Source of the DNA: an uncultured Methanosarcinales archaeon
Lineage (GTDB): Archaea; Nanobdellota; Nanobdellia; Woesearchaeales; GCA-2686295
Reading direction: 5' to 3'
Length of the DNA: 64,000 bases
Assembly (NCBI GenBank): GCA_964402995.1
Contig: CAYOEA010000002.1
Location: 36,558 to 100,557 of the forward strand
Shown here: positions 1 through 64,000 of the stretch, one piece after another
Position numbering within the stretch: position 1 is the stretch's first letter
Layout: each line of letters opens with the position of its first letter
The notes under the pieces: generated by a model
What the model saw: only the letters and a program-made list of their open reading frames with translations
What the model was told of the DNA's origin: nothing
Databases searched by the model: none
Program-made: the position numbers and the translations under genes

Positions 1-249
1 CAAAGAACAACAGATAGTTTTTTTTATGGCCCATATCAAGTTAATTCATATCAAACAGTTCTAAAAAATGCAATTATAACAATAATAGCTATAATTATGG
101 GCTTAATCATATTAAATGAAATTCTAGCAAATAGAATGATGATTAATGAATATACAATAATCCCAGCCATCATAGTAATAACCTTTGTTATATGGAGATG
201 GTATAATGTTTTCAAAGCAATAGAAATTGAGAAAAAATTAAACGATTAA
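1..249 (+). CDS. 3' end of an upstream gene (partial), hydrophobic C-terminal segment
   Basis: The frame containing pos 97 is open from base 1 to TAA at 247-249 (…IIAIIMGLIILNEILANRMMINEYTIIPAIIVITFVIWRWYNVFKAIEIEKKLND*). It is not in the ORF track because the start lies outside the window. Confidence 0.35.
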   Translation, partial: QRTTDSFFYGPYQVNSYQTVLKNAIITIIAIIMGLIILNEILANRMMINEYTIIPAIIVITFVIWRWYNVFKAIEIEKKLND

Positions 250-290
250 AATTAGAAAAGTATTAATACATAAAATTAAGGACTAAGAAT

Positions 291-497
291 ATGGCGAAAA
301 AAGTAATATCACTAGCAGCAATGGAAAAGATAATGAAAAAGACAGGGGCTAAAAGAGTATCGGAAGATGCAAAAGAAGCTTTACGAGACATATTAGAGAA
401 CTATGCAGAAGAATTATCTGAACGAGCATTAAAGTTAGCATTTCATACTGGAAGAAAAACAATTAAATCAGAAGATATAAAATTAGCTTCGAAATAA
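291..497 (+). CDS. archaeal histone (HMf-like histone fold)
   Basis: 68 aa. KRVSEDAKEALRDILENYAEELSERALKLAFHTGRKTIKSEDIKLA matches the archaeal HMfA/B pattern (RVSDDA…LAKHAGRKTIKAEDIELA). Confidence 0.85.
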   Translation: MAKKVISLAAMEKIMKKTGAKRVSEDAKEALRDILENYAEELSERALKLAFHTGRKTIKSEDIKLASK

Positions 498-529
498 TTT
501 CTAAACAATTTTTGAAATTAACTAGTCTT

Positions 530-1477
530 TTAAAGTTTAATTCGCATCAAATCATAAGAACATTCTGCATTTGTAAAGAAATCTTTAATACTTGATTCTA
601 GAACTGATATATCTTTATAACGCTGAGAAAAGTGTGTTATGATTAAACGTTTGACTTCTGCATTTGTCGCAATTAAACCCGCATCAGCAGTTGTTAAATG
701 CTTATATTTTGCAGCATTCTCACTCATATCAGGAAGATAAACAGATTCAGAAATTAAAAGATCAGAGTTCTTTGCTAAATCTATTGCATTCTTATTTGGA
801 ATAGTATCAAACACAAAAGTTATTTTTCTACCTTTTTTTATAAAAGAAACATCGTCAGGCTCAATTAATTTACCATTGATAGTTACGGAGTTTCCATTTT
901 GAATTTCTCTCATAATAGGACCTTGAGTTAAACCTACTTCTTTTGCTTTTGCAAGTTTTATTTTTCTTTTATCCTTTTCTACAAATGAATAAGCCACACA
1001 AGAAGTTGTATGTTGCATGTTTGCTGCTTGAATATAATAATCATCAGTTTCTTTGATTGTTGTGAGTTCTTCTGGATCAAGTTCAGTAATTCTTAAATCT
1101 AAGTTCTCTTGCTCAAAAATTACAGAATCTAAAAGATGTTGAATGCTTTTTTTAGTTCCTATTGGACCATAAATTTCAATTTTTGGAGGAACATCTTTAT
1201 TTGATATTGTTTGTAAAAGACCAATTATACCGCCAACATGATCGCCATGCCAGTGAGTTATCAAAATAGTTGTAACTTTATTTCTATTAATGCCTGCAAG
1301 ATTCATTTGTCTTTGAGTTCCTTCGCCACAATCTATCAAAATGCCTTCTGACTGATATGACATGTAAATTGCTTGGACATTACGGTCCTTTGTCGGCACC
1401 ATACATGCCGTACCTAAAAAAGTTAGTTCCATTTTGTTTGATAAGAAGAGTTTGTTTATATTTGTTATTAAAAACAA
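530..1477 (-). CDS. rnz: ribonuclease Z (tRNA 3' endonuclease, metallo-beta-lactamase fold)
   Basis: HxHxDH motif ITHWHGDHVGG. MELTFLGT…P N-terminus is typical of RNase Z. The true start is probably the internal Met at ~1432 (MELTFLGTA). Confidence 0.8.
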   Translation of the reverse strand: MFLITNINKLFLSNKMELTFLGTACMVPTKDRNVQAIYMSYQSEGILIDCGEGTQRQMNLAGINRNKVTTILITHWHGDHVGGIIGLLQTISNKDVPPKIEIYGPIGTKKSIQHLLDSVIFEQENLDLRITELDPEELTTIKETDDYYIQAANMQHTTSCVAYSFVEKDKRKIKLAKAKEVGLTQGPIMREIQNGNSVTINGKLIEPDDVSFIKKGRKITFVFDTIPNKNAIDLAKNSDLLISESVYLPDMSENAAKYKHLTTADAGLIATNAEVKRLIITHFSQRYKDISVLESSIKDFFTNAECSYDLMRIKL

Positions 1478-1495
1478 AAACAGAACATATAAAAA

Positions 1496-1769
1496 CTTAC
1501 ATAAATAGAAAAATATATGAAAAAAGATATAAATGAACTTACATAAATAGAAACAGAAATAAATAAAGAGAACAAAAAATAAAACCTACATAAATAGAAT
1601 AAAATATGAAAAAAGAATAAATAATCCTACATAAATAGAAATTTAACCACAAACAATATAAACTCAAAAAAACAAACAATATAAACCAATAAACAGATCA
1701 AGAAAACTAATTCTTACATACATAGACAAACACAATAATATTTATAAAGGAATTCTTACATGAATAGAG
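1496..1769 (+). repeat. array of six ~15-bp direct repeats (CTTACATAAATAGAA consensus) with ~42-bp phasing in the divergent promoter region
   Basis: Copies at 1496, 1538, 1585, 1626, 1713 and 1755. Four are exact or near-exact (c[ct]tacataaatagaa), two are degenerate (cttacatacatagac, cttacatgaatagag). Spacings are 42, 47, 41, 87 (=2x43) and 42 bp. Confidence 0.6.
1741..1748 (+). promoter_or_regulatory. putative TATA box for the 1776 gene (leaderless or short-leader transcript)
   Basis: tttataaa lies ~28 bp upstream of ATG 1776, which is typical archaeal TATA-to-start spacing for leaderless mRNAs. Confidence 0.3.
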
Positions 1770-1775
1770 TATACT

Positions 1776-2330
1776 TTGAGAGCACGACGAGACGACAAAA
1801 AAGAGAAATATAGAGATTACAATAGAATAAGTGCTCAAAGACTCGAAAAAGATCAAGATAAACTCAAATTACAACTTCTAATTGAAACATTAACTTCAAA
1901 GTACAATATAGATCCTAAAGAACTACTTTTGGAAGTAGAAAAAGATAGTCTAATTCCAACCAGCATATTCTCAGAAAAATTAAGCACATTAGAAACAGTC
2001 GTCAAATATCTAAAAGAAAATAACGGATTAAAAAATAAAAAAATCGCAGAGCTTGTCGGAAGAGATTCAAAATCAGTATGGCAAGCATATAATTCTTCAA
2101 AGAAAAAACAAGCAGAAAAAATCATTGTGAGCGATATAAAGCACACATTCCCAATTTCTATTCTTAAAAACAAGCAGCTCAGCGTTCTAGAAAACGTCGT
2201 CGCGTATCTCAAAGAACAAGGACTGCAAAACAAAGAGATTTCTGAGTTAATTAAACGTGACCAGAGAACTATTTGGACTGTGCTAAACAGAGCTAAAAAT
2301 AAACGAGGAGGAAATGAAAACATTAGGTAA
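1776..2330 (+). CDS. small protein with two internally repeated HTH-like modules (putative DNA-binding regulator)
   Basis: Two ~55-aa repeats: …LETVVKYLKENNGLKNKKIAELVGRDSKSVWQAYN and …LENVVAYLKEQGLQNKEISELIKRDQRTIWTVLNR. These resemble sigma-70 region 4 / LuxR-type HTHs. Its stop overlaps the start of the giant gene (co-transcription likely). Confidence 0.5.
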   Translation: MRARRDDKKEKYRDYNRISAQRLEKDQDKLKLQLLIETLTSKYNIDPKELLLEVEKDSLIPTSIFSEKLSTLETVVKYLKENNGLKNKKIAELVGRDSKSVWQAYNSSKKKQAEKIIVSDIKHTFPISILKNKQLSVLENVVAYLKEQGLQNKEISELIKRDQRTIWTVLNRAKNKRGGNENIR

Positions 2331-5300
2331 TAAAATCGGACGCCTGGAAAAAGAATTCACACTCCTACATAGTTCTAAGAAGAATCTGTTAGCACAGAAA
2401 AGAAGAAAGGAAATCACCAAGAAAGATCATGATTTCCATAAAAAAATAAACAATAGTGAAAGTCACAAAAAAGCATACCATAAAGAAATTAGTGAGCAGA
2501 TAAACACTGCAAAAATAGAAAGAGAAAGAAGAAGAGAAAGCAATAAAGAAAGAGAAAGAAAACCTGCAATTATTTTGATGATTGGATTAATAGTAATCTT
2601 AAGCACATTAGTAATTGCAAACTTTGAAGGAATAACGGGGTTTGCAACATTTACCAGAGAACAAACATTAGTCATAGAAATGAATGAAAGTTATGGACCT
2701 GGACAATATGAGATTGAATTAGATCTAGAAAATGCAACCAGCCTGAGAGTTAGTGGAATAGGCACAGGAGAGGGAAGAATAAAAGTCTTGCTTGAAATGA
2801 ACGGAACAAATCTAACAGTATTAGATAGATATGTGAATGAAGAAGGAAGAAATAATTTAATTACAGGAATGGTTGTTGGAGATGAATTTACACTACTAGA
2901 AGATATGCTAGAAAATAATGCGAACGAAGAAGTAATAGAAGAAGAAAATATCACTGAAATAGTTGATAATATAGAAACTAATAATGAAACAATAGAAATT
3001 GTGGAAGAAAATAATACAAGCACAAATGCAACAACTAATGAAACAATTAATGAAAACATAAGTGCAAGTATAAATGAAAACATAACAAATAATACCAGCT
3101 CAAATATTACAGATATAAACATAACAATCCCTATTGAGCTAAATACTAGTGAAGAACTAAACATCACATTAAATGAAAGTATAAACTTGAGTTTAAACGA
3201 TACAATAGAAATAGATAATGAACTAAATATTACATTAAATGAAAGTAACAATGAGTCTACAAACATAAGTACAAATGTGACGAGTAACACCACAAGCAAG
3301 GTTACAACCAATGTAACGACTAATACTAGTATGAATTTGACAGTTAATGCTACGACTAATATTACAAGTAATATTACAAGCAATTTAACAAGCAATATAA
3401 GTGCAAACATAAGTGAAAATATAACTAGTAATGCAAGCTCAAATATTACAGACATAAACATAACAATCCCTATTGAGCTAAATACTAGTGAAGAACTAAA
3501 CATTACATTAAATGAAAGTATAATTGAAGAACTAAAAACGATATTTGAAGATGAATGTTTAGAAACATGTGTTGCAACAATATCCAATGCTAAACTAATA
3601 ATCATAGTTGAAGACATGGACTTTACATTAACTCAGATTGTTTATACTAAAAAAATAGATAACAAACCCCCAGTACAAACTAAAAACTTAGAAAACATAA
3701 GCTTCTACAAAGAATATGAAATAAATGCAAGCGAATATTTTGCAGACCCTGACGGAGATGAACTAATCTATGATGTAAAAAGATTAGATGATATAAGAAC
3801 AGTAATTATTGGAAATAGAATAATCTTTAGAACAAATACTACTGGAACATACGAAACTTATGTCTACGCAACAGATGGAGGAAGTTTAGTTAAGAGTAAT
3901 ACATTTACAATTAGAACTGGACTAGAAGAAAATGTGAGTTTAGTGACAGAAAAATCAATAAAAGAAAATGTAACTCAACTACAAGCAGAAATTGGTAAAC
4001 CAGTTAAATGGATTAAAACAGTACAATTAGATAATATTACAGACACAATAATTAACTTACCTGAAAGTTCAAGAAATATAATTGTAAAAGACAACAACAA
4101 CAAACAAGTAAAAGAAGAAAAAATTAGTGTTGTAGAAAATAAAACAAGAAGAACATTAATAGAATATGAAGTAGATAAAGAAATTGAATTAATCAAAAAG
4201 AAAATAGAAAAAGCAGATAAGAAAGATAATTCAAAAGAATCAGGAAAACTAAAATCAAGTCTCATCAAACTAAAAGTAAAAAAACAAGAAATAGTTAGTG
4301 GACAAAAACTAACAGATAAAGGAGAAGAAACTACAGGATCAAAAATACTAAATAGCATCAGAACAACTGTTGCAAACTCAGACTTAACTGGAAGAATAAT
4401 ACAAGAAATACCAGATGCAAAACTAGATCCAAGCATAAAACCAATTGAAGAAGCAACTATTATTCCAGAAGATAAAATAATCGTGATTGAAGATGAACTT
4501 CTTGAAGAAAACATTGTTGAAATTGTAGAAGAAATTATCGAAACAAATGAAACAATAGTAATTGAAGAAAATGTTAAAGAAATAGTAAATGAAACTGTAG
4601 AAAAAATTACTGATATAATTGAAGTAATAGAAGAAGAAAATATTACAACGATTAATTCAACAATTGATGTTGAACTAAATAGCACTTCAGAAATAAAAAT
4701 TATTGAAGAAGAAAATAATACATTTCTAACAAATATTACAGAAACAAATAACACAACAAGAAACGCAACAATCCAAATAGAAAATAATACGAAAGAAATT
4801 ATTGAAGAAATAATTAATGAAACTAATAAAACAAATGAAACTATAATAGTTGAAGAAATTATTGAAGAAGAAACGCTAATAGAAACGCCTGATATAACAC
4901 AAGAAATAATTATTAGTGAAGAAGTGATAAATGAAACTGAAGACATAATAATTGGAGAAGAAAATAATTATAATTCACCAACAAATATTGAAGAAGGAAT
5001 AGGAATTATAATTGAAGAAACAGCTGAAGAATATATCATAGAGTATGAAACGGAAGCTCCAGAAATTATAGAAGAAGAAATTAATGAATATAAGAAGAGA
5101 GTTACAATTAGTTCCACATTACACTACACAGAAATCTTATCCTACACAAACATAACACCATCACCAAAAGAAAGCATAGGATTACACTGGTTAGTAAACG
5201 GAAGCAGAATAGAAATGAAGAACATCACTTATGTGGATGCAAATGAAGATGGTCTGGTTGAAAAAATAGCATGGATCACACCACACTTATCAAACCAAAC

Positions 5301-8214
5301 ATTCGAAATTACAATCACAGTTCTGAATGTACAAAGTTACCCTCTAGTTGGAGCATATTGGACTGTTAGGTTAAATACTAGCGGACAAGCAGACTTAGAA
5401 ATTACACCATTTAACTACACCACATTCTGGCCAGAACCAAACGACTTTGGAAACTTAGAACATGACTTAGAATTTGTTAACTTTAGTTGTGGAAATACAA
5501 TGTTAAATGATCAACTATGGTTTACAACAAATGTGAGTTGTGCTGAATTAAATAATATTAGTTGTTATTATGAAAATGAGAGTAATAGAACAATTGCAAA
5601 GTATGATGAATTAATGCAAACAAATCTTTCAACTTGGATGGAATCAATAATTTTATTCAACTACACTTGTGATGAAAATGTTAGTTTATGGACTGATAGA
5701 GTAAAAACACCAGGAGCACACTATATTAACTTCACATTCGGGCCAAGCAGTGCACATGCACAAAACTGGGCTGTAAAGAGCGCCACATCTATAACCACTA
5801 ACGTCACAGTCAATATTAGAAGACCAGGCGGAACAAATGTGATTACAGGAGGTTTCATGACTCTAAGCGGCACAAGCGGGGATACAGAAGAATGGCACAA
5901 CACAACATGGACTTATGATTACTCCAAAGACTGCCAAGAAGAAGGAGACTATGAATTATATGTAGAAGTACTAAGTGAAGGAAATTCAGAAACTCAAAAA
6001 GACATAAGTGGACTTTCAGAAGCAATAACTATGTGGGTCGATCAATGTACAATTGCAGGACTTGGATATGCAGATTGTAGAGTTCATGTATCAAGTAAAA
6101 ACACGAATGCAGACAAAGACTTTGGTACAAGACTAGATTTAATGAATAGTAATTGTAATATCACAAGTGTAACGCACGAAGGATCAGAGTACCATACAAC
6201 AGAAGGACTAAATAGTTGTACTGGTGGAGAATGTGGAACTTGGATAGAAATATACCATGACGTTGGAACAAGCGACAATACAGACGATACTTACTTCGAT
6301 ATAAGATGTGATGATGGAGCTGATGATAACACTCCAATGATGATGGATTTAGCAGAAACATGCGGACCTTCAAGTTGTGGAGAAGCAACAGTAGGACTTG
6401 GAGGATATGATGATTGTTCAAATCCAACATGTACAGATGGGTACACTTACATTGGAGATGATAGTGTAGAATCACTTGGAGGATTCACACTCATAACTTA
6501 TGAAATAGGAATCTTAGATACATGGGATTGGAATACTGTAACAACATACAATATAGATTGGGACTCAAGTCAAGAAGATTGTGACTGTTACAAAGGAGTA
6601 GGATATTGGAATATTGGTGGAGATGTAGTAACTTGTTGTGAAGATGATGGAAGTGAAAATAAAACAACAAGAAATGTAGATGAAAGTACAATAGATAATG
6701 GATATACAGATAATACAAGCGATGATGGATGTTGTGATACAAATGATAAATGTGTAGATACAAGTATTTGTTATATATCAGGCGATGTTAGCACAGACAT
6801 AGATAGTGATGGAGATGAAGATTATTGTAATGCTGGAACATGGTTTGATTGTAATACAGACTCAGAATGTGCAATAGGAATATTCTGTAATGCAACTAAT
6901 GATTGTGAAGTATCATACATAAACTTAAGTTATGAATTACCAACACCAACAACAAATACAATTCAAATTAACAATCAACAAATAATTAATGTAAGTGTTA
7001 GTTCATATGGAAGCACAGTAGACTCATGTACGCTAGAATGGAATGGTATAAATGAATCAATGGGGAAAATCGGAAGCGGAACAGAAGTAAGTTGCAATAT
7101 TACAAAAACAACTATTGATGGAACAACTTATAATTACAAAGTCTTTGCAAATAATTCAGTTGGAATAATAAATAATACTGCTCTAAGAAGTTTCACAGAG
7201 AATAGTTTACCAACAATAACTTACCATAACATAACACCTGTTGCACCAGATACAACTGATGACTTAAATTGTTCATTTACACTTATAGATTCAGAAAATA
7301 ATAGTTTAATTGCATATTATCAATGGTATAATGGTACAAATCAAACATTATCAGGATCAGTTCCAGTAACAAGTGGAATCATAGGCTCAACAATCCTAAG
7401 CGCAGAAAATACAAACAAAGATGAAAACTGGACTTGTGAAATAACACCTTATGACAACTATGAAAATGGAACTGCAAGTAATATATCTAGAATCATAAAT
7501 AATAGTGTCGCATCGGTAACATTGTTAACGCCTACTGATGGACAAACATTAATAGAATATACTAATAGAACACCAAGACTTACTTGGACTGCAAGCGATC
7601 CAGACGGAGATAATATGAGTTACACTATATGGATATCTGAACAATCAGACTTTAGTACAATTAATCAAACAACAAGCGGAATTTCAGATATAAAATATAC
7701 TATGAATGATCTTAAAGTGGACACAATATATTATTGGATAGTTGAAGCATTTGATGGAGTTTCAAGAGTAAATGCCACTTCCGAGTTCAACTTCACAATA
7801 CAAAGTTACGAATCAATAACATTTGTAGTTGATACAGTAAACTTCCCTGAATTAGAAATTGGAGAAACAAACGATACAGACACAGATGCAATCACACCAT
7901 TTAAGATTAGAAATACAGGAAACGTTTTTGTGAACTTAAGCATAAATGCAAGTGAACTATGGGATGGTGCGAGTGCAGCCATACCAAGTGTATACTATAG
8001 ATTTAAGGCCGATGAAGTAAGTGGTGAAGAAGGAGCATTTACAACCGGAAGCAGCACTATGAGTTGGACTAACATGGTTTCAACAGCCACATCGTTCATT
8101 AAAGACTTGAACTTTGACTATGATACAGATGAAGCAGAAATTGATCTTTATCTGACAGTACCTCCACATGAAATTGCAGGTCAGAAAAATTCAACAATAA
8201 GTATAAGCACATAG
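2314..8214 (+). CDS. giant (1966 aa) membrane-anchored surface protein with a sequon-dense stalk, Ig/PKD-like domains and Cys/Asp-rich modules
   Basis: The N-terminus is basic, followed by a TM/signal-anchor PAIILMIGLIVILSTLVIANF. A long run of N-x-S/T sequons follows (NITSNITSNLTSNISANISENITSNASSNITDINIT…). Later segments include DPDGDELIYDV and TWTASDPDGDNMSYTIWI (PKD/FN3-like). Aa ~1230-1530 is a Cys- and Asp-rich block (CEDDGSENK…CCDTNDKC…). Confidence 0.8.
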   Translation: MKTLGNKIGRLEKEFTLLHSSKKNLLAQKRRKEITKKDHDFHKKINNSESHKKAYHKEISEQINTAKIERERRRESNKERERKPAIILMIGLIVILSTLVIANFEGITGFATFTREQTLVIEMNESYGPGQYEIELDLENATSLRVSGIGTGEGRIKVLLEMNGTNLTVLDRYVNEEGRNNLITGMVVGDEFTLLEDMLENNANEEVIEEENITEIVDNIETNNETIEIVEENNTSTNATTNETINENISASINENITNNTSSNITDINITIPIELNTSEELNITLNESINLSLNDTIEIDNELNITLNESNNESTNISTNVTSNTTSKVTTNVTTNTSMNLTVNATTNITSNITSNLTSNISANISENITSNASSNITDINITIPIELNTSEELNITLNESIIEELKTIFEDECLETCVATISNAKLIIIVEDMDFTLTQIVYTKKIDNKPPVQTKNLENISFYKEYEINASEYFADPDGDELIYDVKRLDDIRTVIIGNRIIFRTNTTGTYETYVYATDGGSLVKSNTFTIRTGLEENVSLVTEKSIKENVTQLQAEIGKPVKWIKTVQLDNITDTIINLPESSRNIIVKDNNNKQVKEEKISVVENKTRRTLIEYEVDKEIELIKKKIEKADKKDNSKESGKLKSSLIKLKVKKQEIVSGQKLTDKGEETTGSKILNSIRTTVANSDLTGRIIQEIPDAKLDPSIKPIEEATIIPEDKIIVIEDELLEENIVEIVEEIIETNETIVIEENVKEIVNETVEKITDIIEVIEEENITTINSTIDVELNSTSEIKIIEEENNTFLTNITETNNTTRNATIQIENNTKEIIEEIINETNKTNETIIVEEIIEEETLIETPDITQEIIISEEVINETEDIIIGEENNYNSPTNIEEGIGIIIEETAEEYIIEYETEAPEIIEEEINEYKKRVTISSTLHYTEILSYTNITPSPKESIGLHWLVNGSRIEMKNITYVDANEDGLVEKIAWITPHLSNQTFEITITVLNVQSYPLVGAYWTVRLNTSGQADLEITPFNYTTFWPEPNDFGNLEHDLEFVNFSCGNTMLNDQLWFTTNVSCAELNNISCYYENESNRTIAKYDELMQTNLSTWMESIILFNYTCDENVSLWTDRVKTPGAHYINFTFGPSSAHAQNWAVKSATSITTNVTVNIRRPGGTNVITGGFMTLSGTSGDTEEWHNTTWTYDYSKDCQEEGDYELYVEVLSEGNSETQKDISGLSEAITMWVDQCTIAGLGYADCRVHVSSKNTNADKDFGTRLDLMNSNCNITSVTHEGSEYHTTEGLNSCTGGECGTWIEIYHDVGTSDNTDDTYFDIRCDDGADDNTPMMMDLAETCGPSSCGEATVGLGGYDDCSNPTCTDGYTYIGDDSVESLGGFTLITYEIGILDTWDWNTVTTYNIDWDSSQEDCDCYKGVGYWNIGGDVVTCCEDDGSENKTTRNVDESTIDNGYTDNTSDDGCCDTNDKCVDTSICYISGDVSTDIDSDGDEDYCNAGTWFDCNTDSECAIGIFCNATNDCEVSYINLSYELPTPTTNTIQINNQQIINVSVSSYGSTVDSCTLEWNGINESMGKIGSGTEVSCNITKTTIDGTTYNYKVFANNSVGIINNTALRSFTENSLPTITYHNITPVAPDTTDDLNCSFTLIDSENNSLIAYYQWYNGTNQTLSGSVPVTSGIIGSTILSAENTNKDENWTCEITPYDNYENGTASNISRIINNSVASVTLLTPTDGQTLIEYTNRTPRLTWTASDPDGDNMSYTIWISEQSDFSTINQTTSGISDIKYTMNDLKVDTIYYWIVEAFDGVSRVNATSEFNFTIQSYESITFVVDTVNFPELEIGETNDTDTDAITPFKIRNTGNVFVNLSINASELWDGASAAIPSVYYRFKADEVSGEEGAFTTGSSTMSWTNMVSTATSFIKDLNFDYDTDEAEIDLYLTVPPHEIAGQKNSTISIST

Positions 8215-8235
8215 ATTTAAAGTCAATAATTAATC

Positions 8236-8243
8236 TTTTTTTT
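8236..8243 (+). terminator. T-rich tract (T8) downstream of the giant gene, putative archaeal terminator
   Basis: cttttttttc lies immediately 3' of the stop at 8214. Confidence 0.3.
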
Positions 8244-8292
8244 CATTAAATTAAATATATTTAAAAAAGAATTCAAATTAATAAAAATTAAA

Positions 8293-8955
8293 ATGGTAAC
8301 TAAAAAAGCAGATAAAAAAATTACTGAAATTAAAATAAAAGTTAAAAAGAGCTCTGCTGCTGTAAACAAAGTTATTGTTAAAAGAATTATTAAGATAGAA
8401 AAAGTAAAAACTAATGGTACAAAAGAAGATAAACTTCCAAGAACAGTATTCGCACAAGAAAGAGTTTTAATGGAAGATTGTGATGAAGCTAGAGAACTAT
8501 ACAATAAAGGCGTTTATGGAAAAGTACTAAGTGATAAACAACTTCAATTATCATTACAAGAGGCATTATATTTACTTGATAAAAATAAAATTGTGATTAG
8601 TGATGGAAGGAAGAAAAGTTTAACATTTGAAGAATTCTTAAAAAAAGCAACTAAAAAAGAACCAAATTTCTGGATAAGATTCTGTGTCTACAAAGATATG
8701 AGAAGTAGAGGCTACATAGTCAAAACAGCACTTAAATTTGGAGCTGACTTTAGAATCTATGATAGAGGAATTAAACCTGGTGAAGACCATGCAAGATGGA
8801 TAGTATATCCTGTACATGAAGGAAGCACACTAACATGGTATGATTTCGCTGCTAAAAATAGAGTTGCGCACTCAACAAAAAAAAGATTAATGATGGGTGT
8901 TGTAGACGACGAAGGAGATGTAACTTACTGGGAAATCAAGTGGATGAGACCATAA
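8293..8955 (+). CDS. endA: tRNA-splicing endonuclease (EndA) with a lysine-rich N-terminal extension
   Basis: The C-terminal catalytic domain pattern RGYIVKTALKFGADFRIY…GEDHARWIVYPV…KKRLMMGVVDDEGDVTYWEIKW matches the EndA Tyr/His/Lys region. The N-terminal ~50 aa are K-rich. Confidence 0.7.
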   Translation: MVTKKADKKITEIKIKVKKSSAAVNKVIVKRIIKIEKVKTNGTKEDKLPRTVFAQERVLMEDCDEARELYNKGVYGKVLSDKQLQLSLQEALYLLDKNKIVISDGRKKSLTFEEFLKKATKKEPNFWIRFCVYKDMRSRGYIVKTALKFGADFRIYDRGIKPGEDHARWIVYPVHEGSTLTWYDFAAKNRVAHSTKKRLMMGVVDDEGDVTYWEIKWMRP

Positions 8956-9031
8956 GTTACAGATAAAATTCTATCTTTTAAAAAAATGAAAAAATCGTAT
9001 TTAGTCTTAAATCTCTCAAAAGATTTAAAAA

Positions 9032-10060
9032 TTGAGTTCTATTAAGAAAAGCATGCCGACAAAAGAAGAAGTTCTAAAGGTGTTAAGAGAACAAGGACCA
9101 ATCATCCCAAACCAAATAAAAAGGTTAGTTGGAGGAGATACTGTTCTTATAGGTGCAATGCTCTCAGAATTCATTCATAATGGCATAGCAAAATACAGTC
9201 ATCTAAAAGTTGGCAGTTCCCCAGTTTATTATACTAAAGGTCAAGAATCAAAGCTTCTAAACTTCAAGAAATATCTAAACCAAAAAGATCAAAGAACAGT
9301 GGACTTACTTCGCGAACATAAAATTCTAAAAGATTCAGACCAAGAAATGTTAATTAGAGTAAGTTCTAGAGAAATAAAAGATTTTGCAAAACAAATAGAA
9401 GTCACAATTAAAGGTGAAAAAGTTCTTTATTGGAAATGGTATTTAACATCAAAAGAAGAAGCAGAAACATTAATTCGAAAAGAATTGAACAAATGGGATA
9501 AACCAGTAAAAGAAGAAACAAACAGTAGTAAAGCTACTGAAGCACCAAAACCTAAAGTTTTGAGTGAACCAACAGTAGTTAAAACTGAACAAAAAGAAAC
9601 ACGAAATATAGAACAAGAAAAGCCAAAAGAAGTACGAGTTAAATCAGAACCAATACAAGTAAAAAAAGAACAAACAACAAGTATCCAAACAGAAAGAAAA
9701 CCAGCTTTTGAACAAGAACAAACAAGAATGTCACAAGAAGCAGTTAGTAGTGATGATTTTTCAAAACAACTCCATGATTTTTTTAATAAAAAAGAAGTGA
9801 AAGTACTTGAAGAAAATATTATTAGAAAGAATTCAGAAATTGAACTTAAACTACTTATTCCTAGTGCAGTCGGAAATATAGAGTACTTTTGTAAAGCAAA
9901 AAATAAAAAGAAATGTAACGATGGAGATTTAAGTAGTGCATATCTAAAAGGTCAAATGACAAAACTTCCAGTAATGTTCATTACTACAGGTGATGTTACT
10001 AAGAAAGCCAAAGATATGTTAATGCATGAGTTTAAAGGATTAGTGTTAAAACAAATATAA
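9032..10060 (+). CDS. hypothetical protein: tandem winged-helix N-terminus, K/E-rich linker, C-terminal Mrr-like (PD-(D/E)xK?) domain
   Basis: Two wH-like segments (…VLREQGPIIPNQIKRLVGGDTVLIGAMLSEF…VYYTK, then …QRTVDLLREHKILKDSDQEMLIRVSSREIKDFA…). The C-terminus …EIELKLLIP…YFCKAK…LPVMFITTGDVTKKAKDML resembles the end of the Mrr catalytic domain (…ifiTtg.ft..A…). Confidence 0.4.
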   Translation: MSSIKKSMPTKEEVLKVLREQGPIIPNQIKRLVGGDTVLIGAMLSEFIHNGIAKYSHLKVGSSPVYYTKGQESKLLNFKKYLNQKDQRTVDLLREHKILKDSDQEMLIRVSSREIKDFAKQIEVTIKGEKVLYWKWYLTSKEEAETLIRKELNKWDKPVKEETNSSKATEAPKPKVLSEPTVVKTEQKETRNIEQEKPKEVRVKSEPIQVKKEQTTSIQTERKPAFEQEQTRMSQEAVSSDDFSKQLHDFFNKKEVKVLEENIIRKNSEIELKLLIPSAVGNIEYFCKAKNKKKCNDGDLSSAYLKGQMTKLPVMFITTGDVTKKAKDMLMHEFKGLVLKQI

Positions 10061-10078
10061 AAAAATCAGGTTTTAAAA

Positions 10079-11113
10079 ATGGGAACAGCAATAACTGAAA
10101 TTCTAATAAAAAAAGAAATTAGTATAAAAGATTTACAAGGACAAATTCTAGCAGTTGATACATTTAACATGCTATACCAATTTATTTCTAGCATAAGACA
10201 ATCAGATGGAACACCATTGACAGATTCTAAAGGCAGAATAACAAGTCACTTAATTGGATTATTTAACAGAGTAACAAAATTAATGACAGAAGGAATAAAA
10301 TTCATCTTTGTATTTGATGGCGAAGTTCCAGACCTGAAGAAAGCAGAAAGAGAAAGAAGAAAATTAGCAAAACTTGAAGCTCAAGCGAAATATGACGCAG
10401 CAAAACAAGAAGAAAATATTGAAGAAATGAAAAAATATGCTTCAAGAACTTCAAAACTAACATCAAACATGGTAGATGAAGCAAAAGAATTGATTAGAGC
10501 ACTTGGAATGCCAATAGTAGATGCACCAAGTGAAGGCGAAGCACAAGCAGCATATATAGTTTCAAAAGGAGAAGCATACGCAATAGTTAGCCAAGATGCA
10601 GACTCGCTTGTTTTTGGAGCACCAATAGTTATTAAAAATTTAACAATTGGCGGAAAGAAAAAAATGCCAGGAAGTTATGTGTATAAAAATATAAGTCCTG
10701 AAACATTAAGTTTAGCTGAGAACTTGAATAATTTGAAAATAACCAATGATCAATTAATAGTGCTTGCAATGCTTGTAGGAACTGATTATAATATTGGCGG
10801 AATAAAAGGAATAGGACCAAAGAAAGCTTTAAAACTACTAGAAACATATAAAGAAGATTATGAGAAAATATTTGAGGAAGCAAAGTGGAATGATAACTTT
10901 GACTTTGAATGGAAATTAGTATATGACACCATAAAAAATGTGAAAATTACTGACGATTATGATTTAACATTTGAAAAGATTGATACAGAAAAAATAATTG
11001 AAATATTAGTAGAAAAACATGACTTTTCAAAAGAAAGAGTTGATGGAACAATTGCAAAATTAATGAAAGGAATGCAACCAAAAACTCAGAAAGGACTTGG
11101 AGATTTCTTTTAA
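10079..11113 (+). CDS. fen: flap endonuclease 1 (FEN-1)
   Basis: N-domain …ILAVDTFNMLYQF… and I-domain …FVFDGEVPDLK…GMPIVDAPSEGEAQAAY…SQDADSLVFG… are classic XPG/FEN1 motifs. An HhH follows: GTDYN…GIGPKKAL. Confidence 0.9.
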   Translation: MGTAITEILIKKEISIKDLQGQILAVDTFNMLYQFISSIRQSDGTPLTDSKGRITSHLIGLFNRVTKLMTEGIKFIFVFDGEVPDLKKAERERRKLAKLEAQAKYDAAKQEENIEEMKKYASRTSKLTSNMVDEAKELIRALGMPIVDAPSEGEAQAAYIVSKGEAYAIVSQDADSLVFGAPIVIKNLTIGGKKKMPGSYVYKNISPETLSLAENLNNLKITNDQLIVLAMLVGTDYNIGGIKGIGPKKALKLLETYKEDYEKIFEEAKWNDNFDFEWKLVYDTIKNVKITDDYDLTFEKIDTEKIIEILVEKHDFSKERVDGTIAKLMKGMQPKTQKGLGDFF

Positions 11114-11235
11114 ATTTAGAAATAAAAAAAGAGGATTAAGATTAATTGGAATAGTATGTTTAGATATTAAGAATACGCTGCTTCTAAAAATATGATGATA
11201 TTAGGCAGAGTATTTATTTTATTATAAATTAGAAA

Positions 11236-12105
11236 ATGAATTGGTTAATGTTTGCAATAGGAGCGGCAATATTCACTGCAGCTGCAGCACTAACTCAAAA
11301 AAAAGTTTTGAATAAAGAACATGCACTTGAATTCTCAACAGTACTTGCAATACTTAATTTTGCAATTGTGTTTGTTTTCTTACCACAAACAAATTTTGAT
11401 ATTGGATGGGATAAATACTTACTAATCTATGGAGTATCATGGTTTGCAGCAATAGCATATTTAATGGTTGCAAAAGCAGCAAGACATAGCGAAATATCAG
11501 CAGTATCACCAATAATGAATTTTGGACCTGCAATAACTGCAAGCATGGCATTCTTAGTTCTTGGAGAAAAGATTTCAGCTTTACAAGTTGCAGGAATAGG
11601 ATTACTCATTTTAGGAATGTATGTTTTAGAAATAAAAAAAGACTTGAAAAACTTCTTAGATCCATTCAAAGAATTTGTAAAATCAAAATATAATCACTTC
11701 ATAATATTCGCATTAATTCTATATGGTTTTACAAGCATAGCAGACAGATATATAATGACGCATGGAGTTGGAGTTGAAACATACCAATTCATAGTGCATG
11801 GTTTTGTACTTATGAATTATTTGCTAATCATAACAATTTTTTATGATGGAATAAAAGGCGTAATTAATGGATTTAAGAGCGCAGGTAAATGGATTCTATT
11901 GGTATCAATATTTACTGTAGCATATAGATATATGCAAGCAAAAGCTGTTTCTATGATGTATGTAGGGCTTGTTTCTGCAATTAAGAGACTATCAAATGTG
12001 GTAATCACTTTAGTTGGTGGAAAAATATATCATGAAAAGAACGTTCTGATAAAAGTCTTAGGGTGTATCATTATGATTTGGGGCGCAGTCTTTATAATAA
12101 TCTAA
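11236..12105 (+). CDS. EamA/DMT-family-like polytopic membrane transporter
   Basis: 289 aa, ~10 predicted TM helices in a two-half arrangement typical of the drug/metabolite transporter fold. No soluble domains. Confidence 0.5.
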   Translation: MNWLMFAIGAAIFTAAAALTQKKVLNKEHALEFSTVLAILNFAIVFVFLPQTNFDIGWDKYLLIYGVSWFAAIAYLMVAKAARHSEISAVSPIMNFGPAITASMAFLVLGEKISALQVAGIGLLILGMYVLEIKKDLKNFLDPFKEFVKSKYNHFIIFALILYGFTSIADRYIMTHGVGVETYQFIVHGFVLMNYLLIITIFYDGIKGVINGFKSAGKWILLVSIFTVAYRYMQAKAVSMMYVGLVSAIKRLSNVVITLVGGKIYHEKNVLIKVLGCIIMIWGAVFIII

Positions 12106-12168
12106 TTATAATCAAATAAAGTCTTTAATTTATATAAATTTAAAAAAGGAAATTACCTTCTAAAGAAA

Positions 12169-13923
12169 ATGCTTGGTGCAAAAACAGAAATCAGAAATGC
12201 TGAAGAATTAAAATCCCATCTAATTAATAATGGATTAATGGATTTTAATAGAAGAAATAAAGTAGAAGATGGAATGATAATATTCCCCATTACCAAGTCA
12301 TTTGAAAAAGAAAGAGTGATTATTTTTGAAGTTGATTTACCTACAAAAAATAAAAAAACTAGCTGGATAGATGAACTAAATAAAATATTAAGCGCTGAAG
12401 AATTAAAAGAAGTTAAGACTGCGCAAGACGTATTAGGTAATATAGCAGTAATTGAAATTCCTGAAAACTTAATTTTAAAAGAAAAAGAGATTGCAGAAGC
12501 ACTATTAAAAACAAATAAACATGTTAAAACAGTACTAAAAAAAGCAGGCGAACATGATGGAATATTTAGAACACAAAAAATGCAGTGGCTTGCAGGCGAG
12601 AATACAAAAGAATCAATCTATTTAGAAAATAACGCCAAAATAAAAATAAATGTAGAAGAAGTATATTTCAGTCCAAGACTTAGCACTGAAAGAAAAAGAA
12701 TAGCAGGGCAAGTAAAACCAGGCGAAGAAGTTCTTGTAATGTTTAGTGGAGCTGCACCATACCCTTGCGTATTATCAAAAAATACAGATGCAAAAAGAAT
12801 AATTGGAATAGAACTAAATCCTGTTGGACACAAATATGGAATTGAAAATTTAAAATTAAATAAAATTCATAATGTAAGTTTAATTAATGGAGATGTAAAT
12901 TCTGTTTTACCAAAAATGTATTCTGAAATTATAGGATTAAAATCAGCAATATTAGATGAAGAAATGAATGTTCGACTAGCACAAAATCCTAAAGTGTTTG
13001 AATTTCATTTATTTGAAGATGACCTTCCTAAAAATAAAAATAAACTTGAAGAATGGATTATAAAATTAAAAGAAAAAGGAATAGAAGTTATTATACACGC
13101 ACCATTTAGAAAACCAAATGGTGAAAGTTTCAAATTTAATAAAAAAAACATTGAACATGAATTAAAAATAACTTCAATCATAGGAGAACTATGTAAACAA
13201 TATGATGCTAAAGCAATAATACACCCAACAAATACTGATTCAAAAGAAAACGATGATGAAAATATATTAATACAAAATCTAAAAAAATTAAGAAACTATT
13301 ATGATTATTTTTATTTTGAAAATGAAAATAAAGGAATGTTTGCAGAAACAAAACAAATAATTAGGATAGCAAAAAATGCAGGAATAAAAAATATTTGTAT
13401 AGATCTTGCACATGCATACATCTACAACGATAGTAATGATAAAATTGAAGAACTAATAAAAGAAGTCCAAAAACAATTTAATACATATTTCCACATAGTA
13501 GATAATAATAAAAAAACACATAGTTGTAAAGTTGGAGCAGGTTTTGTTGATTTTGAAAGAATCATGCCTTATGTCACAAAAGGAATAGCTGAAGTTAGAA
13601 GCGAAGATGAAAAAAAAGCAACAGAGATGATCGAAAGTTATAATAAATTAATCGATATAATTCCACAATTTGATAGAATATGTATGCCACTACCAAAATC
13701 AGCTGAAGACTTTCTAGAAGCAGCATTTAGCGTATCAAAAAATGGAACTATAATTCATTTTTATGATTTTTTACATGAAACAGAATTTGATTTATGTGAA
13801 GAAAAAGTAAAGAATGCATGTGAGAAATCAGGAATAAAATATGAAATTATAAGTTTCAATAAATGCGGCCAATACAGCCCTGGTAAATTTAGAGTTTGCT
13901 TAGATTTCAAAATCATAAAATAA
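12169..13923 (+). CDS. Trm5/Taw2(TYW2)-type tRNA methyltransferase fused to a C-terminal xylose-isomerase-like / AP-endonuclease-2-type TIM-barrel domain
   Basis: N-terminal half: …YFSPRLSTERKRIA…VLVMFSGAAPYPCVL…IIGIELNP (Met-10+/Trm5 signature with SAM motif I). C-terminal ~320 aa: …IEVIIHAPFRKPNG…AKAIIHPTNT…ICIDLAHAYIY… resembles sugar-phosphate isomerase / endonuclease IV TIM barrels. Confidence 0.55.
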   Translation: MLGAKTEIRNAEELKSHLINNGLMDFNRRNKVEDGMIIFPITKSFEKERVIIFEVDLPTKNKKTSWIDELNKILSAEELKEVKTAQDVLGNIAVIEIPENLILKEKEIAEALLKTNKHVKTVLKKAGEHDGIFRTQKMQWLAGENTKESIYLENNAKIKINVEEVYFSPRLSTERKRIAGQVKPGEEVLVMFSGAAPYPCVLSKNTDAKRIIGIELNPVGHKYGIENLKLNKIHNVSLINGDVNSVLPKMYSEIIGLKSAILDEEMNVRLAQNPKVFEFHLFEDDLPKNKNKLEEWIIKLKEKGIEVIIHAPFRKPNGESFKFNKKNIEHELKITSIIGELCKQYDAKAIIHPTNTDSKENDDENILIQNLKKLRNYYDYFYFENENKGMFAETKQIIRIAKNAGIKNICIDLAHAYIYNDSNDKIEELIKEVQKQFNTYFHIVDNNKKTHSCKVGAGFVDFERIMPYVTKGIAEVRSEDEKKATEMIESYNKLIDIIPQFDRICMPLPKSAEDFLEAAFSVSKNGTIIHFYDFLHETEFDLCEEKVKNACEKSGIKYEIISFNKCGQYSPGKFRVCLDFKIIK

Positions 13924-13990
13924 TAACAATAATAAAAAATGATTCTTAAAAATATATGGAAGTTAAATTAAAATAGACAATAGAATAAAA

Positions 13991-14070
13991 GACGCGCTCC
14001 CTAGTTACTTCCGTTCTTCATCAGGACGAAGTCCCTCAGCGGGTGTTCACTCGGTCATCACGCGCAGACA
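13991..14070 (-). ncRNA. candidate C/D-box-like sRNA (C, D', C' boxes present; D box non-canonical)
   Basis: A GC-rich 80-nt island sits in an AT-rich convergent intergenic region. Minus strand reads ugucugcgcg-UGAUGA-(15 nt)-CUGA-(12 nt)-UGAUGA-(13 nt)-CUAG-ggagcgcguc. The C box is GUGAUGA, D' is CUGA and C' is UGAUGA. The D-box position holds CUAG rather than CUGA. The GC-rich flanks can pair as a terminal stem. Confidence 0.4.
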
Positions 14071-14189
14071 AAATGAAAGGAAGACAGTTTATATACTTAT
14101 TCTTTCTTAACTTTAATGAAACCTATAATTTGATGAGAAAAGAATAAGAACTAGTTTATATAATAAAAAATTATTAGAATTTTTAATAA

Positions 14190-15320
14190 CTATCCATAGA
14201 TAAGATAATTGAGCATATCAGTATCTTCATTCTTAATTTTTTTAACTGCTGCAATTAAATCTTCAGATTCAACTTTAGTTTTACCTTTACGAATAGCAAA
14301 ATAACCTGCTTCAGTACAAACAGCTTTAATTTCAGCACCAGAGAAATTTTTCATAGATTTAACAAGTTTATCAACATCTAATTTTTTATCAATAGTCATA
14401 TTTTTCGTATGAATTTTGAAGATTTCTTTCAAACCTTCTTCGCCAGGATTATCAACTTCAATTAAACGGTCTAATCTACCTGGTCTTACAATTGCAGGAT
14501 CAAGAATATCCAGTCTGTTAGTACAACCAATAATTTTAACATTATCAAGAGGTTTAAAACCATCTAACTCAGCAAGTAACTGCATGAATGTTCTTTGAAC
14601 TTCTCTTTCACCAGAAGTACCGACATCAATTCTTTTAGCAGCTAACGAATCTAATTCGTCAATAAAAATAATTGAAGGAGCACGTTCTCGTGCAATTTGA
14701 AATATTTCTTTAACAAGTTTCGCACCTTCACCAATGAACTTTTGAACAAGTTCAGAACCTACGATTTCAATAAACGTAGATTTAGTTGATGAAGCAACAG
14801 CTTTTGCAAGAAGAGTCTTTCCAGTTCCTGGAGGACCATGAAGTAAAATACCTTTTGGAGGATGAATACCTACCTTTTTGAATAATTCAGGTTTGTTTAA
14901 TGGAAGCTCAATAACTTCTTTAATTTCTTCAATTTGTTTATCTAAACCACCAATTTCAGCCCAAGGAACGTTTGGATCATCCATTATAACAAACTGTTCA
15001 ACATTAAATTTTTTAGACATTTCAACTTTATCTATAACAGTTAAATTCTTTTGTTCAAGAAGAACTGAATCACCGGAAGAAACACCCTTTAAATCATTTG
15101 AAATATCTACATAAAAACTATTTCCATTTGGTAATTTAACAACTGCTTGTTGATCATGAAGACTAATTAATTCACCAATAAGAAGAGCAGGAGATTTAAA
15201 CCTATCAACTTCATTTTTTAATTGAGAAACTGTTTCTCGAAGTAATCTATTCTCCTCTTCCATATCATTTGAATCCATGGTATATGAGAACATAGCTTTA
15301 TCTTTATTCATAATAAACAA
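14190..15320 (-). CDS. pan: proteasome-activating nucleotidase (PAN, AAA+ ATPase)
   Basis: N-terminal coiled coil. Walker A GPPGTGKTLLAKAVA, Walker B IIFIDELD. Second region of homology present. Confidence 0.85.
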   Translation of the reverse strand: MFIMNKDKAMFSYTMDSNDMEEENRLLRETVSQLKNEVDRFKSPALLIGELISLHDQQAVVKLPNGNSFYVDISNDLKGVSSGDSVLLEQKNLTVIDKVEMSKKFNVEQFVIMDDPNVPWAEIGGLDKQIEEIKEVIELPLNKPELFKKVGIHPPKGILLHGPPGTGKTLLAKAVASSTKSTFIEIVGSELVQKFIGEGAKLVKEIFQIARERAPSIIFIDELDSLAAKRIDVGTSGEREVQRTFMQLLAELDGFKPLDNVKIIGCTNRLDILDPAIVRPGRLDRLIEVDNPGEEGLKEIFKIHTKNMTIDKKLDVDKLVKSMKNFSGAEIKAVCTEAGYFAIRKGKTKVESEDLIAAVKKIKNEDTDMLNYLIYG

Positions 15321-15337
15321 AAAATGATGAGGGTTTT

Positions 15338-16384
15338 TTAAAGTTTTGGTATTATGATTAATTTTTTAGGAAATGAAGTTAAAATTTTATGCCCTGTTTT
15401 AGTAACTAAAACATCATCTTCAAATCTAATGCCAAAAGAAGAATAAATTCCAGGCTCAATAGTAATTACCATGCCTGCCTTTAAAATTTCTTTTGATTTT
15501 AAAGATACTCTTGGAGATTCATGAACATCAAGACCAAGACCATGACCTAAACTATGAATGAAAAATTTGTCAATGATGCCTAATTCCTTTCTAACAAAAG
15601 TTTCTAAGTCTGTGACCTTAACATTTGACTTAACTAAAGCAATTGCTTTCTTTTGAATTGAAAGTAAAAAACGATAAGTTTTTCTTTCTTGATCAGACGG
15701 TTTTCCAATATAAAACGTTCTTGTAATATCAGCACAATAACCTTTATATTTTAAACCCATATCAATAACTAAAAAACCATCCTTGATTTTAGAATTCGAT
15801 GCGTAGTGTGGCTTTGAAGCGTTAATACCGGATGCAACAATAGGTTCAAAAGAAATTTCACAATCTAAATCAATAGCTCGTTTCTTAATGTATTTTCTAA
15901 TATCATCTTCATATTTAAAGTTAAGACTCTTGAAGTTTTTTATTATTTCTTTTAGAACTTTTTCAGATAGTTTGCATGCATGAATAATATTTTTTATTTC
16001 ATCAGAGGATTTTGTTAATCGGAGTTTTGAGAGAATATCTGAGACATCAACAGTTGAAGTTATTTTATCAAGTTTGATTTTAAAAGATGCTGGAACAAAA
16101 GGAAAATTTAAACCAATAGTTTTGAATTTTGTCAAAGATTCTTTTAATAATTTTAAAGGTGTTTTTGAACTAACTATAGTACAAGGAAGAGAAATATCTT
16201 CTAGAAGACTTGTGAAAATTATGGGTTTTCCAACATTTGGAATTAGGATGTAAGATTCACCAATAGCTTCTTTTAGAAAATAAAATGCATTCACATCATC
16301 AGATCTAAAAACACAAGCATCAATTTTATTTTTACTCAAATAAGTTTGAAATTTATCTAAAGACATTTTATTTAGGACCTCCAA
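15338..16384 (-). CDS. M24-family Xaa-Pro aminopeptidase / prolidase-like
   Basis: Metal-ligand region …GYCADITRTF… and HSLGHGLGLDVHE with …ITIEPGIY… is typical of the M24 pita-bread fold. Confidence 0.75.
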   Translation of the reverse strand: MEVLNKMSLDKFQTYLSKNKIDACVFRSDDVNAFYFLKEAIGESYILIPNVGKPIIFTSLLEDISLPCTIVSSKTPLKLLKESLTKFKTIGLNFPFVPASFKIKLDKITSTVDVSDILSKLRLTKSSDEIKNIIHACKLSEKVLKEIIKNFKSLNFKYEDDIRKYIKKRAIDLDCEISFEPIVASGINASKPHYASNSKIKDGFLVIDMGLKYKGYCADITRTFYIGKPSDQERKTYRFLLSIQKKAIALVKSNVKVTDLETFVRKELGIIDKFFIHSLGHGLGLDVHESPRVSLKSKEILKAGMVITIEPGIYSSFGIRFEDDVLVTKTGHKILTSFPKKLIIIPKL

Positions 16385-17021
16385 AAATCAATGAACCAAC
16401 ACGAACCATATTGGCTCCTGATTCAATTGCAACAAGGAAATCATTACTCATACCCATCGATAGATACTTCATTTCAATATTTGGAATGTTTAATTCTTTT
16501 ATTAAATCAAAGACTTTTTTCATCCGATCAAAATAAGGTTTTGCTTTGACACTTGATACATTAAGAACAATAGTCATTAAACCTAAAACTTTAATATTTG
16601 AAAGAGTGGAAAGCTCTTCTAATAAAGGAACTATTTCGTTTTTTGAAATTCCATGTTTGTTTGGATCATTTGAAATGTTTACCTGAACTAAAACAGCCAT
16701 CACTTTATTTTTAGACTTACACACAGAATCAATTTTCTTAGCTAAAGCCAACGAATCTAATGATTGAATCATATCAAAAGTTTCAACCGCATCGCGCACT
16801 TTATTTCTTTGTAAATGACCAATAAGATGAAGTTTAACTTCGCCTTTAATTTCGAGTTTCTTTTCTTTAGCAACAGCAACCCTGCTTTCTGCAATATCAG
16901 TAACACCTAAAAATACTGCTTGATTAATTTCACGAATAGATGCATATTTAGTTACAGCGACTAATTTTGCCTTATGTAAAACTAAAGATTTAACTTTATC
17001 AAGACCATTTAAAAGACTCAT
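16368..17021 (-). CDS. YggS-family pyridoxal-phosphate homeostasis protein (alanine racemase N-terminal-like fold)
   Basis: …LVAVTKYASI… (PLP Lys) …HLIGHLQRNKV… is the YggS/PROSC pattern. ~217 aa. Confidence 0.75.
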   Translation of the reverse strand: MSLLNGLDKVKSLVLHKAKLVAVTKYASIREINQAVFLGVTDIAESRVAVAKEKKLEIKGEVKLHLIGHLQRNKVRDAVETFDMIQSLDSLALAKKIDSVCKSKNKVMAVLVQVNISNDPNKHGISKNEIVPLLEELSTLSNIKVLGLMTIVLNVSSVKAKPYFDRMKKVFDLIKELNIPNIEMKYLSMGMSNDFLVAIESGANMVRVGSLIFGGPK

Positions 17022-17171
17022 AATAGCTTATTATGAAAAGAAGTATAAAAAGTTAACTTAGAATTAGCAAATAAACAAGTAAAATGAAGATAAAAAATGA
17101 GAAAAAATTAATTATGTTTTACTTAAAAATGGTTAGTTAGATTTTTAAAGATGAAGTAAATTCAAGATAAA

Positions 17172-17648
17172 ATGGATAATTTGAAAGTAAATAGTTTAGT
17201 GAAGTTACAAACTTTATGTCTTCTCAATAAAGGACCAAAACATGGTTATGATATAATAAAAGAACTTACAAACTCCATGAATAGAAAAATAAGTGCAAGT
17301 CATGTTTACCCATTCCTAAAAGAATTAGAAGAAAACCAATTTATTAATTGTCAAAAAATAGAAGAAAGAGATAAAAAAAGATATTATTTAACAGATAAAG
17401 GCGATGAATTTATACAAATAGTTCTGAGCAAAATGACTCATGTTATGGATGCATTTTTAAGTAATAAAATAACTAGTTGTCATGGATGTGAATCAAAAAT
17501 TTATGATGGTGAACATGTTGAAATTATAAATGAAATGAAAAAAACATTTTGTTGCAAACACTGCTCTGATGCATATAAACAAAATATTATTCTAAGACAA
17601 AGTGCGTGGCAAACCGAAGATCAAGTTCGAACTGCTTCAAGATTCTAA
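17172..17648 (+). CDS. PadR-like wHTH regulator with C-terminal Cys4 zinc ribbon
   Basis: …LNKGPKHGYDIIKELTNSMNRKISASHVYPFLKELEE… is a PadR-type wHTH. The C-terminus carries CHGC…CCKHC. Confidence 0.5.
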   Translation: MDNLKVNSLVKLQTLCLLNKGPKHGYDIIKELTNSMNRKISASHVYPFLKELEENQFINCQKIEERDKKRYYLTDKGDEFIQIVLSKMTHVMDAFLSNKITSCHGCESKIYDGEHVEIINEMKKTFCCKHCSDAYKQNIILRQSAWQTEDQVRTASRF

Positions 17649-17772
17649 ATTATCAATTCTAAGATAAATCAACTTAATTCTTTAATTTAAATTTTTAGTT
17701 TTATTAAAAAATTATCTTAATTAAAGCATTTAAGAAAAAAACTATATAAATGCGAGACCTTTTGCTAATACA

Positions 17773-18360
17773 ATGATTAGACGTATTGAGAAAAAGAAAG
17801 AAAAAATGAAGAAAATTTGGATGGGAGCAATCACCATATTCTTAATGGTTATAAGTATGCTTGGAGTCATGATGTACAATGACGATGAAGGTTCTGATTT
17901 AGAATATAATGGAACTAAATTTAGCTATCAAAACAATGTTTTTTCAGCAAAGCTTGGCGGAAAAACACAAATCTTTGGAAATTTACCTCAAGAAATTGAA
18001 AATCTAACTGTTAGCGCAGGACTTAAAGAACAATTATCAAAACAAACAATATACTTAACATTTGATCCAAATTCAAGAGATCAAGATTTATCATACATGG
18101 ATTTAATTAGAAAAGACTTTTCAGATAATCTAAACTCAATTGTTATCAATGGAATTACAGCTAACTCAAGCATATATCAATTACCTATCATTGATTGTTA
18201 TTATGCAAGTAATTTAACTAGTGTTTTCAAATTCGAAGTAAGTAATGAAACTAGAATCGATATAGAGGGAGATTGTGTTATTCTAAAAGGAGAAAATATT
18301 GAACTGATTAAACTTAGAGATTACGTCTTATATACTTATTACGATGTAATTGTAAAATAA
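17773..18360 (+). CDS. hypothetical N-terminally anchored secreted protein (paralog A)
   Basis: Single N-terminal TM (ITIFLMVISMLGVMM). C-terminal …NETRIDIEGDCVILKGENIELIKL… aligns with …ETSRIRSEGRCIILEYAQNESIKV… of the next gene. Confidence 0.5.
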   Translation: MIRRIEKKKEKMKKIWMGAITIFLMVISMLGVMMYNDDEGSDLEYNGTKFSYQNNVFSAKLGGKTQIFGNLPQEIENLTVSAGLKEQLSKQTIYLTFDPNSRDQDLSYMDLIRKDFSDNLNSIVINGITANSSIYQLPIIDCYYASNLTSVFKFEVSNETRIDIEGDCVILKGENIELIKLRDYVLYTYYDVIVK

Positions 18361-18396
18361 GCTTAGCAAAAAAGAAAGAGAAGAAAAAAAAAGAAA

Positions 18397-19029
18397 ATGG
18401 CTGGAAAACTAGAAAAACAAGAAAAAGAAATGGAAAATAAAACAAGCAAACAATTAATTCAGTTTATCGTGTTTGTTTTAGTAATAGCAGCCATTGCTTA
18501 TGCGGTCTATAAGTTTACAGCACCTGCAGACACTCATCAATATGATAAGTATAATGGCTATGACTTTATGTATGATGAAGAACAAAAACTGTGGTTTTCA
18601 ACATTACAAATAGAAGAACAACCATTCATCATCCCATTTTACTTTCATCCAAAAGACTTAGAATACATACCGGTTCAGAAAGATATTGAAGATACATTAT
18701 ATCAAAAGAAACCAAAGAACGTAATCATAACTTTACCTTTTAATGATACATCAAGCATAGTAATTGCAGCAATAGAACTATCAAAAATTACAGGTGAAAG
18801 ATTTAAGATTCTAGAGATTCCAACAAGTAGCGCTTTTAATGAATATCTACAAGGGTTTCCACTTGCAACATGCGATAATTCATCAGATGATACACTTGTT
18901 ATTAACTTTGAAAAAAGTGAAACTAGCAGAATTAGAAGTGAAGGAAGATGTATTATACTTGAATACGCACAAAATGAAAGCATAAAAGTTGCAGATAATT
19001 TAGCATATCACATTCTAAAAATAATGTAA
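18397..19029 (+). CDS. hypothetical N-terminally anchored secreted protein (paralog B)
   Basis: N-terminal TM (LIQFIVFVLVIAAIAYAVY). Shares C-terminal motifs with 17773..18360. Confidence 0.5.
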   Translation: MAGKLEKQEKEMENKTSKQLIQFIVFVLVIAAIAYAVYKFTAPADTHQYDKYNGYDFMYDEEQKLWFSTLQIEEQPFIIPFYFHPKDLEYIPVQKDIEDTLYQKKPKNVIITLPFNDTSSIVIAAIELSKITGERFKILEIPTSSAFNEYLQGFPLATCDNSSDDTLVINFEKSETSRIRSEGRCIILEYAQNESIKVADNLAYHILKIM

Positions 19030-19078
19030 AACTTTGTGAGGGAAAAATATTATTTGATAATAATAATTTGAAATAAAA

Positions 19079-19672
19079 ATGCCACACTACTATTCAGAAA
19101 AACAAACATCAGAACTTAATCTAACTAAAGTTACACTTAGAATATGTGGGGAAGAATTAGTTATGTTTTCAGGCTCGGGCGTATTTTCTAAAAAAAGACT
19201 TGATAAAGGAACAGAACTTTTACTTAAAGAAATGATTATTTCTAATGGACAAAAAGTACTAGACTTAGGTTGTGGAATGGGAGTTGTTGGAATATATGCA
19301 AAAAAGAAACATCCTGACATAGAACTTATGCTTGCAGATGTAAGTGAGCGAGCAATAAAGCTAACAAAAGAAAGTTTAAAATTACATGACATGAAAGCCA
19401 GAATGAAACGATCAGATGGTTTTGCAAAAATAAAAGAAACAGATTTTGATACAATACTTCTAAACCCTCCGCAAGTAGCAGGTAAAGAAACTTGTTTTAG
19501 ACTACTAAAAGAGTCAAGTGAACATTTGATTAAAGGTGGAAGTTTACAGATTGTAGCGAGACATAACAAAGGTGGGAAAACTTATTCTGAGAAAATGAAA
19601 AACATATTTGGAAATATGAAAGAAATCGCAATAGGATCAGGATATAGAATTTATATGAGCATAAAAGAGTAA
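19079..19672 (+). CDS. class I SAM-dependent methyltransferase, MTS 'small domain' type (RsmC/RsmD-like, NPPQ motif)
   Basis: Motif I VLDLGCGMGVVG. Motif IV ILLNPPQ. Confidence 0.65.
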   Translation: MPHYYSEKQTSELNLTKVTLRICGEELVMFSGSGVFSKKRLDKGTELLLKEMIISNGQKVLDLGCGMGVVGIYAKKKHPDIELMLADVSERAIKLTKESLKLHDMKARMKRSDGFAKIKETDFDTILLNPPQVAGKETCFRLLKESSEHLIKGGSLQIVARHNKGGKTYSEKMKNIFGNMKEIAIGSGYRIYMSIKE

Positions 19673-19712
19673 ATAATAATAAATAAATACCTGAATAAAT
19701 ACCAGCATAATT

Positions 19713-20204
19713 CTATTCAAAATTAAAGTTAAACAATTTTAATTCTTCAACTTTATTGTTTTTTAAGAAAACCATTCTAATACCTAAACCTAATTTTAAA
19801 GATGAAGATAAAAGAGCCATATGCTCATCACCAGTGCCTGAAGAAAGATTAATTGCCACTTCTGAGCCTAATTTTTTATCATGAAGAGCTGCAACAATTT
19901 GATCAGAAATAATATCAGGAGATTGGTCTAAATTAAGTTGAATAAGTTCTACATTGTCTGCCTTTTGAAACTTCTCAACACCAAAAGCATTTGTAATAAG
20001 AATTACTTTATCCCATTGTTCGCCTGAAATAATACCATAGAGCTTAGCCCAGGAACCTTTTCCAGAAGATAACATTGCAAGTAGAGTTGTCATAGATAAG
20101 TATTTGAAAATTGGTTTTATAAATGTTTTGAGATAAAACTGGAAAAAAATGCTTATACATAACGATAAAATTGCTACTACGCCAAAAAAGTGACTTTTGA
20201 GCAA
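19713..20204 (-). CDS. hypothetical protein
   Basis: 163-aa ORF with a hydrophobic N-terminal stretch. I recognise no motif. Confidence 0.35.
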   Translation of the reverse strand: MLKSHFFGVVAILSLCISIFFQFYLKTFIKPIFKYLSMTTLLAMLSSGKGSWAKLYGIISGEQWDKVILITNAFGVEKFQKADNVELIQLNLDQSPDIISDQIVAALHDKKLGSEVAINLSSGTGDEHMALLSSSLKLGLGIRMVFLKNNKVEELKLFNFNFE

Positions 20205-20278
20205 AATTAGAAATTTTTATAAAGGCAAAGTTTATATATATGCTATGAGTAATAAAATCAACATTCAAGGGTGGTTAA

Positions 20279-20542
20279 ATGGCCGAAGATGAAAAAAAGT
20301 TTTCAAAACAATTAATAGGAAAAACAGTAGTCTCAAAGACAGGAAAGAAATTTGGAGAAGTAGGAGATATTATCTTTGAAACAAGCTCTGGAGAATTAAT
20401 CCATATGATTCTTGCAAATCCAACATCATACACGGAAAAGCTAGAATTGGAAAAGTCAAAAGAAGGAGACATACTAATACCATTCAGTGCTGTTATCGCA
20501 ATAGGCGATTTCTTAGTAGTAGCTGAAGAGGATATAATTTAA
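20279..20542 (+). CDS. PRC-barrel domain protein
   Basis: …LIGKTVVSKTGKKFGEVGDIIFETSSGELIHMIL…ILIPFSAVIAIGDFLVV… is the PRC-barrel pattern. Confidence 0.55.
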   Translation: MAEDEKKFSKQLIGKTVVSKTGKKFGEVGDIIFETSSGELIHMILANPTSYTEKLELEKSKEGDILIPFSAVIAIGDFLVVAEEDII

Positions 20543-20647
20543 ATCCCAATAATTTCATTTTTTTAAATTAATTAAAATAAATATAAAAGAGTAGAATTGT
20601 TAATGGTATTCAACAACTTTATAAAGAATTCTTCATTTTAATTTTAT

Positions 20648-21607
20648 ATGAATACAGCAATTTGGACTGAAAAATACAGACCTCAAACATTCTTAGAAGT
20701 TAAAGGACAAGATGATATAGTTAAACGAATAAAGGCATTTGTAGAACAAAGAAATATGCCACATCTAATGCTCGCAGGACCTGCAGGAACTGGAAAGACA
20801 ACTTTATCCCTTGTAACTGCAAAAGAACTGTTCAAAGATAGCTGGAGAGAAAACCTTCTAGAATTAAATGCATCTGATGAAAGAGGAATAGATGTAATCA
20901 GAGTGAAAGTTAAAGATTTTGCAAGAACTAAAGCACTAGGAGATGTACCATTCAAAATTATTTATTTAGATGAGTGCGATGCTTTAACTAGAGAAGCACA
21001 GCAAGCACTTCGTCGAACTATGGAAAATTATACGCAAACTTGTAGATTTATTCTTTCATGTAACTATTCATCAAAAATTATTGATCCAATTCAATCAAGA
21101 TGTACAGTATTTAGATTTAAACCATTACCAAAAGAAGCAATCTTAGGATTAATTGACTCAATTGCATCCAATGAAGGATTAACAATTGGTGCTGAAGCAA
21201 AAGAAGTACTATATGAAATAAGTGGTGGAGATTGTAGAAAGCTTGAGAATGTATTACAATCATCAGCTGCACTAAGTAAAGATATAACTACCGCTCTTCT
21301 GTACGAAATGGCAAGCATTGCAAGGCCTAAAGAGATTGCTAACATGCTTAGTCTATGTGTGGGAAAAGACTTCTTAAAAGCAAAATCTGAGCTTATTAAA
21401 ACTATGTTAGAATATGGCTTATCAGGATTAGATGTAATTAAACAAATTCAAGCAGAAGTTTGGAAAATTGAAAATCTAGAAGATAAGAAAAAACTGGAAA
21501 TGATAAAAGAATGTGGAGAAGCTGAATTTAGAATGATTGAAGGAAGCAGCGAATTCATACAACTTGAAGCATTACTGGCAAAATTTGTTCTAATAGCAAG
21601 TGAATAA
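20648..21607 (+). CDS. rfcS: replication factor C small subunit
   Basis: WTEKYRP…box II. Walker A GPAGTGKTT, Walker B/DEAD-like IIYLDECDAL, SRC motif (SRCTVFRF). Confidence 0.9.
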   Translation: MNTAIWTEKYRPQTFLEVKGQDDIVKRIKAFVEQRNMPHLMLAGPAGTGKTTLSLVTAKELFKDSWRENLLELNASDERGIDVIRVKVKDFARTKALGDVPFKIIYLDECDALTREAQQALRRTMENYTQTCRFILSCNYSSKIIDPIQSRCTVFRFKPLPKEAILGLIDSIASNEGLTIGAEAKEVLYEISGGDCRKLENVLQSSAALSKDITTALLYEMASIARPKEIANMLSLCVGKDFLKAKSELIKTMLEYGLSGLDVIKQIQAEVWKIENLEDKKKLEMIKECGEAEFRMIEGSSEFIQLEALLAKFVLIASE

Positions 21608-21637
21608 GATATAATTAAATAGGTTATTGTTCTTTTT

Positions 21638-22162
21638 ATGTTTATGTTAGTTTTAATTTATGGAAATTTAGGAAGTGGAAAATCAACCCTTGCTAAAAAA
21701 TTTTGTAAGGAAGAAAACTTTATTCTAATTCGATTTGATGAAATGATGTTTAAGTATAAAGATAGAGTTTATTCTAAAGATGATGATTTTTTACTTGGAA
21801 AAGAAGATATACTCTTGGTTTATGAAGATATGCATAAACTTGCTTTAAAAGAATTGAAGAAAGGTAAAAGTGTGGTTTTAGAATCTTTGTATATGAAAGC
21901 ACAAAGAGAAAAAGCTAGAAAAATTGCAAAAAATATTAGTGTGGATTTTAAAGTTGTAGAAGTGTATTGTGATGAAACAAAAATTAAAAAAAGATTGACA
22001 CTAAGAAAAAAAGAAGATCCACAAACACCAGGATTTAAACTTTATTTAGAATATAAAAAATTATTAGATGTAGAAGATGATTGTATAAAAATTGATACTA
22101 GTTCTAAAAATGTAGCTGATTGTTATAAACAATTAGTTCAAGAAATAAAAAGAAAAGAATAA
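21638..22162 (+). CDS. P-loop NTPase / small kinase-like protein
   Basis: Walker A GNLGSGKST at the N-terminus. 174 aa. Confidence 0.45.
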   Translation: MFMLVLIYGNLGSGKSTLAKKFCKEENFILIRFDEMMFKYKDRVYSKDDDFLLGKEDILLVYEDMHKLALKELKKGKSVVLESLYMKAQREKARKIAKNISVDFKVVEVYCDETKIKKRLTLRKKEDPQTPGFKLYLEYKKLLDVEDDCIKIDTSSKNVADCYKQLVQEIKRKE

Positions 22163-22188
22163 AAAAAATAAAGAAAAAATAAATTAAT

Positions 22189-23148
22189 TTAGTTAATGTG
22201 TTTTACTAAGACATTAGTTGAAACTGATTCTTCATAACCATAGTCAATAGTAACATCAACAACTTTAACTTTATCAATTAATTCAAGAACAGGTTGAGTA
22301 CATCTAACTTGTCTTTCACCAGCAGTTAATCGGATTTCTCCTCCATAACCGGTAGTTCCAACAGTAACTCCACCATTCATACCAGTACATGTTAAACCAG
22401 CCATACCAGCATCAACAGTAAGATATAACTTATTTTCATAAATAGGAGCATCATCACAACTAACACTTGCTCTTGAAAGTTTACCATTACCAATGTTCTT
22501 AACAGTTAAAGTAAAAGTTACTTTATCAGCGCCAGCAGTATACTCATCAAAACCTACAACTTGAATAGGTCCGCCTGAGTTCTGAACATTTTTAGCTCCA
22601 GAAACAACACACACATCAAGATTTTGTGAATCTAAAAGATCTTCTTTAATACATAAAGGTGCTGTAGCTTTAGTTTGATAATTGTAACAAACATCAACCA
22701 TGAAAGGGAATGCATTGTTTCCTGAAAGAGAATTTTGGAAATTCAATTCACCAGTAGTTGGAATTGTAACATAAACAGGTGGTGAAGTAATAGCTGCACC
22801 AGAATCTGGATTGATTTCATTTCTTAAGATATCCTCTAAAGGATGAACTTGAGCAATAACAGCAGAAGTTACACCAAAATCAGCAGGATCAAATCCTTTA
22901 AGTGATAAAGTGATATCTTCTTTTGCAATTTCATATTCTCCTTCATTCTCTAACTTAATAGTTACTAAGAATGGATTTTCTCCGCCATCAGTTACTTCCG
23001 CAGGAGGTTCACCCTCAGCAAAAGCAATAATCAGGCCTGTAGTTCCGCCTAAAAAAGTTCTTTCATTTGAAGCAACTGTTCCGCCACTATTAGTACAGGA
23101 CGCAAGTGCCAATAAAAGGACTAAAACGATAATTAATTCTTTTTTCAT
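22189..23148 (-). CDS. secreted lipobox-containing surface protein, paralog family member 1
   Basis: Signal peptide with lipobox-like LALASC. Family motifs VCYNYQTKATAPLCIKED…C and GGPIQVVGFDEY…TLTVKNIGNGKLS. Confidence 0.65.
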   Translation of the reverse strand: MKKELIIVLVLLLALASCTNSGGTVASNERTFLGGTTGLIIAFAEGEPPAEVTDGGENPFLVTIKLENEGEYEIAKEDITLSLKGFDPADFGVTSAVIAQVHPLEDILRNEINPDSGAAITSPPVYVTIPTTGELNFQNSLSGNNAFPFMVDVCYNYQTKATAPLCIKEDLLDSQNLDVCVVSGAKNVQNSGGPIQVVGFDEYTAGADKVTFTLTVKNIGNGKLSRASVSCDDAPIYENKLYLTVDAGMAGLTCTGMNGGVTVGTTGYGGEIRLTAGERQVRCTQPVLELIDKVKVVDVTIDYGYEESVSTNVLVKHIN

Positions 23149-23209
23149 TTTGTTTTTTAAACCTCCGATATATAAAATAAATACGTGTGAATGTAAATGT
23201 TAAAAATTA

Positions 23210-24523
23210 TTAGCCAGCTCTTTTTATCCTAACATCTCTTCTTTGACTTTCTGAGTACCCATACCAAAGTTCAATGATTAAAGGAGCTTTGTAAGCTGAT
23301 TTTGCAGTGGCATATTCCATATCATAAGTGCAAGTAAATTGACCTCTACCATTAATCATTCTAATAACATAATTATCAGGCGAACATCTTAATTTGAAAG
23401 GACTACCTGACATACGAATATCACCAATGAAAACTATATCTAAATCTTGAGCACCAAGACGACCAGGATAATAAGGACTACATAACTCTAAATGTAATGG
23501 ATTGATAACTTTACCATCACCAACATTAGCTACATCAATATTGAAAATAACACTTCTAGGTGTGCTTTCTTGACTAACGCCAGTAATTGCAACTGGACCA
23601 CCTTGTGAACGAGACATTTGAACCGAACCTGGAACACAAGCTTTTGCTGTTTCAGAGTATGGATCAGGATCTATGCAAACAATAGGGGCTGCGTAAGTTG
23701 AATAAGCGTAACAAGTTGTGAAAAGGAAAGTTACATCTGTAGAATCAAGTCCTGCAGGCCAAGTTTTAATTTCACTAGGGAAAGATATAACAGTTGATTC
23801 TCCGCCTGGATAATTATAATTATCAGGAGCTAACAAGAAAGACTTACCATTAAATCTATCAAATGAAACCTGATCTAAAATCATTAACAAACCTCTACCA
23901 TGATGAATAAAATTAAGACTGAAACCAGACAAATCCATGTTAAAAGCACCAGTTGACCAATCATAAGCAATATCTAATTCAGGAAGACCTTCACATTCGC
24001 TAGTTGTAAGAATATTACAGAAAGCATCAATTAAATTATCAAGACCAAAACCATCAGTACCAAGATAACCTCCGCCATCGTCGCCAAAAGTACAACCAAT
24101 CAGACCAGATATTGATTCAAAATTAGTGAAAGAAAAACTACTAAAATCAAGTTGACAATGATCAAAAAAACCACCAAGTGTTCTTGGAATATTCATCCCA
24201 TCTACATTAATAAGTGAAGGATCATAACCAGAAACATATAAACCTCCTCGAGTCCAGGAAGCACCAACATTTCTTAATACAACAGATATATCAAAACCAT
24301 TATATTCAGGACCTTGCGCATTACCATAATAATATAATCTTGAAGGAGGAGCACCAGGTTCTACAATCATACGAATACCCTCTGAACCTTGATAATAATT
24401 TTCAGTTTTAGGGTTAGAATTTGGATTTTGTCCACCTATACCACTACAAGAAGAAAGGAGTAAAGATAATATTAAAAGACTAATTATAAATAGTTTCCTC
24501 GACATATACAGTATATCTTGCAC
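23210..24523 (-). CDS. secreted lipobox-containing surface protein, paralog family member 2
   Basis: The ORF opens MQDILYMSRKLFIISLLILSLLLSSC (lipobox-like LLSSC). The real start is probably at the seventh codon (MSRKLF…). Family motifs CYAYSTYAAPIVCIDPD…C and QGGPVAITGVSQE…NIDVANVGDGKVIN. Confidence 0.65.
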   Translation of the reverse strand: MQDILYMSRKLFIISLLILSLLLSSCSGIGGQNPNSNPKTENYYQGSEGIRMIVEPGAPPSRLYYYGNAQGPEYNGFDISVVLRNVGASWTRGGLYVSGYDPSLINVDGMNIPRTLGGFFDHCQLDFSSFSFTNFESISGLIGCTFGDDGGGYLGTDGFGLDNLIDAFCNILTTSECEGLPELDIAYDWSTGAFNMDLSGFSLNFIHHGRGLLMILDQVSFDRFNGKSFLLAPDNYNYPGGESTVISFPSEIKTWPAGLDSTDVTFLFTTCYAYSTYAAPIVCIDPDPYSETAKACVPGSVQMSRSQGGPVAITGVSQESTPRSVIFNIDVANVGDGKVINPLHLELCSPYYPGRLGAQDLDIVFIGDIRMSGSPFKLRCSPDNYVIRMINGRGQFTCTYDMEYATAKSAYKAPLIIELWYGYSESQRRDVRIKRAG

Positions 24524-24636
24524 TATGAATATATAAGTTTTTCTAAGATTTAGTAGTAAAAATGTTAAAAAAAGGCAAAATGCCTAAGTTTTGACAAACA
24601 TAAACTAAACTTGTTGAATAAAAATAATTTAAGAAA

Positions 24637-26598
24637 TTATACATTCTCATAACAATTGTTTGATGTTGAATTAAAAGCACAAGAACGAAATTTACAAGAA
24701 TCATTTGAACAAGAATCTTCATCAGACCCGTAAGAAGAACAAGTAGTTCCACAAACAGTACAAATATCTGAAGAATAGCTCCAATAATGATCCGAAGGAG
24801 GATTAAAGTTACATGGATTATCATCACACTCTTCAAAAGAATAATAATCAATTCCCATACTACAATCCAAACATTTACTATGATCTAAAGACCAAAACCT
24901 TGAACCTGTAAACTCACAAGGATTATCATCACATTCAGACCTACTATAATCGTAAGTAATAACTGGTGGAGAAAGTATTTTTTTAACTTCTGAACAATCA
25001 AAACATTGAGTTTGATCTTTGGACCAATAAGTTTTTGCTTCTACTACCTCACAAGGATCAGTTTCACAAATACCTTCAATAACATAATCTTTTGCCTCAT
25101 CAGTACCAGAACAAGAGTAACATGCACCTTTACCTAAACCAGGATCAAACCAAATACATTCACTTGGAAATCCGCAAGAATCTTTTTCACAAGAATCTTC
25201 ATTATCATAAACCATGCATTTATTTGTATTTTTTTCAGGACAAGCATTACATCTATCTTTACCAGATGTAGTCCAATGACAATCAGAAGTTTTTACACTA
25301 CAAACATTCGCACTACAATCTATTTCTCCATCATAAGAACCGCAATAAGATACTTTGTCACATTTTGAACAACAAACAAAGCTATCAGCACAATAATTAG
25401 TTTCTGTAATGCAATCACTAAAAGAAATTGTTCCAATAGAAGTATCTCCATTAATTAAAGTAGTATTATCAATACAAGACCAATCAGATTCTTTAAAAGC
25501 ATCACCACATTCAAGATAACCTTTTGAGCAAGCTTCACATTTAGACACACAACCATTCCCAACAGGGTATTCATAAGGCTTACAATTTTGAATTTTTGAG
25601 ATATTTCCAAAATAATGACCATCCCAAGTTCTAATAATTTCAACATCTTGAGATAAAATGTTTATATAATTAAAATCGATTTGAACATCTAAATTTGTTA
25701 GGTAATTTAAATTTTGATTGTAACCTTGATTATATTCACAAAGAAGATGTATTTCATTATCCTTAAATCTAAAAGCATAAGGATCATTAGCAGATCTACA
25801 AGTTAATTCTTCCCCACCTAAAGTAGCCTTTATATTAACTGTATCCCAAAGTGCTCTATTTGTTGACTGTGCATAACCACAATCTTGATCAGGAGATACA
25901 ACAGATCCTTTACCAACATTTGATACAGTCATAAAGAAAACAGGTTTAAGATATTGTCCAAAATTTATTAATTCATAATGTAACTCGGTAATTGCAACTG
26001 GTGAGCCTTGACCTGAAGAATAAGTTTTATCTTGAACCTCGCAAGCTTTAGTTCTAATATCGTCAATAGTATAAGTATCAATACAAACTTCATCAGATAG
26101 AACTGTTCTATAAGGATAACAAATAGCAACATAAAGCTCAGTCCCAGGACTTTCTTTTTGTCCCTTAATTGTCTTTGCAGTAAGTCGTGGTAAATAATGG
26201 TAAATTGAGTCACCTTTAGGAAAAATAGGTGATTTTCCTTCAAGAGTTATTTTCTGCCAATCAGCAGCAAGACTGTTTAATGTTTGAATTGATTTTGTTC
26301 CATTAAAATAAAATTCATCAAACTCCCAAGTAATCAAAGCAGGTTTTGATGTATTAATTGAGAATGCACCTTTGTTTGAAATTAAAAGACCAACAGGAAA
26401 CTCAGAATCTTCACGAACTTGATCAGGAGGTGAATTTCTTAAAAATTCAAAAACTAAACCATCTTTTCCTGAATTAAAATTTATATCTTTAACATTTGGA
26501 TCATAATTATTACTGCCAGAGCCATTTTGACCAGCACCACATGCAGTAAGCATAAACATAGAGATAAATAGTATTAATAATAGTGATAGTTTTTTCAT
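24637..26598 (-). CDS. secreted lipobox-containing surface protein, paralog family member 3, with C-terminal tandem Cys-rich modules
   Basis: Signal peptide FMLTAC. Family motifs ICYPYRTVLSDEVCIDTY…C and GQGSPVAITELHYE…MTVSNVGKGSVVS. The C-terminal ~270 aa holds at least 5 repeats of a ~28-aa Cys module (CDDNPCEF…W…C.DCS). Confidence 0.65.
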   Translation of the reverse strand: MKKLSLLLILFISMFMLTACGAGQNGSGSNNYDPNVKDINFNSGKDGLVFEFLRNSPPDQVREDSEFPVGLLISNKGAFSINTSKPALITWEFDEFYFNGTKSIQTLNSLAADWQKITLEGKSPIFPKGDSIYHYLPRLTAKTIKGQKESPGTELYVAICYPYRTVLSDEVCIDTYTIDDIRTKACEVQDKTYSSGQGSPVAITELHYELINFGQYLKPVFFMTVSNVGKGSVVSPDQDCGYAQSTNRALWDTVNIKATLGGEELTCRSANDPYAFRFKDNEIHLLCEYNQGYNQNLNYLTNLDVQIDFNYINILSQDVEIIRTWDGHYFGNISKIQNCKPYEYPVGNGCVSKCEACSKGYLECGDAFKESDWSCIDNTTLINGDTSIGTISFSDCITETNYCADSFVCCSKCDKVSYCGSYDGEIDCSANVCSVKTSDCHWTTSGKDRCNACPEKNTNKCMVYDNEDSCEKDSCGFPSECIWFDPGLGKGACYSCSGTDEAKDYVIEGICETDPCEVVEAKTYWSKDQTQCFDCSEVKKILSPPVITYDYSRSECDDNPCEFTGSRFWSLDHSKCLDCSMGIDYYSFEECDDNPCNFNPPSDHYWSYSSDICTVCGTTCSSYGSDEDSCSNDSCKFRSCAFNSTSNNCYENV

Positions 26599-28532
26599 TA
26601 TCGAACCCTCATTTGAGTGCCTTTCTTTAAAGTATAAGCATAATCAACATTAACAGCAACTGTTACAGTACGTTTATCCATAGTACTTCCAGATAAAAAA
26701 CTATTCAGACCATTCTTTGCAACTAAATCACAAGAAACCGCATCTATTTTATAATCTAACAATCCGCCTGCGCCAAGAAAAGCAACTCCAAATGAATAAG
26801 TGTTTTCAATTGGATCGTGATAAATTGGATCATAAGTACAATTAATTAGTTCAGTATCTGAAGGAACAGTAACAGTTAATGAACGAATATAATTTAATTT
26901 TCCTTGAGGCCAAACATTCTCTAATTGAACGGTAAATAAATGAATAAAATTATTCTCATCATCTAAATCAGTAGGCATGTCTAAACCAATAGGTAGATTT
27001 TTCTTAGATAAACGAATAGCTATCGGACCATCAGAAGAACTTGCTTCTGCAACACGAGTTTTCAAATCTAAAAAATTGTAAATATCTTTTCCTTTCTTAC
27101 CAATAACCACGTTATCAGTGTATACATAGGCAACTGTTGATGTTTGAGTAAAGAAAAATGAAATCTCAAAAAACATATTATGATACCCTGGTTTTATAGT
27201 ACCATTTCCAAATCTACATCTTAACTCATCAGATCCTTCATAAATAATAGTTGACTTTGCAGGACTAACCATGCCAAAAATTTTAAGTTTATCTTTTTCA
27301 ATATAACAAGAATGATAAGTTTGAACCGCTCCTTCAAAACTCTTTGCACTAATATCAGCCAAAACATCTATTTTTTTATTAGCATATAATGTCTCAGATA
27401 AAATACGAACATTAGTTAAATAAATACCTGGTTGTTCACCTTCATTATTTTCAGTTGTAGAACCATATGGATCATAAGCAATAGTATCATTAATTTTATT
27501 TTTAAAATTTTTAAATCCTGAATTAATTGAATCAGCTACTTGCTTTGCATTGCCCCAAACAAAATCTTTAGCGACATACAAACCACTCATAGTATCTGAG
27601 CCTTCAACATTAATATTAGGTGAAACATCACTTGCAAAAGCATCAGATGTTAATAATTGAATACATAAAAGTAATATAAATAATTTGAGAATTCCAGTGC
27701 CCCATTTATGAATCTTAGAATCAGGTTCAGAAGTATAAACTAAATACCAAGGCCAAACTGGAAAGAATATTAAGAGGCTAATTAAAGTTGTATTTCCTTT
27801 AGCAAAATAAGTCACTAATGGAGGAACAGCCAAAGCTGCTAACGATACAAAAATTATTGTCCAGGTTGTAGAAGATAAACCTGATTTGTAAATAAAAGTT
27901 ACTGCAACAAAAGTCAAACCTAAATATAAAAGAATAATAGGAATAATTGAAGATGGATTTCGACCAAAATTAAATATAAAAGCATCTGCTGCATGTAAAA
28001 GTAAAGTTAAGAGTAAAAAAAAACCAATATTAGAAGTTGTACCAGATGATTCTCCAGATGACTTGACTGAATTAGCAGCACCTTTTGCCAAACCTTTAGC
28101 TTTTGAACCTAAAAATTTAGTAAGAGCAAAAGCTCCACCACCAACAATAGCCCCTACTTTTAGGGCTTTACCTAAACCTTTCTTTACTTTATCAGATTTA
28201 GATGAACCAGATGAACTAGGGGAATCAGATGAACCAGAACCGCTGCTTGTTTTAATATTACTTAAATCAATACCTGAAATGATTGATTCATAAGAAGATT
28301 TATCTGCACCTGCAGCTTCAAGTTCTGAAAGGATATTTTTTATTTCGGTTTTATCTTTATTTGCATTCTCTGCATACAATTTCGCCATGCTAGAATCTTC
28401 TTTTCTTTGGGAAGAAATATACTTTTCTTCATTATATTGTAAACTACTAACTGCTGGATATAAATCATTAATTAACTTAGAATGGTCTGCATTACTAGAA
28501 GTGTTCTCACCACCTTCTTGATCTTCGGACAT
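26598..28532 (-). CDS. polytopic membrane protein with cytoplasmic S/G-rich N-terminus and extracellular C-terminal domain related to the paralog family
   Basis: ~170-aa low-complexity N-terminus, ≥4 TM helices (aa ~170-290). The C-terminal domain contains DGPIAIRLSKKNL…FTVQLENVWPQGKL, comparable to the GGPxxI…N.G.GK motif. Confidence 0.55.
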   Translation of the reverse strand: MSEDQEGGENTSSNADHSKLINDLYPAVSSLQYNEEKYISSQRKEDSSMAKLYAENANKDKTEIKNILSELEAAGADKSSYESIISGIDLSNIKTSSGSGSSDSPSSSGSSKSDKVKKGLGKALKVGAIVGGGAFALTKFLGSKAKGLAKGAANSVKSSGESSGTTSNIGFFLLLTLLLHAADAFIFNFGRNPSSIIPIILLYLGLTFVAVTFIYKSGLSSTTWTIIFVSLAALAVPPLVTYFAKGNTTLISLLIFFPVWPWYLVYTSEPDSKIHKWGTGILKLFILLLCIQLLTSDAFASDVSPNINVEGSDTMSGLYVAKDFVWGNAKQVADSINSGFKNFKNKINDTIAYDPYGSTTENNEGEQPGIYLTNVRILSETLYANKKIDVLADISAKSFEGAVQTYHSCYIEKDKLKIFGMVSPAKSTIIYEGSDELRCRFGNGTIKPGYHNMFFEISFFFTQTSTVAYVYTDNVVIGKKGKDIYNFLDLKTRVAEASSSDGPIAIRLSKKNLPIGLDMPTDLDDENNFIHLFTVQLENVWPQGKLNYIRSLTVTVPSDTELINCTYDPIYHDPIENTYSFGVAFLGAGGLLDYKIDAVSCDLVAKNGLNSFLSGSTMDKRTVTVAVNVDYAYTLKKGTQMRVR

Positions 28533-28539
28533 GATAAAA

Positions 28540-29733
28540 TTAATCCTCCTCTACTACAACTCGCAGTTCAGCTATATCAACAGAACTAGTAGGAATTAAT
28601 TCAATAGAATTTGTTCCTGGTTTAATATAATCATCCAATACTTTTTCATATGATAGTTCATCAGTGCTAATATGTTTTCTAACACCATTAATGATATATT
28701 CTAATTTCTTTTCATCATCATTAACAAATCTAACTTCCATAGTTATATTATAGTCTTCATCAAGTTCATTAGTATAATTTCCATCAAAGAAAATATCTTC
28801 ATCAACTTCAAAATAATAAACAGGATAAATCATTTCTTCAAGTCTTGTTGTGACAGAAACTCTATCAATAAGATATGAACCTTCTGAAACAATAAATTCT
28901 AATTCATTTTTATCTACCATAGCTTCGTCTTTATCAAGAGCAATAACCTGATAAACACCACAATCACCAAGACCAGAATAAGCTTCTTCACCATTAAAAT
29001 AAATCTTTAAAGTTCCTGCATCTGCAAGGCTACAATCAGGATCAAATCTGAATTTAATTTCTTCAATATTCCTATATTCTGTTTCTGAAAGATAAAAGAA
29101 TTGTCTGCTTCTACTATTTGTTAAATCTAAAACTTGACCAATAATACTAAGATCAGTTAATTCATAACGATTCGTTCTCCAGAACGCAAAACCAGGACTT
29201 GAAACTCTAAAAGTTAAAAGATTTTCATCATCTAAATAATCTTGCGGCAACATGATAGGGTTTGGTGTGCCCTTAGCGATTTTGCCATTAAATATTTCAT
29301 AACCATTAAGGAAGACTTCAAGATTTCCTAAAGATTCTTTTACATTAAAAGATAAAGCCATATCAGTTGTTAATCTCTTTTTAATTTCAAAAGAAAGATT
29401 AAACTCTTTTGTGCCTGAAAGACCTTTTTGAACATAAATAGATTTAATTGTTTTAATATTAGTGCCAACATTTTCCGCATTTATCCTAAATGAAGGTAAA
29501 TCATGTTCTCGATAATCAAATTTTAAGTAATCTAAACGACCAACACGTTCTTTAAGCAATAATGGATCATAGTCAATATCATCATCATCTGAACCAGAAG
29601 TATAATTTTCTTCACCTAAAAGTAGGGCTCTTTCCTCAGGAGGAAGTAATAAAATATATAGAACCATGATGACTCCAATAAGAATCAATAGAACAGCCGC
29701 ACTACCCGCTGCTTTTCCTTTTTTGTTATACAT
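28540..29733 (-). CDS. type-II (N-in, single TM) membrane-anchored extracellular protein, first gene of the surface operon
   Basis: N-terminal TM AAVLLILIGVIMVLYILLL followed by a ~350-aa extracellular beta-rich region. Only an 8-bp gap separates it from the downstream gene. Confidence 0.5.
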   Translation of the reverse strand: MYNKKGKAAGSAAVLLILIGVIMVLYILLLPPEERALLLGEENYTSGSDDDDIDYDPLLLKERVGRLDYLKFDYREHDLPSFRINAENVGTNIKTIKSIYVQKGLSGTKEFNLSFEIKKRLTTDMALSFNVKESLGNLEVFLNGYEIFNGKIAKGTPNPIMLPQDYLDDENLLTFRVSSPGFAFWRTNRYELTDLSIIGQVLDLTNSRSRQFFYLSETEYRNIEEIKFRFDPDCSLADAGTLKIYFNGEEAYSGLGDCGVYQVIALDKDEAMVDKNELEFIVSEGSYLIDRVSVTTRLEEMIYPVYYFEVDEDIFFDGNYTNELDEDYNITMEVRFVNDDEKKLEYIINGVRKHISTDELSYEKVLDDYIKPGTNSIELIPTSSVDIAELRVVVEED

Positions 29734-29858
29734 GAGTTTAAATACTATAATTACAATATATAAATTTATTGGTTTTGTACGACGCTAAAAAAACATATAA
29801 ACTAAGAACAATAACAAAGTAATATAAAACAAAAATACTTGATAATAACTAATAAAAA

Positions 29859-30905
29859 ATGAAAATAATCAAAAGAGACCCAAAACAAGAGGAGATGCGC
29901 TTAAAAGTTGAGAACTCCGACGATATATGGGTCTTAAGTCAGATAATTGAACCTGAAGATTTGATTAGTGGTAGCACTGAAAGAAAAATTAAAATTGGTG
30001 ATGCAGGAACTGATAGAAATGTCAAAATAGTCAAAAAATGGGTTACACTTACAATAAAAACAGAAAAAACAGAAATTGACGAAAATTATCTTCGAGTTTT
30101 AGGAGTTATAACAGATGGACCTGATGATATTGCAAGAGGCGAACATCATAGCTTCAAATTAGAACCTGAAACTGTTTTTAAAATTAAAAAAACAAAATGG
30201 CTGAATTATCAAATAGAAAAAATAAATGAAGCAACAAAATCAAATAATAAGAAAATCTTAATAATTGTGTTTGATCGTGAAGAAGCATATTTTGCTAAAC
30301 TAAAAGGACAAGGATATCAAATAATGACAGAACTTAAAGGAGATGTTGCAAAAAAAGAATCACAACATGTATCTAAAGAAAATTTCTATAAAGAAATTAT
30401 TAAGACACTTGATGAATATGAAAAAAAAGATCCATTTGATCATATAATTCTAGCAAGTCCTGGATTTTGGAAAGAAGAATTACAAAAAGTCTTACCTGAA
30501 GAATACAAAAAGAAAAGTGTGTTTGCAACCGTATCAGGTGCAAATGAAAGAGCGATAATTGAAACAATAAAACGACCCGAACTTAAAAAAGTATTAGAAG
30601 CAAGCAGGGCAGGAAATGAAATTAAAATTATTGATAAAATTCTACAAGCAATCTCAAAAGAAATAGCCTGTTATGGAATAAAAGAAACAAAAGAACAAAT
30701 TAGGAATGGTGCTGTTGAAGAAATAGCAGTTAGTTATAATTTACTTCAAAAAAGTAGAGATGATGGTAGCTTTAAAGAAATTGAAAATATTATGAAGCAA
30801 TGCGAAGCTAATTCAGGAAAAGTACATGTTATCAGCACAGAAGATGCAAAAAAAGTTTTAGACTCAATTGCAGGAATTGCAGGAATATTAAGATGGAAGA
30901 ACTAA
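29859..30905 (+). CDS. pelA: Pelota/Dom34 mRNA surveillance factor
   Basis: The N-terminus MKIIKRDPKQEEMRLKVENSDDIWVLSQII is typical of Pelota. ~348 aa with an eRF1-like three-domain length. Confidence 0.75.
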   Translation: MKIIKRDPKQEEMRLKVENSDDIWVLSQIIEPEDLISGSTERKIKIGDAGTDRNVKIVKKWVTLTIKTEKTEIDENYLRVLGVITDGPDDIARGEHHSFKLEPETVFKIKKTKWLNYQIEKINEATKSNNKKILIIVFDREEAYFAKLKGQGYQIMTELKGDVAKKESQHVSKENFYKEIIKTLDEYEKKDPFDHIILASPGFWKEELQKVLPEEYKKKSVFATVSGANERAIIETIKRPELKKVLEASRAGNEIKIIDKILQAISKEIACYGIKETKEQIRNGAVEEIAVSYNLLQKSRDDGSFKEIENIMKQCEANSGKVHVISTEDAKKVLDSIAGIAGILRWKN

Positions 30906-31723
30906 TAAAAGACATTGCAGCTAAAAAAGAATTAGCAAGCTTAAGCAAAGAAACAATAAAAGAATTCTTAGAAACATATTTTAAACAAGAACCTAAAATT
31001 CAAAAGAAACTTGAAGATAAAAAATATAATAAGAAAAGTGAAGAATATAAAATTGCACTAAAAGAAGTTAGAAGAAAACTACGAGAAATATATGGTGTAT
31101 TTGTCAAAGATAAAAAAAGAAGAGATAAATTATTACTAAACATAAATAAAGAAAATCAAAAAGAAACAATTCAAGAAATTCTAAAATTACATACTTCAAC
31201 TGAAGAAAGATTAAGACATTATGATGAAGTATATGAACAAATATTTGCTATAACTGGAAAAGTTGATAGGATAATAGATTTAGCATGTGGATTAAACCCT
31301 GTAAGTTATTTTAAATTAGGAATTAAACCTAGTTACTTTGCATCAGATATGTCAAAAGAAGATATGAATTTCTTAGAAGCATTCTTTAGAAAAACTAGCG
31401 TGAATGGAACTGCTGAAAAAATAGATCTTGTTAGTGAAGTTGAAAAAGTAAATGATTTGAAAGGAGATGTTTGCTTTTTGTTTAAAGCATTAGATTCATT
31501 AGAAACAAGAAAAAGAAACATTTCAAGACAAATAATAGAAAGTGTGAATTGTAAGTGGATAGTTGTGAGTTTTCCTAAAACAAGCCTTGGCGGTGGAAAA
31601 ACCATCTCAAAAAACAAAAGAAACTGGTTCTTAAATTACCTAAAATACACTGATTTTGGAGTTACAGAGTTTGAAACTGAGAATGAATTCTTTCTAGTTA
31701 TAGAGAAGAAAACAAAAAAATAG
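30893..31723 (+). CDS. SAM-dependent methyltransferase, ArmA/FmrO-like (putative rRNA methyltransferase)
   Basis: Helical N-terminal region, then motif I IIDLACGLNP (compare DxGCGxNP of 16S m7G1405 methyltransferases). Confidence 0.4.
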   Translation: MEELIKDIAAKKELASLSKETIKEFLETYFKQEPKIQKKLEDKKYNKKSEEYKIALKEVRRKLREIYGVFVKDKKRRDKLLLNINKENQKETIQEILKLHTSTEERLRHYDEVYEQIFAITGKVDRIIDLACGLNPVSYFKLGIKPSYFASDMSKEDMNFLEAFFRKTSVNGTAEKIDLVSEVEKVNDLKGDVCFLFKALDSLETRKRNISRQIIESVNCKWIVVSFPKTSLGGGKTISKNKRNWFLNYLKYTDFGVTEFETENEFFLVIEKKTKK

Positions 31724-31835
31724 CTGTTTTTGTTATTGACTAATTGTAAAAAATAGTAACATATATAAAGTAGTTATACGTTTTCAATATTAAAAAGGGG
31801 TAAAGGTAATCGAACAATGGGTGTAAGATTACTTT

Positions 31836-32657
31836 TTGGAGGTAAAATCAATGATAGTTAAAGAAGAATTCTTAAGCAAATTGAGAAGGTATTTCTCACT
31901 AAACCTGTATGAAGTAAAAGTTTGGACTGCATTATTATCAAGAGGAGTGAGTACAGCAGGAGAATTAAGCGATATTGCAAATGTTCCTAGAAGTAGAAGT
32001 TATGACGTTCTAGAAAGCCTAGAGAAAAAAGGTTTTGTTATAATGAAATTAGGAAAACCAATTAAATACTTAGCTGTTCCACCAAAAGAAGTTGTTGAAA
32101 GAGTGAAAAAGAATGTTAAAACAAAAGCAGATGAACAAGTTGCAAAACTTGAAAATCTAAAAACAACTGAAGTAATAAAGGAACTAAACTCATTACACAC
32201 ACAAGGAGTCGAATTAGTAGAACCAGCAGATTTATCAGGTTCACTTCGAGGAAGACACAACTTATATAATCATTTAGAGCTAACAATTAAGAACGCTGAA
32301 AAAACAGTAACTATGATGACAACTTCAAAAGGGCTAATGAGAAAAGTCGAAGGACTAATGCCAGTCTTTGAAGAAATTAAGAAACGAGGCGTTGAAATTA
32401 GAATTGCAGCACCATTAACAGAAGAATCAATGGATGCAGCAAAAGCACTAAAAGGTATTGCAGAAGTTAGACACACTGACAAAAATGCAAGATTCACAGT
32501 TGTAGACGGTCAAGAAGTAGTATTTATGGTAATGGACGATTCAGAAGTACATCCAACATATGATATTGGAATCTGGATAAACACACCATTCTTCGCAAAA
32601 GCACTAGAAGACCTATTCGACATCGCTTGGAAAGCACTAAAGCCAATTAAGGTTTAA
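31836..32657 (+). CDS. TrmB-family transcriptional regulator (paralog 1)
   Basis: N-terminal wHTH …VKVWTALLSRGVSTAGELSDIANVPRSRSYDVLESLEKKGFVIMKLGKPIKYLAV…, then a coiled-coil linker and a C-terminal domain. This is TrmB architecture. Confidence 0.7.
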   Translation: MEVKSMIVKEEFLSKLRRYFSLNLYEVKVWTALLSRGVSTAGELSDIANVPRSRSYDVLESLEKKGFVIMKLGKPIKYLAVPPKEVVERVKKNVKTKADEQVAKLENLKTTEVIKELNSLHTQGVELVEPADLSGSLRGRHNLYNHLELTIKNAEKTVTMMTTSKGLMRKVEGLMPVFEEIKKRGVEIRIAAPLTEESMDAAKALKGIAEVRHTDKNARFTVVDGQEVVFMVMDDSEVHPTYDIGIWINTPFFAKALEDLFDIAWKALKPIKV

Positions 32658-32743
32658 ATATTTATTTTATTTTTCTTTTTTTATTATTTATTTCTAAAAT
32701 TCTAATAAACTTTATATATACATCAATAGTTAAATAGCTTGAA

Positions 32744-34279
32744 ATGAATGTAGATAATATAATACCAAAGCTGCACAAGCTAGAAAGGAAAACTCTGCCT
32801 GAAATAAAGAACGGTGCAACAGTTGAGGAGTTAACTGAAAAAACCGGCTTAGCACACGTAGAAGTTATGAGAGCTGTACAATGGCTAAATAACAAAAAAT
32901 GTGTTGAAATTAAAGAAGAATCAAAAGAGTTAATATTTCTAGATGAAAATGGAGAGATGTACAAAGAGAAAAGACTCCCAGAAAGACGTTTTATAGAAGC
33001 TACTGCAAAGAAAAGTAAAGTAAGTGAAATAGAAAAATTAGCTGAATTAGAAAAAGGCGAAATAAATATTTGCATAGGATCACTAAAAAAAAAAGCAGCC
33101 ATCGATATTAAGAAAGATGGTGAAATGATGATTACTTTAACAGAAGCAGGTAAAAAATTATTAGGTAAAGAATTCTTTGAAGAGAAGTTTTTGAAAAAAG
33201 AATTTCCTCTTGAATTAAAAGATTTAGAACCTGAAGATAAATTTGCATTTGACAGTTTAATATCAAGAAAACAAATCTTACGAAAAGAACTAAAGAAAAT
33301 CAAAACAATAAGTTTAACTCCAATTGGAAAAGAAGTTGCAAAAAAAGCAAATAATGGAAAAGAATATTCTGAAAGACTAACACCTAAGATGCTCAAAGAT
33401 GGAAGTTGGAAAGGAAAAGAATTTCGAGCTTATGATGTAACAATAAACGTTCCAAAGAAAGAAAGAGGAAAAAGACATTTTGTAAGTCAAGCTATAGACT
33501 ATGCGCGAAGCATCTGGCTAGAAATGGGCTTTAAAGAAATGGAAGGACCAATGATGCAAACATCATTTTGGAACTTCGACGCACTATTCACTGCACAAGA
33601 TCACCCTGTACGGGAAATGCAAGATACATTTTACATTAAAACTCCAGCAAAAGGAAAACTACCAGCAAAAGAAATGGTTGACAAGGTTAAGAAAACACAT
33701 GAGAATGGTTGGACAACAAAAAGTAAAGGCTGGCAATATGACTGGGACGAAGAAGATTCAAAAAAGAACGTTCTAAGAACACATACAACTTGTTTATCAG
33801 CAAGAACATTATCAAATCTAAAAAAAGAAAACCTGCCTGCAAAATTTTTCGCACTAGGAAAATGTTTTAGAAATGAAACATTAGATTGGTCACACTTATT
33901 TGAATTCAATCAAACAGAAGGAATAGTAATAGATAAAAATGCAAACTTCAGACATTTATTAGGATATTTGAAAAGCTTCTTTAAGAAAATGGGCTATGCA
34001 GATGCAAGATTTAGACCTGCATACTTCCCATACACTGAATTTAGTGTAGAAATAGATGTATTGCATCCAGTACATGGAACATGGTTCGAACTTGGTGGTG
34101 CAGGAATCTTTAGACCTGAAGTTGTAAAACCATTAATGGGGATAGATGTACCAGTACTTGCATGGGGACCTGGATTTGATAGAATAATCTTAGAGTTCTT
34201 CAAAATAAATGATATTAGAGACTTATACAAAAATGACCTTAAACAATTAAGGGAAATGAAAGATTGGGTGAGGAAATAA
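32744..34279 (+). CDS. pheS: phenylalanine--tRNA ligase alpha subunit
   Basis: Class II aaRS motifs …FNFDALFTAQDHPVREMQDTFY…, …KFFALGKCFRNE…, …GAGIFRPEV… (motifs 1-3). Confidence 0.9.
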   Translation: MNVDNIIPKLHKLERKTLPEIKNGATVEELTEKTGLAHVEVMRAVQWLNNKKCVEIKEESKELIFLDENGEMYKEKRLPERRFIEATAKKSKVSEIEKLAELEKGEINICIGSLKKKAAIDIKKDGEMMITLTEAGKKLLGKEFFEEKFLKKEFPLELKDLEPEDKFAFDSLISRKQILRKELKKIKTISLTPIGKEVAKKANNGKEYSERLTPKMLKDGSWKGKEFRAYDVTINVPKKERGKRHFVSQAIDYARSIWLEMGFKEMEGPMMQTSFWNFDALFTAQDHPVREMQDTFYIKTPAKGKLPAKEMVDKVKKTHENGWTTKSKGWQYDWDEEDSKKNVLRTHTTCLSARTLSNLKKENLPAKFFALGKCFRNETLDWSHLFEFNQTEGIVIDKNANFRHLLGYLKSFFKKMGYADARFRPAYFPYTEFSVEIDVLHPVHGTWFELGGAGIFRPEVVKPLMGIDVPVLAWGPGFDRIILEFFKINDIRDLYKNDLKQLREMKDWVRK

Positions 34280-34280
34280 G

Positions 34281-35927
34281 ATGCCGACAGTCACACTAAG
34301 TAAAAAAGCTGTAGAAGAGTTAATGGGAACAAGATTACCTCTCGAAGAATTAAAAGATAGAATTAGCATGCTTGGAACAGATCTTGATGGAATAAAAGGA
34401 GATGAAATTCAAGTAGAAATATTTCCAAACAGACCAGATATGTTATCAGAACAAGGATTCGCAAGAGCACTAGCAAGTTTTATAGGAAAGAAAACAGGAC
34501 TTGCAGAATTCAAAGTAAACAAATCAAAATATGAAGTTAAAGTTGAAAAAGCAGTAAGCAAAGTTAGACCTCACACAGTATGTGCAGTAATTAAAAACTT
34601 AAAATTTGATGATGAAAAAATTCGAGAGATAATTCAAATTCAAGAAAAACTACATATTGGAATGGGAAGAAACAGAAAAAAACTTGCAATAGGAATGTAT
34701 CCAATGGAAGCAATAAAATTTCCAATAACATATACTGCAAAAAAACCAAACGATATCAAATTCTTACCATTAGAAGCAAAAAGAGAAATGACTGGAATGC
34801 AGATTCTAAGCGGACATCCAACAGGAAGAGACTATGGACATTTATTAGAAGGATATAACTTATTTCCAATATTTATTGATGATGTAGGAGAAATCATGTC
34901 AATGCCACCAATTATAAATTCTGAAAAAACAGGAAAAATAGGTCTGTCAACAACAGATGTATTTATTGAATGTAGTGGATTTGATCTTAGAGTATTAAAA
35001 CAATGTTTGAATATTCTAGTAACTGTGATGAGCGATATGGGTGGAGACATATATGAAGTAGCAGTAAAATACGAATCAAAAACAGAAATAACTCCTAATC
35101 TAAAACCTGTTGAATGGAATCTTGATTTAGACTATGTAAACAAAATAATTGGAATGAACTTTAGTAAAAAAGAAATTAAAGAACTATTAGAAAGAATGGG
35201 ACATGAATACAAGAACAATAAAGTATTAGTTCCAGCATACAGAACAGACATCTTACACGAAATTGATTTAGCAGAAGACATAGCAATAGCTTATGGATAT
35301 GACAATTTTAAACCAGAAATTCCAAATGTATCAACAATAGGACAAGAAAGTCAAATTGAAATACTAAAAAAGAAAGTTGCGAATATTTTAATTGGAAGTG
35401 GACTGATTGAAACAATCTCGTACCATCTAATAAGTAAAGAGAGTCATAATAACAAAATGAATTATGATTGCAAAGTTGTAGAACTATCTAATAGCTCAAC
35501 AAGTGAATATAATACTATGAGAAGATGGATTGTACCAAGCATCATGCAAATATTATCAAGAAATACAAACAAAGAATATCCTCAAAACATATTTGAAATG
35601 GGTGTTGTATTCAAACCATCAAAAGCTCAAGAAACAGGCGTAGATGAACATGTCAATTTAGGAGTGGGACTTTGCGGACCAGAAATGGACTTTACAGCAA
35701 TAAAACAAATCTTTGATACTATAATGGATGCTTTAGATTTAGAATATGAAACTGAAGAAATAGAACATAGTAGTTTTATTAAAGGAAGAACAGCTGCAAT
35801 AAAAGTAAAAGGAAAAGAAATAGCGATCATGGGTGAAATACACCCTCAAACAACAACTAACTTTGGAATAGAAATGCCAATAGCAGCATTAGAAATGGAT
35901 TTAATAATCATAAAAGAGGTATTATAA
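34281..35927 (+). CDS. pheT: phenylalanine--tRNA ligase beta subunit
   Basis: Immediately downstream of pheS. B3/B4 and B5 domain patterns are present (…RPDMLSEQGFARAL…). 548 aa, typical archaeal PheT. Confidence 0.85.
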   Translation: MPTVTLSKKAVEELMGTRLPLEELKDRISMLGTDLDGIKGDEIQVEIFPNRPDMLSEQGFARALASFIGKKTGLAEFKVNKSKYEVKVEKAVSKVRPHTVCAVIKNLKFDDEKIREIIQIQEKLHIGMGRNRKKLAIGMYPMEAIKFPITYTAKKPNDIKFLPLEAKREMTGMQILSGHPTGRDYGHLLEGYNLFPIFIDDVGEIMSMPPIINSEKTGKIGLSTTDVFIECSGFDLRVLKQCLNILVTVMSDMGGDIYEVAVKYESKTEITPNLKPVEWNLDLDYVNKIIGMNFSKKEIKELLERMGHEYKNNKVLVPAYRTDILHEIDLAEDIAIAYGYDNFKPEIPNVSTIGQESQIEILKKKVANILIGSGLIETISYHLISKESHNNKMNYDCKVVELSNSSTSEYNTMRRWIVPSIMQILSRNTNKEYPQNIFEMGVVFKPSKAQETGVDEHVNLGVGLCGPEMDFTAIKQIFDTIMDALDLEYETEEIEHSSFIKGRTAAIKVKGKEIAIMGEIHPQTTTNFGIEMPIAALEMDLIIIKEVL

Positions 35928-36553
35928 TGAACAGAAAAAAACAAATCGTAGTATTAGGATCAAGTAAAGCAATTTGTACAAAAAAAGCCTATGATATAGC
36001 AGAAAAAGTAGGAGAAGAAATTGCAAAAAATAATTGTGTAACTATAACTGGCGGTGGACTTGGAGTCATGGAAGCAGCATTAAAAGGTGCAAAAAAACAT
36101 GGCGGACAAACAGTAGCTATAATACCTTGGGAAAATATAAACAAAGCAAATGAATATGCAGACATTGTTATTGCAACAGGAATTGGTTGGAGTAGAGATG
36201 CAATTAATCTTAATTCATGCGATGGAGCAATAGTTGTTCATGGAGGGGCAGGAACACTAAACGAAGTAACTTATGGATACATTGCAAAAAAACCAATGGT
36301 TGCAATAGAAACAAGTGGTGGAATTGCAAAACAAATTGCTGGAAAACATTTAGATATAAGAAAAAGCGAAAAAGTAATTAGTGCAAAAACAGCTATAGAA
36401 GCAGTAAAAAAAGTTCTAGCAAAAATAGCAAAGAATGAAGCTGAAGGTTATCATATAACTTCTTTTGATAAAGAATTATTAATGATGGAAGATAAAGAAG
36501 ACTGGGATATAATAATTAAAAAAAAGAAAAAAGAATTGAAAAAACAAGAATAA
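35927..36553 (+). CDS. LOG / TIGR00725-family Rossmann-fold protein
   Basis: …VVLGSSK…ITGGGLGVMEAALKGA…GGAGTLNEV… is the LOG-family PGGxGTxxE motif. Confidence 0.6.
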   Translation: MNRKKQIVVLGSSKAICTKKAYDIAEKVGEEIAKNNCVTITGGGLGVMEAALKGAKKHGGQTVAIIPWENINKANEYADIVIATGIGWSRDAINLNSCDGAIVVHGGAGTLNEVTYGYIAKKPMVAIETSGGIAKQIAGKHLDIRKSEKVISAKTAIEAVKKVLAKIAKNEAEGYHITSFDKELLMMEDKEDWDIIIKKKKKELKKQE

Positions 36554-36566
36554 ATAATTATTCCAA

Positions 36567-36998
36567 TTAATCTTTTTTAACAACAGGTTCTGAGACTTCT
36601 TCTTTTTTCTCAGCAACAGGTTTTTCCGCTTTAACAGATGCAGCCTTAACTTTAGGTTTTGGTTCTGCTTCCTTTTTAGGAGCTGAAGCTTTTCCTTTTA
36701 CAGGTGCTTCTTTTTTACTCTTTTGTTTAACCGGTTTTTCAGATTTTTTGGTTTTAGGCGTTGTTTCAATAATTTCAATTTTTAACTTTTTGAATTCTGA
36801 AACAACTTCTTCATGAGAAGCGCCTTTCTTTATCTTGATTACTTCCTTAGTAGGCTCTAAGTGTTTAACATTACACTTTCTTCGTCTAGTCTGACCGTCA
36901 ATTAAAACTGTAAAACTATCTACAACTTCAACGATTACAGCTTTTAGACCTGAGTCTCTACCAGCTATTTTTACACATATCCTTCCTATTTCAAACAT
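36567..36998 (-). CDS. rpl14e: 50S ribosomal protein L14e with K/P/A-rich C-terminal extension
   Basis: MFEIGRICVKIAGRDSGLKAVIVEVVD… is the L14e KOW-type N-terminus. ~60 aa of KKEAPVKGKASAPKKEAEPKPK tail. Confidence 0.8.
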   Translation of the reverse strand: MFEIGRICVKIAGRDSGLKAVIVEVVDSFTVLIDGQTRRRKCNVKHLEPTKEVIKIKKGASHEEVVSEFKKLKIEIIETTPKTKKSEKPVKQKSKKEAPVKGKASAPKKEAEPKPKVKAASVKAEKPVAEKKEEVSEPVVKKD

Positions 36999-37045
36999 TT
37001 TTAAACCTCTTGATCCTAAGAAACAGTGTCTGTCACCAGTAACAC

Positions 37046-37321
37046 TTAAGATCTTCTAGTTTCTTGAATGATTCGCTTCCTTGCACATGCACTGCATAAA
37101 TATCCGCCATAAGGCCTTTCAGGTCTTTTTTTGGTTTTAGCTGTGTTATGAGCTTCAGAAGATCTCAGTCTAGGTATGCCTTTTAATTCATTACCGCATT
37201 CTGCACATTTGTGCACACTAGGTTTTCTAGCTATTCTGTGCACAACTCTTTTTGCACCTGGAGTAGTTTTGAAAACTTTTCTACGTGAATTTGATTTATC
37301 TTTTCCTTGTGGCATATTCAA
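37046..37321 (-). CDS. rpl34e: 50S ribosomal protein L34e
   Basis: …CAECGNELKGIPRLR…RPYGGYLCSACARK is the L34e C4 zinc ribbon. Confidence 0.8.
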   Translation of the reverse strand: MNMPQGKDKSNSRRKVFKTTPGAKRVVHRIARKPSVHKCAECGNELKGIPRLRSSEAHNTAKTKKRPERPYGGYLCSACARKRIIQETRRS

Positions 37322-37404
37322 AAACCTCTAGTTTTTGTATTTTTTTATGTACAAAACTAATCATTGCACATTTTTAAAAGGAACCCGAATCCATTTATAA
37401 AGTT

Positions 37405-38178
37405 TTAGCTAAGCTTCATAAGCTTTCTAATGCTTAAACTAAAGATTAATGAGAATATAATATAAGTCCAAATCCAATTTAAATTGAAATTAAGACCTAT
37501 TTCTTTAAGTGGTCTAACCTTTTCATTATTGATTATAATATTCTTTAAAAGAGAGTCTTTAACAGGACTCTCAGGTTTTGCATAAGTACTATTTGAAATT
37601 GTAAGTGGAGCTGAAAATTTTCTATTATCAAATATAACTGATAAATCATATTCCCCTGCAGGACCATTTAATTTCCACGTAACTAAACCATCATCTGGAA
37701 TATCTTGAGTAAGATTAGATAAAATACCTGATTCTGGGAAGGTTTCATTTGATAACACATCAATTTCTAATGTGGCTTGACCAAAAGTTCCTTCTTTAAA
37801 TTCTGCACTAACAGAAAAATCTGTATCAGGCATAATAGGTAAGAATGCCATGTGTGCATTTAACCAACCGAAAATAATGATTATAGGTAAAAAAGTATAA
37901 AGAGTAGGTTTGAATGAATGTTTCATATATTGCATATTCTTATCCATAATTTTCTTTTGGATAGGCATAGCCTTAGAAGGATTAGAACTTAGTTTTTTAG
38001 CTTCTTTTTGCAAAGATTTCATCTCAGCCTTAAGAGACTTCATAAGTTTTTGATCAGTTGTGTATTTGTAAACAATAGTTATAACTAAAGTTAAAACAAA
38101 AGCTAAAATAAGAATAGCCCAAAAATGACCTAATTCTAAAAGTGGAGAAAAAATTGGATCTAGTATGCTTTCAAACAT
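37405..38178 (-). CDS. DUF106/EMC3-like (Oxa1-superfamily) membrane protein with C-terminal extension
   Basis: TM1, then a coiled coil KLMKSLKAEMKSLQKEAKK, then two more TMs. It sits immediately downstream of secY, where archaeal DUF106 usually is. There is an extra ~100-aa C-terminal beta-rich segment. Confidence 0.5.
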   Translation of the reverse strand: MFESILDPIFSPLLELGHFWAILILAFVLTLVITIVYKYTTDQKLMKSLKAEMKSLQKEAKKLSSNPSKAMPIQKKIMDKNMQYMKHSFKPTLYTFLPIIIIFGWLNAHMAFLPIMPDTDFSVSAEFKEGTFGQATLEIDVLSNETFPESGILSNLTQDIPDDGLVTWKLNGPAGEYDLSVIFDNRKFSAPLTISNSTYAKPESPVKDSLLKNIIINNEKVRPLKEIGLNFNLNWIWTYIIFSLIFSLSIRKLMKLS

Positions 38179-38179
38179 T

Positions 38180-39547
38180 CTATTTACCCATGAACTTTCT
38201 CATCATAGGGTTCATGTCCATCATGTGCTGTTGTGCAATTTCTTCATATAGTTTATACACAATCATCACAGTAAGTAAAATACCTGTTCCACTACCATAA
38301 GCACCTGTTAAATCAGCAATCGCAGCTAATAAACCAACAGCCATACCGCCCATGATTGTTAAAGGACCTATATATCTTTGTAGAAGTCTTTCTAAAACTC
38401 GCTGATCTTTTCTAAAACCAGGAATCTGAAGACCTGAAGCCATAATCTGTTTTGCTTGAGATCTTGCATCAAGACCTGCTGTTTGAACCCAAAAATAAGA
38501 GAACAAGACTGATCCTGCCATAAATATCAATAAATAAATGAGTGATTGTCCAACCATGCTAAGAGTGAATGATCCAGTAACAATATTTTGAATCATATTA
38601 GGAGCATAAAGTACTGATGCTAACCCTGAAACAGGACTGTTATTTACAAAAGTACCTAATATTGGATGACCCCAATTATCAAGTAAACGAGCAAATAATT
38701 GAACGTTAGCAAGTAAAGCTGCCACTAAAATAACAGGAATATTACTTGTATAAAAGAAATTTAACGGCCAACGCATACCATGACCTCTAACTCTACCAAA
38801 ACTAAGAGGAATCTCAACTTTCATAGATTGAGTATATACCACAACCATAAAAACTAATACAGTTGCAATGATTGATGCAAGCATAATAGTTGCTGTTTGC
38901 GGATCTCCTTGACTTAATGATTGAAATAAAGCAGGAAGAGCTCCTGTAGCAATTGATGGATTGCTTGGACTTGGAAGTGGATTTAAAATTCTGATGAAAA
39001 TAGTTTGAGAAACTCCTGCAGCAATAAATAAACTTATTCCTGAACCAAAGCCCCATTTACTAATAACTTCATCCATAAACATGATTAATATTCCGCCAAG
39101 GAATAACTGGAAGATTAAAACTCCCGTACCAATTCCTTCTAAAGGCGCAAGACCACCCATTTGAACATAGATAAAACCTTCTAAAAGAATAAAACCTACA
39201 GATAATAATTTTTGAATACCTTGAAACCGCTTTTTACCTTCAGTTGATGTTAAATCAAAATTAATGATTCCTGAACCGTTTAAAAGCTGTAATACGATAG
39301 ATGCAGTAACTATAGGCCCTATACCTAAGCTAATAATACTTCCAAAGCTCGCACCAAGGATAATTGATAAGAATTCGAATTGTTGTAAAGCGTTAACTCC
39401 TAAACCATATAATGGGATAAGACCTAAAACAAAGAATAATAATAAAACGATTAAAGTCCATTTCAATTTCTCTTTAAAAGAAAGCTTTTTCTGCGTAGGT
39501 GATGCAACCTCGGGCAGATTATTTAATATAGTATCGAAAAAAGACAT
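38180..39547 (-). CDS. secY: preprotein translocase SecY
   Basis: 10-TM protein with SecY signatures (…GLGVNALQ…, …GIGPIVTASIVLQLL…). Position matches: downstream of uL15. Confidence 0.9.
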   Translation of the reverse strand: MSFFDTILNNLPEVASPTQKKLSFKEKLKWTLIVLLLFFVLGLIPLYGLGVNALQQFEFLSIILGASFGSIISLGIGPIVTASIVLQLLNGSGIINFDLTSTEGKKRFQGIQKLLSVGFILLEGFIYVQMGGLAPLEGIGTGVLIFQLFLGGILIMFMDEVISKWGFGSGISLFIAAGVSQTIFIRILNPLPSPSNPSIATGALPALFQSLSQGDPQTATIMLASIIATVLVFMVVVYTQSMKVEIPLSFGRVRGHGMRWPLNFFYTSNIPVILVAALLANVQLFARLLDNWGHPILGTFVNNSPVSGLASVLYAPNMIQNIVTGSFTLSMVGQSLIYLLIFMAGSVLFSYFWVQTAGLDARSQAKQIMASGLQIPGFRKDQRVLERLLQRYIGPLTIMGGMAVGLLAAIADLTGAYGSGTGILLTVMIVYKLYEEIAQQHMMDMNPMMRKFMGK

Positions 39548-39599
39548 TTTAATTTGGTTAAAGTATTAAAAAAAAGACATAAGTCTTTAATTAATCTTT

Positions 39600-40085
39600 C
39601 TATTTCTTACTTTTTACTTCAGGCTTGCTTTTAGTTTCTTTAGTTTTTGGTACTTCTTTAACTTCTTCTTTAGTTTCTTTTTTAGATTTACTAAGAAGAC
39701 CTGAAACTTTTCCACCAGCTTCTGTAATTTTAGCAATTGCAGATTCTGAAGCATGATTCACTGTAATTTCAAATTTCTGAGTGGTTTTTCCTATACCAAG
39801 TAATTTATCAAAACCTGCTTTTCTTAAATCAATTTTAACATCATTAAATTTTGCTAAATCACAAATATTAATTGTTTTAAGTGGTTTTTTTAATGAAGTA
39901 AATCCTTTACTTTTATAGTATGATTTATCAGTCCAGTAACTAGGTTTGTTAGCATCTCCTCTTTTACCGGATCCAGCTTTACCTCGACCGCCTCTGCTAC
40001 CAGCGCCTCGATGTTTCTTTTTAGCTCCCCAACCGTGAGTGTGAGTTCCTCTGTTTCGTGATTGTTTAGGTCTTTGTCTATCCAT
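39600..40085 (-). CDS. rpl15: 50S ribosomal protein uL15
   Basis: …RNRGTHTHGWGAKKKHRGAGSRGGRGKAGSGKRG… is the uL15 glycine-rich N-terminus. Carries a K-rich C-terminal tail. Confidence 0.85.
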   Translation of the reverse strand: MDRQRPKQSRNRGTHTHGWGAKKKHRGAGSRGGRGKAGSGKRGDANKPSYWTDKSYYKSKGFTSLKKPLKTINICDLAKFNDVKIDLRKAGFDKLLGIGKTTQKFEITVNHASESAIAKITEAGGKVSGLLSKSKKETKEEVKEVPKTKETKSKPEVKSKK

Positions 40086-40086
40086 T

Positions 40087-40548
40087 TTACAACATCTTCC
40101 TTACAAGATCATTCATTTTTTCTCCTCTGTAACCAAGAACACCGCCAACAGTAAATGGCTTTTTTGTTCCTTTTCGCTCAAAACCGCCTTTAGGAGGAGC
40201 AAGTTCAAAAAATGGTTTTAAATTACCATTTACATCTTTTTTTCCTCTAACAGATTCAAGTTCTTTTACAGTTTCATCAGATACTTCTCCGAATGTCACA
40301 TAATCTTTAATTTTTCTAAACATACCTTTAGTAGTAGGATTATTGTCTAAAACTACACAAGTATGTTTTTTTCTAAGTCTTAACATAAATAATGTTTCTT
40401 TAATATCATGTCTGATTCCAATAAGACCCCTAATTAAAATAACAGCTACTTTTGATGATTTTGCAGCTTTAGCCGGAGCAGTTTTTGTTTCTTTAACTAC
40501 AGGTTTGCTTTCGGTTTTAGTTTCTGGGGTTTTAGTTTCTTCGTTCAT
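40087..40548 (-). CDS. rpl30: 50S ribosomal protein uL30 (with N-terminal extension)
   Basis: …VAVILIRGLIGIRHDIKETLFMLRLRKKHTCVV… is the uL30 core. Confidence 0.8.
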   Translation of the reverse strand: MNEETKTPETKTESKPVVKETKTAPAKAAKSSKVAVILIRGLIGIRHDIKETLFMLRLRKKHTCVVLDNNPTTKGMFRKIKDYVTFGEVSDETVKELESVRGKKDVNGNLKPFFELAPPKGGFERKGTKKPFTVGGVLGYRGEKMNDLVRKML

Positions 40549-41393
40549 TTTTTATTTTCCTTGGATTTTGAATTGTTATTATTATATGTTTTTTTAACAG
40601 GTTTTCTTGTATCTTTTCTAGCTGTTTTAATAGCTCTTTTATCTTTTGGTAAACCTGAATCTTCAACAGCTGCATTTTCAAAATCTTCTTTTAATTTAGC
40701 ATTTTTATCTGTGCCACTAATCATGTAAAGTTCTGAAATATGTTTTGTTTGAAATTTAACTTTAACAAGTTGTTTTAATGCTTTTTCTAAAGCGCTAACT
40801 AAGTTAATTTTATTTTTAGTTTGACCAAAAGTTTTTGACCAAATATCTGTAATTCCTGCTAATTCAAGAATTTTTGCGCATTCTTTTTCAATAACTAAAC
40901 CAGTTCCTTTTGGAGCAGGCATAAGTTTTATGATAACGGATCCGCATTTTCCTTCAACCGCAAATGGAATTGTGTGAGGTTCGCTTGATCTTGATTCCCA
41001 AGAACCTGAACCACGAGTAATCATGAATACGTTAAGCTTTGCTTTTCTCATTGCTTTTTCTCTAGCAAGAACAGTTTCTTTAGCTTTACCACGACCAATA
41101 CCTACATGACCATTTTTATCACCAATAACTGCAAGAGTAGTAAATCTTGGTTTATTACCTTCTTTGGTTTTCTTTTGAGTTTGTCTGAAAACTCTTCTTT
41201 GTCCACCACCAAATTTACCTTTAGCTTGACCTATTAGTAATAATTCAGTTTCGTAATCTAATAAAGTATCAGTAATTTCTTGTTCAAGAATTACTTTTCC
41301 TGAATTTAAAATTTCATCAATGTTAGTGATTTCTTTAGTTTGGACTTTAACTCCAAGTTCGGTTTTTGGTATCCAAGTTTTTTCTTCTTCCAT
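40545..41393 (-). CDS. rps5: 30S ribosomal protein uS5 (with K-rich C-terminal tail)
   Basis: …GQRRVFRQTQKKTKEGNKPRFTTLAVIGDKNGHVGIGRGKAKE… and …APKGTGLV… are the uS5 dsRBD and S5 C-terminal domains. Confidence 0.9.
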   Translation of the reverse strand: MEEEKTWIPKTELGVKVQTKEITNIDEILNSGKVILEQEITDTLLDYETELLLIGQAKGKFGGGQRRVFRQTQKKTKEGNKPRFTTLAVIGDKNGHVGIGRGKAKETVLAREKAMRKAKLNVFMITRGSGSWESRSSEPHTIPFAVEGKCGSVIIKLMPAPKGTGLVIEKECAKILELAGITDIWSKTFGQTKNKINLVSALEKALKQLVKVKFQTKHISELYMISGTDKNAKLKEDFENAAVEDSGLPKDKRAIKTARKDTRKPVKKTYNNNNSKSKENKK

Positions 41394-41401
41394 TTTTTCG
41401 A

Positions 41402-41887
41402 TTAAATTTTAGTTTTTATAGTTTCAAAGTCTTTTGAGACTTTTTCTGAAATATGTGAACCTGATAATCTGTCTTCAGGAGGGAAAACCACTTCTGAGAC
41501 GGGAACAGATAAACCACTGTCAACAACACCTTTTAAGACTGCATAAAGTCTTGATCCTGGAATTGATGTTTGAAGGCCTAAGTCTAAGATTGCTTTTGTA
41601 ATCTTTTTTTCTGAAGCTTTCTTTCCTAATAATAAACCAGTCAAATAAGCTGCAGGTAAACTTTTAGCTGAATGTTTCCATCCAAGTTTAGCAAGTTCTT
41701 TAGAACTGACTCCTAGGATGACTTTATCACTAGAAGGTTCGTAACTAACAATTTGTGCTGTTATGTATTTGTTGGATTTTCTAATAACTAATCTTTCAGT
41801 TCGACTTTTTAATAAAGCTAACCGCTTCTTATAATTAGTTTTACCTTCTCTTTTCCTTCTGAATGCTAATCTTGTTTTTCGGCTCAT
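41402..41887 (-). CDS. rpl18: 50S ribosomal protein uL18
   Basis: …TNYKKRLALLKSRTERLVIRKSNKYITAQIV… is the uL18 pattern. Confidence 0.85.
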   Translation of the reverse strand: MSRKTRLAFRRKREGKTNYKKRLALLKSRTERLVIRKSNKYITAQIVSYEPSSDKVILGVSSKELAKLGWKHSAKSLPAAYLTGLLLGKKASEKKITKAILDLGLQTSIPGSRLYAVLKGVVDSGLSVPVSEVVFPPEDRLSGSHISEKVSKDFETIKTKI

Positions 41888-42333
41888 TTTACAATTAATT
41901 TATTATCTTCTAGGTATGTTTTCAGGTGTCTTTTACTTCTGAAAAAGTTACCTTTTGCTTTTGAATAAAGCATAGTGTAAGTTTCTTTTGTGATGACGCT
42001 TTTATCTTTTAAAAGCTTAATGAATGTTCTTTGAAGTCTGATTTTGTTTATCCAAACTTGTTTTGAATTAACTCTAGCATTTTTAGTTCCTTTTCTAGTT
42101 GAGGCTCCTTTTTGAAGTCCCTTTCGTCTTTGAACTTTTCTTGCTCTTACACGTACTTTTGAAGTACCTTTAATTTGCCTGCCTTTAATTGCCTTATCAC
42201 CAACTAAACCTCTGATGTCGGTTTTCGTGATTGCTTCTTTAATATCTTCAAGTCTTTCAGGATCGAAAGATACTCTTTTCTTTGATATCTTAAGGACGCT
42301 TGCTGCAAGTTTTTTTTGAGTTTTAAGTTTCAT
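41884..42333 (-). CDS. rpl19e: 50S ribosomal protein L19e
   Basis: MKLKTQKKLAASVLKISKKRVSFDP… is the L19e N-terminus. Confidence 0.85.
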   Translation of the reverse strand: MKLKTQKKLAASVLKISKKRVSFDPERLEDIKEAITKTDIRGLVGDKAIKGRQIKGTSKVRVRARKVQRRKGLQKGASTRKGTKNARVNSKQVWINKIRLQRTFIKLLKDKSVITKETYTMLYSKAKGNFFRSKRHLKTYLEDNKLIVK

Positions 42334-42341
42334 TTTGTATC

Positions 42342-42971
42342 TTATTGTTTTTTAGTTAAAATTTTATCAAGCTTTTTTTTGTCTACATCTTCTGTTTCTT
42401 CAGTTTTTGCAGCTTCTTTTTCTTTAGCTTCTTTTTCCTTTGCTTCTTTTTCTTTTTTATCAGCTGCTGCTTTCTTTTCTTTATCTTTAACTTCTTTTTC
42501 TTTAGCAACTAATTCTTTCTTATCTTTTCTTTCTTTGAAAGAATCGTTAAGTGATTTTAATTTTTCATCTAATTTTAAATTTAATACTATGATGTTAAGT
42601 TTTTTTGCTTCTTCTAAAAGTAAAACTAGTTTTTTAGCGCCAACATTTGCCATGATAGCTCCTTGAGTTTTATTATCTAAAGCATTTAAATCTGTTATAT
42701 TATTAATCATGATAGGTAAAAGACCTTTGATAAGTCCTTTCTCATCTTTTGCACTTTGATAACCGGATTTAACAACAGGGGCATAGCCTCTTTTATTTAA
42801 TCGTCTTTTATTTTGAATACCTTTAGGTCTTCTCCATTTATCTTCTAACTTCTTCTTTTTATGTGAATCAGTTTGTACAAATTTTATTTTATTTTTTGAT
42901 GAGTTCATTTTATATCTTTTTACCGTCTTTTTCAGTAATGTAAATACCGTCTTGAAATATTCTTCTATCAA
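42342..42971 (-). CDS. rpl32e: 50S ribosomal protein L32e with K/E-rich C-terminal extension
   Basis: …WRRPKGIQNKRRLNKRGYAPVVKSGY… is the L32e core. The true start is probably the internal Met at ~42908 (MNSSKNKIKF), which removes the overlap with uL6. The C-terminal ~70 aa is KEKEAKEKE low complexity. Confidence 0.8.
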   Translation of the reverse strand: MIEEYFKTVFTLLKKTVKRYKMNSSKNKIKFVQTDSHKKKKLEDKWRRPKGIQNKRRLNKRGYAPVVKSGYQSAKDEKGLIKGLLPIMINNITDLNALDNKTQGAIMANVGAKKLVLLLEEAKKLNIIVLNLKLDEKLKSLNDSFKERKDKKELVAKEKEVKDKEKKAAADKKEKEAKEKEAKEKEAAKTEETEDVDKKKLDKILTKKQ

Positions 42972-43488
42972 AACCTGGTCTTTTTGTTAATTGTTCAATT
43001 GAAGCTGCGCCTTGACCTGCTAATTCTTTATCAATACTATCAACAACAATTAGAGTACCGTCGATTTTAACATTAACGCCTTCTTTGAAAGTAAGAGTTC
43101 TAGGAACTTTTTCTCCAATGAAGTTTTTAATTTCAATAACTTTTCCTTTTAATACTACAGTCATTGGAAAATGACCTGAACAAATTTTAAGTTTGTAAAC
43201 GTGACCTTCTGTTACACCTTTGAAAGTGTTTGCAATATGAGCTTTAAAAGTATTAGTTAACTTTTTTGACTTCTTAGTTAATTTCTTTGAAGTTAATTTA
43301 ATTGTTGATCCTTCTTTTGAAATAGTGATGATAGGACTAAACAAATTCTTTTTAACTTCGCCTTTTTGACCTTTAACTGAAATCATTCCTTTTTCTGATG
43401 AAAAATCAATTCCTTCAGGCAAATCCAAAGTTTCCACATATTGTTCTTGTGCCATCTTAATAACAGTAAGCGTAGAGCTTTCCTCCAA
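42910..43488 (-). CDS. rpl6: 50S ribosomal protein uL6
   Basis: Two-domain uL6 pattern (…VKGQKGEV…, …GVNVKIDGTLIVV…). The true start is probably the internal Met at ~43455. Confidence 0.85.
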   Translation of the reverse strand: MEESSTLTVIKMAQEQYVETLDLPEGIDFSSEKGMISVKGQKGEVKKNLFSPIITISKEGSTIKLTSKKLTKKSKKLTNTFKAHIANTFKGVTEGHVYKLKICSGHFPMTVVLKGKVIEIKNFIGEKVPRTLTFKEGVNVKIDGTLIVVDSIDKELAGQGAASIEQLTKRPGFDRRIFQDGIYITEKDGKKI

Positions 43489-43849
43489 GCTTCTTTTCTT
43501 TAGCTTCCTTGTGAGTCATTAGTCCTTGGTTTGTTGAAATAACAATGAACCCAAAGTCTTTTGCTGGAAGATATCTTTTTTCAAATTTTTCATAATCTGG
43601 AAGTTTGATTTGATAATAAGGTCTTATTACATTTGTTTTGTTGATTTTCCCACAAAGTGAAATTTTTAATTCATTTCCGCTGCTTGTAGGTACTTCTTCA
43701 AAATCAGCAATATAACCTTCGTTTTTCATAATAGTTAAAATTTCACGAATTAGTTTTGAATTGTTATTAGTAACAACTACTTTTTTACCTAATTGTTCAT
43801 AGTTTTGAATGAACGATAATACATTTGCTAGTGGATTGTTTAAACTCAT
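43457..43849 (-). CDS. rps8: 30S ribosomal protein uS8
   Basis: …NPLANVLSFIQNYEQLGKK… and …GLMTHKEAKEKKLGGKLYAYCY match uS8. Confidence 0.9.
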   Translation of the reverse strand: MSLNNPLANVLSFIQNYEQLGKKVVVTNNNSKLIREILTIMKNEGYIADFEEVPTSSGNELKISLCGKINKTNVIRPYYQIKLPDYEKFEKRYLPAKDFGFIVISTNQGLMTHKEAKEKKLGGKLYAYCY

Positions 43850-43859
43850 TTTTGCACCT

Positions 43860-44087
43860 TTAACTAAATTTCTTGAATCCTAGCTCTAAAGCCACGTCTC
43901 TGAAACACTGTCTACATAAATTAAGACCATATTTTGATATGTGAGCACCAGTTCGCCCGCATCGTCTACATTTCTTAGTTAATTTTCCAAATTTTCTATC
44001 TTTAGGAAGATTATGTTTTTTGAACTTAATTCCTTTAGATTTATGTTCAATTTGTTTTAATACTTTGTTTGCATCTGATGTGGTCAT
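43860..44087 (-). CDS. rps14: 30S ribosomal protein uS14 (zinc-binding type)
   Basis: …[24 protein letters not shown]… is the Zn-ribbon uS14. Confidence 0.9.
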
Positions 44088-44599
44088 TGTTGTTCACCTA
44101 TTGAAATCTTAAATTCTTTTTGAAGAAACTCTGTTGCATCTTCTTGTGAAATTCTATGATTTTTTGCGATTTTAGTTTTCAAAAGTTTTCTTTTTTTAAT
44201 TCTAAAACCAGGTCTTCCTAAAGTAACACTAGTTTGAAGTCCAATAATACCAATATCTGGATCATATTTTGCTTCTGGAATGTCAATATATTCGTGAATA
44301 CCAAATGAAATGTTTCCTGAGTTATCAACACAGCTAGTTGAAAGTTTATTTTCTTTAGCTTTCAAAAGTCTAACTAAAAGTTTTTTAGCAGCATCTCTTC
44401 TGAGTGTGATTTTACAACCAATAGGAAGATTAGGTCTTAAACCCCAGCCAGCAATTCTCTTTTGAGTAATTGTTCTTACAGGTGTAATTCCAGTAATACT
44501 CTTAAGAAGTTTTTCAGCTTTCCTAAGTTTATTCTGATCTTTACCTGCACCTATGTTTAAGGTTACTTTCTCTATCCGAATTTCTTTCATTGAATTCAT
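44084..44599 (-). CDS. rpl5: 50S ribosomal protein uL5
   Basis: …[11 protein letters not shown]… and …[15 protein letters not shown]… match uL5. Confidence 0.9.
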
Positions 44600-45285
44600 T
44601 TTACATTAATAATTGGTTTATCTTTTCCAATAACAAAAGCATAATTTTTCTTAGTTTCGAATTCTTCGTTTTCAACTTTAAATTTCAAAGTTAAACCATC
44701 AATTTCTACAACTTCTGCGATTTTCCCTACGTGTGATCCTTTAAACAAGATTACAGTAGCGCCTTTCTCAAAAGTTAAAACTTCTTTTATTTCTTGTTTT
44801 GGAATTGAAAATACCAAAGTATCTCCTGTTTTGTAAGCGTTTTTCTTAACGATTATAGTTCTACCATCAAGTGTTAATAATTGAATTTTATCTTTACCGA
44901 TGATTTTTTTGTTAACTAACTTTGAAAGTTTAAATTCTGACTCTTTTTCTGAAAGAGGATGAATAAATAACTTATTTTGTTTATTAACGAGGATTGTGTA
45001 ATGTTCTTTTTCTAACGGAATTGATAAAACATCAAAAATGCCAACTGGGTATCTGTAATCCTTTCTTCTTTTTCCATTAACTAAAATTTCTTGATCATGA
45101 AGTACTTTTTTAGCTTCTTTGTTAGTATTTGCCTTTCCAAGTAAATCTCTTAATACTACATTTATAGGAATTGACAAATCTTGTGAATGTGCACCTGGGT
45201 TTGGTCTTGTAGTAAAAACTACATTTTTTCTTTTAATTGGCCAGGTTCTTGGCGCGTTTTGTGCTTTTAAGTGATTCTTTGGCAT
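44596..45285 (-). CDS. rps4e: 30S ribosomal protein S4e
   Basis: MPKNHLKAQNAPRTWPIKRKNVVFTTRPNPGAHS… is the S4e N-terminus. Confidence 0.9.
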   Translation of the reverse strand: MPKNHLKAQNAPRTWPIKRKNVVFTTRPNPGAHSQDLSIPINVVLRDLLGKANTNKEAKKVLHDQEILVNGKRRKDYRYPVGIFDVLSIPLEKEHYTILVNKQNKLFIHPLSEKESEFKLSKLVNKKIIGKDKIQLLTLDGRTIIVKKNAYKTGDTLVFSIPKQEIKEVLTFEKGATVILFKGSHVGKIAEVVEIDGLTLKFKVENEEFETKKNYAFVIGKDKPIINVK

Positions 45286-45752
45286 TATTGTTCACCTTTT
45301 TTATCGTTTGAATTGTCAGTTTTTTCTTTTTCGTTCAAAACTTTAGTTTTTGGCACATCAGAATCGTTTGCTTCTGGACCTTTTAGTTTTTGAACTCTTT
45401 TTTTATCATCAAGATTTAATGATGTGATCATCAAGTTTGAAGGAGTAAATGCGATTTTAGCTTTTGAACCGTCTTTTTTAGTTAATTCAACTTTTTCAAG
45501 ATAAACTTTACATCTTTTTGTGTCGACTGATTCAACTTTTTGTTCGTCACCCTTTCGACTTCCAACCATAATTTTAACTTTATCGCCAGTTCTAACTCTA
45601 ACTGAACGAGTGTTGTGTTTTTTTCTAAGTTCGGCTGATAAATGAACTGAAAGAAAGTTGCCCTTTATATGAAGTGGAGCATTAAATACATACTTTCTTT
45701 GTTTACGAGCTTGAACGCTGCTATTCCATGTCTTTGAAAATTTGCTTTTCAT
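45285..45752 (-). CDS. rpl24: 50S ribosomal protein uL24 (with acidic/K-rich C-terminal tail)
   Basis: KOW motif …VRVRTGDKVKIMVGSRKGDEQKVESVD…. Confidence 0.85.
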   Translation of the reverse strand: MKSKFSKTWNSSVQARKQRKYVFNAPLHIKGNFLSVHLSAELRKKHNTRSVRVRTGDKVKIMVGSRKGDEQKVESVDTKRCKVYLEKVELTKKDGSKAKIAFTPSNLMITSLNLDDKKRVQKLKGPEANDSDVPKTKVLNEKEKTDNSNDKKGEQ

Positions 45753-45753
45753 T

Positions 45754-46155
45754 TTATACTATGATGCTTGCAATCTTTGATATACCAGGCCATCGCTCGC
45801 AAGCTTCTTTTGCAATTGGTCCTTTGAAAATTGTACCTTTTGGATTTCCTTTGACATCCTTAAGTACAACTGCTGCATTATCTTCATATTTAATTCGAGT
45901 ACCATCAGGTCTTCTATACTCTTTTCTTTGTCTAACAATAACTGCGAATACAACTTGTTTTCTCATATCTGGTTTACCTTTTTTAACAGCTGCTTGAACA
46001 AGCATGCCAACTCCTGCGTTAGGAATTCTTCCTTTAACAGATTTTGACCATTTAACACTGATAATTTTTAGTAATTTAGCACCGGAGTTATCACATGTAT
46101 CTACAAATGAGCCTACGTTTAATCCGTTAGTTATACTAGCTTTTATTGGTTTCAT
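45754..46155 (-). CDS. rpl14: 50S ribosomal protein uL14
   Basis: …DTCDNSGAKLLKIISVK…GVGMLVQAAVKKG… matches uL14. Confidence 0.9.
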   Translation of the reverse strand: MKPIKASITNGLNVGSFVDTCDNSGAKLLKIISVKWSKSVKGRIPNAGVGMLVQAAVKKGKPDMRKQVVFAVIVRQRKEYRRPDGTRIKYEDNAAVVLKDVKGNPKGTIFKGPIAKEACERWPGISKIASIIV

Positions 46156-46433
46156 TTTTCTTCTTCTTTTCTTTTGATTATTTCTGTAACAATGAAATTT
46201 TTAGTTTTTGAAAGAGGTCTTGTTTCCATAACTCTAACAAAGTCGCCTTCTTTAGCGTTAATTTCATCAGGATTATGAGCTTTGATTTTTGTTTGTCTTT
46301 TCTCGTATCTTTCGTACTTAGGAACAAATCTTTTTCGACCCCATAAGATTGAGACTGTTTTTCTCATTTTATCAGAGACCACAGTACCTTCGAATGTTCT
46401 GCCTCTTGTACTTATGTTTTTGTTATCTTTCAT
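46152..46433 (-). CDS. rps17: 30S ribosomal protein uS17
   Basis: …GRTFEGTVVSDKMRKTVSILWGRKRFVPKYERY…HNPDEINAKEGDFVRVMETRPLSKTK… matches uS17. Confidence 0.9.
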   Translation of the reverse strand: MKDNKNISTRGRTFEGTVVSDKMRKTVSILWGRKRFVPKYERYEKRQTKIKAHNPDEINAKEGDFVRVMETRPLSKTKNFIVTEIIKRKEEEK

Positions 46434-46434
46434 T

Positions 46435-46677
46435 TTATACCTTCATTTTTATCCGATCAATCGGACGTTTCATGATTTTGTTGCCTTGAATTTCGACATC
46501 ATTAATTTTAAATGTTGAAATGTTTTTGAGGATAATTTTGATTTCATCCTTGATTTTGATTTTGAATGTGCTCTTGGTTTCATCAACGATTAAACCTTTG
46601 AATCCCTCAAGCGATTTGTTTTTGCTTTCGATGATTTCTAATGTTTCTCCGATGAACTCTTCCTTGAGTATCTTCAT
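46435..46677 (-). CDS. rnp1: RNase P protein component 1 (Rpp29/Rnp1-like)
   Basis: Sm-like …GLIVDETKSTFKIKIKDEIKIILK… It sits between uS17 and SUI1/uL29 as in other archaea. Confidence 0.65.
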   Translation of the reverse strand: MKILKEEFIGETLEIIESKNKSLEGFKGLIVDETKSTFKIKIKDEIKIILKNISTFKINDVEIQGNKIMKRPIDRIKMKV

Positions 46678-46991
46678 CTGCCTTTTCTGACCTCGATTGT
46701 GTCGGAAACAAATCCCAACAAAGTCAATTCGTTTTTAATAGCTTTCAAATGATCACCTTGAAGTTCGATATTTCCGCCTTTTGCTGTTCCGCCACAAGCG
46801 AACTTATTTTTTAGCTTTTTTGCCAAATCTTTCATATCAATTTCGTGTTCATTAATGCCTTCGATAAGAGTATACTTCTTACCAAACTTTTTTTTTATTG
46901 TTTTAACCAGGATTTTCTGACTTTCCTTAGCAAGGTCTTCAAATGAAACTAAGTCCTTTGGTAAGCCTGTTACTGGATCTATATCACTCAT
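46674..46991 (-). CDS. sui1: translation initiation factor SUI1 (aIF1)
   Basis: …KKYTLIEGINEH…FACGGTAKGGNIELQGDH… is the SUI1 motif. Confidence 0.85.
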   Translation of the reverse strand: MSDIDPVTGLPKDLVSFEDLAKESQKILVKTIKKKFGKKYTLIEGINEHEIDMKDLAKKLKNKFACGGTAKGGNIELQGDHLKAIKNELTLLGFVSDTIEVRKGR

Positions 46992-47172
46992 TTTGTTTTT
47001 GAAGTGTTTTTATCTTTGCGATAGTTTTTTTAAACTGTTTAACTTGACTTGGATTTTTAATATTAGTACCAGTTGCTATTTGTGAGTTTAACTTAATTAA
47101 TTCAAGTTTTGCATCTTGAAGTTTTTTTTCAAGTTGATCTGCAGTCAATCCAGCTAATTCTTTGTACTTCAT
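46984..47172 (-). CDS. rpl29: 50S ribosomal protein uL29
   Basis: 62 aa, …LAGLTADQLEKKLQDAKLELIKLNSQ… matches uL29. Confidence 0.85.
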   Translation of the reverse strand: MKYKELAGLTADQLEKKLQDAKLELIKLNSQIATGTNIKNPSQVKQFKKTIAKIKTLQKQNE

Positions 47173-48041
47173 TTTTTCTCTTTATTTTCGTCTTCTTTTG
47201 AAGCTTCTTGAGTTTTCAGGGGTTTTTCCTTTGACTCAACTTTGTCTTCTTTAACATCTTCTACAGTTTTAACTTGTTTTTTAGTTTCCTTAACTATTTC
47301 TGATTTTGATTCTGATTTTTTTTCAGTTTTAGTTGTTGTTTTAGTTGAAGTTTCTTTAGTTACTTCTGTTTTAGCTTTAGTTTTAATTTCTTCAGTGATA
47401 ACTTCTGCTTCTGAACCTTTAACTTCTTCAATAACTTCTGTTACTTGTGGTAAAAGTGTAATTTTATCAGGAAGTTTGATTGTTCCAGGCATAATACTTA
47501 CCTTAATACCAACAATTCCAGTTTTTAATTTTGCAACAGCGTATGCTTTTAATACACCTGAGACTGCAATATCCCCGCATTTTTTCAAATAACCTTGATA
47601 AAATCTCCATGTTTTTGCTCTGCTGCTAGGAATTTTTCCTGAAATAAGTATTTCAACACCATAAGCTCCAGCTGCAATAACTGTTGACATTGATTTATGA
47701 CCTACACCTTTGAATCTTTGGGAACCAAATCTTTCAAGTGAGCCAGCAATCATTTCAGCAATAATATTTGCATCAAGACCGATGTCTTTTACTTCTTCAA
47801 TTTCAATTTGTGGATTTTCAAGTTTAAACTCTTTTTTAAGAGCTGTAGTAATTTTTGCAATGTTTGATCCTGATCTACCAACAACAAGACCTGGTCTTGA
47901 AGTAGCAATGTGAATTTTCTCGCCAAGAGGAGTTTTTTGAACTTTAACGTCACTTAGACCTACACGTCCAACAATTTGTTTAATGAACTCTTTAATTTGA
48001 AATTCTTTTACATTATTTGCAACAAATTTACGTTCAATCAT
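47169..48041 (-). CDS. rps3: 30S ribosomal protein uS3 with ~80-aa T/K/E-rich C-terminal extension
   Basis: KH domain …VGRVGLSDVKVQKTPLGEKIHIATSRPGLVVGRSGSNI… and the uS3 C-terminal domain. The tail is KTEVTKETSTKTTTKTEKKSESK…. Confidence 0.9.
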   Translation of the reverse strand: MIERKFVANNVKEFQIKEFIKQIVGRVGLSDVKVQKTPLGEKIHIATSRPGLVVGRSGSNIAKITTALKKEFKLENPQIEIEEVKDIGLDANIIAEMIAGSLERFGSQRFKGVGHKSMSTVIAAGAYGVEILISGKIPSSRAKTWRFYQGYLKKCGDIAVSGVLKAYAVAKLKTGIVGIKVSIMPGTIKLPDKITLLPQVTEVIEEVKGSEAEVITEEIKTKAKTEVTKETSTKTTTKTEKKSESKSEIVKETKKQVKTVEDVKEDKVESKEKPLKTQEASKEDENKEKK

Positions 48042-48679
48042 TTTGTATCTACCTTAGGTTGAGCTGTTTCGGTTGTTTCTTTAACTTCAGCTTTGCTTTC
48101 AGTTTTAGTTTCAACTTTAACTTCTTCTTTAACAACAGGTTTTGTTTCTGTTTCTGTCTCAACTGCCTTTTTAGGCTCTTGTTTTTTTGGAGTGGATTCA
48201 TTCAAAGGTTTTGCCTTTGGTGTAACAGTAGCTTTGCTACTTTTTGTTTTGATAATCTCTTGAACTACTAATTCAACATGAGTTCTTTTCATAGCTCTTC
48301 TTCTTTGACGTCCCATGTGCCAAGGTGTTGAAGCCCTTTGAGCAGATATGTGAACAATCTTTAAGCTTGATCCTAAACCTTTGTCTGTAGCATTTGATTC
48401 TGCTGATTCAATTAATTTAAGTAAGTAAGTTGATGTTTTCACTGGAAACTTACCAGGACCTATTCCTGTTTTGTGCCCTGCACCATCTGTGAATCTAGTG
48501 TATGCAACAGCTCTTGTTTCTTCTTTAACTTCTGAAAGGAATCTTTTAGCAAAAGTAACTGATCTATTTCTTAGTTTTGCACAAACTTCAATTGCTTGTT
48601 TAGTTGAAAATGGTCCTTCAACTATAACTGCTCGAGCTGCGTTTTCTAAACTTCCTTGATATGAATATTTATAAGCCAT
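48038..48679 (-). CDS. rpl22: 50S ribosomal protein uL22 with K/E/T-rich C-terminal extension
   Basis: …RAVIVEGPFSTKQAIEVCAKLRNRSV…HISAQRASTPWHMGRQRRRAMKRTHVELVV… matches uL22. ~60-aa tail. Confidence 0.9.
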   Translation of the reverse strand: MAYKYSYQGSLENAARAVIVEGPFSTKQAIEVCAKLRNRSVTFAKRFLSEVKEETRAVAYTRFTDGAGHKTGIGPGKFPVKTSTYLLKLIESAESNATDKGLGSSLKIVHISAQRASTPWHMGRQRRRAMKRTHVELVVQEIIKTKSSKATVTPKAKPLNESTPKKQEPKKAVETETETKPVVKEEVKVETKTESKAEVKETTETAQPKVDTK

Positions 48680-48681
48680 TT

Positions 48682-49059
48682 TTATCTAACTGACATAGCC
48701 GAACTTGATCTTGTTGCACCAACTCCAGGTGCGCTATGTTTTGAATGTTTTCTTGTAAGTGAAAATTCACCTAATCGGTGTCCGATCATGTCTTCTTGCA
48801 TTAAAATTGGGATAAATTCTTTACCATTATGAATTAAGATTGTTTTTCCAATCATAGTGGGTAAAACAATTATAGTTCTAAGGTGTGTTTTAACTCTGTC
48901 TTTTTCTTGAATTTTATTCATGAATTTTTTCTCTTCATCAGTAAATCCACGTTTAATTTTTCTTCTTGCATCTACAGGGAATAATCCAGCTAACTCATTA
49001 AGTGAAAGTAGTTTAAGTTCCTCAACTGTTTTTCCTCGATAAAAAAATTCTTTTGCCAT
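48682..49059 (-). CDS. rps19: 30S ribosomal protein uS19
   Basis: …GKEFIPILMQEDMIGHRLGEFSLTRKHSKHS… matches uS19. Confidence 0.9.
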   Translation of the reverse strand: MAKEFFYRGKTVEELKLLSLNELAGLFPVDARRKIKRGFTDEEKKFMNKIQEKDRVKTHLRTIIVLPTMIGKTILIHNGKEFIPILMQEDMIGHRLGEFSLTRKHSKHSAPGVGATRSSSAMSVR

Positions 49060-49068
49060 TCAATTCAC

Positions 49069-49770
49069 CTATCTATTTCTTCCTGTATGTCGTGGTCTAA
49101 TCATACCAACCTTTCTTCCAGGTGGCGCATTTCTTGGAGCGATAGTTGGTCTTCCTTTTCTTGAAGATCTTGCTCCTCCTAATGGATGATCGACTGCATT
49201 CATTGAAGCTGCTGAAACAATTGGCCAGTATTTGCCTTTTGCTTTCATTGCTTTAAATTTGATACCTGCTTTCATGAAAGGTTTGTCAACTCTTCCTGAA
49301 CCAGCAATTACACCGACTGTTGCGAAACAATCAGGGTTTACTTCCTTTTGTTTTCCTGAAGGAAGTTTAATTATGACTCTTGATTTTGTTTTTGATAATA
49401 ATCTTGCAGTTGTACCTGAAGATCTAACAAGTTTTCCACCATCTCCTGGTTTAAGTTCAATATTAAATATTGGAGCTCCTGGGGGAATTTTTGATAAAGG
49501 TAAAATGTTTCCTGCTTTAATAGTAACTTCAGGACCTTTTTCTAATACATCACCAACTTTAATTCCTTCTGCTGCAACAAGTAAGTTTTCTTTCTTATCT
49601 GTATATTTAATTACTGCTAAAGGTGCTGTGTGACCTGTTGAGTTAATAATATCTATAACTGTGCCTTTATTTGATTTTAAGTTTGAAACTTCGCCCGCAT
49701 ATCTAAAACTAGATACTTTGTAAGTTGGACTTCCTTTTCCACGTTTTTGTTGAGTTAAGCTTTTTCCCAT
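49069..49770 (-). CDS. rpl2: 50S ribosomal protein uL2
   Basis: …GRNAPPGRKVGMIRPRHTGRNR C-terminus and …HPLGGARSSRKGRPT… match uL2. Confidence 0.9.
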   Translation of the reverse strand: MGKSLTQQKRGKGSPTYKVSSFRYAGEVSNLKSNKGTVIDIINSTGHTAPLAVIKYTDKKENLLVAAEGIKVGDVLEKGPEVTIKAGNILPLSKIPPGAPIFNIELKPGDGGKLVRSSGTTARLLSKTKSRVIIKLPSGKQKEVNPDCFATVGVIAGSGRVDKPFMKAGIKFKAMKAKGKYWPIVSAASMNAVDHPLGGARSSRKGRPTIAPRNAPPGRKVGMIRPRHTGRNR

Positions 49771-49777
49771 TTTATAA

Positions 49778-50026
49778 TCACATTAATCCTAATTTTGTTG
49801 CTAAATCAATAGCAGGTGTTTCATCTGAAAATTTAACATAAGCTTTTTTCTTACCTTGAGGTAAAATTGTTGTGTTAATTTTGATAACTTTAACTTTGAA
49901 AAGAGTTTCAAGTTCTTCTTTAATTTCAGGTTTTTTTGCTTTTCTATCAACAATGAATACTAGCTTGTTCTCAGATTCCATTAATCTGATAGATTTTTCT
50001 GTTGATAAAGGATATTTTACTTTCAT
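49778..50026 (-). CDS. rpl23: 50S ribosomal protein uL23
   Basis: 82 aa, …LSTEKSIRLMESENKLVFIVDRKAKKPEIK… matches uL23. Confidence 0.85.
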   Translation of the reverse strand: MKVKYPLSTEKSIRLMESENKLVFIVDRKAKKPEIKEELETLFKVKVIKINTTILPQGKKKAYVKFSDETPAIDLATKLGLM

Positions 50027-50841
50027 TTTTTCTTCTCGCTAGTTTTAGTAATTTTTTCTTCTTGTACTTTGTAATCGGAAGTGAAAATTTTTGATTCTTC
50101 AAAAAATTTAATTGCTGATTCAGTGAATAAAGTCATTCTACCTGGAACTCCACCTGGAGCAAGTAAATCAACATTTAACTCTGATACACTAGTTATATCA
50201 ACGCCAGGAAGATTTCCTGCAGCTCGAACTAGTTCTTTACTTGGTTTATCAGTAACAATTAAAACACCAATAGTGTCTTTTTTCTTAGATCTTAAAAGTT
50301 CATCAGCAAAACCAATTGCTTCAAGGTTTTGAACTAATTCTTTAGTTTGTTTTAATGAAGAGATTTTATCTTCAATGATAAAAGGAAAATTATCAGGTGT
50401 TTGGTGATTTCTGAATTTAACTAGATCTAAGTTCATAGTTGCTGAGATTGAAGATAAAATTGCTTTTCTTCTTTCTTTTCTGTTAATTCCTTCATCCCAA
50501 ATTTTATCAGCTTTAGGAGGATGTGCTCTTCTTCCGCCAACAGTTCCTGGTGCAAATGCTCCAACCCACATCATTCTAGTTCCTCTTCTAGAAAGAATCT
50601 TTCTAGGAACTCTTGAAATACCTGCGCCGTATGAACCTCTGTATTTTTTTCTTCTTCTTGATAATTCGGAAGAAGATCTTTTTCCAGCTCTTGGATCTGC
50701 GCCGTAAGGTTGAATTTTACTTTTTTGAATAGATAAGAATGCTCTTTTTATTAAGTCCTTTCTTAAAGGTTCGACAAACTGTCTAGGTAAAGTGATAGTT
50801 CCTGTTTCAGTTTTGCTTAAGTTTAATATTTTGAGTTTCAT
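50023..50841 (-). CDS. rpl4: 50S ribosomal protein uL4
   Basis: …GRMTLFTESAIKFFEE… is the uL4 fold pattern. Position between uL3 and uL23 fits. Confidence 0.85.
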   Translation of the reverse strand: MKLKILNLSKTETGTITLPRQFVEPLRKDLIKRAFLSIQKSKIQPYGADPRAGKRSSSELSRRRKKYRGSYGAGISRVPRKILSRRGTRMMWVGAFAPGTVGGRRAHPPKADKIWDEGINRKERRKAILSSISATMNLDLVKFRNHQTPDNFPFIIEDKISSLKQTKELVQNLEAIGFADELLRSKKKDTIGVLIVTDKPSKELVRAAGNLPGVDITSVSELNVDLLAPGGVPGRMTLFTESAIKFFEESKIFTSDYKVQEEKITKTSEKKK

Positions 50842-51782
50842 TGTATAGCCAGTTTATGTTTTGTTGATTTTGCTCTTTTAGGTTTAGTCATGATTAATAG
50901 TCTTTTTTTAGGACCTGCAACTGAACCGTGTATAAGAATAAATGTTGATTTAATATTTCCATATTTATGAAAGTCTACACCATATTTTTCAACTTCGTTT
51001 GAAATTTCTAAAACTTGTTTGTTATATTCAACTCTTTGATGGTAACCTGTTTGACCTGCGTGAGGTACTTTCCAAGAAATATGTTGTTGTCTAACCCATG
51101 GACCTAATGAACCAGGGTTTCTAATACTTTTTTCTGATTTGTGACTTCTTCTACCAATTCCAAATCTTTTCATAGGACCTTGGAAACCTTTTCCTTTAGT
51201 TATACCATGAACATCAACAAAGTTGTTAGGACCAAAAACAGAATCAAAAGCAAACTCCTTATCAGCATTTTCTTTTAAGTAAGTTACTTTTTCAGTATTA
51301 GTACCGCCTAAAGCGATTTCAAAAATTTCAGGTTTCTTTTTTCCAAATCCTGCTTTTTTAGGTTGAGTATAAACAGTTACAGTAATATTATCATATAAGT
51401 CTGGATTAATTGAATCTAAATCTGCTTTATTTTCTTTTCCAGTTGTAGTTTTTCTTAGAAGTTCTTTTTCAGTTTTAAAAAAAATTTCCTTTATAAGGAC
51501 AGTTGCTGCGTTTTCTTTTTGATAAAAACGAGCAGAAGCGAATCTCATTGGTGGGCATTCAAGAATTGTTACTGGAACACTCATTAATTCACCTTTAAGA
51601 TGAGAATTTTTATTTTCATTAACAGCCATTATATGAGTCATACCGACTTTATAACCTGCGAATGCTGAAGGTTTAACATCTTTTGAAACAAACCAAGATC
51701 TAACTCTTGCGTACATTCTTGTAGCACGTTTTCGTCTCCAAAACTGTAAACTTCCTTTTCTTGGGCGTCTTATTGTTGGCAT
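50838..51782 (-). CDS. rpl3: 50S ribosomal protein uL3
   Basis: MPTIRRPRKGSLQFWRRKRA…FAGYKVGMTH… matches archaeal uL3. It is the first gene of the cluster. Confidence 0.9.
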   Translation of the reverse strand: MPTIRRPRKGSLQFWRRKRATRMYARVRSWFVSKDVKPSAFAGYKVGMTHIMAVNENKNSHLKGELMSVPVTILECPPMRFASARFYQKENAATVLIKEIFFKTEKELLRKTTTGKENKADLDSINPDLYDNITVTVYTQPKKAGFGKKKPEIFEIALGGTNTEKVTYLKENADKEFAFDSVFGPNNFVDVHGITKGKGFQGPMKRFGIGRRSHKSEKSIRNPGSLGPWVRQQHISWKVPHAGQTGYHQRVEYNKQVLEISNEVEKYGVDFHKYGNIKSTFILIHGSVAGPKKRLLIMTKPKRAKSTKHKLAIQ

Positions 51783-51973
51783 TTATGTTTCCTCATTTAA
51801 TTTGCCTTGAAAAATGTTGTTCTCAGAAATCGTGTAATACGAGTACTGAAAAAGGTTCTTCCCCAGGCATTGACTATAAATCCAAATTATTATTAACTTG
51901 AACTTTCATTACGAAATTCTAGTTCGTTTATAAAGATTGTGATTGTAAAATGACGAAATAAGTGAAATCATAC

Positions 51974-53584
51974 CTATTTGTCTTGACTTATATTCTTTTT
52001 TGTGTCAGACGCCACTTTAATTTGCTTTTTTGAATCTTTTTTCGCTTTAGCGTTTTTAGATTTTACAACTTTTTTATTCTTTGCAGCATCTTTAGATTTA
52101 AATATAGTATACATTAAAGGATTTTTCACTCTACGACAAAATTCATCAGGTGTACAAACCCTCATATCTTTGTAATAAGCCTTATTATCGCAATTAGGTG
52201 GTGGAGGTACTTTTTTATTTTTATTTAGTTCTTTATACCTTAATTGACCATTTATGTAGACTTGGCGTAATTCCTCAACATTTAGTTTATTCCATTCATC
52301 AAGACGTGTTCTGATTTCAGCCATATTCCAACCTACATTAAGTAAAAAGTTAGATAATACAAATATAGCTCTTTTTTTACCATCTTCAATACCTTTTAGT
52401 ATATTCTTTATACATGGAGGAAATAATTCTTCAGAAATAGCCTCGGAAATCTCATCATACTCTTTTTGCTCTCTTTCTTTTTTGAAATTGTGCTCTTCTT
52501 CTACTTCAACATTAAAATCATACGCTTGAAGAACTAAAGTGTCTGTTTGATTTTTAGGAGCATCTTTATCTAAGAATTTTGATAAAATTTTGACATTATC
52601 TGGCTTTGCACTCTCTTTATTAAAAGTTAGAATATCACTTAAAGGAATAGGAACAGATACTAATTGCGATTTTTCATGAAATGAAAAAGGCATTCTGAAT
52701 AAATGCCGAGATGAAATAAGAAGAGTATCTAATTCAATTATAGCAAATGGGTTAAATTGAGAAATATAATCTTTTTTAGGATTTACCTTACTAGGGCTAC
52801 AATTACAAAGAGACTTTAATATTTTTTTCTCTATTATTTTAGAACATTTAGGACAAACAAGATAATTTTTTTCTTCAGTTGATTTAATAGAATAGCCACA
52901 CACACAATCAAAACTTGCAATATGAACTTTATCTGCTTTAATTCTAACTTTACAATTCTTACAAGATGTTTGAACTAATTCCTCTTTTTTATCAGGAAAT
53001 AGTTCATGTAATTTAGATAATGATATTTCATAACCATCAAATGAAATAATATCTCCTTTTACTTCAATGAATTTTCTGATATAATCTAAAAGATACTTTG
53101 CAATACGCATGGGAGCTTCAGGAAATAATTTTTTTGTATCTTTACCACCTATTTTGTCAGGGAATGCTTCAAAAGGAACTGCTATGTGAAAACCTTTGTT
53201 TCCAGAGAACTTTGCAGAAATAGATACTATATTGTGTGCTTGTAAAGCTTTAACAACTAAATGAGCTGTTAATTTAGAAAAATCCCAATTAGGACAATCA
53301 ATGTCTAAAACTAAATCCCAACCTTTTCTTAGTTCATCAAGATCAATTGGTTTAAGATTTGTGCCTAATTGAAGAGGGTTATACCATCTTTCTTCAGAAC
53401 AATGAAAAGAAGTTGTGCCTCTTTTTGCATGAGCAAGAATATCGCTGTTATAATTCAAAGTATCAGGACGTTTACCAAAACGATCATTATAACGAACTGC
53501 AACCTCTCTATCTTCAGCTACACGAAGTATTTCATTCTGAATATCTTCTCGCTTATAGAATTTTAAAGTTGTACTTATGAACAT
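51974..53584 (-). CDS. priS: archaeo-eukaryotic primase catalytic subunit (PriS-like) with Zn-knuckle and a C-terminal 4-Cys extension (possible PriS-PriL(CTD) fusion)
   Basis: AEP motifs DLVLDIDCP (DxD) and SGNKGFHIAVPF (SGxRGxH). Zinc module CKNCKV…CVCGYS…CPKCS. The C-terminal ~150 aa holds four Cys (PPCIKN…PNCDNK…RVCTPDEFC), compatible with an Fe-S PriL-CTD/PriCT-like domain. Confidence 0.65.
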   Translation of the reverse strand: MFISTTLKFYKREDIQNEILRVAEDREVAVRYNDRFGKRPDTLNYNSDILAHAKRGTTSFHCSEERWYNPLQLGTNLKPIDLDELRKGWDLVLDIDCPNWDFSKLTAHLVVKALQAHNIVSISAKFSGNKGFHIAVPFEAFPDKIGGKDTKKLFPEAPMRIAKYLLDYIRKFIEVKGDIISFDGYEISLSKLHELFPDKKEELVQTSCKNCKVRIKADKVHIASFDCVCGYSIKSTEEKNYLVCPKCSKIIEKKILKSLCNCSPSKVNPKKDYISQFNPFAIIELDTLLISSRHLFRMPFSFHEKSQLVSVPIPLSDILTFNKESAKPDNVKILSKFLDKDAPKNQTDTLVLQAYDFNVEVEEEHNFKKEREQKEYDEISEAISEELFPPCIKNILKGIEDGKKRAIFVLSNFLLNVGWNMAEIRTRLDEWNKLNVEELRQVYINGQLRYKELNKNKKVPPPPNCDNKAYYKDMRVCTPDEFCRRVKNPLMYTIFKSKDAAKNKKVVKSKNAKAKKDSKKQIKVASDTKKNISQDK

Positions 53585-53689
53585 AGTTATATAGAATGGG
53601 TTGCTTATTTAAATGTTTAATTTATATCTAAAGTGGATATTAGAACATAAGCGAAAGAGTTAATAAGATTGTTCTTTTAAAATAATAAA

Positions 53690-53926
53690 ATGAATATACT
53701 ATATGTATTAATAAAAGTTTCTCACGGAAAATTAAAAGTTGTTAGTTCAAAACTTAGAAGTTATGAAGAAATAATTGAAGTTCATGAAATATACGGCAGA
53801 TATGATATTATTGCTAAAGTTGTTTTAGAAAATGAAGGTGAAATGAGAAAATTTATGCAAAATAAACTTCTAATAACAGAAGGAATGATTGGAACAGAAA
53901 CACTTGTTGTTCTAAAAGAAGAATAA
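53690..53926 (+). CDS. stand-alone Lrp/AsnC-type RAM (ligand-binding) domain protein
   Basis: 78 aa. …VLIKVSHGKLKVVSSKLRSYEEIIEVHEIYGRYDIIAKV… matches the AsnC C-terminal domain. No HTH. Confidence 0.55.
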   Translation: MNILYVLIKVSHGKLKVVSSKLRSYEEIIEVHEIYGRYDIIAKVVLENEGEMRKFMQNKLLITEGMIGTETLVVLKEE

Positions 53927-53927
53927 A

Positions 53928-56141
53928 TTAAATATATTTTGAGTCTATAACTTCTCTTATCTTTTTAGATTTTTTATTACCAACTAAATCAACAGTTGTT
54001 AGATCTAATTCAGAAGCGGATAAAATTTTAGAAGGCGAACCAAATTTTTCCAAAAGAGGTTTTGCTAAAGTTGTTCCAATACCTGGTAAAGAACTAATAA
54101 AATATTCTTGTTGTTCTTTAAGAGATAAAGGTTTAGAAGAATGCATTTGAAATTCTTTTTTATCAAGATTTAATTCCCTTTTTGCAAGAAGTTTAATGTA
54201 CTCTGCAGAATCAATAGGATTTTTAGTGAAAATTATAGGTATCTTAAAAGCAGTTGTCAAAGTTGAAATCATACCTCTAATCGCATTTTGATTGATGTTT
54301 CTTTGCGAATAAATATCTTCATCACCTTCAATCATAATTATTGGTTTTAAGAATTGAGTTAAATCTTTTGCTTGGTGTAATATTCTACCATCAATAATTG
54401 AATCAACAAAATCTTTTTTAGTTTTGAATTCAATAACCACATCATCGGAAATTCTATAATCTCCAACAGATAAAGATTTTAAATCTAAAATAACATTATC
54501 ATCAGAAAGACGTTTCATAACACGAGACCCTTTTTCTCTATAATCAACAACAACTTTAAGTTCTGGTTCATTATTTTTAGCATAAGAATCTAAATTTGAA
54601 TTCTTTTCTTTATTAGCATTAACAACTAAATTAGAAAATTTATTTTTTAATTTAATTAAATTAGCGTGCATTTTCTTTTCTTTATGAAAAGCAGACCATC
54701 TATAAGCCTCATCACGTGTTTTTCTAGTCATTAAAATGAAAACTTTTCCCTTTTCCAACCTACCTGTTCTTCCTCTTCTTTGAATGGTTCTAATAGCAGA
54801 GGGTACAGGCTCATAAAAAATAACTAAATCGACTTGAGGAATATCAAGACCTTCTTCACCAACTGAAGTGCTTATTAAACAATTAAAATCACCATTCGAA
54901 AATTCATCAATAATTTGTTTTTGTTCTTTTTGAGAAAGTCCTTTACCGTCAGATTTTCCTTGACCTATAAACATTTTTGAAGAAATATTTTGTTTTTCAA
55001 GTAAAGATTGAATAGTAGACGAACCACTTCTATATTGGGTGAAAATAATTATTTTGACATTTGGATTCTTAGTTTTTTCGTTTACAACAATATCTTCTAA
55101 AGCTTTAATTTTAGGATGAATTATACCTTTAGAAATCATGGTTTCAACTTTCATTTTAGCTAAAGTGAATTCAGTATCAGAAACAAGATTTTTTACAGCT
55201 TTAACTGTTGTAGTTTTTGCTTGATCTTCAAGCTTTTCTAAATATTTTTGAAGAGGTTCTAAGCCTTGAGATTCCAATAATTCAAGACCATGTTGGATTT
55301 TCATAATCTCAGCAAGAAGACTTATAGATTTTAATATTTCAAAAGATTTTTCACCTGAAGAAATGAGACCTCTGAGTTCTGCTTGGATTGTAAGAAGAGC
55401 AGTTTTAGTAAGACTAGAATAATCGCCTGAAAAATAACCTAAATCCTTTACTTCACGAACCTTTCGTTTTATAGCAGTCTCAAGATGAACTTTTACTTCT
55501 CCAAAATTTTCAGGAAAATCAACTTCAAACCATTTAACTTCGACATCTTGAACATGAGGTTTAATATCAGGATCAGTTTCAGTTCTAATTTCTATGTTTT
55601 GAACGAATAAATTCGTACAAACTTCTTCAACTTTAGACATCTCAGAACCAGGAGATGCTGTCAAAGCTAAGATTCTAGAATGATCAGCTTTCTTCTCATA
55701 TTGTTTTGCAACAAATACATACGCATAGTCTTTTACTGCTCTATGTGCTTCATCAACAACCAATAAACTTACTTTATTTAAAGATAATCTATTAGAAAGA
55801 ATATCATTTTCCAATCCTTGGGGAGTTGAAATGATAATTTTTGCTTTTTCAAATAATTCAACACGTTTTTCAGGTTTTACAAAACCAGTAAATAATACTA
55901 TTTCTTCTTCTTTCAGATTAAAATGTTTTTTGAAGGTTTTAAGATGCTGTTCTACAAGAGGTCTTGTAGGAGCTAAAATAAGAATTTTTGAATTAGAATA
56001 AAGAGATAATCTGTGTGCTGCGAGGAGAAGTGCAATTACAGTTTTTCCAAGACCTGTTGGTAAAACAACCAAAGTATTATCTTTAGAAGCAGATTTAAAG
56101 ATTGATTCTTGATATGATCTTGGTTTAAAGTCTTTTATCAT
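53928..56141 (-). CDS. hef: Hef helicase-nuclease (FANCM/XPF-like: SF2 helicase + ERCC4 nuclease + HhH2)
   Basis: Walker A VLPTGLGKT, DEAH VVDEAH. ERCC4 motif VVVDYREKGSRV. C-terminal HhH LPGIGTTLAKPLLEKFGS. Confidence 0.85.
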   Translation of the reverse strand: MIKDFKPRSYQESIFKSASKDNTLVVLPTGLGKTVIALLLAAHRLSLYSNSKILILAPTRPLVEQHLKTFKKHFNLKEEEIVLFTGFVKPEKRVELFEKAKIIISTPQGLENDILSNRLSLNKVSLLVVDEAHRAVKDYAYVFVAKQYEKKADHSRILALTASPGSEMSKVEEVCTNLFVQNIEIRTETDPDIKPHVQDVEVKWFEVDFPENFGEVKVHLETAIKRKVREVKDLGYFSGDYSSLTKTALLTIQAELRGLISSGEKSFEILKSISLLAEIMKIQHGLELLESQGLEPLQKYLEKLEDQAKTTTVKAVKNLVSDTEFTLAKMKVETMISKGIIHPKIKALEDIVVNEKTKNPNVKIIIFTQYRSGSSTIQSLLEKQNISSKMFIGQGKSDGKGLSQKEQKQIIDEFSNGDFNCLISTSVGEEGLDIPQVDLVIFYEPVPSAIRTIQRRGRTGRLEKGKVFILMTRKTRDEAYRWSAFHKEKKMHANLIKLKNKFSNLVVNANKEKNSNLDSYAKNNEPELKVVVDYREKGSRVMKRLSDDNVILDLKSLSVGDYRISDDVVIEFKTKKDFVDSIIDGRILHQAKDLTQFLKPIIMIEGDEDIYSQRNINQNAIRGMISTLTTAFKIPIIFTKNPIDSAEYIKLLAKRELNLDKKEFQMHSSKPLSLKEQQEYFISSLPGIGTTLAKPLLEKFGSPSKILSASELDLTTVDLVGNKKSKKIREVIDSKYI

Positions 56142-56293
56142 AAATTTTCCTCATAAAACTTTATTACTTTCACGAAGAAGAGAAATTGCTCCTAACTTTA
56201 AAAGTATTATCCAAGAATGTCCAGTGTAAATAAAATTTAATAAAAAAAGATTGCACAACGAACTTAATCGTTGGCAAGATTAAACTATAAGAA

Positions 56294-56545
56294 TTATTTT
56301 CTACCTCTAGCCATGATAGCACGTGAGATATCGCCATCTTTATCAACAAAGTAAAGATAACCTGATTCTTTTTTAGCAGCTACTTTTGCTACTTTTTCAG
56401 CTTTTTGTTTTCCTTTTTTTCCGCCACCACGCGACATTACAGCTCGTGATACATCACCATCTTTATCAACGAAATATAGGTAACCTGATTCTTTTTTAAC
56501 ACCAGCTTTTGCAACTTTTTCAGCCATTTTTAACATACCCCTCAT
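56294..56545 (-). CDS. small basic protein with internal tandem duplication
   Basis: Two ~37-aa repeats, both containing VAKxxxKKESGYLYFVDKDGD(V/I)SRA(V/I)M(S/A)RG. Confidence 0.4.
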   Translation of the reverse strand: MRGMLKMAEKVAKAGVKKESGYLYFVDKDGDVSRAVMSRGGGKKGKQKAEKVAKVAAKKESGYLYFVDKDGDISRAIMARGRK

Positions 56546-56643
56546 AGCGAAGAATAAGCTCCTCGTCTATAAAAAAACTAATTATTTACTTATATTTTGA
56601 TTAGAGTTTATTTAAATTTTTCGAAATTTTTCGACGTGAAACC

Positions 56644-56952
56644 TTAATTCTGGGCATAAAAATGCTTGTTAAGCCATTTTTTGAGAAATTTTCCAAAGAA
56701 TAATCCAACTAAAAAAAGCACTAAAATCCATAAATTAAAGCCTACAACTATCATATATCCTATTACAAAAGCTAAAGATAAAAATGTGTATGGAAAATCT
56801 AAACCTGTAAATCTATATGCAGTAGATGTTATTACACCAAATAAAAAAATAACTATTAATTTTAAAATAAAACTTTTAACAATTAAAGAAAATACTATAC
56901 CTAAAACTAAGAATAATAAAAGAAATAATTCAAAACCGATCGGTAAAACCAT
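56644..56952 (-). CDS. small hydrophobic membrane protein (3 TM)
   Basis: 102 aa, almost entirely hydrophobic. The antisense ORF 56666..56974 is rejected. Confidence 0.3.
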   Translation of the reverse strand: MVLPIGFELFLLLFLVLGIVFSLIVKSFILKLIVIFLFGVITSTAYRFTGLDFPYTFLSLAFVIGYMIVVGFNLWILVLFLVGLFFGKFLKKWLNKHFYAQN

Positions 56953-57008
56953 GTTATTTTTGTTTAATTTGTAAATATATTTAAATTATTACTGAATTCT
57001 AAATTAGG

Positions 57009-57278
57009 ATGATAATATTTAAAATGTTGGGTTTTTTAGATTTTTTAAGCCTAATTGCAATGGTTTTATTAGTAAATGGAGCAATTCCGTGGCGAGTTGG
57101 GATGATTTTTGCAGCATACTTATTGATAAAAGGTTTTGCATTCAAAGGAGATTTCGCAAGTGTTGTAGATATGACTATTGGAGTTTACATTATATTAATA
57201 CCTGTTTTTTCAGTAAAATTTTTCACAATCATATTTGCAATTTATCTTGGACAAAAAGCATTTGTTAGCCTTTTCTAA
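57009..57278 (+). CDS. small hydrophobic membrane protein
   Basis: 89 aa with 3 predicted TM helices, divergent from 56644 gene. Confidence 0.3.
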   Translation: MIIFKMLGFLDFLSLIAMVLLVNGAIPWRVGMIFAAYLLIKGFAFKGDFASVVDMTIGVYIILIPVFSVKFFTIIFAIYLGQKAFVSLF

Positions 57279-58072
57279 AAATTTCCATCAATTATTCTTG
57301 AGAAAAAGAAAAAGATGATCGCTCCTAAAACAGCTGCCAATAATAAAAGCCAAAAACTGTTTAAAATTGTTATTAAGAAATAAATTAATCCTATATAACA
57401 TATTAATGAAGCAAAAATAAAAACATATAATTGTCTTGAAAAGAAAAATATTGTAAATCCTGGAGTTGAACCATCACCTAATTTCATACCTGAAATTGTT
57501 GGAATTGGAAGCATAGAAAAAAATGCGAACAATAAATTTAATTTTACAAATAATAATAAAAGGTATGAAGGAAATTGTAAATAAATTAATCCTACAAGCA
57601 TTGCAACACCAATATTTCCTACAACACCCCAAATAGATAAAGTTGAAATTTCTCTCATATTAGTACCATATCTAAAATGACCTAAACGTAATTTCTTATC
57701 ATGTTTATAATATACTGAATTTGGAAATAAGAAAGGAATAAAACCAAATGAAATAAAGGATAATAATAAACCAATTAACACACCAGGAAGCCACCAATGA
57801 AATTTCATAGTATAACCTCTATCTATCGCAGCCATTTTTTGAAGAGTAAATTGAATTAGCATTGCAGAAATAATTATTATTGTAGAAAAAAACCAATTGG
57901 TAAAACCTAATATCGCATTAAATGTATCTCCACCCCACATTCTAAAAGATAAAATGAAACCAAAAATAATTGCTGTTAAAAAAAGTTGCCTTTGTTCACT
58001 AACACTATATTTGAAGTAAACTTTAGAATGTGCAATTAGGTTGTTAAACATAATGTGAAGATTACAAAACAC
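57275..58072 (-). CDS. polytopic membrane protein (unassigned)
   Basis: 265 aa, ≥7 hydrophobic helices. No HExxH or other catalytic motif noticed. Confidence 0.4.
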   Translation of the reverse strand: MFCNLHIMFNNLIAHSKVYFKYSVSEQRQLFLTAIIFGFILSFRMWGGDTFNAILGFTNWFFSTIIIISAMLIQFTLQKMAAIDRGYTMKFHWWLPGVLIGLLLSFISFGFIPFLFPNSVYYKHDKKLRLGHFRYGTNMREISTLSIWGVVGNIGVAMLVGLIYLQFPSYLLLLFVKLNLLFAFFSMLPIPTISGMKLGDGSTPGFTIFFFSRQLYVFIFASLICYIGLIYFLITILNSFWLLLLAAVLGAIIFFFFSRIIDGNF

Positions 58073-58087
58073 AATTTAAATAATTTA

Positions 58088-58798
58088 TTATTTTAAAGAA
58101 AGATTAGATTGTTCTAATTTCTTGAAATATTTTTTCATACCAGCCTCATGACCAGCACCAATTATAACCATTATTTTTTTATCAGGATTTTTATTTATTA
58201 AATGAAATAATTTTTTAGCCATAAATTTATCTCTATCATCAATTAAAGCAGAATAAAGACCAGGATATGAATCTTTAACTTGAGTTATTAAAGTTGAAAT
58301 TAAATCTTGAGAAGGTATTTTGTTTAAATCAAACTTGATTTTAGGTCCTTTTTTAAATACTAAACCCATAAATAAATCTTTGAATAATCTTAATTTTTCT
58401 TTAAACGAAAATTTTCTAGAAAAATTTCTAAGAGTAATTTGAATATCTTGATCTATTAAAGCAAGTAATTTATCATTTGTTTTAGCAAGTTTAATTCCTT
58501 GAATCATATCAGATCCAGGCTCCATACCAACAATTGAACCTAATTTCTTTTGAATAAATCTACCAATTATAAGAAAAAAGAAACCAGTAACACCAATTTT
58601 TGGAATTAAAGATAAAGACATGGATGATTTTTGTTTAGAATTTTGTTTGTTTTGATTAGAAAATATGCTGTGAAAACGTTTAACATCGAGTTCAACTGCT
58701 ATTATATCAGGATTAAATTCTTTAAATGTAGTATTAATTTTAGAAACTGATAACTTAGAAATGTGAGATGTTCCTATTATCTTTAAATTTGGGTTCAT
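58088..58798 (-). CDS. TraB/GumN-family protein
   Basis: …IIGTSHISKLSVSKINTTFKEFNPDIIAVELD… and …VIIGAGHEAGM… match TraB/PrgY-family motifs. Confidence 0.6.
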   Translation of the reverse strand: MNPNLKIIGTSHISKLSVSKINTTFKEFNPDIIAVELDVKRFHSIFSNQNKQNSKQKSSMSLSLIPKIGVTGFFFLIIGRFIQKKLGSIVGMEPGSDMIQGIKLAKTNDKLLALIDQDIQITLRNFSRKFSFKEKLRLFKDLFMGLVFKKGPKIKFDLNKIPSQDLISTLITQVKDSYPGLYSALIDDRDKFMAKKLFHLINKNPDKKIMVIIGAGHEAGMKKYFKKLEQSNLSLK

Positions 58799-58828
58799 AA
58801 TAAAAGTAAAATGAATTTATTTAAAAAA

Positions 58829-59662
58829 TTAGTTTTTAAGATTTAGATTCTTAGTAGCTAAACCAAAAAGACTTGAAAGTGTTTCACTAAAGAACTCTGT
58901 ATTTGCCCAAATACCAACATCATAATTCGGATGAACAGTATTATCGTCCATTAACATAAACATTACTTGTTTATCATCAATAATACAAAATCTTCCTTTA
59001 CCTGTATAATCAATCACTTTAGCAAATTTTTCCATGTTTTTAAGTAAATCTTTAGTTTTAGAAGTTAAAGCAGTTGCAATTTTTATTGAAACTCCTCTTT
59101 TATTTGCTTTTTCAAATGATTTTGAAAGTAAAGATAATTTTCTTAAGGCACCTTCTTCAGATGTAACAAGTAAAACTGATTTTTCTGCACTTTTAATCAT
59201 CATATCTAAATGTGAATAAAGTCTATCTCTGCCTTTTAATGATGCAGTAATTTCAGCAGGATCAACAAGTGATACTCCTTCTGTATGAAGTGTATTTAAT
59301 TCAGTTAATAAATCTGATTCTTTAAGTTTATTAAGACTAGATAATTGAGATGTAGTATCATCTTGGATTTTTTTCTTAACTCTTTCCAAGACTTCTTCTG
59401 GAGGAACTGCTAAGTATTTTATAGGTTTTCCAATTTTCATTATGATAAAACCTTTTTTTTCAAGGCTTTCTAGAACGTCATAACTTCTACTTCTTGGAAC
59501 ATTTGCAATATCACTTAATTCACCTGCAGTACTTACACCTCGTGAAAGTAAAGCGGTCCAAATTTTAGCTTCATAAGTATTCAAACCAAAATCTTTGATT
59601 TTTTTTAAAAATTCATTTTGAACGAGCATCTTTAGTTTATCTCCTTTAACCGAAGTTATCAT
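58829..59662 (-). CDS. TrmB-family transcriptional regulator (paralog 2)
   Basis: wHTH …AKIWTALLSRGVSTAGELSDIANVPRSRSYDVLESLEKKGFIIMKIGKPIKYLAV… is nearly identical to paralog 1. The coding DNA of this segment is also closely similar between the two genes. Confidence 0.7.
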   Translation of the reverse strand: MITSVKGDKLKMLVQNEFLKKIKDFGLNTYEAKIWTALLSRGVSTAGELSDIANVPRSRSYDVLESLEKKGFIIMKIGKPIKYLAVPPEEVLERVKKKIQDDTTSQLSSLNKLKESDLLTELNTLHTEGVSLVDPAEITASLKGRDRLYSHLDMMIKSAEKSVLLVTSEEGALRKLSLLSKSFEKANKRGVSIKIATALTSKTKDLLKNMEKFAKVIDYTGKGRFCIIDDKQVMFMLMDDNTVHPNYDVGIWANTEFFSETLSSLFGLATKNLNLKN

Positions 59663-59790
59663 TTTGGTAAGATGCTTGTTTTTATAAACCTTATGTTTTT
59701 TTTGTTATTGTTCAGTAGTTAATTTTAATATAATTTATTATTTTTAAAAGAAAAAATCATCTTAAAAATAATTATTTGTCGTCGATAGAT

Positions 59791-59820
59791 AGGGTGTGAC
59801 CCCTTGATTTCCACTGGAAG
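59791..59820 (-). promoter_or_regulatory. origin recognition box (ORB1, full-length)
   Basis: Minus strand reads cTTCCAGTGGAAAtcaaGGGGtcacaccct. That is the mini-ORB core TTCCAGTGGAAA plus a downstream G-string, matching the archaeal ORB consensus. Confidence 0.65.
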
Positions 59821-59940
59821 ATTATTTTAAGAGAAAATGGGTGTTTGTATTTTTATGTTTAATATAATTTTTAGTATAAAGTTTATGTTTTTAGTATAAA
59901 GTTGATCATAAAATTTTGTTAATAAAATAAATCATATATC

Positions 59941-59970
59941 CCTCTCACCCCTTGATTTCCTTAACTGAGT
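59941..59970 (-). promoter_or_regulatory. degenerate origin recognition box (ORB2)
   Basis: Minus strand reads ctcagttaaGGAAATCAAGGGGTgagaggg. It shares GGAAATCAAGGGGT with ORB1, in the same orientation, 150 bp away. Confidence 0.45.
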
Positions 59971-60629
59971 AGAATTAATTATTTGAACTTTGTATATTTT
60001 TAAGTTTAGTTTTTTTATTTTAATTATTGTTCTATATTATTTTTTGTTCTTATCATTTGTTATTTATTAAAATTTAGAAAATATCTTTTCTCCTCTTAAT
60101 TATTTTTTAATTTTGATTCTTTTCACTTTTTTCTCCTTTAACCTCATTTAACTTCATTTAATTTTATTTAACTTAAATTATACATTTCATTCAAGTTTTC
60201 TTCTTGTTCATGATTATTTTGTTTAATATTTTTATTTTCTTCTTATTTTATTTTTATTTATGTTTCTTCACCATTTTCTTCTTTCTAAAACAATTCTTTT
60301 CCTTTTTTCTTTCTCTTCTTATTTCTCTTTTTCACATTTTTATTTTATTAATATTTATTTTCTTCTTCTTTCTTATTATTTTATTTATCTTTATTTATCA
60401 TTATTTATTCTCTTCTTCTTTTTTCTTTATTATTATTATATAATATATATATATATATTATTTCTATATAGAAAATATATATATAATATATATAATGAAA
60501 AAAAGTTGAATAAAAATATATGTTGGAAAATATAGTTTGAAAACACATAATTAATTTGTCGAGAATAAAATGAAGAAAAAAGGAATAAAAAAATAAAAAT
60601 AAACAAACAACTTGAATTTTATTGAACAT

Positions 60630-60656
60630 ATCTCCAAGAGAAATGAGGGTGTGTGT
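60630..60656 (+). promoter_or_regulatory. possible inverted degenerate ORB on the cdc6-proximal side of the DUE
   Basis: Plus strand tCTCCAaGaGAAATgAgGGtGTG matches ORB1 at ~13/19 positions in the opposite orientation. Confidence 0.3.
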
Positions 60657-60726
60657 GTAGTATATGATTAATAATATATTTAGTGGTGACATAAGATTTA
60701 TAAACCTATGTTTCATTTGGAGATAA

Positions 60727-61959
60727 ATGTCAAAAAATAAATTAGGAAAATTCTTTGAAACATACCTTGAGAAAGATTCATTATTCTTAGATAAAGGCGC
60801 ATTACAAGCTTCATACATGCCAGGAGAAATTCAACATAGAGATGATCAAATTGAACAAATTGCAGGAATTTTAGCTCCAGTATTGAAATTAGATGTACCT
60901 TCAAATTTATTTATTTATGGGAAGACAGGAACTGGTAAAACTTTAACAGTAAAATATATTTCAGATCAAATGTTAAGTTTAGCAAAAGAAAAAAAATTAC
61001 CTGTAGAAATATTATATTTAAATTGTAAATTAAAAAAAATTGCAGATACAGAATACAGGTTAATTGCAGAACTTGCAAGACATTTTGGAAAGGCAATACC
61101 TGCAACAGGACTTCCAACAGATGAAGTATACAACATATTCTATAAAGCAGTAGATGAAAAAAAAAGAAATATTATTATTGTTTTAGATGAAATAGATGAA
61201 TTAATTCGAAAAACAGGAAATGATTTAATATATAATTTAACAAGAATAAATACTTCACTTGTAAATTCAAAAGTTTCTCTAATTGGAATAAGTAATGTGT
61301 TGACATTTGTGAATGTATTAGATCCAAGAGTGAAATCTTCTTTAAGTGAAGAAGAAATAGTATTTCCACCATATAATGCAATACAAATTCAAAATATATT
61401 ACGTTCAAGAGTTGAAAATGCGTTTGTAGAAAATGTAGTTGAATCAGGAGTTGTTGAAAAATGTGCTGCTTATGCTGCAAGAGATCATGGTGATGCACGA
61501 AGAGCGCTTGAACTAATGAGAGTTGCAGGAGAACTTGCTGAAAGAAAGAATCAAAAAACTGTGATGATAGAAAATATTGATGATGCAGAAGATAAAATCG
61601 AAAAAGACAGAGTATTAGAAATAATCAAAAGTCAACCTAAACAATTTCAAATAACATTATATGCTATTATGAAACATAAACCTAAAAATTCTAAAGATAA
61701 AATTTTCACAGGAGATATTTATGATAAGTATAAAGATATATGTTCAAGAGTTGGACTTAGACCTTTAACTCAAAGAAGAGTATCTGATATAATTGCAGAA
61801 TTTGATATGCTTGGAATAATAAATTGTAGAGTATTATCAAAAGGAAGATATGGTAGAACAAGAGAAATAACACCATCAATACCTGAAAGTATGGAAATAA
61901 AAGCTTTAGAAATACTTGAAGAAGATTTGGAAATTAAAGGAAAAAATGAGTTATTCTGA
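60727..61959 (+). CDS. cdc6: Orc1/Cdc6 origin-binding initiator
   Basis: Walker A GKTGTGKT, Walker B IIVLDEIDEL, sensor regions and a C-terminal winged helix (…RVGLRPLTQRRVSDIIAEFDMLGII…). Confidence 0.9.
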   Translation: MSKNKLGKFFETYLEKDSLFLDKGALQASYMPGEIQHRDDQIEQIAGILAPVLKLDVPSNLFIYGKTGTGKTLTVKYISDQMLSLAKEKKLPVEILYLNCKLKKIADTEYRLIAELARHFGKAIPATGLPTDEVYNIFYKAVDEKKRNIIIVLDEIDELIRKTGNDLIYNLTRINTSLVNSKVSLIGISNVLTFVNVLDPRVKSSLSEEEIVFPPYNAIQIQNILRSRVENAFVENVVESGVVEKCAAYAARDHGDARRALELMRVAGELAERKNQKTVMIENIDDAEDKIEKDRVLEIIKSQPKQFQITLYAIMKHKPKNSKDKIFTGDIYDKYKDICSRVGLRPLTQRRVSDIIAEFDMLGIINCRVLSKGRYGRTREITPSIPESMEIKALEILEEDLEIKGKNELF

Positions 61960-63529
61960 AAAAATAGCTGCATTACTTGAGCAAGGAATTTTACCTGATG
62001 AAAAATTGCTTAAGGAAGCAGAAGAAGAAATGAATAAAACCACTTCTAATGAAGTGCAAACTTCAAACAATAAGGTAGATTTATCTACAACCCAAAATGA
62101 ATCTGAATCTAAAGAAACTGAAGCAAACAATAGTAAAAGTGTTGATACGACAGAATCAAATGATTCTGAAGCTCAGAAAGAAAATTTTTCTGAAGCGCCA
62201 GAACCTGAAGGTCATGTTTCAGGAAAAGTTAAAATAGTGTATAACTATGATAAAAAGCCAAAAAAAAGAACATATGCTGACTTTGTAAAATATTTTAATA
62301 ATAGATTTAAATCGTTAGAAAAACTGATTAAATTAAGACCTGAATTACAAGGTTTAATGTCAATAAATAAATTAAAATTTAAATCAGATAATGAACAAGT
62401 TTCAATAATTGGAATGATTAAATCAAAAGCTGAAACTAAGAATGGACACATAATATTAACTGTTGAAGATTTAACAGGAGAAGTAAATGTTTTGATAAGT
62501 AAAAATAATGATGAATTATTACCTATTGGAAAAGATTTAGTGTTAGATGAAGTGGTTGGATTTGCTGGTTCTGCAGGAAATAATATAATTTTTGCAAGAG
62601 ATTTAGTTTTTCCAGATGTTCCTTTAAGTAAAGAATTAAAAAAAGCTCCTGAAGAAGTTTATGCAGTGTTTATTAGTGATTTACATTTTGGTTCTAAAGA
62701 ATTTTTACAAGGTGATTTTGAAAAATTTATTTCTTGGATGCAAGGATCATTAGGCTCTGAAGAACAAAAAAACATTATTAAAAAAACCAAATATTTATTT
62801 TTAGCAGGAGATTTAGTTGAAGGAGTTGGAGTTTATCCAGGTCAAGAAAATGATTTAATTTTAACTGATATAAAAGATCAATATAAAGAATTAGTTAAAT
62901 ATCTTAAAAAAATTCCTAATCATATAAAAATAATTATCAGTCCTGGAAATCATGATGCAGGAAGAATTGCAGAACCACAAGCAGCATTATGTAATGATTT
63001 TACTGAGTCTTTATCTGAATTAGATAATGCGATTTTAGTAAGTAATCCAGCAACATTAAATATTGAAAGTTCTAAAATTTTTTCAGGTTTAGATGTGTTA
63101 GTATATCATGGTTATTCTTTAATTTATTATGCAGATAATGTTCCAACTTTAAGAAATGCGGGCGGTCAAAAAAGAGTTGATTTAATTATGAAATTTCTTT
63201 TACAAAAAAGACATTTAGCACCAACTCATGAAGCTATAATGTATGTTCCAGATGATGAAGAAGATCCTTTAGTAATAAATAAAATTCCTGATATTTTTGT
63301 AACAGGACATATACATAGAGCAATGGCTTCTCAATACAGAAATATTTCATTGTTAAACACTTCTTGTTGGGGTGACATAACTGAAGATCAAGAGAAACGT
63401 GGATTAGAACCTCAACCTGCAAGAGCTTTAGCTTTAAATTTACAAACAAGAAAAGTAAAAATAGTTAATTTTTATTCAAGAAACATTGAACGAAAAGATG
63501 ATTTAGAAGAGGAAAAATTAGATGGTTAG
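61916..63529 (+). CDS. polD1: DNA polymerase II (PolD) small subunit DP1
   Basis: OB-fold region, then calcineurin-like phosphoesterase motifs (…FISDLHFGS…, …LAGDLVEG…, …PGNHDAG…, …GHIH…). The start may be the Met at 61946 (MSYSEK…). Confidence 0.85.
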   Translation: MKKIWKLKEKMSYSEKIAALLEQGILPDEKLLKEAEEEMNKTTSNEVQTSNNKVDLSTTQNESESKETEANNSKSVDTTESNDSEAQKENFSEAPEPEGHVSGKVKIVYNYDKKPKKRTYADFVKYFNNRFKSLEKLIKLRPELQGLMSINKLKFKSDNEQVSIIGMIKSKAETKNGHIILTVEDLTGEVNVLISKNNDELLPIGKDLVLDEVVGFAGSAGNNIIFARDLVFPDVPLSKELKKAPEEVYAVFISDLHFGSKEFLQGDFEKFISWMQGSLGSEEQKNIIKKTKYLFLAGDLVEGVGVYPGQENDLILTDIKDQYKELVKYLKKIPNHIKIIISPGNHDAGRIAEPQAALCNDFTESLSELDNAILVSNPATLNIESSKIFSGLDVLVYHGYSLIYYADNVPTLRNAGGQKRVDLIMKFLLQKRHLAPTHEAIMYVPDDEEDPLVINKIPDIFVTGHIHRAMASQYRNISLLNTSCWGDITEDQEKRGLEPQPARALALNLQTRKVKIVNFYSRNIERKDDLEEEKLDG

Positions 63530-64000
63530 TTGTTCAAAAGACATGCAAAAATATTTTGACAGTCTAAAAAATGGTTGTATGAAAGAGTTTAAAGTAGCTA
63601 CTGAAGCCAGGAAAAAAAATTATGATCCACAACCTTTTGTAGAAACAACTCTTGCTGCAACAATGGCTGAAAGAGTTATTGGTCTTATTAGTGTTGTAGC
63701 TCCTCAAATAAAAAATACTGGCGCAGAAGCTAGAATTGAAGAACTAGAAAATAAATATGGGGTTTTAGATATACGAGTTGCAATGTATATAGCTGAAGAT
63801 GTAGCAAAACAAAAATTCTGTAAATTCAAAGATGAAAAAGAAGCAATAGAAGTTGGAATAAGAACAGGATTTACATATGTAACATTAGGTGTTGTAAGTA
63901 GTCCATTAGAAGGATTCACACATCTTGATTTTAAAGATAGAAATGATGGTCAAGGAAAATATATGTGTATTTATTATTCTGGTCCAATAAGAAATGCTGG
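63522..64000 (+). CDS. polD2: DNA polymerase II (PolD) large subunit DP2, N-terminal fragment (runs off window)
   Basis: The ATG at 63522 overlaps the DP1 stop. Translation MVSCSKDMQKYFDSLKNGCMKEFKVATEARKKNYDPQPFVETTLAATMAERVIGL…GIRTGFTYVTLGVVSSPLEGFTHL… matches the DP2 N-terminus. It is not in the ORF track because there is no stop inside the window. Confidence 0.75.
   Translation, partial: MVSCSKDMQKYFDSLKNGCMKEFKVATEARKKNYDPQPFVETTLAATMAERVIGLISVVAPQIKNTGAEARIEELENKYGVLDIRVAMYIAEDVAKQKFCKFKDEKEAIEVGIRTGFTYVTLGVVSSPLEGFTHLDFKDRNDGQGKYMCIYYSGPIRNA

Follow-up and report, generated by a model that had tools for sequence, protein, structure and literature searches.

A conserved five-gene cluster of Woesearchaeota and Nanoarchaeota encodes membrane-tethered extracellular proteins from undescribed families

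The SusE/F-type surface lipoproteins of Bacteroidetes are a comparable set of surface proteins with beta-sandwich domains, concerned with polysaccharides. The Csc clusters of Lactobacillales also comprise differently anchored beta-sandwich surface proteins, for which a joint action on polysaccharides has been proposed (Siezen et al., 2006; PMC1534035). According to Castelle et al. (2021, PMC8204110) and Vigneron et al. (2022, PMC9723730), Woesearchaeota and Pacearchaeota have large extracellular SLT proteins (GH23, murein-like lytic transglycosylases; fam00969 or "Module 98"), whose proposed task is the binding or degradation of bacterial walls. The five genes analyzed here (G1 to G5) lie in a 64 kb stretch of DNA, hereafter called the window, from an organism that is probably a tiny, symbiotic DPANN/Woesearchaeota archaeon. 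Their products share with the SLT proteins the lineages, the extracellular location and the membrane anchoring, and the long orthologues of G2 (loci L012, L019, L021, and L037) carry an SLT domain of exactly this kind. The other families of the cluster fit the picture of families that are specific to a lineage and have no known function. However, both papers deal with single SLT proteins, without a five-gene cluster, a paralogous lipoprotein module or a G1 partner. The likeness to the Csc and SusE/F proteins is an analogy only, between archaea and bacteria: no WxL, DUF916 or Sus family matched and, unlike these systems, the G1–G5 cluster has no adjacent transporter or sugar-metabolism genes.

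According to the initial annotation, the window contains five co-oriented minus-strand genes with an operon-like spacing of 0–113 bp. We found the open reading frames at exactly these positions: G1 (28540..29733, 397 aa), G2 (26598..28532, 644 aa), which encodes the putative polytopic platform subunit, G3 (24637..26598), G4 (23210..24523, or 23210..24505 from its likely start) and G5 (22189..23148, 319 aa), the minimal lipoprotein paralogue, all on the minus strand. G1 and G2 are separated by 7 bp, G2 and G3 share a 1-nt overlap (TAATG), and gaps of 113 bp and 61 bp separate G3 from G4 and G4 from G5. The start of G4 is likely the ATG at 24505, which is also used by public gene callers, and not the GTG at 24523; this gives a protein of 431 aa. 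A TATA-like box, TTTATATA (29757..29764, minus strand), read directly from the sequence, ends about 23 nt and is centred about 27 nt upstream of the G1 ATG, within the 125-bp divergent intergenic region common to G1 and Pelota. Since similar boxes, which are weak evidence in a genome of 30% GC, also precede G4 and G5, several transcripts are possible. Directly past the G5 stop codon, archaeal-terminator-like oligo-T tracts (22141..22188, minus strand) overlap the 3′ end of a convergent kinase-like gene. The GC content of the cluster is about the same as that of its flanks.

The cluster is also kept outside this genome. Conserved co-occurrence of the five genes, suggested at first as a check on the neighbourhood, was observed in about 15 non-redundant Woesearchaeota/Nanoarchaeota genomes, in the order G1-G2-G3-G4-G5, and both order and orientation are kept down to around 30% identity. 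A single copy usually lies between Pelota and RFC, and its synteny with informational genes is fixed. The cluster is chromosomal and specific to these DPANN lineages. In 15 of 17 loci, G2 and G3 either overlap or have no more than 3 nt between them, and G1 is detached from G2–G5 in L017, L018, L020, and L022. G1, G4, and G5 are 49–62% identical to their close orthologues, compared to 52–63% for Pelota. The three diverge slowly, about like the housekeeping genes nearby, and their rate does not exceed that of Pelota, FmrO or a methyltransferase. G2 is the fastest-evolving member, with only 23–30% identity to close orthologues.

G3, G4, and G5 have canonical Sec-type signal peptides that end in the lipobox [LVI][ASTVI][GAS]C. 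The three lipoboxes noticed at the outset are real (FMLTAC with Cys20 in G3, LLSSC in G4 and LALASC with Cys18 in G5), and 51 of 56 orthologues keep the motif in a relaxed form. From these signals, the three proteins are predicted to be lipid-anchored lipoproteins. They resemble in this respect the archaeal lipobox lipoproteins of the AliA/AliB pathway, an anchoring mechanism and not a functional family, and DPANN archaea are predicted to be rich in lipoproteins (PMC12462473). The initial annotation proposed that four members of the cluster share one domain, which holds strongly for G3–G5. Their pairwise alignments are significant (blastp 46–54 bits, phmmer 36–44 bits) and hhalign aligns them over their full length with a probability of 99.9–100% and E values of 1e-35 to 1e-49, a homology far beyond chance that is not a coincidence of low complexity. 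The lipobox Cys and six further ectodomain Cys, located at positions 154, 166, 180, 231, 254, and 283 in G5, are invariant across the three families, and each protein consists of two disulfide-braced beta-sandwich domains. In G3, the signal peptide, the lipobox and the paralogous two-domain module (25624..26598, minus strand, residues 1–325) are followed by a Cys-rich C-terminal tail (24637..25623, minus strand, residues 326–653) with 40 Cys, made of a 12-Cys core, which is conserved and around 100 aa long, and then about 6 repeats of around 40 aa with the pattern C-x2-C ... C-[DE]-x-[DN]-x-C ... W. Compared to G5, G4 has an insertion of about 110 aa. The paralogue family comprises around 3,000 clusters at 50% identity, and one of its members, P0135, is fused to three ConA-like lectin domains.

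For G2, the pairwise comparisons were not significant, but profiles support the shared domain. With hhalign, residues 500–644 of G2 match residues 191–316 of G5 at an E of 7e-4, in an alignment that brings the GGP, N.G.GK and terminal Y.Y motifs and the Cys into register; the global alignment of the whole ectodomain gives an E of 5e-5 over 255 columns; and in L042, the locus that diverges most, the compact G2 matches the HMMs of G3 (E 5e-7) and G4 (E 3e-5). On these profiles, the G2 ectodomain is a distant fourth paralogue of the G3–G5 module. Hydropathy agrees with the multi-TM protein with a head of about 170 aa that had been described: a low-complexity, basic cytoplasmic head of around 168 aa (28029..28532, minus strand, residues 1–168), which is not conserved among orthologues, is followed by about 5 TM segments (27636..28028, minus strand, residues 169–299) and by the ectodomain (26598..27635, minus strand, residues 300–644). 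In the alignment of 18 G2 orthologues, gathered from neighbouring loci, the invariant columns are all in the ectodomain; the TM region has no invariant polar residue and so fits an anchor, not an enzyme or a transporter. As this region also lacks a Pfam or PDB match, an enzyme or transporter function of G2 is unsupported. Four of the 18 orthologues (the long L012, L019, L021, and L037 proteins, 918–1,154 aa) carry an SLT domain (PF01464) at their extracellular C-terminus, with scores of 22.6–45.7 bits for a cutoff of 21.3. It aligns to MltC/EmtA (E 3e-6 for L012 against MltC), and the catalytic Glu, in a Glu-Ser motif, is present in L012, L019, and L037 but replaced with Thr in L021. In the window, no SLT domain was detected, either by Pfam among G1–G5 or by similarity of the orthologous SLT segments to the six-frame translation of the 64 kb.

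G1 corresponds to the type-II anchored protein of the initial annotation and has a single N-terminal TM segment (29644..29700, minus strand), assigned to residues 12–30 by hydropathy and to a helix at 10–29 in the AF2 model. Its N-terminus is conserved, with [KR][GA]Q, small residues, the hydrophobic helix, and LPPEER. In the model, the anchor is followed by three tandem jelly-roll (CBM/galactose-binding-like) domains, which match carbohydrate-binding jelly rolls and BcsB; the resemblance extends to CBM6/29/35, PNGase F, and the accessory domains of GH86/GH2. This CBM-like fold is a common superfold, and glycan binding by G1 is a prediction from the model. G1 does not belong to the BcsB family (PF03170), for which it scores 12.2 bits with a cutoff of 21; its anchor is N-terminal whereas that of BcsB is C-terminal, and no BcsA-type synthase lies near the cluster. 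We rejected G1 as a fifth paralogue (hhalign E 0.08–0.34); it is unrelated to G2–G5. Cys-rich accessory modules are found on different subunits depending on the lineage. Long forms of G1 contain a 20-Cys insert, for which homology to the G3 tail was not detected (hhalign E 0.1). The distribution of this insert and of the G3 tail among lineages is largely complementary.

None of the G1–G5 proteins reaches the threshold of a Pfam, NCBIfam, PHROG, PADLOC or PDB-sequence search, and sequence-profile searches of the PDB with the G5, G1, and G2 families returned nothing significant. The confident AF2 models match solved structures domain by domain only. No known S-layer family matched. The PADLOC and PHROG models gave no hit, and a defence system was rejected on the PADLOC result. 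No relative was found among 2.9 million viral contigs, and no TM-score in the search of viral folds exceeded 0.26. Literature searches retrieved no description of the cluster either. The first impression of an undescribed system is borne out: it is covered by none of the curated families, solved structures or papers, and no member falls into a well-characterised family. The proposed resemblance to CARDB/DUF11 fared less well. It comes down to some 25 residues of G5, a motif at 207–230 that stays below threshold for CARDB (PF07705, 13.0 bits for a cutoff of 22.7), DUF11 (PF01345, 14.0 for 24.6) and TIGR01451 (16.7 for 24), while G2, G3, and G4 do not match these profiles. Membership is thus unsupported; the two sides have in common all-beta sandwiches, possibly Ig-like in the cluster proteins, and a strand motif, "x-V-x-N-x-G-x-G".

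Taken together, the five proteins are membrane-tethered, extracellular and from undescribed families, and the architecture first outlined is supported, with one polytopic platform, a protein anchored by a single pass and three paralogous ectodomains on lipid anchors. The protein families and the gene cluster are new; the folds, beta-sandwiches and jelly rolls, and the likely general role as a surface complex are conventional. We tentatively favour, at somewhat less than even confidence, the view that they form a heteromeric, lineage-specific complex of the envelope, which binds to the glycan wall of another cell and in some lineages also cuts it. In such a complex, the products of G1–G5 would assemble on the outer face of the membrane, with G2 as the integral anchor, translationally coupled to G3, with G3, G4, and G5 as lipid-tethered pseudo-equivalent subunits, and with G1 as a glycan-binding arm. 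The conserved core of G1, G4, and G5 would bear lineage-variable modules, namely the Cys-rich repeats (on G3 or inside G1), the G4 insertion and the lytic transglycosylase on G2. The complex may then engage another cell at its polysaccharide wall, and this cell would most plausibly be a bacterium, either host or prey. Where G2 bears SLT, peptidoglycan would be cleaved locally, and the lineage of the window, without SLT, would bind without cutting.

The conserved order, the G2/G3 coupling, the lipobox, the invariant Cys, the paralogy, the CBM-like G1 and the SLT and lectin fusions all speak for this envelope complex, as do the accessory modules that change subunit between lineages, the anchor-like TM region of G2 and the earlier proposals for the large SLT proteins of Woesearchaeota and Pacearchaeota. 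Against it, G2 of the window lacks the SLT domain, which only 4 of 18 orthologues carry, one of them without the catalytic Glu. The separation of G1 from G2–G5 in some genomes and the TATA-like boxes of G4 and G5 argue against it as well, and proteins of host contact usually evolve fast and move, whereas G1, G4, and G5 diverge slowly and the cluster has a fixed place. The putative host-attachment function that was suggested initially gains indirect support from the SLT fusions and the CBM-like G1. This reading is weakened by the housekeeping-like conservation and the fixed synteny with informational genes, with which a structural envelope role also fits. A stronger version, in which the cluster is the core host-contact machine of Woesearchaeales, with a heteromeric platform of G2 and the three lipid-anchored paralogues embedded in the membrane and G1 as the glycan-binding arm, docking on the bacterial wall and opening peptidoglycan where G2 carries an active SLT, is rather unlikely.

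The main rival of the contact complex is a structural complex of the archaeon's own envelope, which would form or anchor its wall layer and serve its integrity, not contact with another cell, as an S-layer base, a spacer or a pseudo-periplasm scaffold; we consider this possible but doubtful. G1, G4, and G5 are as conserved as Pelota, many genomes hold one copy at the fixed site between Pelota and RFC, three pseudo-equivalent lipid-anchored paralogues with a TM paralogue suit the base of a repeating lattice, and the invariant disulfides suggest a rigid structural module. However, besides the lack of an S-layer family match, S-layer genes are separately annotated and highly expressed in Woesearchaeota MAGs (PMC11606122), the window also encodes a giant protein (1,966 aa, rich in sequons, with a type-II anchor) that is a better candidate for the canopy, and the SLT on some G2 proteins has no obvious role in a murein-free archaeal envelope. 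The CBM-like G1, the SLT fusions and the lectin fusion of P0135 also suit glycan or nutrient capture, where the surface lipoproteins and G1 bind environmental polysaccharide or murein debris, in the manner of SusE/F lipoproteins or the Csc clusters, and SLT trims it in some lineages, for a metabolism based on scavenging and with no dedicated host; the conserved cell-surface protein clusters proposed for carbohydrate utilisation (PMC1534035) are a precedent. We regard this as improbable, since neither the cluster nor its immediate neighbourhood, in the window and related loci, showed a transporter, ABC ATPase or glycoside hydrolase, no polar residue is invariant in the TM region of G2 and the cluster is not close to carbohydrate-metabolism genes.

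Accessory or tip proteins of a type-IV-filament-like (TFF) structure, with G1 a class III (prepilin-like) protein that a prepilin peptidase cuts and that is shown on a pilus or next to it, and with G2–G5 accessory, are very improbable. DPANN archaea do encode TFF systems (bioRxiv 10.64898/2026.04.22.720090), [KR][GA]Q is nearly universal in G1 just ahead of some 27 uncharged residues, and a strict FlaFind-type motif ([KR][GA][ALIFQMVED][ILMVTAS]x3 at the start of the hydrophobic helix) occurs in 6 of 28 intact N-termini of G1 orthologues. Most orthologues and G1 of the window (KKGKAAGSAAV...) nevertheless fail this motif, which leaves G1 unsupported as a bona fide pilin. The G1 helix is moreover broken by LPP after about 20 residues, and G3–G5 use lipoboxes and not class III signals. 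No TFF ATPase, platform protein or A24 prepilin peptidase lies within 10 kb on either side of L001, L002, L042, and L043 (precomputed Pfam matches), and no TFF genes were seen in the window, where flanking genes were judged by translation and ten further ORFs compared to Pfam. Five unrelated adjacent surface proteins, or a mobile or viral island, are already disfavoured and deserve hardly any credence: the TATA-like boxes of G4 and G5 would allow independent transcription, but the conserved order and orientation, the G2/G3 coupling, the domain common to four of the five proteins, the negative PHROG, PADLOC and viral searches and the GC content all stand against them.

Few uncultured archaea are as widespread as Woesearchaeota and their relatives, for which we know of no identified host and no described component of the cell–cell interface. 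The cluster provides a small, defined and nearly universal set of surface proteins that is open to testing, and a confident model is now available for a large protein family (the paralogues mentioned above) that had no curated one. The peptidoglycan-cleaving domain found in some lineages points specifically to bacterial partners. If the structural role were true, the membrane-proximal wall layer of this group would here be described for the first time. If instead the cluster were the core host-contact machine, a DPANN lineage parasitising bacteria, not archaea, would for the first time have an attachment and wall-breaching apparatus defined in molecular terms.

The window has a GC content of about 30%, and the genes that can be recognised in it have archaeal housekeeping functions (a ribosomal-protein operon, SecY, the RFC small subunit, Pelota, both PheRS subunits and TrmB). 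The five consecutive minus-strand open reading frames reported in the initial annotation lie exactly where it had placed them, and are named here in the direction of transcription: G1 (28540-29733), G2 (26598-28532), G3 (24637-26598), G4 (23210-24523 as a mechanical ORF with a GTG start at 24523) and G5 (22189-23148). For G4, the ATG at 24505 appears to be the more likely start, because it gives a canonical lipoprotein signal peptide (MSRKLFIISLLILSLLLSSC) and a product of 431 aa, as in public gene calls. Between G1 and G2 lie 7 bp, G2 and G3 share a TAATG overlap, and the spacing is 113 bp between G3 and G4 and 61 bp between G4 and G5. Upstream of G1, a TTTATATA box ends around 23 nt before the ATG, and G5 is followed by oligo-T tracts. 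TATA-like boxes similar to that of G1 are also present ahead of G4 and of G5, and T-runs are present downstream of G3; in so AT-rich a genome such boxes are weak evidence. We therefore regard transcription of G1-G5 as one operon as no more than plausible, and treat only G1-G2-G3 as tightly coupled.

A comparison of gene neighbourhoods across genomes, as the initial annotation had proposed, was performed with family HMMs and showed that the order G1-G2-G3-G4-G5 on one strand is kept in around 15 non-redundant loci, usually between Pelota and RFC. In 15 of 17 loci, G2 and G3 either overlap or are separated by no more than 3 nt. Divergence is greatest at L042, whose G1 has around 30% identity; this locus carries G1-G2 and only two lipoproteins, with Pelota still adjacent. 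G1 is detached in a few genomes, where G3-G5 still adjoin RFC. Between the window proteins and their close orthologues, identity is 49-57% for G1, 49-59% for G4 and 51-62% for G5, compared to 52-63% for Pelota, 52-57% for FmrO and 75-79% for RFC; it is around 31-37% for G3 and 23-30% for G2. The MAGs that carry G5 and G1 homologues are labelled Woesearchaeota, Nanoarchaeota or DPANN. A few cluster-bearing records are labelled "uncultured Methanosarcinales" (binchicken MAGs) or "Bacteroidota bacterium" (genome contigs of loci L010, L014, L015, L021 and L022, and protein records P0014/P0031). These labels look like taxonomic labelling or binning errors, because in at least one case RFC and Pelota (those of L021) are as similar to those of the window as are those of the Nanoarchaeota-labelled loci.

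G3, G4 and G5 each start with a Sec-type signal peptide and a lipobox (FMLTAC, LLSSC and LALASC, respectively), in agreement with the initial annotation, and a relaxed lipobox pattern is present in 51 of 56 orthologues. The three proteins are full-length paralogues, with pairwise scores of 46-54 bits by blastp and 36-44 bits by phmmer, and a profile-profile probability of 99.9-100% (E 1e-35 to 1e-49). The lipobox cysteine and six more cysteines (154, 166, 180, 231, 254 and 283 in G5 numbering) are invariant in the three families, as are the motifs F-x-GG-x-x-G, PP, N-x-GE and C-Y-x-Y. A confident AF2 model of G5 (21 sequences, pLDDT 89.5, pTM 0.81) contains only beta structure, arranged as two sandwich domains, and includes two exceptionally long strands. 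The profile of this paralogous module matched 2,973 clusters at E <=1e-3 and 2,293 at E <=1e-10 (50% identity clusters, 1.84 billion representatives searched). One family member, the 1,612-aa protein P0135, is fused to three ConA-like lectin domains.

G2 begins with a basic, low-complexity head of around 168 residues, without conservation among orthologues, followed by about five hydrophobic segments (169-299) and an ectodomain of 345 residues. Pairwise comparison of G2 with G3-G5 gave no significant similarity. At the profile level, the 145 C-terminal residues of G2 matched the second domain of G5 (E 7e-4), with the motifs GGP, N.G.GK/N.W.QGK, a cysteine and a terminal Y-x-Y in register, and global alignment of the whole ectodomain with G5 extended over 255 columns (E 5e-5). 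In L042, the most divergent locus, G2 is compact (471 aa) and also matched the HMMs of G3 (E 5e-7) and G4 (E 3e-5). On these three profile-level results, and despite the null pairwise comparison, we accept G2 as a distant fourth paralogue of G3-G5. Its transmembrane (TM) region has no invariant polar residue, which argues against a role in catalysis or transport. G1 is unrelated to G2 and to G3-G5 by hhalign (E >=0.08). In its AF2 model (33 sequences, pLDDT 87), a single TM helix (10-29) is accompanied by an acidic, disordered linker and by three jelly-roll domains, each with an LNG-x-E-[IV]-F motif. The earlier reading of four members with a common domain, arranged as a polytopic platform, lipid-anchored paralogues and an anchored protein, is thus borne out, with G2 as the distant member and G1 as the single-helix protein.

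None of the five proteins reached a curated threshold in Pfam or NCBIfam. Membership of the CARDB/DUF11 families, a resemblance to which had been put forward, did not hold: the signal is confined to G5 residues 207-230, which scored 13-17 bits against DUF11, CARDB and TIGR01451 (cutoffs 23-25). G1 was likewise below threshold for BcsB (12 bits, cutoff 21). PHROG and PADLOC gave no match, PDB sequence-profile searches with the G5, G1 and G2 families gave nothing significant, and no G1 relatives were found in the viral contigs searched. Our literature search found no description of this five-gene cluster. As previously suggested, the protein families and the cluster are new to curated databases and to the searchable literature; neither the folds nor the probable general role is unusual. 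Castelle et al. 2021 (PMC8204110) described a module of 51 families specific to Woese-/Pacearchaeota, mostly of unknown function, among them large extracellular lytic transglycosylase (SLT) proteins for which binding or degradation of bacterial walls was proposed, and GH23 genes of Woesearchaeota have been taken to indicate that these archaea prey on bacteria (Vigneron et al. 2022, PMC9723730). Abundant lipoproteins are predicted for DPANN (Hong et al. 2025, PMC12462473), and separately annotated, highly expressed S-layer genes are found in Woesearchaeota MAGs (PMC11606122).

The cluster occurs in two main architectures. In type A (the window, L001, L003, L005-L009, L011, L024 and L028), G1 has around 395 aa, G2 is without extension, G3 ends in a Cys-rich tail and G4 carries an insertion of around 110 aa. 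In type B (L012, L017, L019, L037 and others), G1 has around 557 aa and carries, within its third jelly roll, an insert of 153 residues with 20 Cys, G2 has a long C-terminal extension, G3 is without the tail, and G4 (around 310 aa) is without the insertion. L002, L013, L023 and L033 are intermediates. The type A tail is composed of a conserved 12-Cys core of around 100 aa, ending in a knottin-like NCIFG..LC..GKFCC.KQ, and 0-6 CxxC repeats of around 40 aa (C-x2-C ... C-[DE]-x-[DN]-P-C ... W), whose number varies by lineage: 0, 2, 3 or around 6 (window; L006, L024, L028). The tail of the window G3 (24637-25623, minus strand) is the longest observed, with 40 Cys in 328 residues, and the tail matched no curated family. 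The G1 insert (153-165 aa, usually 20 Cys; L012, L017, L019, L022, L037 and others) follows the equivalent of window G1 residue 321 and is built of two internal repeats, CG[DE]xDGxCPxGC..D.D[KR]DCC....[YF]WCD. It is almost confined to loci whose G3 is without the tail (L013 has both), and homology between insert and tail was not demonstrable.

The G2 extension contains a Pfam SLT domain (PF01464, GH23) above cutoff in 4 of 18 orthologues, and that of L012 aligns to E. coli MltC and EmtA (E 3e-6). L012, L019 and L037 retain the catalytic Glu of the E-S motif, and L021 has Thr in its place. In this last orthologue (L021:12144-15242) the motif reads AQTSSG and GLMQ is changed to GLMG; the domain may be inactive and binding-only. 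SLT is absent from the window G2, and nothing SLT-like is encoded in the whole 64 kb.

Elsewhere in the window, a 1,966-aa protein (2314-8214, plus strand) begins with a basic region resembling a coiled coil, followed by a single TM segment (residues 84-102) and a very large extracellular portion with 34 Cys and long repeats rich in N-x-[ST] sequons (NITLNES..., TSNITSN...). It gave no above-cutoff Pfam match and is a candidate for a giant surface, S-layer or adhesin protein made by this archaeon. Two adjacent N-terminally anchored proteins of 195 and 210 aa (17773-18360 and 18397-19029, plus strand) have no Pfam match and are weak paralogues of one another (23% identity, E 1.6e-8); at the corresponding position L001 has two adjacent genes alike in size (201 and 194 aa). 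Two TrmB-family regulators (31851-32657, plus strand; 58829-59662, minus strand) have an apparently identical helix-turn-helix stretch of around 35 residues (WTALLSRGVSTAGELSDIANVPRSRSYDVLESLEKK), which suggests a recent duplication or gene conversion.

Our analyses show that G1-G5 form a chromosomal, lineage-specific and syntenically stable cluster encoding five membrane-tethered extracellular proteins; that they do not belong to any one system, or that they are a mobile island, is scarcely credible. Four of the proteins have in common an undescribed two-domain, disulfide-braced beta-sandwich module, and the fifth is made of jelly rolls similar to carbohydrate-binding modules. G1, G4 and G5 represent a slowly evolving core, and the other modules vary by lineage, one of them being peptidoglycan-cleaving. 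Since murein is absent from such archaea, this module suggests an interface with the wall of another cell. We tentatively propose that the five proteins would be assembled as one heteromeric surface complex facing that wall, most plausibly of a bacterial host or prey. G2 would be its integral anchor, given the TM region without invariant polar residue, and would be coupled to G3; G3-G5 would be lipid-tethered, pseudo-equivalent partners, and G1 a glycan-binding arm.

A structural role in the archaeon's own envelope would fit both the housekeeping-like conservation and the fixed synteny, but we consider it rather unlikely in view of the SLT fusions and of the other S-layer or canopy candidates that exist. 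Glycan capture of the Sus/Csc type is improbable, as transporter and sugar-metabolism genes are absent nearby, and a pilus-associated role of G1 is highly improbable, since most G1 sequences do not have the required motif and no genes of type-IV-filament-like systems were found nearby. Under the proposed surface complex, host attachment by G1-G5 is still something that we infer. The cluster provides a concrete, testable way into the cell-cell interface of an archaeal group that is uncultured and very widespread.

Follow-up and report, generated by a model that had tools for sequence, protein, structure and literature searches.

The 64,000-nucleotide stretch of DNA analysed here (the window) contains an intergenic gap of 1064 bp (59663-60726), bounded on one side by a TrmB-like gene on the minus strand and on the other by an orc1/cdc6-PolD DP1-DP2 operon on the plus strand. 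The divergent left neighbour, which delimits the region of interest (58829-59662, minus strand), encodes a TrmB-family regulator (PF01978 TrmB, E 2.9e-20) whose best NCBIfam match is TrmBL2, with a score far under the cut-off. Of 80 related loci, 14 have a TrmB homologue upstream of cdc6, and in 13 of these the two genes are divergent. On the right, orc1/cdc6 (60727-61959, plus strand) encodes a 410 aa initiator with Pfam Cdc6_C, Cdc6_lid and AAA domains. Its stop codon is overlapped by 14 nt by the start of the PolD small subunit DP1 (61946-63529, plus strand, 527 aa; PF04042, Metallophos and OB fold), which scores 431 bits against the NCBIfam DP1 equivalogs, slightly below the 445 cut-off. 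The start of the large subunit DP2 in turn overlaps the DP1 stop by 8 nt; its N-terminus (63522-64000, plus strand; PF03833, E 1.1e-28) belongs to a gene that continues past the window end and is present in full (1172 aa) on the identical contigs L081 and L085. Profile matches and overlaps alike agree with the first-pass annotation, which had placed cdc6, DP1 and the start of DP2 directly downstream of the gap with overlapping start and stop codons. Chromosomal housekeeping genes surround the region, with PheRS, SecY, a fused primase and Hef in the window, and MCM and TBP 8.5-10.5 kb downstream, as seen on an identical contig.

Both divergent genes are preceded by a putative BRE/TATA promoter. 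That of the TrmB-like gene (59681-59695, minus strand, CATAAGGTTTATAAA) lies 18 nt 5' of the ATG, and this 15-mer matches the cdc6 promoter save for one mismatch; the sequence CATAAGRTTTATAAA is common to the two. The predicted cdc6 promoter (60690-60704, plus strand, CATAAGATTTATAAA; TATA at 60697-60704) includes ATTTATAAACCT, which is invariant in the related loci L001 and L002. As this promoter is only 22 nt 5' of the ATG, the cdc6 mRNA is probably leaderless or has a short leader.

Judged from its sequence, the neighbouring initiator belongs to the Orc1-1 class: the NCBIfam equivalog NF001625 (ORC1) matches it with 508.8 bits against a cut-off of 501, and the solved structures nearest to it are the DNA-bound Orc1-1 proteins of Sulfolobus solfataricus (Orc1-1, PDB 2QBY_A; 331.6 bits, E 7.5e-98) and Aeropyrum pernix (ORC1, PDB 2V1U_A; 308.2 bits, E 9.7e-91), compared with only 152.3 bits for Orc1-3. 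The DNA-contacting winged-helix recognition helix TQRRVSDII, the GRYG(K/R)T wing and the TGL of the initiator-specific motif are all conserved.

Both strands of the 64 kb were scored for origin recognition boxes (ORBs) with two matrices built from sites of relatives only, the second derived from the 80 related DPANN loci. The second matrix reveals four ORBs in the gap. ORB1 is a full box on the minus strand (59792-59819, TTCCAGTGGAAATCAAGGGGTCACACCC; 33.0 and 30.7 bits with the two matrices), and the minus strand of 59791-59820, already described as a textbook ORB, reads cTTCCAGTGGAAATCAAGGGGTcacaccct. Its 21-mer occurs once in the window (0.01 expected) and is present exactly in 95 metagenome stretches, and its first 13 nt are identical to ORB1 of Pyrococcus furiosus (PMC1904270). 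ORB2 (59940-59967, minus strand, 9.7 bits), which had been proposed as a second, degenerate copy at 59941-59970, is indeed a partial ORB that retains GGAAATCAAGGGGT and a G-rich tail without the TTCCA arm. This 14-mer has exactly two occurrences, both on the minus strand, at 59799-59812 in ORB1 and 59947-59960 in ORB2. ORB2 is marginal on its own because 0.61 matches of at least 9.5 bits are expected per shuffled window, and as a half-site only it counts against reading the region as an origin.

The third box, ORB3, is a full site on the plus strand, inverted with respect to ORB1 (60632-60659, CTCCAAGAGAAATGAGGGTGTGTGTGTA; 22.0 and 28.2 bits). The inverted match at about 60630-60656 reported earlier is therefore present, but it is not weak as had been supposed, since at 28.2 bits it matches the clade consensus TTCCAnnnGAAATnnnGGTGT strongly. 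ORB3 is located 95 nt upstream of cdc6, where plus-strand ORBs of the 80 relatives have their modal position, and is conserved in an alignment with L001 and L002. ORB4 (60695-60722, minus strand, CTCCAAATGAAACATAGGTTTATAAATC; 13.4 and 17.6 bits), which the first-pass annotation did not contain and the matrix scan added, overlaps both the TATA box and the start region of cdc6. In its core it is similar to the mini-ORB TTTCAGATGAAAC of S. solfataricus (PMC3089459). Thirteen of the 80 loci, most of them belonging to the closest 41, have a minus-strand ORB fused in this way to a TATA-like box (16 matches of at least 12 bits in the -50 to -1 bin). ORB1 (30.7 bits) and ORB3 (28.2 bits) fit the published definition of the element (bioRxiv 10.64898/2026.08.15.744077), in which a dyad (TTCCA..GGAAA) is combined with a G-rich motif that is asymmetric.

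With both matrices, ORB1, ORB3 and ORB4 are the three best matches on either strand of the 64 kb. Three sites reach at least 17 bits where 0.035 are expected from 200 composition-preserving shuffles, and two reach at least 28 bits, a score attained in none of the 200. No further ORB of at least 17 bits is found elsewhere in the 64 kb, no ORB scores 0 or more either within 60727-63600 (cdc6 and dp1) or inside the AT-rich spacer described below, and no mini-ORB of at least 10 bits occurs in dp1. A lack of enrichment of ORB-like motifs relative to other intergenic regions had been named as a possible refutation of an origin; within the 64 kb the sites are in fact confined to this one intergenic region.

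The AT-rich spacer that follows ORB2 (59968-60631) is a candidate duplex unwinding element (DUE), and the extremely AT-rich stretch noted upstream of cdc6 is confirmed: GC content is 0.05-0.18 across 59971-60625, and no 100-bp duplex in the 64 kb is less stable than 60421-60520 (-0.882 kcal/mol per step against a mean of -1.191, sd 0.063), the spacer also holding the stability minimum of the window at the 300- and 600-bp scales. ORB1 and ORB3 point their dyad ends toward this thermodynamic minimum. At its core is a (TA)n-like run (60437-60499; 95% A+T; TRF period 2, 31 copies), which corresponds to the (AT)n/(TA)n runs previously noted at 60440-60500. On the left this run is joined by a pyrimidine-rich low-complexity tract (60080-60436, plus strand) of 357 nt, containing only 6 G and 79% pyrimidine, which has the lowest purine fraction in the window and carries internal duplications (a 50-nt unit present 1.9 times at 60339-60437 and a 56-nt pair at 60213 and 60336). 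On the right, between the run and ORB3, the AT-rich segment 60500-60625 (plus strand) is purine-rich (69%) in composition. The purine/pyrimidine strand switch falls at about 60465, within the (TA)n run, and was matched by none of 500 shuffles. The spacer is strongly strand-asymmetric, and metagenome assemblies frequently break inside it. At 812 bp the interval between ORB1 and ORB3 is longer than in any of 34 relatives (97-475 bp, median 231), and its GC content of 0.16 is similar to theirs.

The layout of a minus-strand ORB, AT-rich DNA and a plus-strand ORB followed by cdc6-DP1-DP2 recurs in the 80 related species-level DPANN loci, with Cdc6 identity of 53-79%. Of 135 matches of at least 14 bits in this set, 131 are located no more than 750 bp upstream of cdc6: plus-strand boxes occupy -50 to -270 and minus-strand boxes -250 to -500, while a third class, again on the minus strand, sits at the promoter. 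Beyond the 1-kb upstream zone just 5 matches of at least 17 bits were encountered in 1.07 million positions. The order cdc6-DP1-DP2 is kept in 73 of the loci, the contigs of the remaining 7 ending first. That the position, orientation and cdc6 linkage of the ORBs are conserved across 80 species argues for selection on the elements.

We conclude that the region upstream of orc1/cdc6-polD(DP1)-polD(DP2) is very probably a chromosomal replication origin of the Orc1-1/ORB type (oriC1 type, ORB(-)/DUE/ORB(+)) from a DPANN archaeon of the Woesearchaeota/Nanoarchaeota group. The earlier suggestion of a chromosomal oriC is supported by the elements observed and their statistical specificity, by an inverted pair placed around the stability minimum, by the class of the initiator and by conservation in 80 species. 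In the cumulative GC skew a local minimum is reached at 59-61 kb, but the sign of the skew flips with every gene-strand block (13, 17, 22, 29, 37 and 60 kb), and because the skew tracks gene orientation this minimum near 60 kb carries no independent weight.

We infer Orc1 binding, MCM loading, a melting site, autoregulation and actual firing as follows. Monomers of Orc1 from the neighbouring gene would bind in a fixed polarity, on one side to ORB1 (and perhaps the partial ORB2) and on the other to ORB3, inverted and likewise with its dyad end inward. The winged-helix domain would occupy the dyad (TTCCA-N3-GAAAT), and the GG(G/T)GT element would be taken by the AAA+ initiator-specific motif. 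ATP-bound Orc1 would recruit MCM hexamers to the AT-rich DNA in between, with melting most likely beginning at the (TA)n run (about 60437-60520) and replication then proceeding bidirectionally. Through ORB4, placed across the TATA box and start site of cdc6, Orc1 may repress its own operon.

An origin that is genuine in form could nevertheless be dormant or dispensable, with replication mainly recombination-dependent or driven from another origin, as reported for some Thermococcales and haloarchaea. An intact origin sequence is no proof of use, because Cdc6 and oriC are dispensable in some Euryarchaeota, and two reports document origin- and Cdc6-independent replication in Thermococcus kodakarensis and T. 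barophilus (PMC5663688, PMC11005403). We nevertheless regard dormancy as unlikely, given that ORB position, orientation and linkage to cdc6 have persisted over species as divergent as those compared here. Small DPANN genomes are not known to be highly polyploid, which also counts against it.

It is more doubtful still that the ORBs serve mainly as operators, through which Orc1 as a transcription factor would control the divergent promoters of the TrmB-like gene and of cdc6-polD while replication started elsewhere or otherwise. ORB4 does overlap the TATA box and start region of cdc6 and belongs to a class conserved in the nearest relatives, a motif is shared between the two divergent promoters, and regulatory Orc1 paralogues are known, Orc1-2 being an example (PMC9738581). 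However, the protein encoded here belongs with Orc1-1 and not with Orc1-2 (2QBY_A scores 331.6 bits, 1FNN 76.9 and 1W5S 53.8), ORB1 and ORB3 are at least 130 and 95 nt away from the promoters, and both flank the least stable DNA of the window. The inverted-pair geometry kept across the 80 species is the geometry of an origin, with which regulation through ORB4 is compatible. Least credible of all is that this is not the primary chromosomal origin but a secondary one, or one that is part of an integrated plasmid or virus-like element: archaeal chromosomes can hold extra cdc6-linked origins from extrachromosomal elements (PMC4010727) and our view covers 64 kb of the genome, but the initiator shares an operon with DP1 and DP2, essential genes of the replicase, in the order kept in 73 of 80 loci, the flanks encode the housekeeping proteins listed above (PheRS to TBP), the 64-kb window contains no tRNA genes and no integrase was noted among the part of the ORFs scanned.

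The predicted chromosomal origin is of the ordinary archaeal type, in which boxes for the initiator surround AT-rich DNA that melts easily, and is not a new kind. A minimal archaeal oriC has been given as ORB(-)/DUE/ORB(+) (bioRxiv 10.64898/2026.08.15.744077), and in S. islandicus an ORB3-DUE-ORB2 region shows polar Orc1-1 binding, and MCM is recruited to the DUE (PMC12141716). As in oriC1 of Sulfolobus (Saccharolobus), the initiator gene adjoins, inverted ORBs surround an AT-rich unwinding region and an additional ORB lies outside the core pair; the initiator has its recognition helix kept and is nearest to S. solfataricus Orc1-1, and the mini-ORB core resembles ORB4. In contrast to oriC1, the G-rich element here is short (GGGGT or GGTGT) and just 3 nt off the dyad, the genes downstream encode PolD, and the 812-bp spacer is about six times the 130 bp of the whole S. 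islandicus ORB3-DUE-ORB2 region (PMC12141716), a discrepancy that counts against the origin reading, as a pair of MCM hexamers placed at the two ends of the spacer would have to meet across this length.

Pyrococcus has the arrangement oriC-cdc6-dp1, and the core TTCCAGTGGAAAT contained in its ORB1 is identical here to that of P. furiosus (PMC1904270). The gene order and orientation of the Pyrococcus/Thermococcales oriC-cdc6-dp1-dp2 region, all on one strand, are also shared, as are inverted ORBs and AT-rich regions directly upstream of the only nearby cdc6. In contrast, the G-string of Pyrococcus is 9 nt off the dyad (GAAACTCTGGGGGG), and its multiple 13-bp mini-ORBs are absent here, where cdc6 and dp1 are devoid of ORBs scoring 0 or more. 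Predicted CDC6-type oriCs (Ori-Finder 2, Ori-Finder-Arch and DoriC, including those of Nanobdellota) likewise combine a cdc6-adjacent intergenic region with an inverted ORB pair and a DUE between, whereas the present locus differs in its exceptionally long, strand-asymmetric spacer and its TATA-fused ORB.

Although the locus leaves the understanding of archaeal replication initiation unchanged, it extends the canonical Orc1-1/ORB origin and the oriC-cdc6-polD order known from Pyrococcus to uncultivated DPANN archaea, and provides a clade consensus ORB (TTCCA-N3-GAAAT-N3-GGTGT) and a conserved three-site layout (distal minus, proximal plus, promoter-fused minus). In practice it can also serve as a landmark when DPANN genome bins are oriented and when growth rates are estimated via read depth, and an origin at this position would explain why assemblies frequently break just upstream of cdc6.

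The long spacer has grown by local duplication, its G-depleted, T/C-rich left part switching at the (TA)n core to an A/G-rich right part, so that the pyrimidine-rich strand in each half would be the path of an outward-moving 3'-to-5' MCM. This asymmetry could bias strand selection by MCM or the binding of Orc1 to T-rich single strands (compare PMC8287685), and it might also exclude chromatin proteins. That the expanded unwinding region is functionally distinct, representing a variant origin design and not a neutral low-complexity expansion, seems to us rather improbable.

Between ORB1 and ORB2 lies a tandem repeat of two copies of TTTTTAGTATAAAGTTKAT (59868-59906, plus strand) with a 20-bp period. 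A direct repeat at 59868 and 59888 had been recorded as 16 bp; both copies are present at these positions, but the unit is 19 nt, with 18 of 19 positions (95%) identical between 59868-59886 and 59888-59906. Sulfolobales and Desulfurococcales origins of the ucm/UBP type have within the DUE an 11-bp ucm motif bound by the nucleoid protein UBP, of which the repeat here is a positional analogue only. The related locus L001 possesses four copies of GTTTAATTATA at a matching offset (about 48 nt) from its distal ORB.

At the level of sequence, the non-coding gap upstream of cdc6 is correctly identified as a predicted oriC1-type replication origin. It occupies 59663-60726 (1064 bp) of the window, the GC content of which is approximately 30%, and separates two divergent units, with a TrmB-family gene on its left (58829-59662, minus strand) and orc1/cdc6 on its right (60727-61959, plus strand). 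The latter is the first gene of an operon that continues on the same strand with the genes for the small subunit of PolD, DP1 (61946-63529), the start of which overlaps the cdc6 stop by 14 nt, and the large subunit, DP2 (from 63522 and cut off by the end of the window), which overlaps the DP1 stop by 8 nt. Every element reported in the first-pass annotation, which had proposed an oriC upstream of cdc6-polD1-polD2, could be located, and all of the oriC1-type features that we tested were found, GC skew aside. The sign of the skew tracks gene-strand blocks across the window (plus to 13.9 kb, minus to 17.0, plus to 22.2, minus to 29.7, plus to 36.6, minus to 59.7 and then plus) and therefore carries no independent origin signal, so that we rejected it as independent evidence. 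The gap gave no Rfam match to a non-coding RNA, even at E up to 1, and neither Rfam families nor tRNAs were found anywhere in the window. Two plus-strand ORFs in the AT-rich spacer (60204-60443 and 60260-60535) were dismissed as low-complexity artefacts of a pyrimidine tract.

The initiator itself scores above the NCBIfam ORC1 equivalog cut-off. Its best match (79% identity) comes from a genome bin named 'Nanoarchaeota archaeon', and its homologues point to the Woesearchaeota/Pacearchaeota/Nanoarchaeota group of the DPANN. Among solved structures, the protein is closest to two members of the Orc1-1 class in complex with ORB DNA, from S. solfataricus (Orc1-1, 2QBY_A, 331.6 bits) and from A. pernix (ORC1, 2V1U_A, 308.2 bits), whereas other paralogues score far lower (152.3 bits for Orc1-3, 76.9 and 53.8 bits for Orc1-2-type proteins). 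Three sequence features are conserved: TQRRVSDII (recognition helix), GRYG(K/R)T (wing) and TGL (initiator-specific motif).

Origin recognition boxes (ORBs), bipartite elements made up of a dyad and a G-rich motif, were predicted with two matrices. The first was derived exclusively from ORB-like sequences that precede cdc6 in related genomes, the window being excluded, and its top three matches over the two strands of the 64 kb are ORB1 (59792-59819, minus strand, 33.0 bits), ORB3 (60632-60659, plus strand, 22.0 bits) and ORB4 (60695-60722, minus strand, 13.4 bits). The second was iterated on 127 sites, all from relatives, which yield the clade consensus TTCCA-N3-GAAAT-N3-GGTGT; it scores ORB1 at 30.7, ORB3 at 28.2, ORB4 at 17.6 and a partial ORB2 (59940-59967, minus strand) at 9.7 bits. 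Three matches of at least 17 bits are observed against 0.035 expected from 200 composition-preserving shuffles, none of which reached the score of 28 bits that is attained twice in the window. The first-pass annotation had recognised ORB1, the 21-mer of which, TTCCAGTGGAAATCAAGGGGT, occurs once in the window (0.01 expected), and rightly noted a degenerate second copy at ORB2, the 14-mer GGAAATCAAGGGGT occurring exactly twice, at these two sites. It had also placed an inverted match at ORB3, which is present but cannot be called weaker, since it departs very little from the clade consensus; ORB4 had not been seen. A further ORB-like sequence within the TrmB-like coding sequence (59376-59403, minus strand, CTCCAGAAGAAGTCTTGGAAAGAGTTAA, 10.0 bits) is probably due to chance, because 0.61 matches of at least 9.5 bits are expected per window.

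Across 80 species-representative loci from related DPANN genomes, 131 of 135 ORB matches of at least 14 bits are found in the 750 bp that precede cdc6, with plus-strand ORBs at -50 to -270 and minus-strand ORBs at -250 to -500 relative to this gene; outside the upstream 1 kb, just 5 matches in 1.07 million positions reach 17 bits. A third class, on the minus strand in the -50 to -1 bin (16 matches of at least 12 bits; 13 listed loci, at -2 to -39), is fused to a TATA-like box and occurs mostly among the closest 41 loci. DP1 follows cdc6 in 73 loci, the remaining seven contigs ending first, and in these 73 DP2 comes next wherever the contig reaches far enough. TrmB-family homologues are located upstream of cdc6 in 14 of the 80 loci, 13 of them divergently; the best NCBIfam match of the gene in the window, far under the cut-off, is TrmBL2, a chromatin protein in Thermococcus. 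When the gap is aligned to the closest relative (L001) and a second related locus (L002), only the part between ORB3 and the ATG aligns well, and the rest is not alignable. The exact 21-mer TTCCAGTGGAAATCAAGGGGT also appears in metagenomes, in 95 stretches with a GC content of 28-62%, often followed by a G-run, and a cdc6 homologue is detectable in only 26 of these, many of the stretches being short pieces of contigs. Several recurrent flank families without cdc6 nearby surround TTCCAGTGGAAATCAAGGGGT in the stretches examined.

The global duplex-stability minimum of the window, calculated by nearest-neighbour parameters, falls in the spacer between ORB1 and ORB3 at 60421-60520 (-0.882 kcal/mol per step versus a mean of -1.191, sd 0.063), and it stays in that region when computed over 300 or 600 bp. 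ORB1 and ORB3 have opposite (inverted) orientations, the dyad end of each pointing towards this minimum and the G-rich end away from it, and the (AT)n/(TA)n run described earlier is indeed present as a (TA)n-like stretch at 60437-60499. At 812 bp the spacer compares with 97-475 bp (median 231) in 34 relatives with a clear ORB pair. The added DNA, at 60080-60436, is of low complexity: of its 357 nt, 6 are G and 79% are pyrimidines, and it shows traces of local duplication. Cryptic ORBs that would shorten the effective duplex unwinding element (DUE) were ruled out, as no site with a score of at least 0 was found in the spacer, nor in cdc6 or dp1. Composition turns to 69% purine at the (TA)n run, with a switch at about 60465 that none of 500 shuffles matched. 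We rejected the idea that DPANN origins share this switch by design: among 32 decisive relatives the polarity is the same in 12 and opposite in 20 (two further loci are tied), and a half-split test gave 9 of 34. Since polarity is not conserved, the switch is treated as lineage-specific and unexplained.

A direct repeat reported on first reading does occur as tandem copies at 59868 and 59888, although its length is 19 nt (18/19 identity) rather than 16. This repeat (59868-59906) begins 49 nt inside ORB1, and L001 carries four copies of GTTTAATTATA at 2844-2895, the first of them 48 nt inward from its distal ORB. The two sets of repeats may represent a candidate accessory element of conserved position.

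Misassembly of the long spacer is not supported, the sequence being reproducible: contig L085, which comes from a different sample accession, is 100% identical over 57727-64000, and a further five contigs, from as many other sample accessions, show 100% identity as far as their ends inside the spacer, although the window's own source sample may be among those of the identical contigs. Contigs with an identical cdc6 (L081-L084 and L088) begin inside the spacer at 60197/60198, 60311 or 60483, and 18 of the 80 species-representative contigs stop less than 600 bp upstream of cdc6, the origin spacer being a site where metagenome assemblies break.

In the Sulfolobus model each ORB binds one Orc1-1 monomer with defined polarity, and the inverted pair of ORB2 and ORB3 guides MCM hexamers, in open form, onto the DUE that lies between, the N-terminal tiers of the hexamers being face-to-face (PMC12141716). 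By analogy, MCM would be loaded by the pair of ORB1 (possibly with ORB2) and ORB3, and melting would occur at the (TA)n run. A BRE/TATA-like 15-mer, CATAAGRTTTATAAA, precedes both divergent genes, in the orientation of each (59681-59695, minus strand; 60690-60704, plus strand) and 18-22 nt from the respective ATG; that of cdc6 is close to a palindrome (CATAAGATTTATAAACCTATG). ORB4 overlies the cdc6 TATA box (60697-60704) and start region, where bound Orc1 would most likely repress the cdc6-PolD operon.

The order oriC-cdc6-dp1-dp2 is shared with Pyrococcus, as is an identical 13-nt ORB core (PMC1904270). In contrast to the Thermococcales, which have an ORB cluster inside dp1, no such second cluster is present in the dp1 of the window, and the 812-bp spacer differs from S. 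islandicus, where ORB3, DUE and ORB2 together take up about 130 bp (PMC12141716). Origin-independent replication is described for some Euryarchaeota (PMC5663688 and PMC11005403). The identification is tidy, of modest practical use and of low surprise; the ORB(-)/DUE/ORB(+) pattern already serves for bulk prediction of oriC, Nanobdellota included (bioRxiv 10.64898/2026.08.15.744077).

Elsewhere in the window, Pfam gives no hit at E up to 1e-5 for a 1966-aa ORF (2314-8214, plus strand) or for three consecutive ORFs (23210-28532, minus strand; 437, 653 and 644 aa). Approximately 7 kb from the origin, a 536-aa primase ORF (51974-53584, minus strand) contains both small-subunit (PF01896) and large-subunit (PF04104) domains, so that PriS and PriL appear to be fused in a single ORF. 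A Hef-like protein with DEAD/Helicase_C helicase and ERCC4 nuclease domains is encoded about 4.6 kb from the origin (53928-56141, minus strand). Just beyond the window, L081, a contig identical to it, encodes a 673-aa MCM helicase (minus strand) and a TBP-domain gene (9225-11762 of L081), some 8.5-10.5 kb downstream of the cdc6 start. The genes for the Hef-like protein, Cdc6, PolD, primase and the downstream MCM lie in a loose replication/repair cluster.
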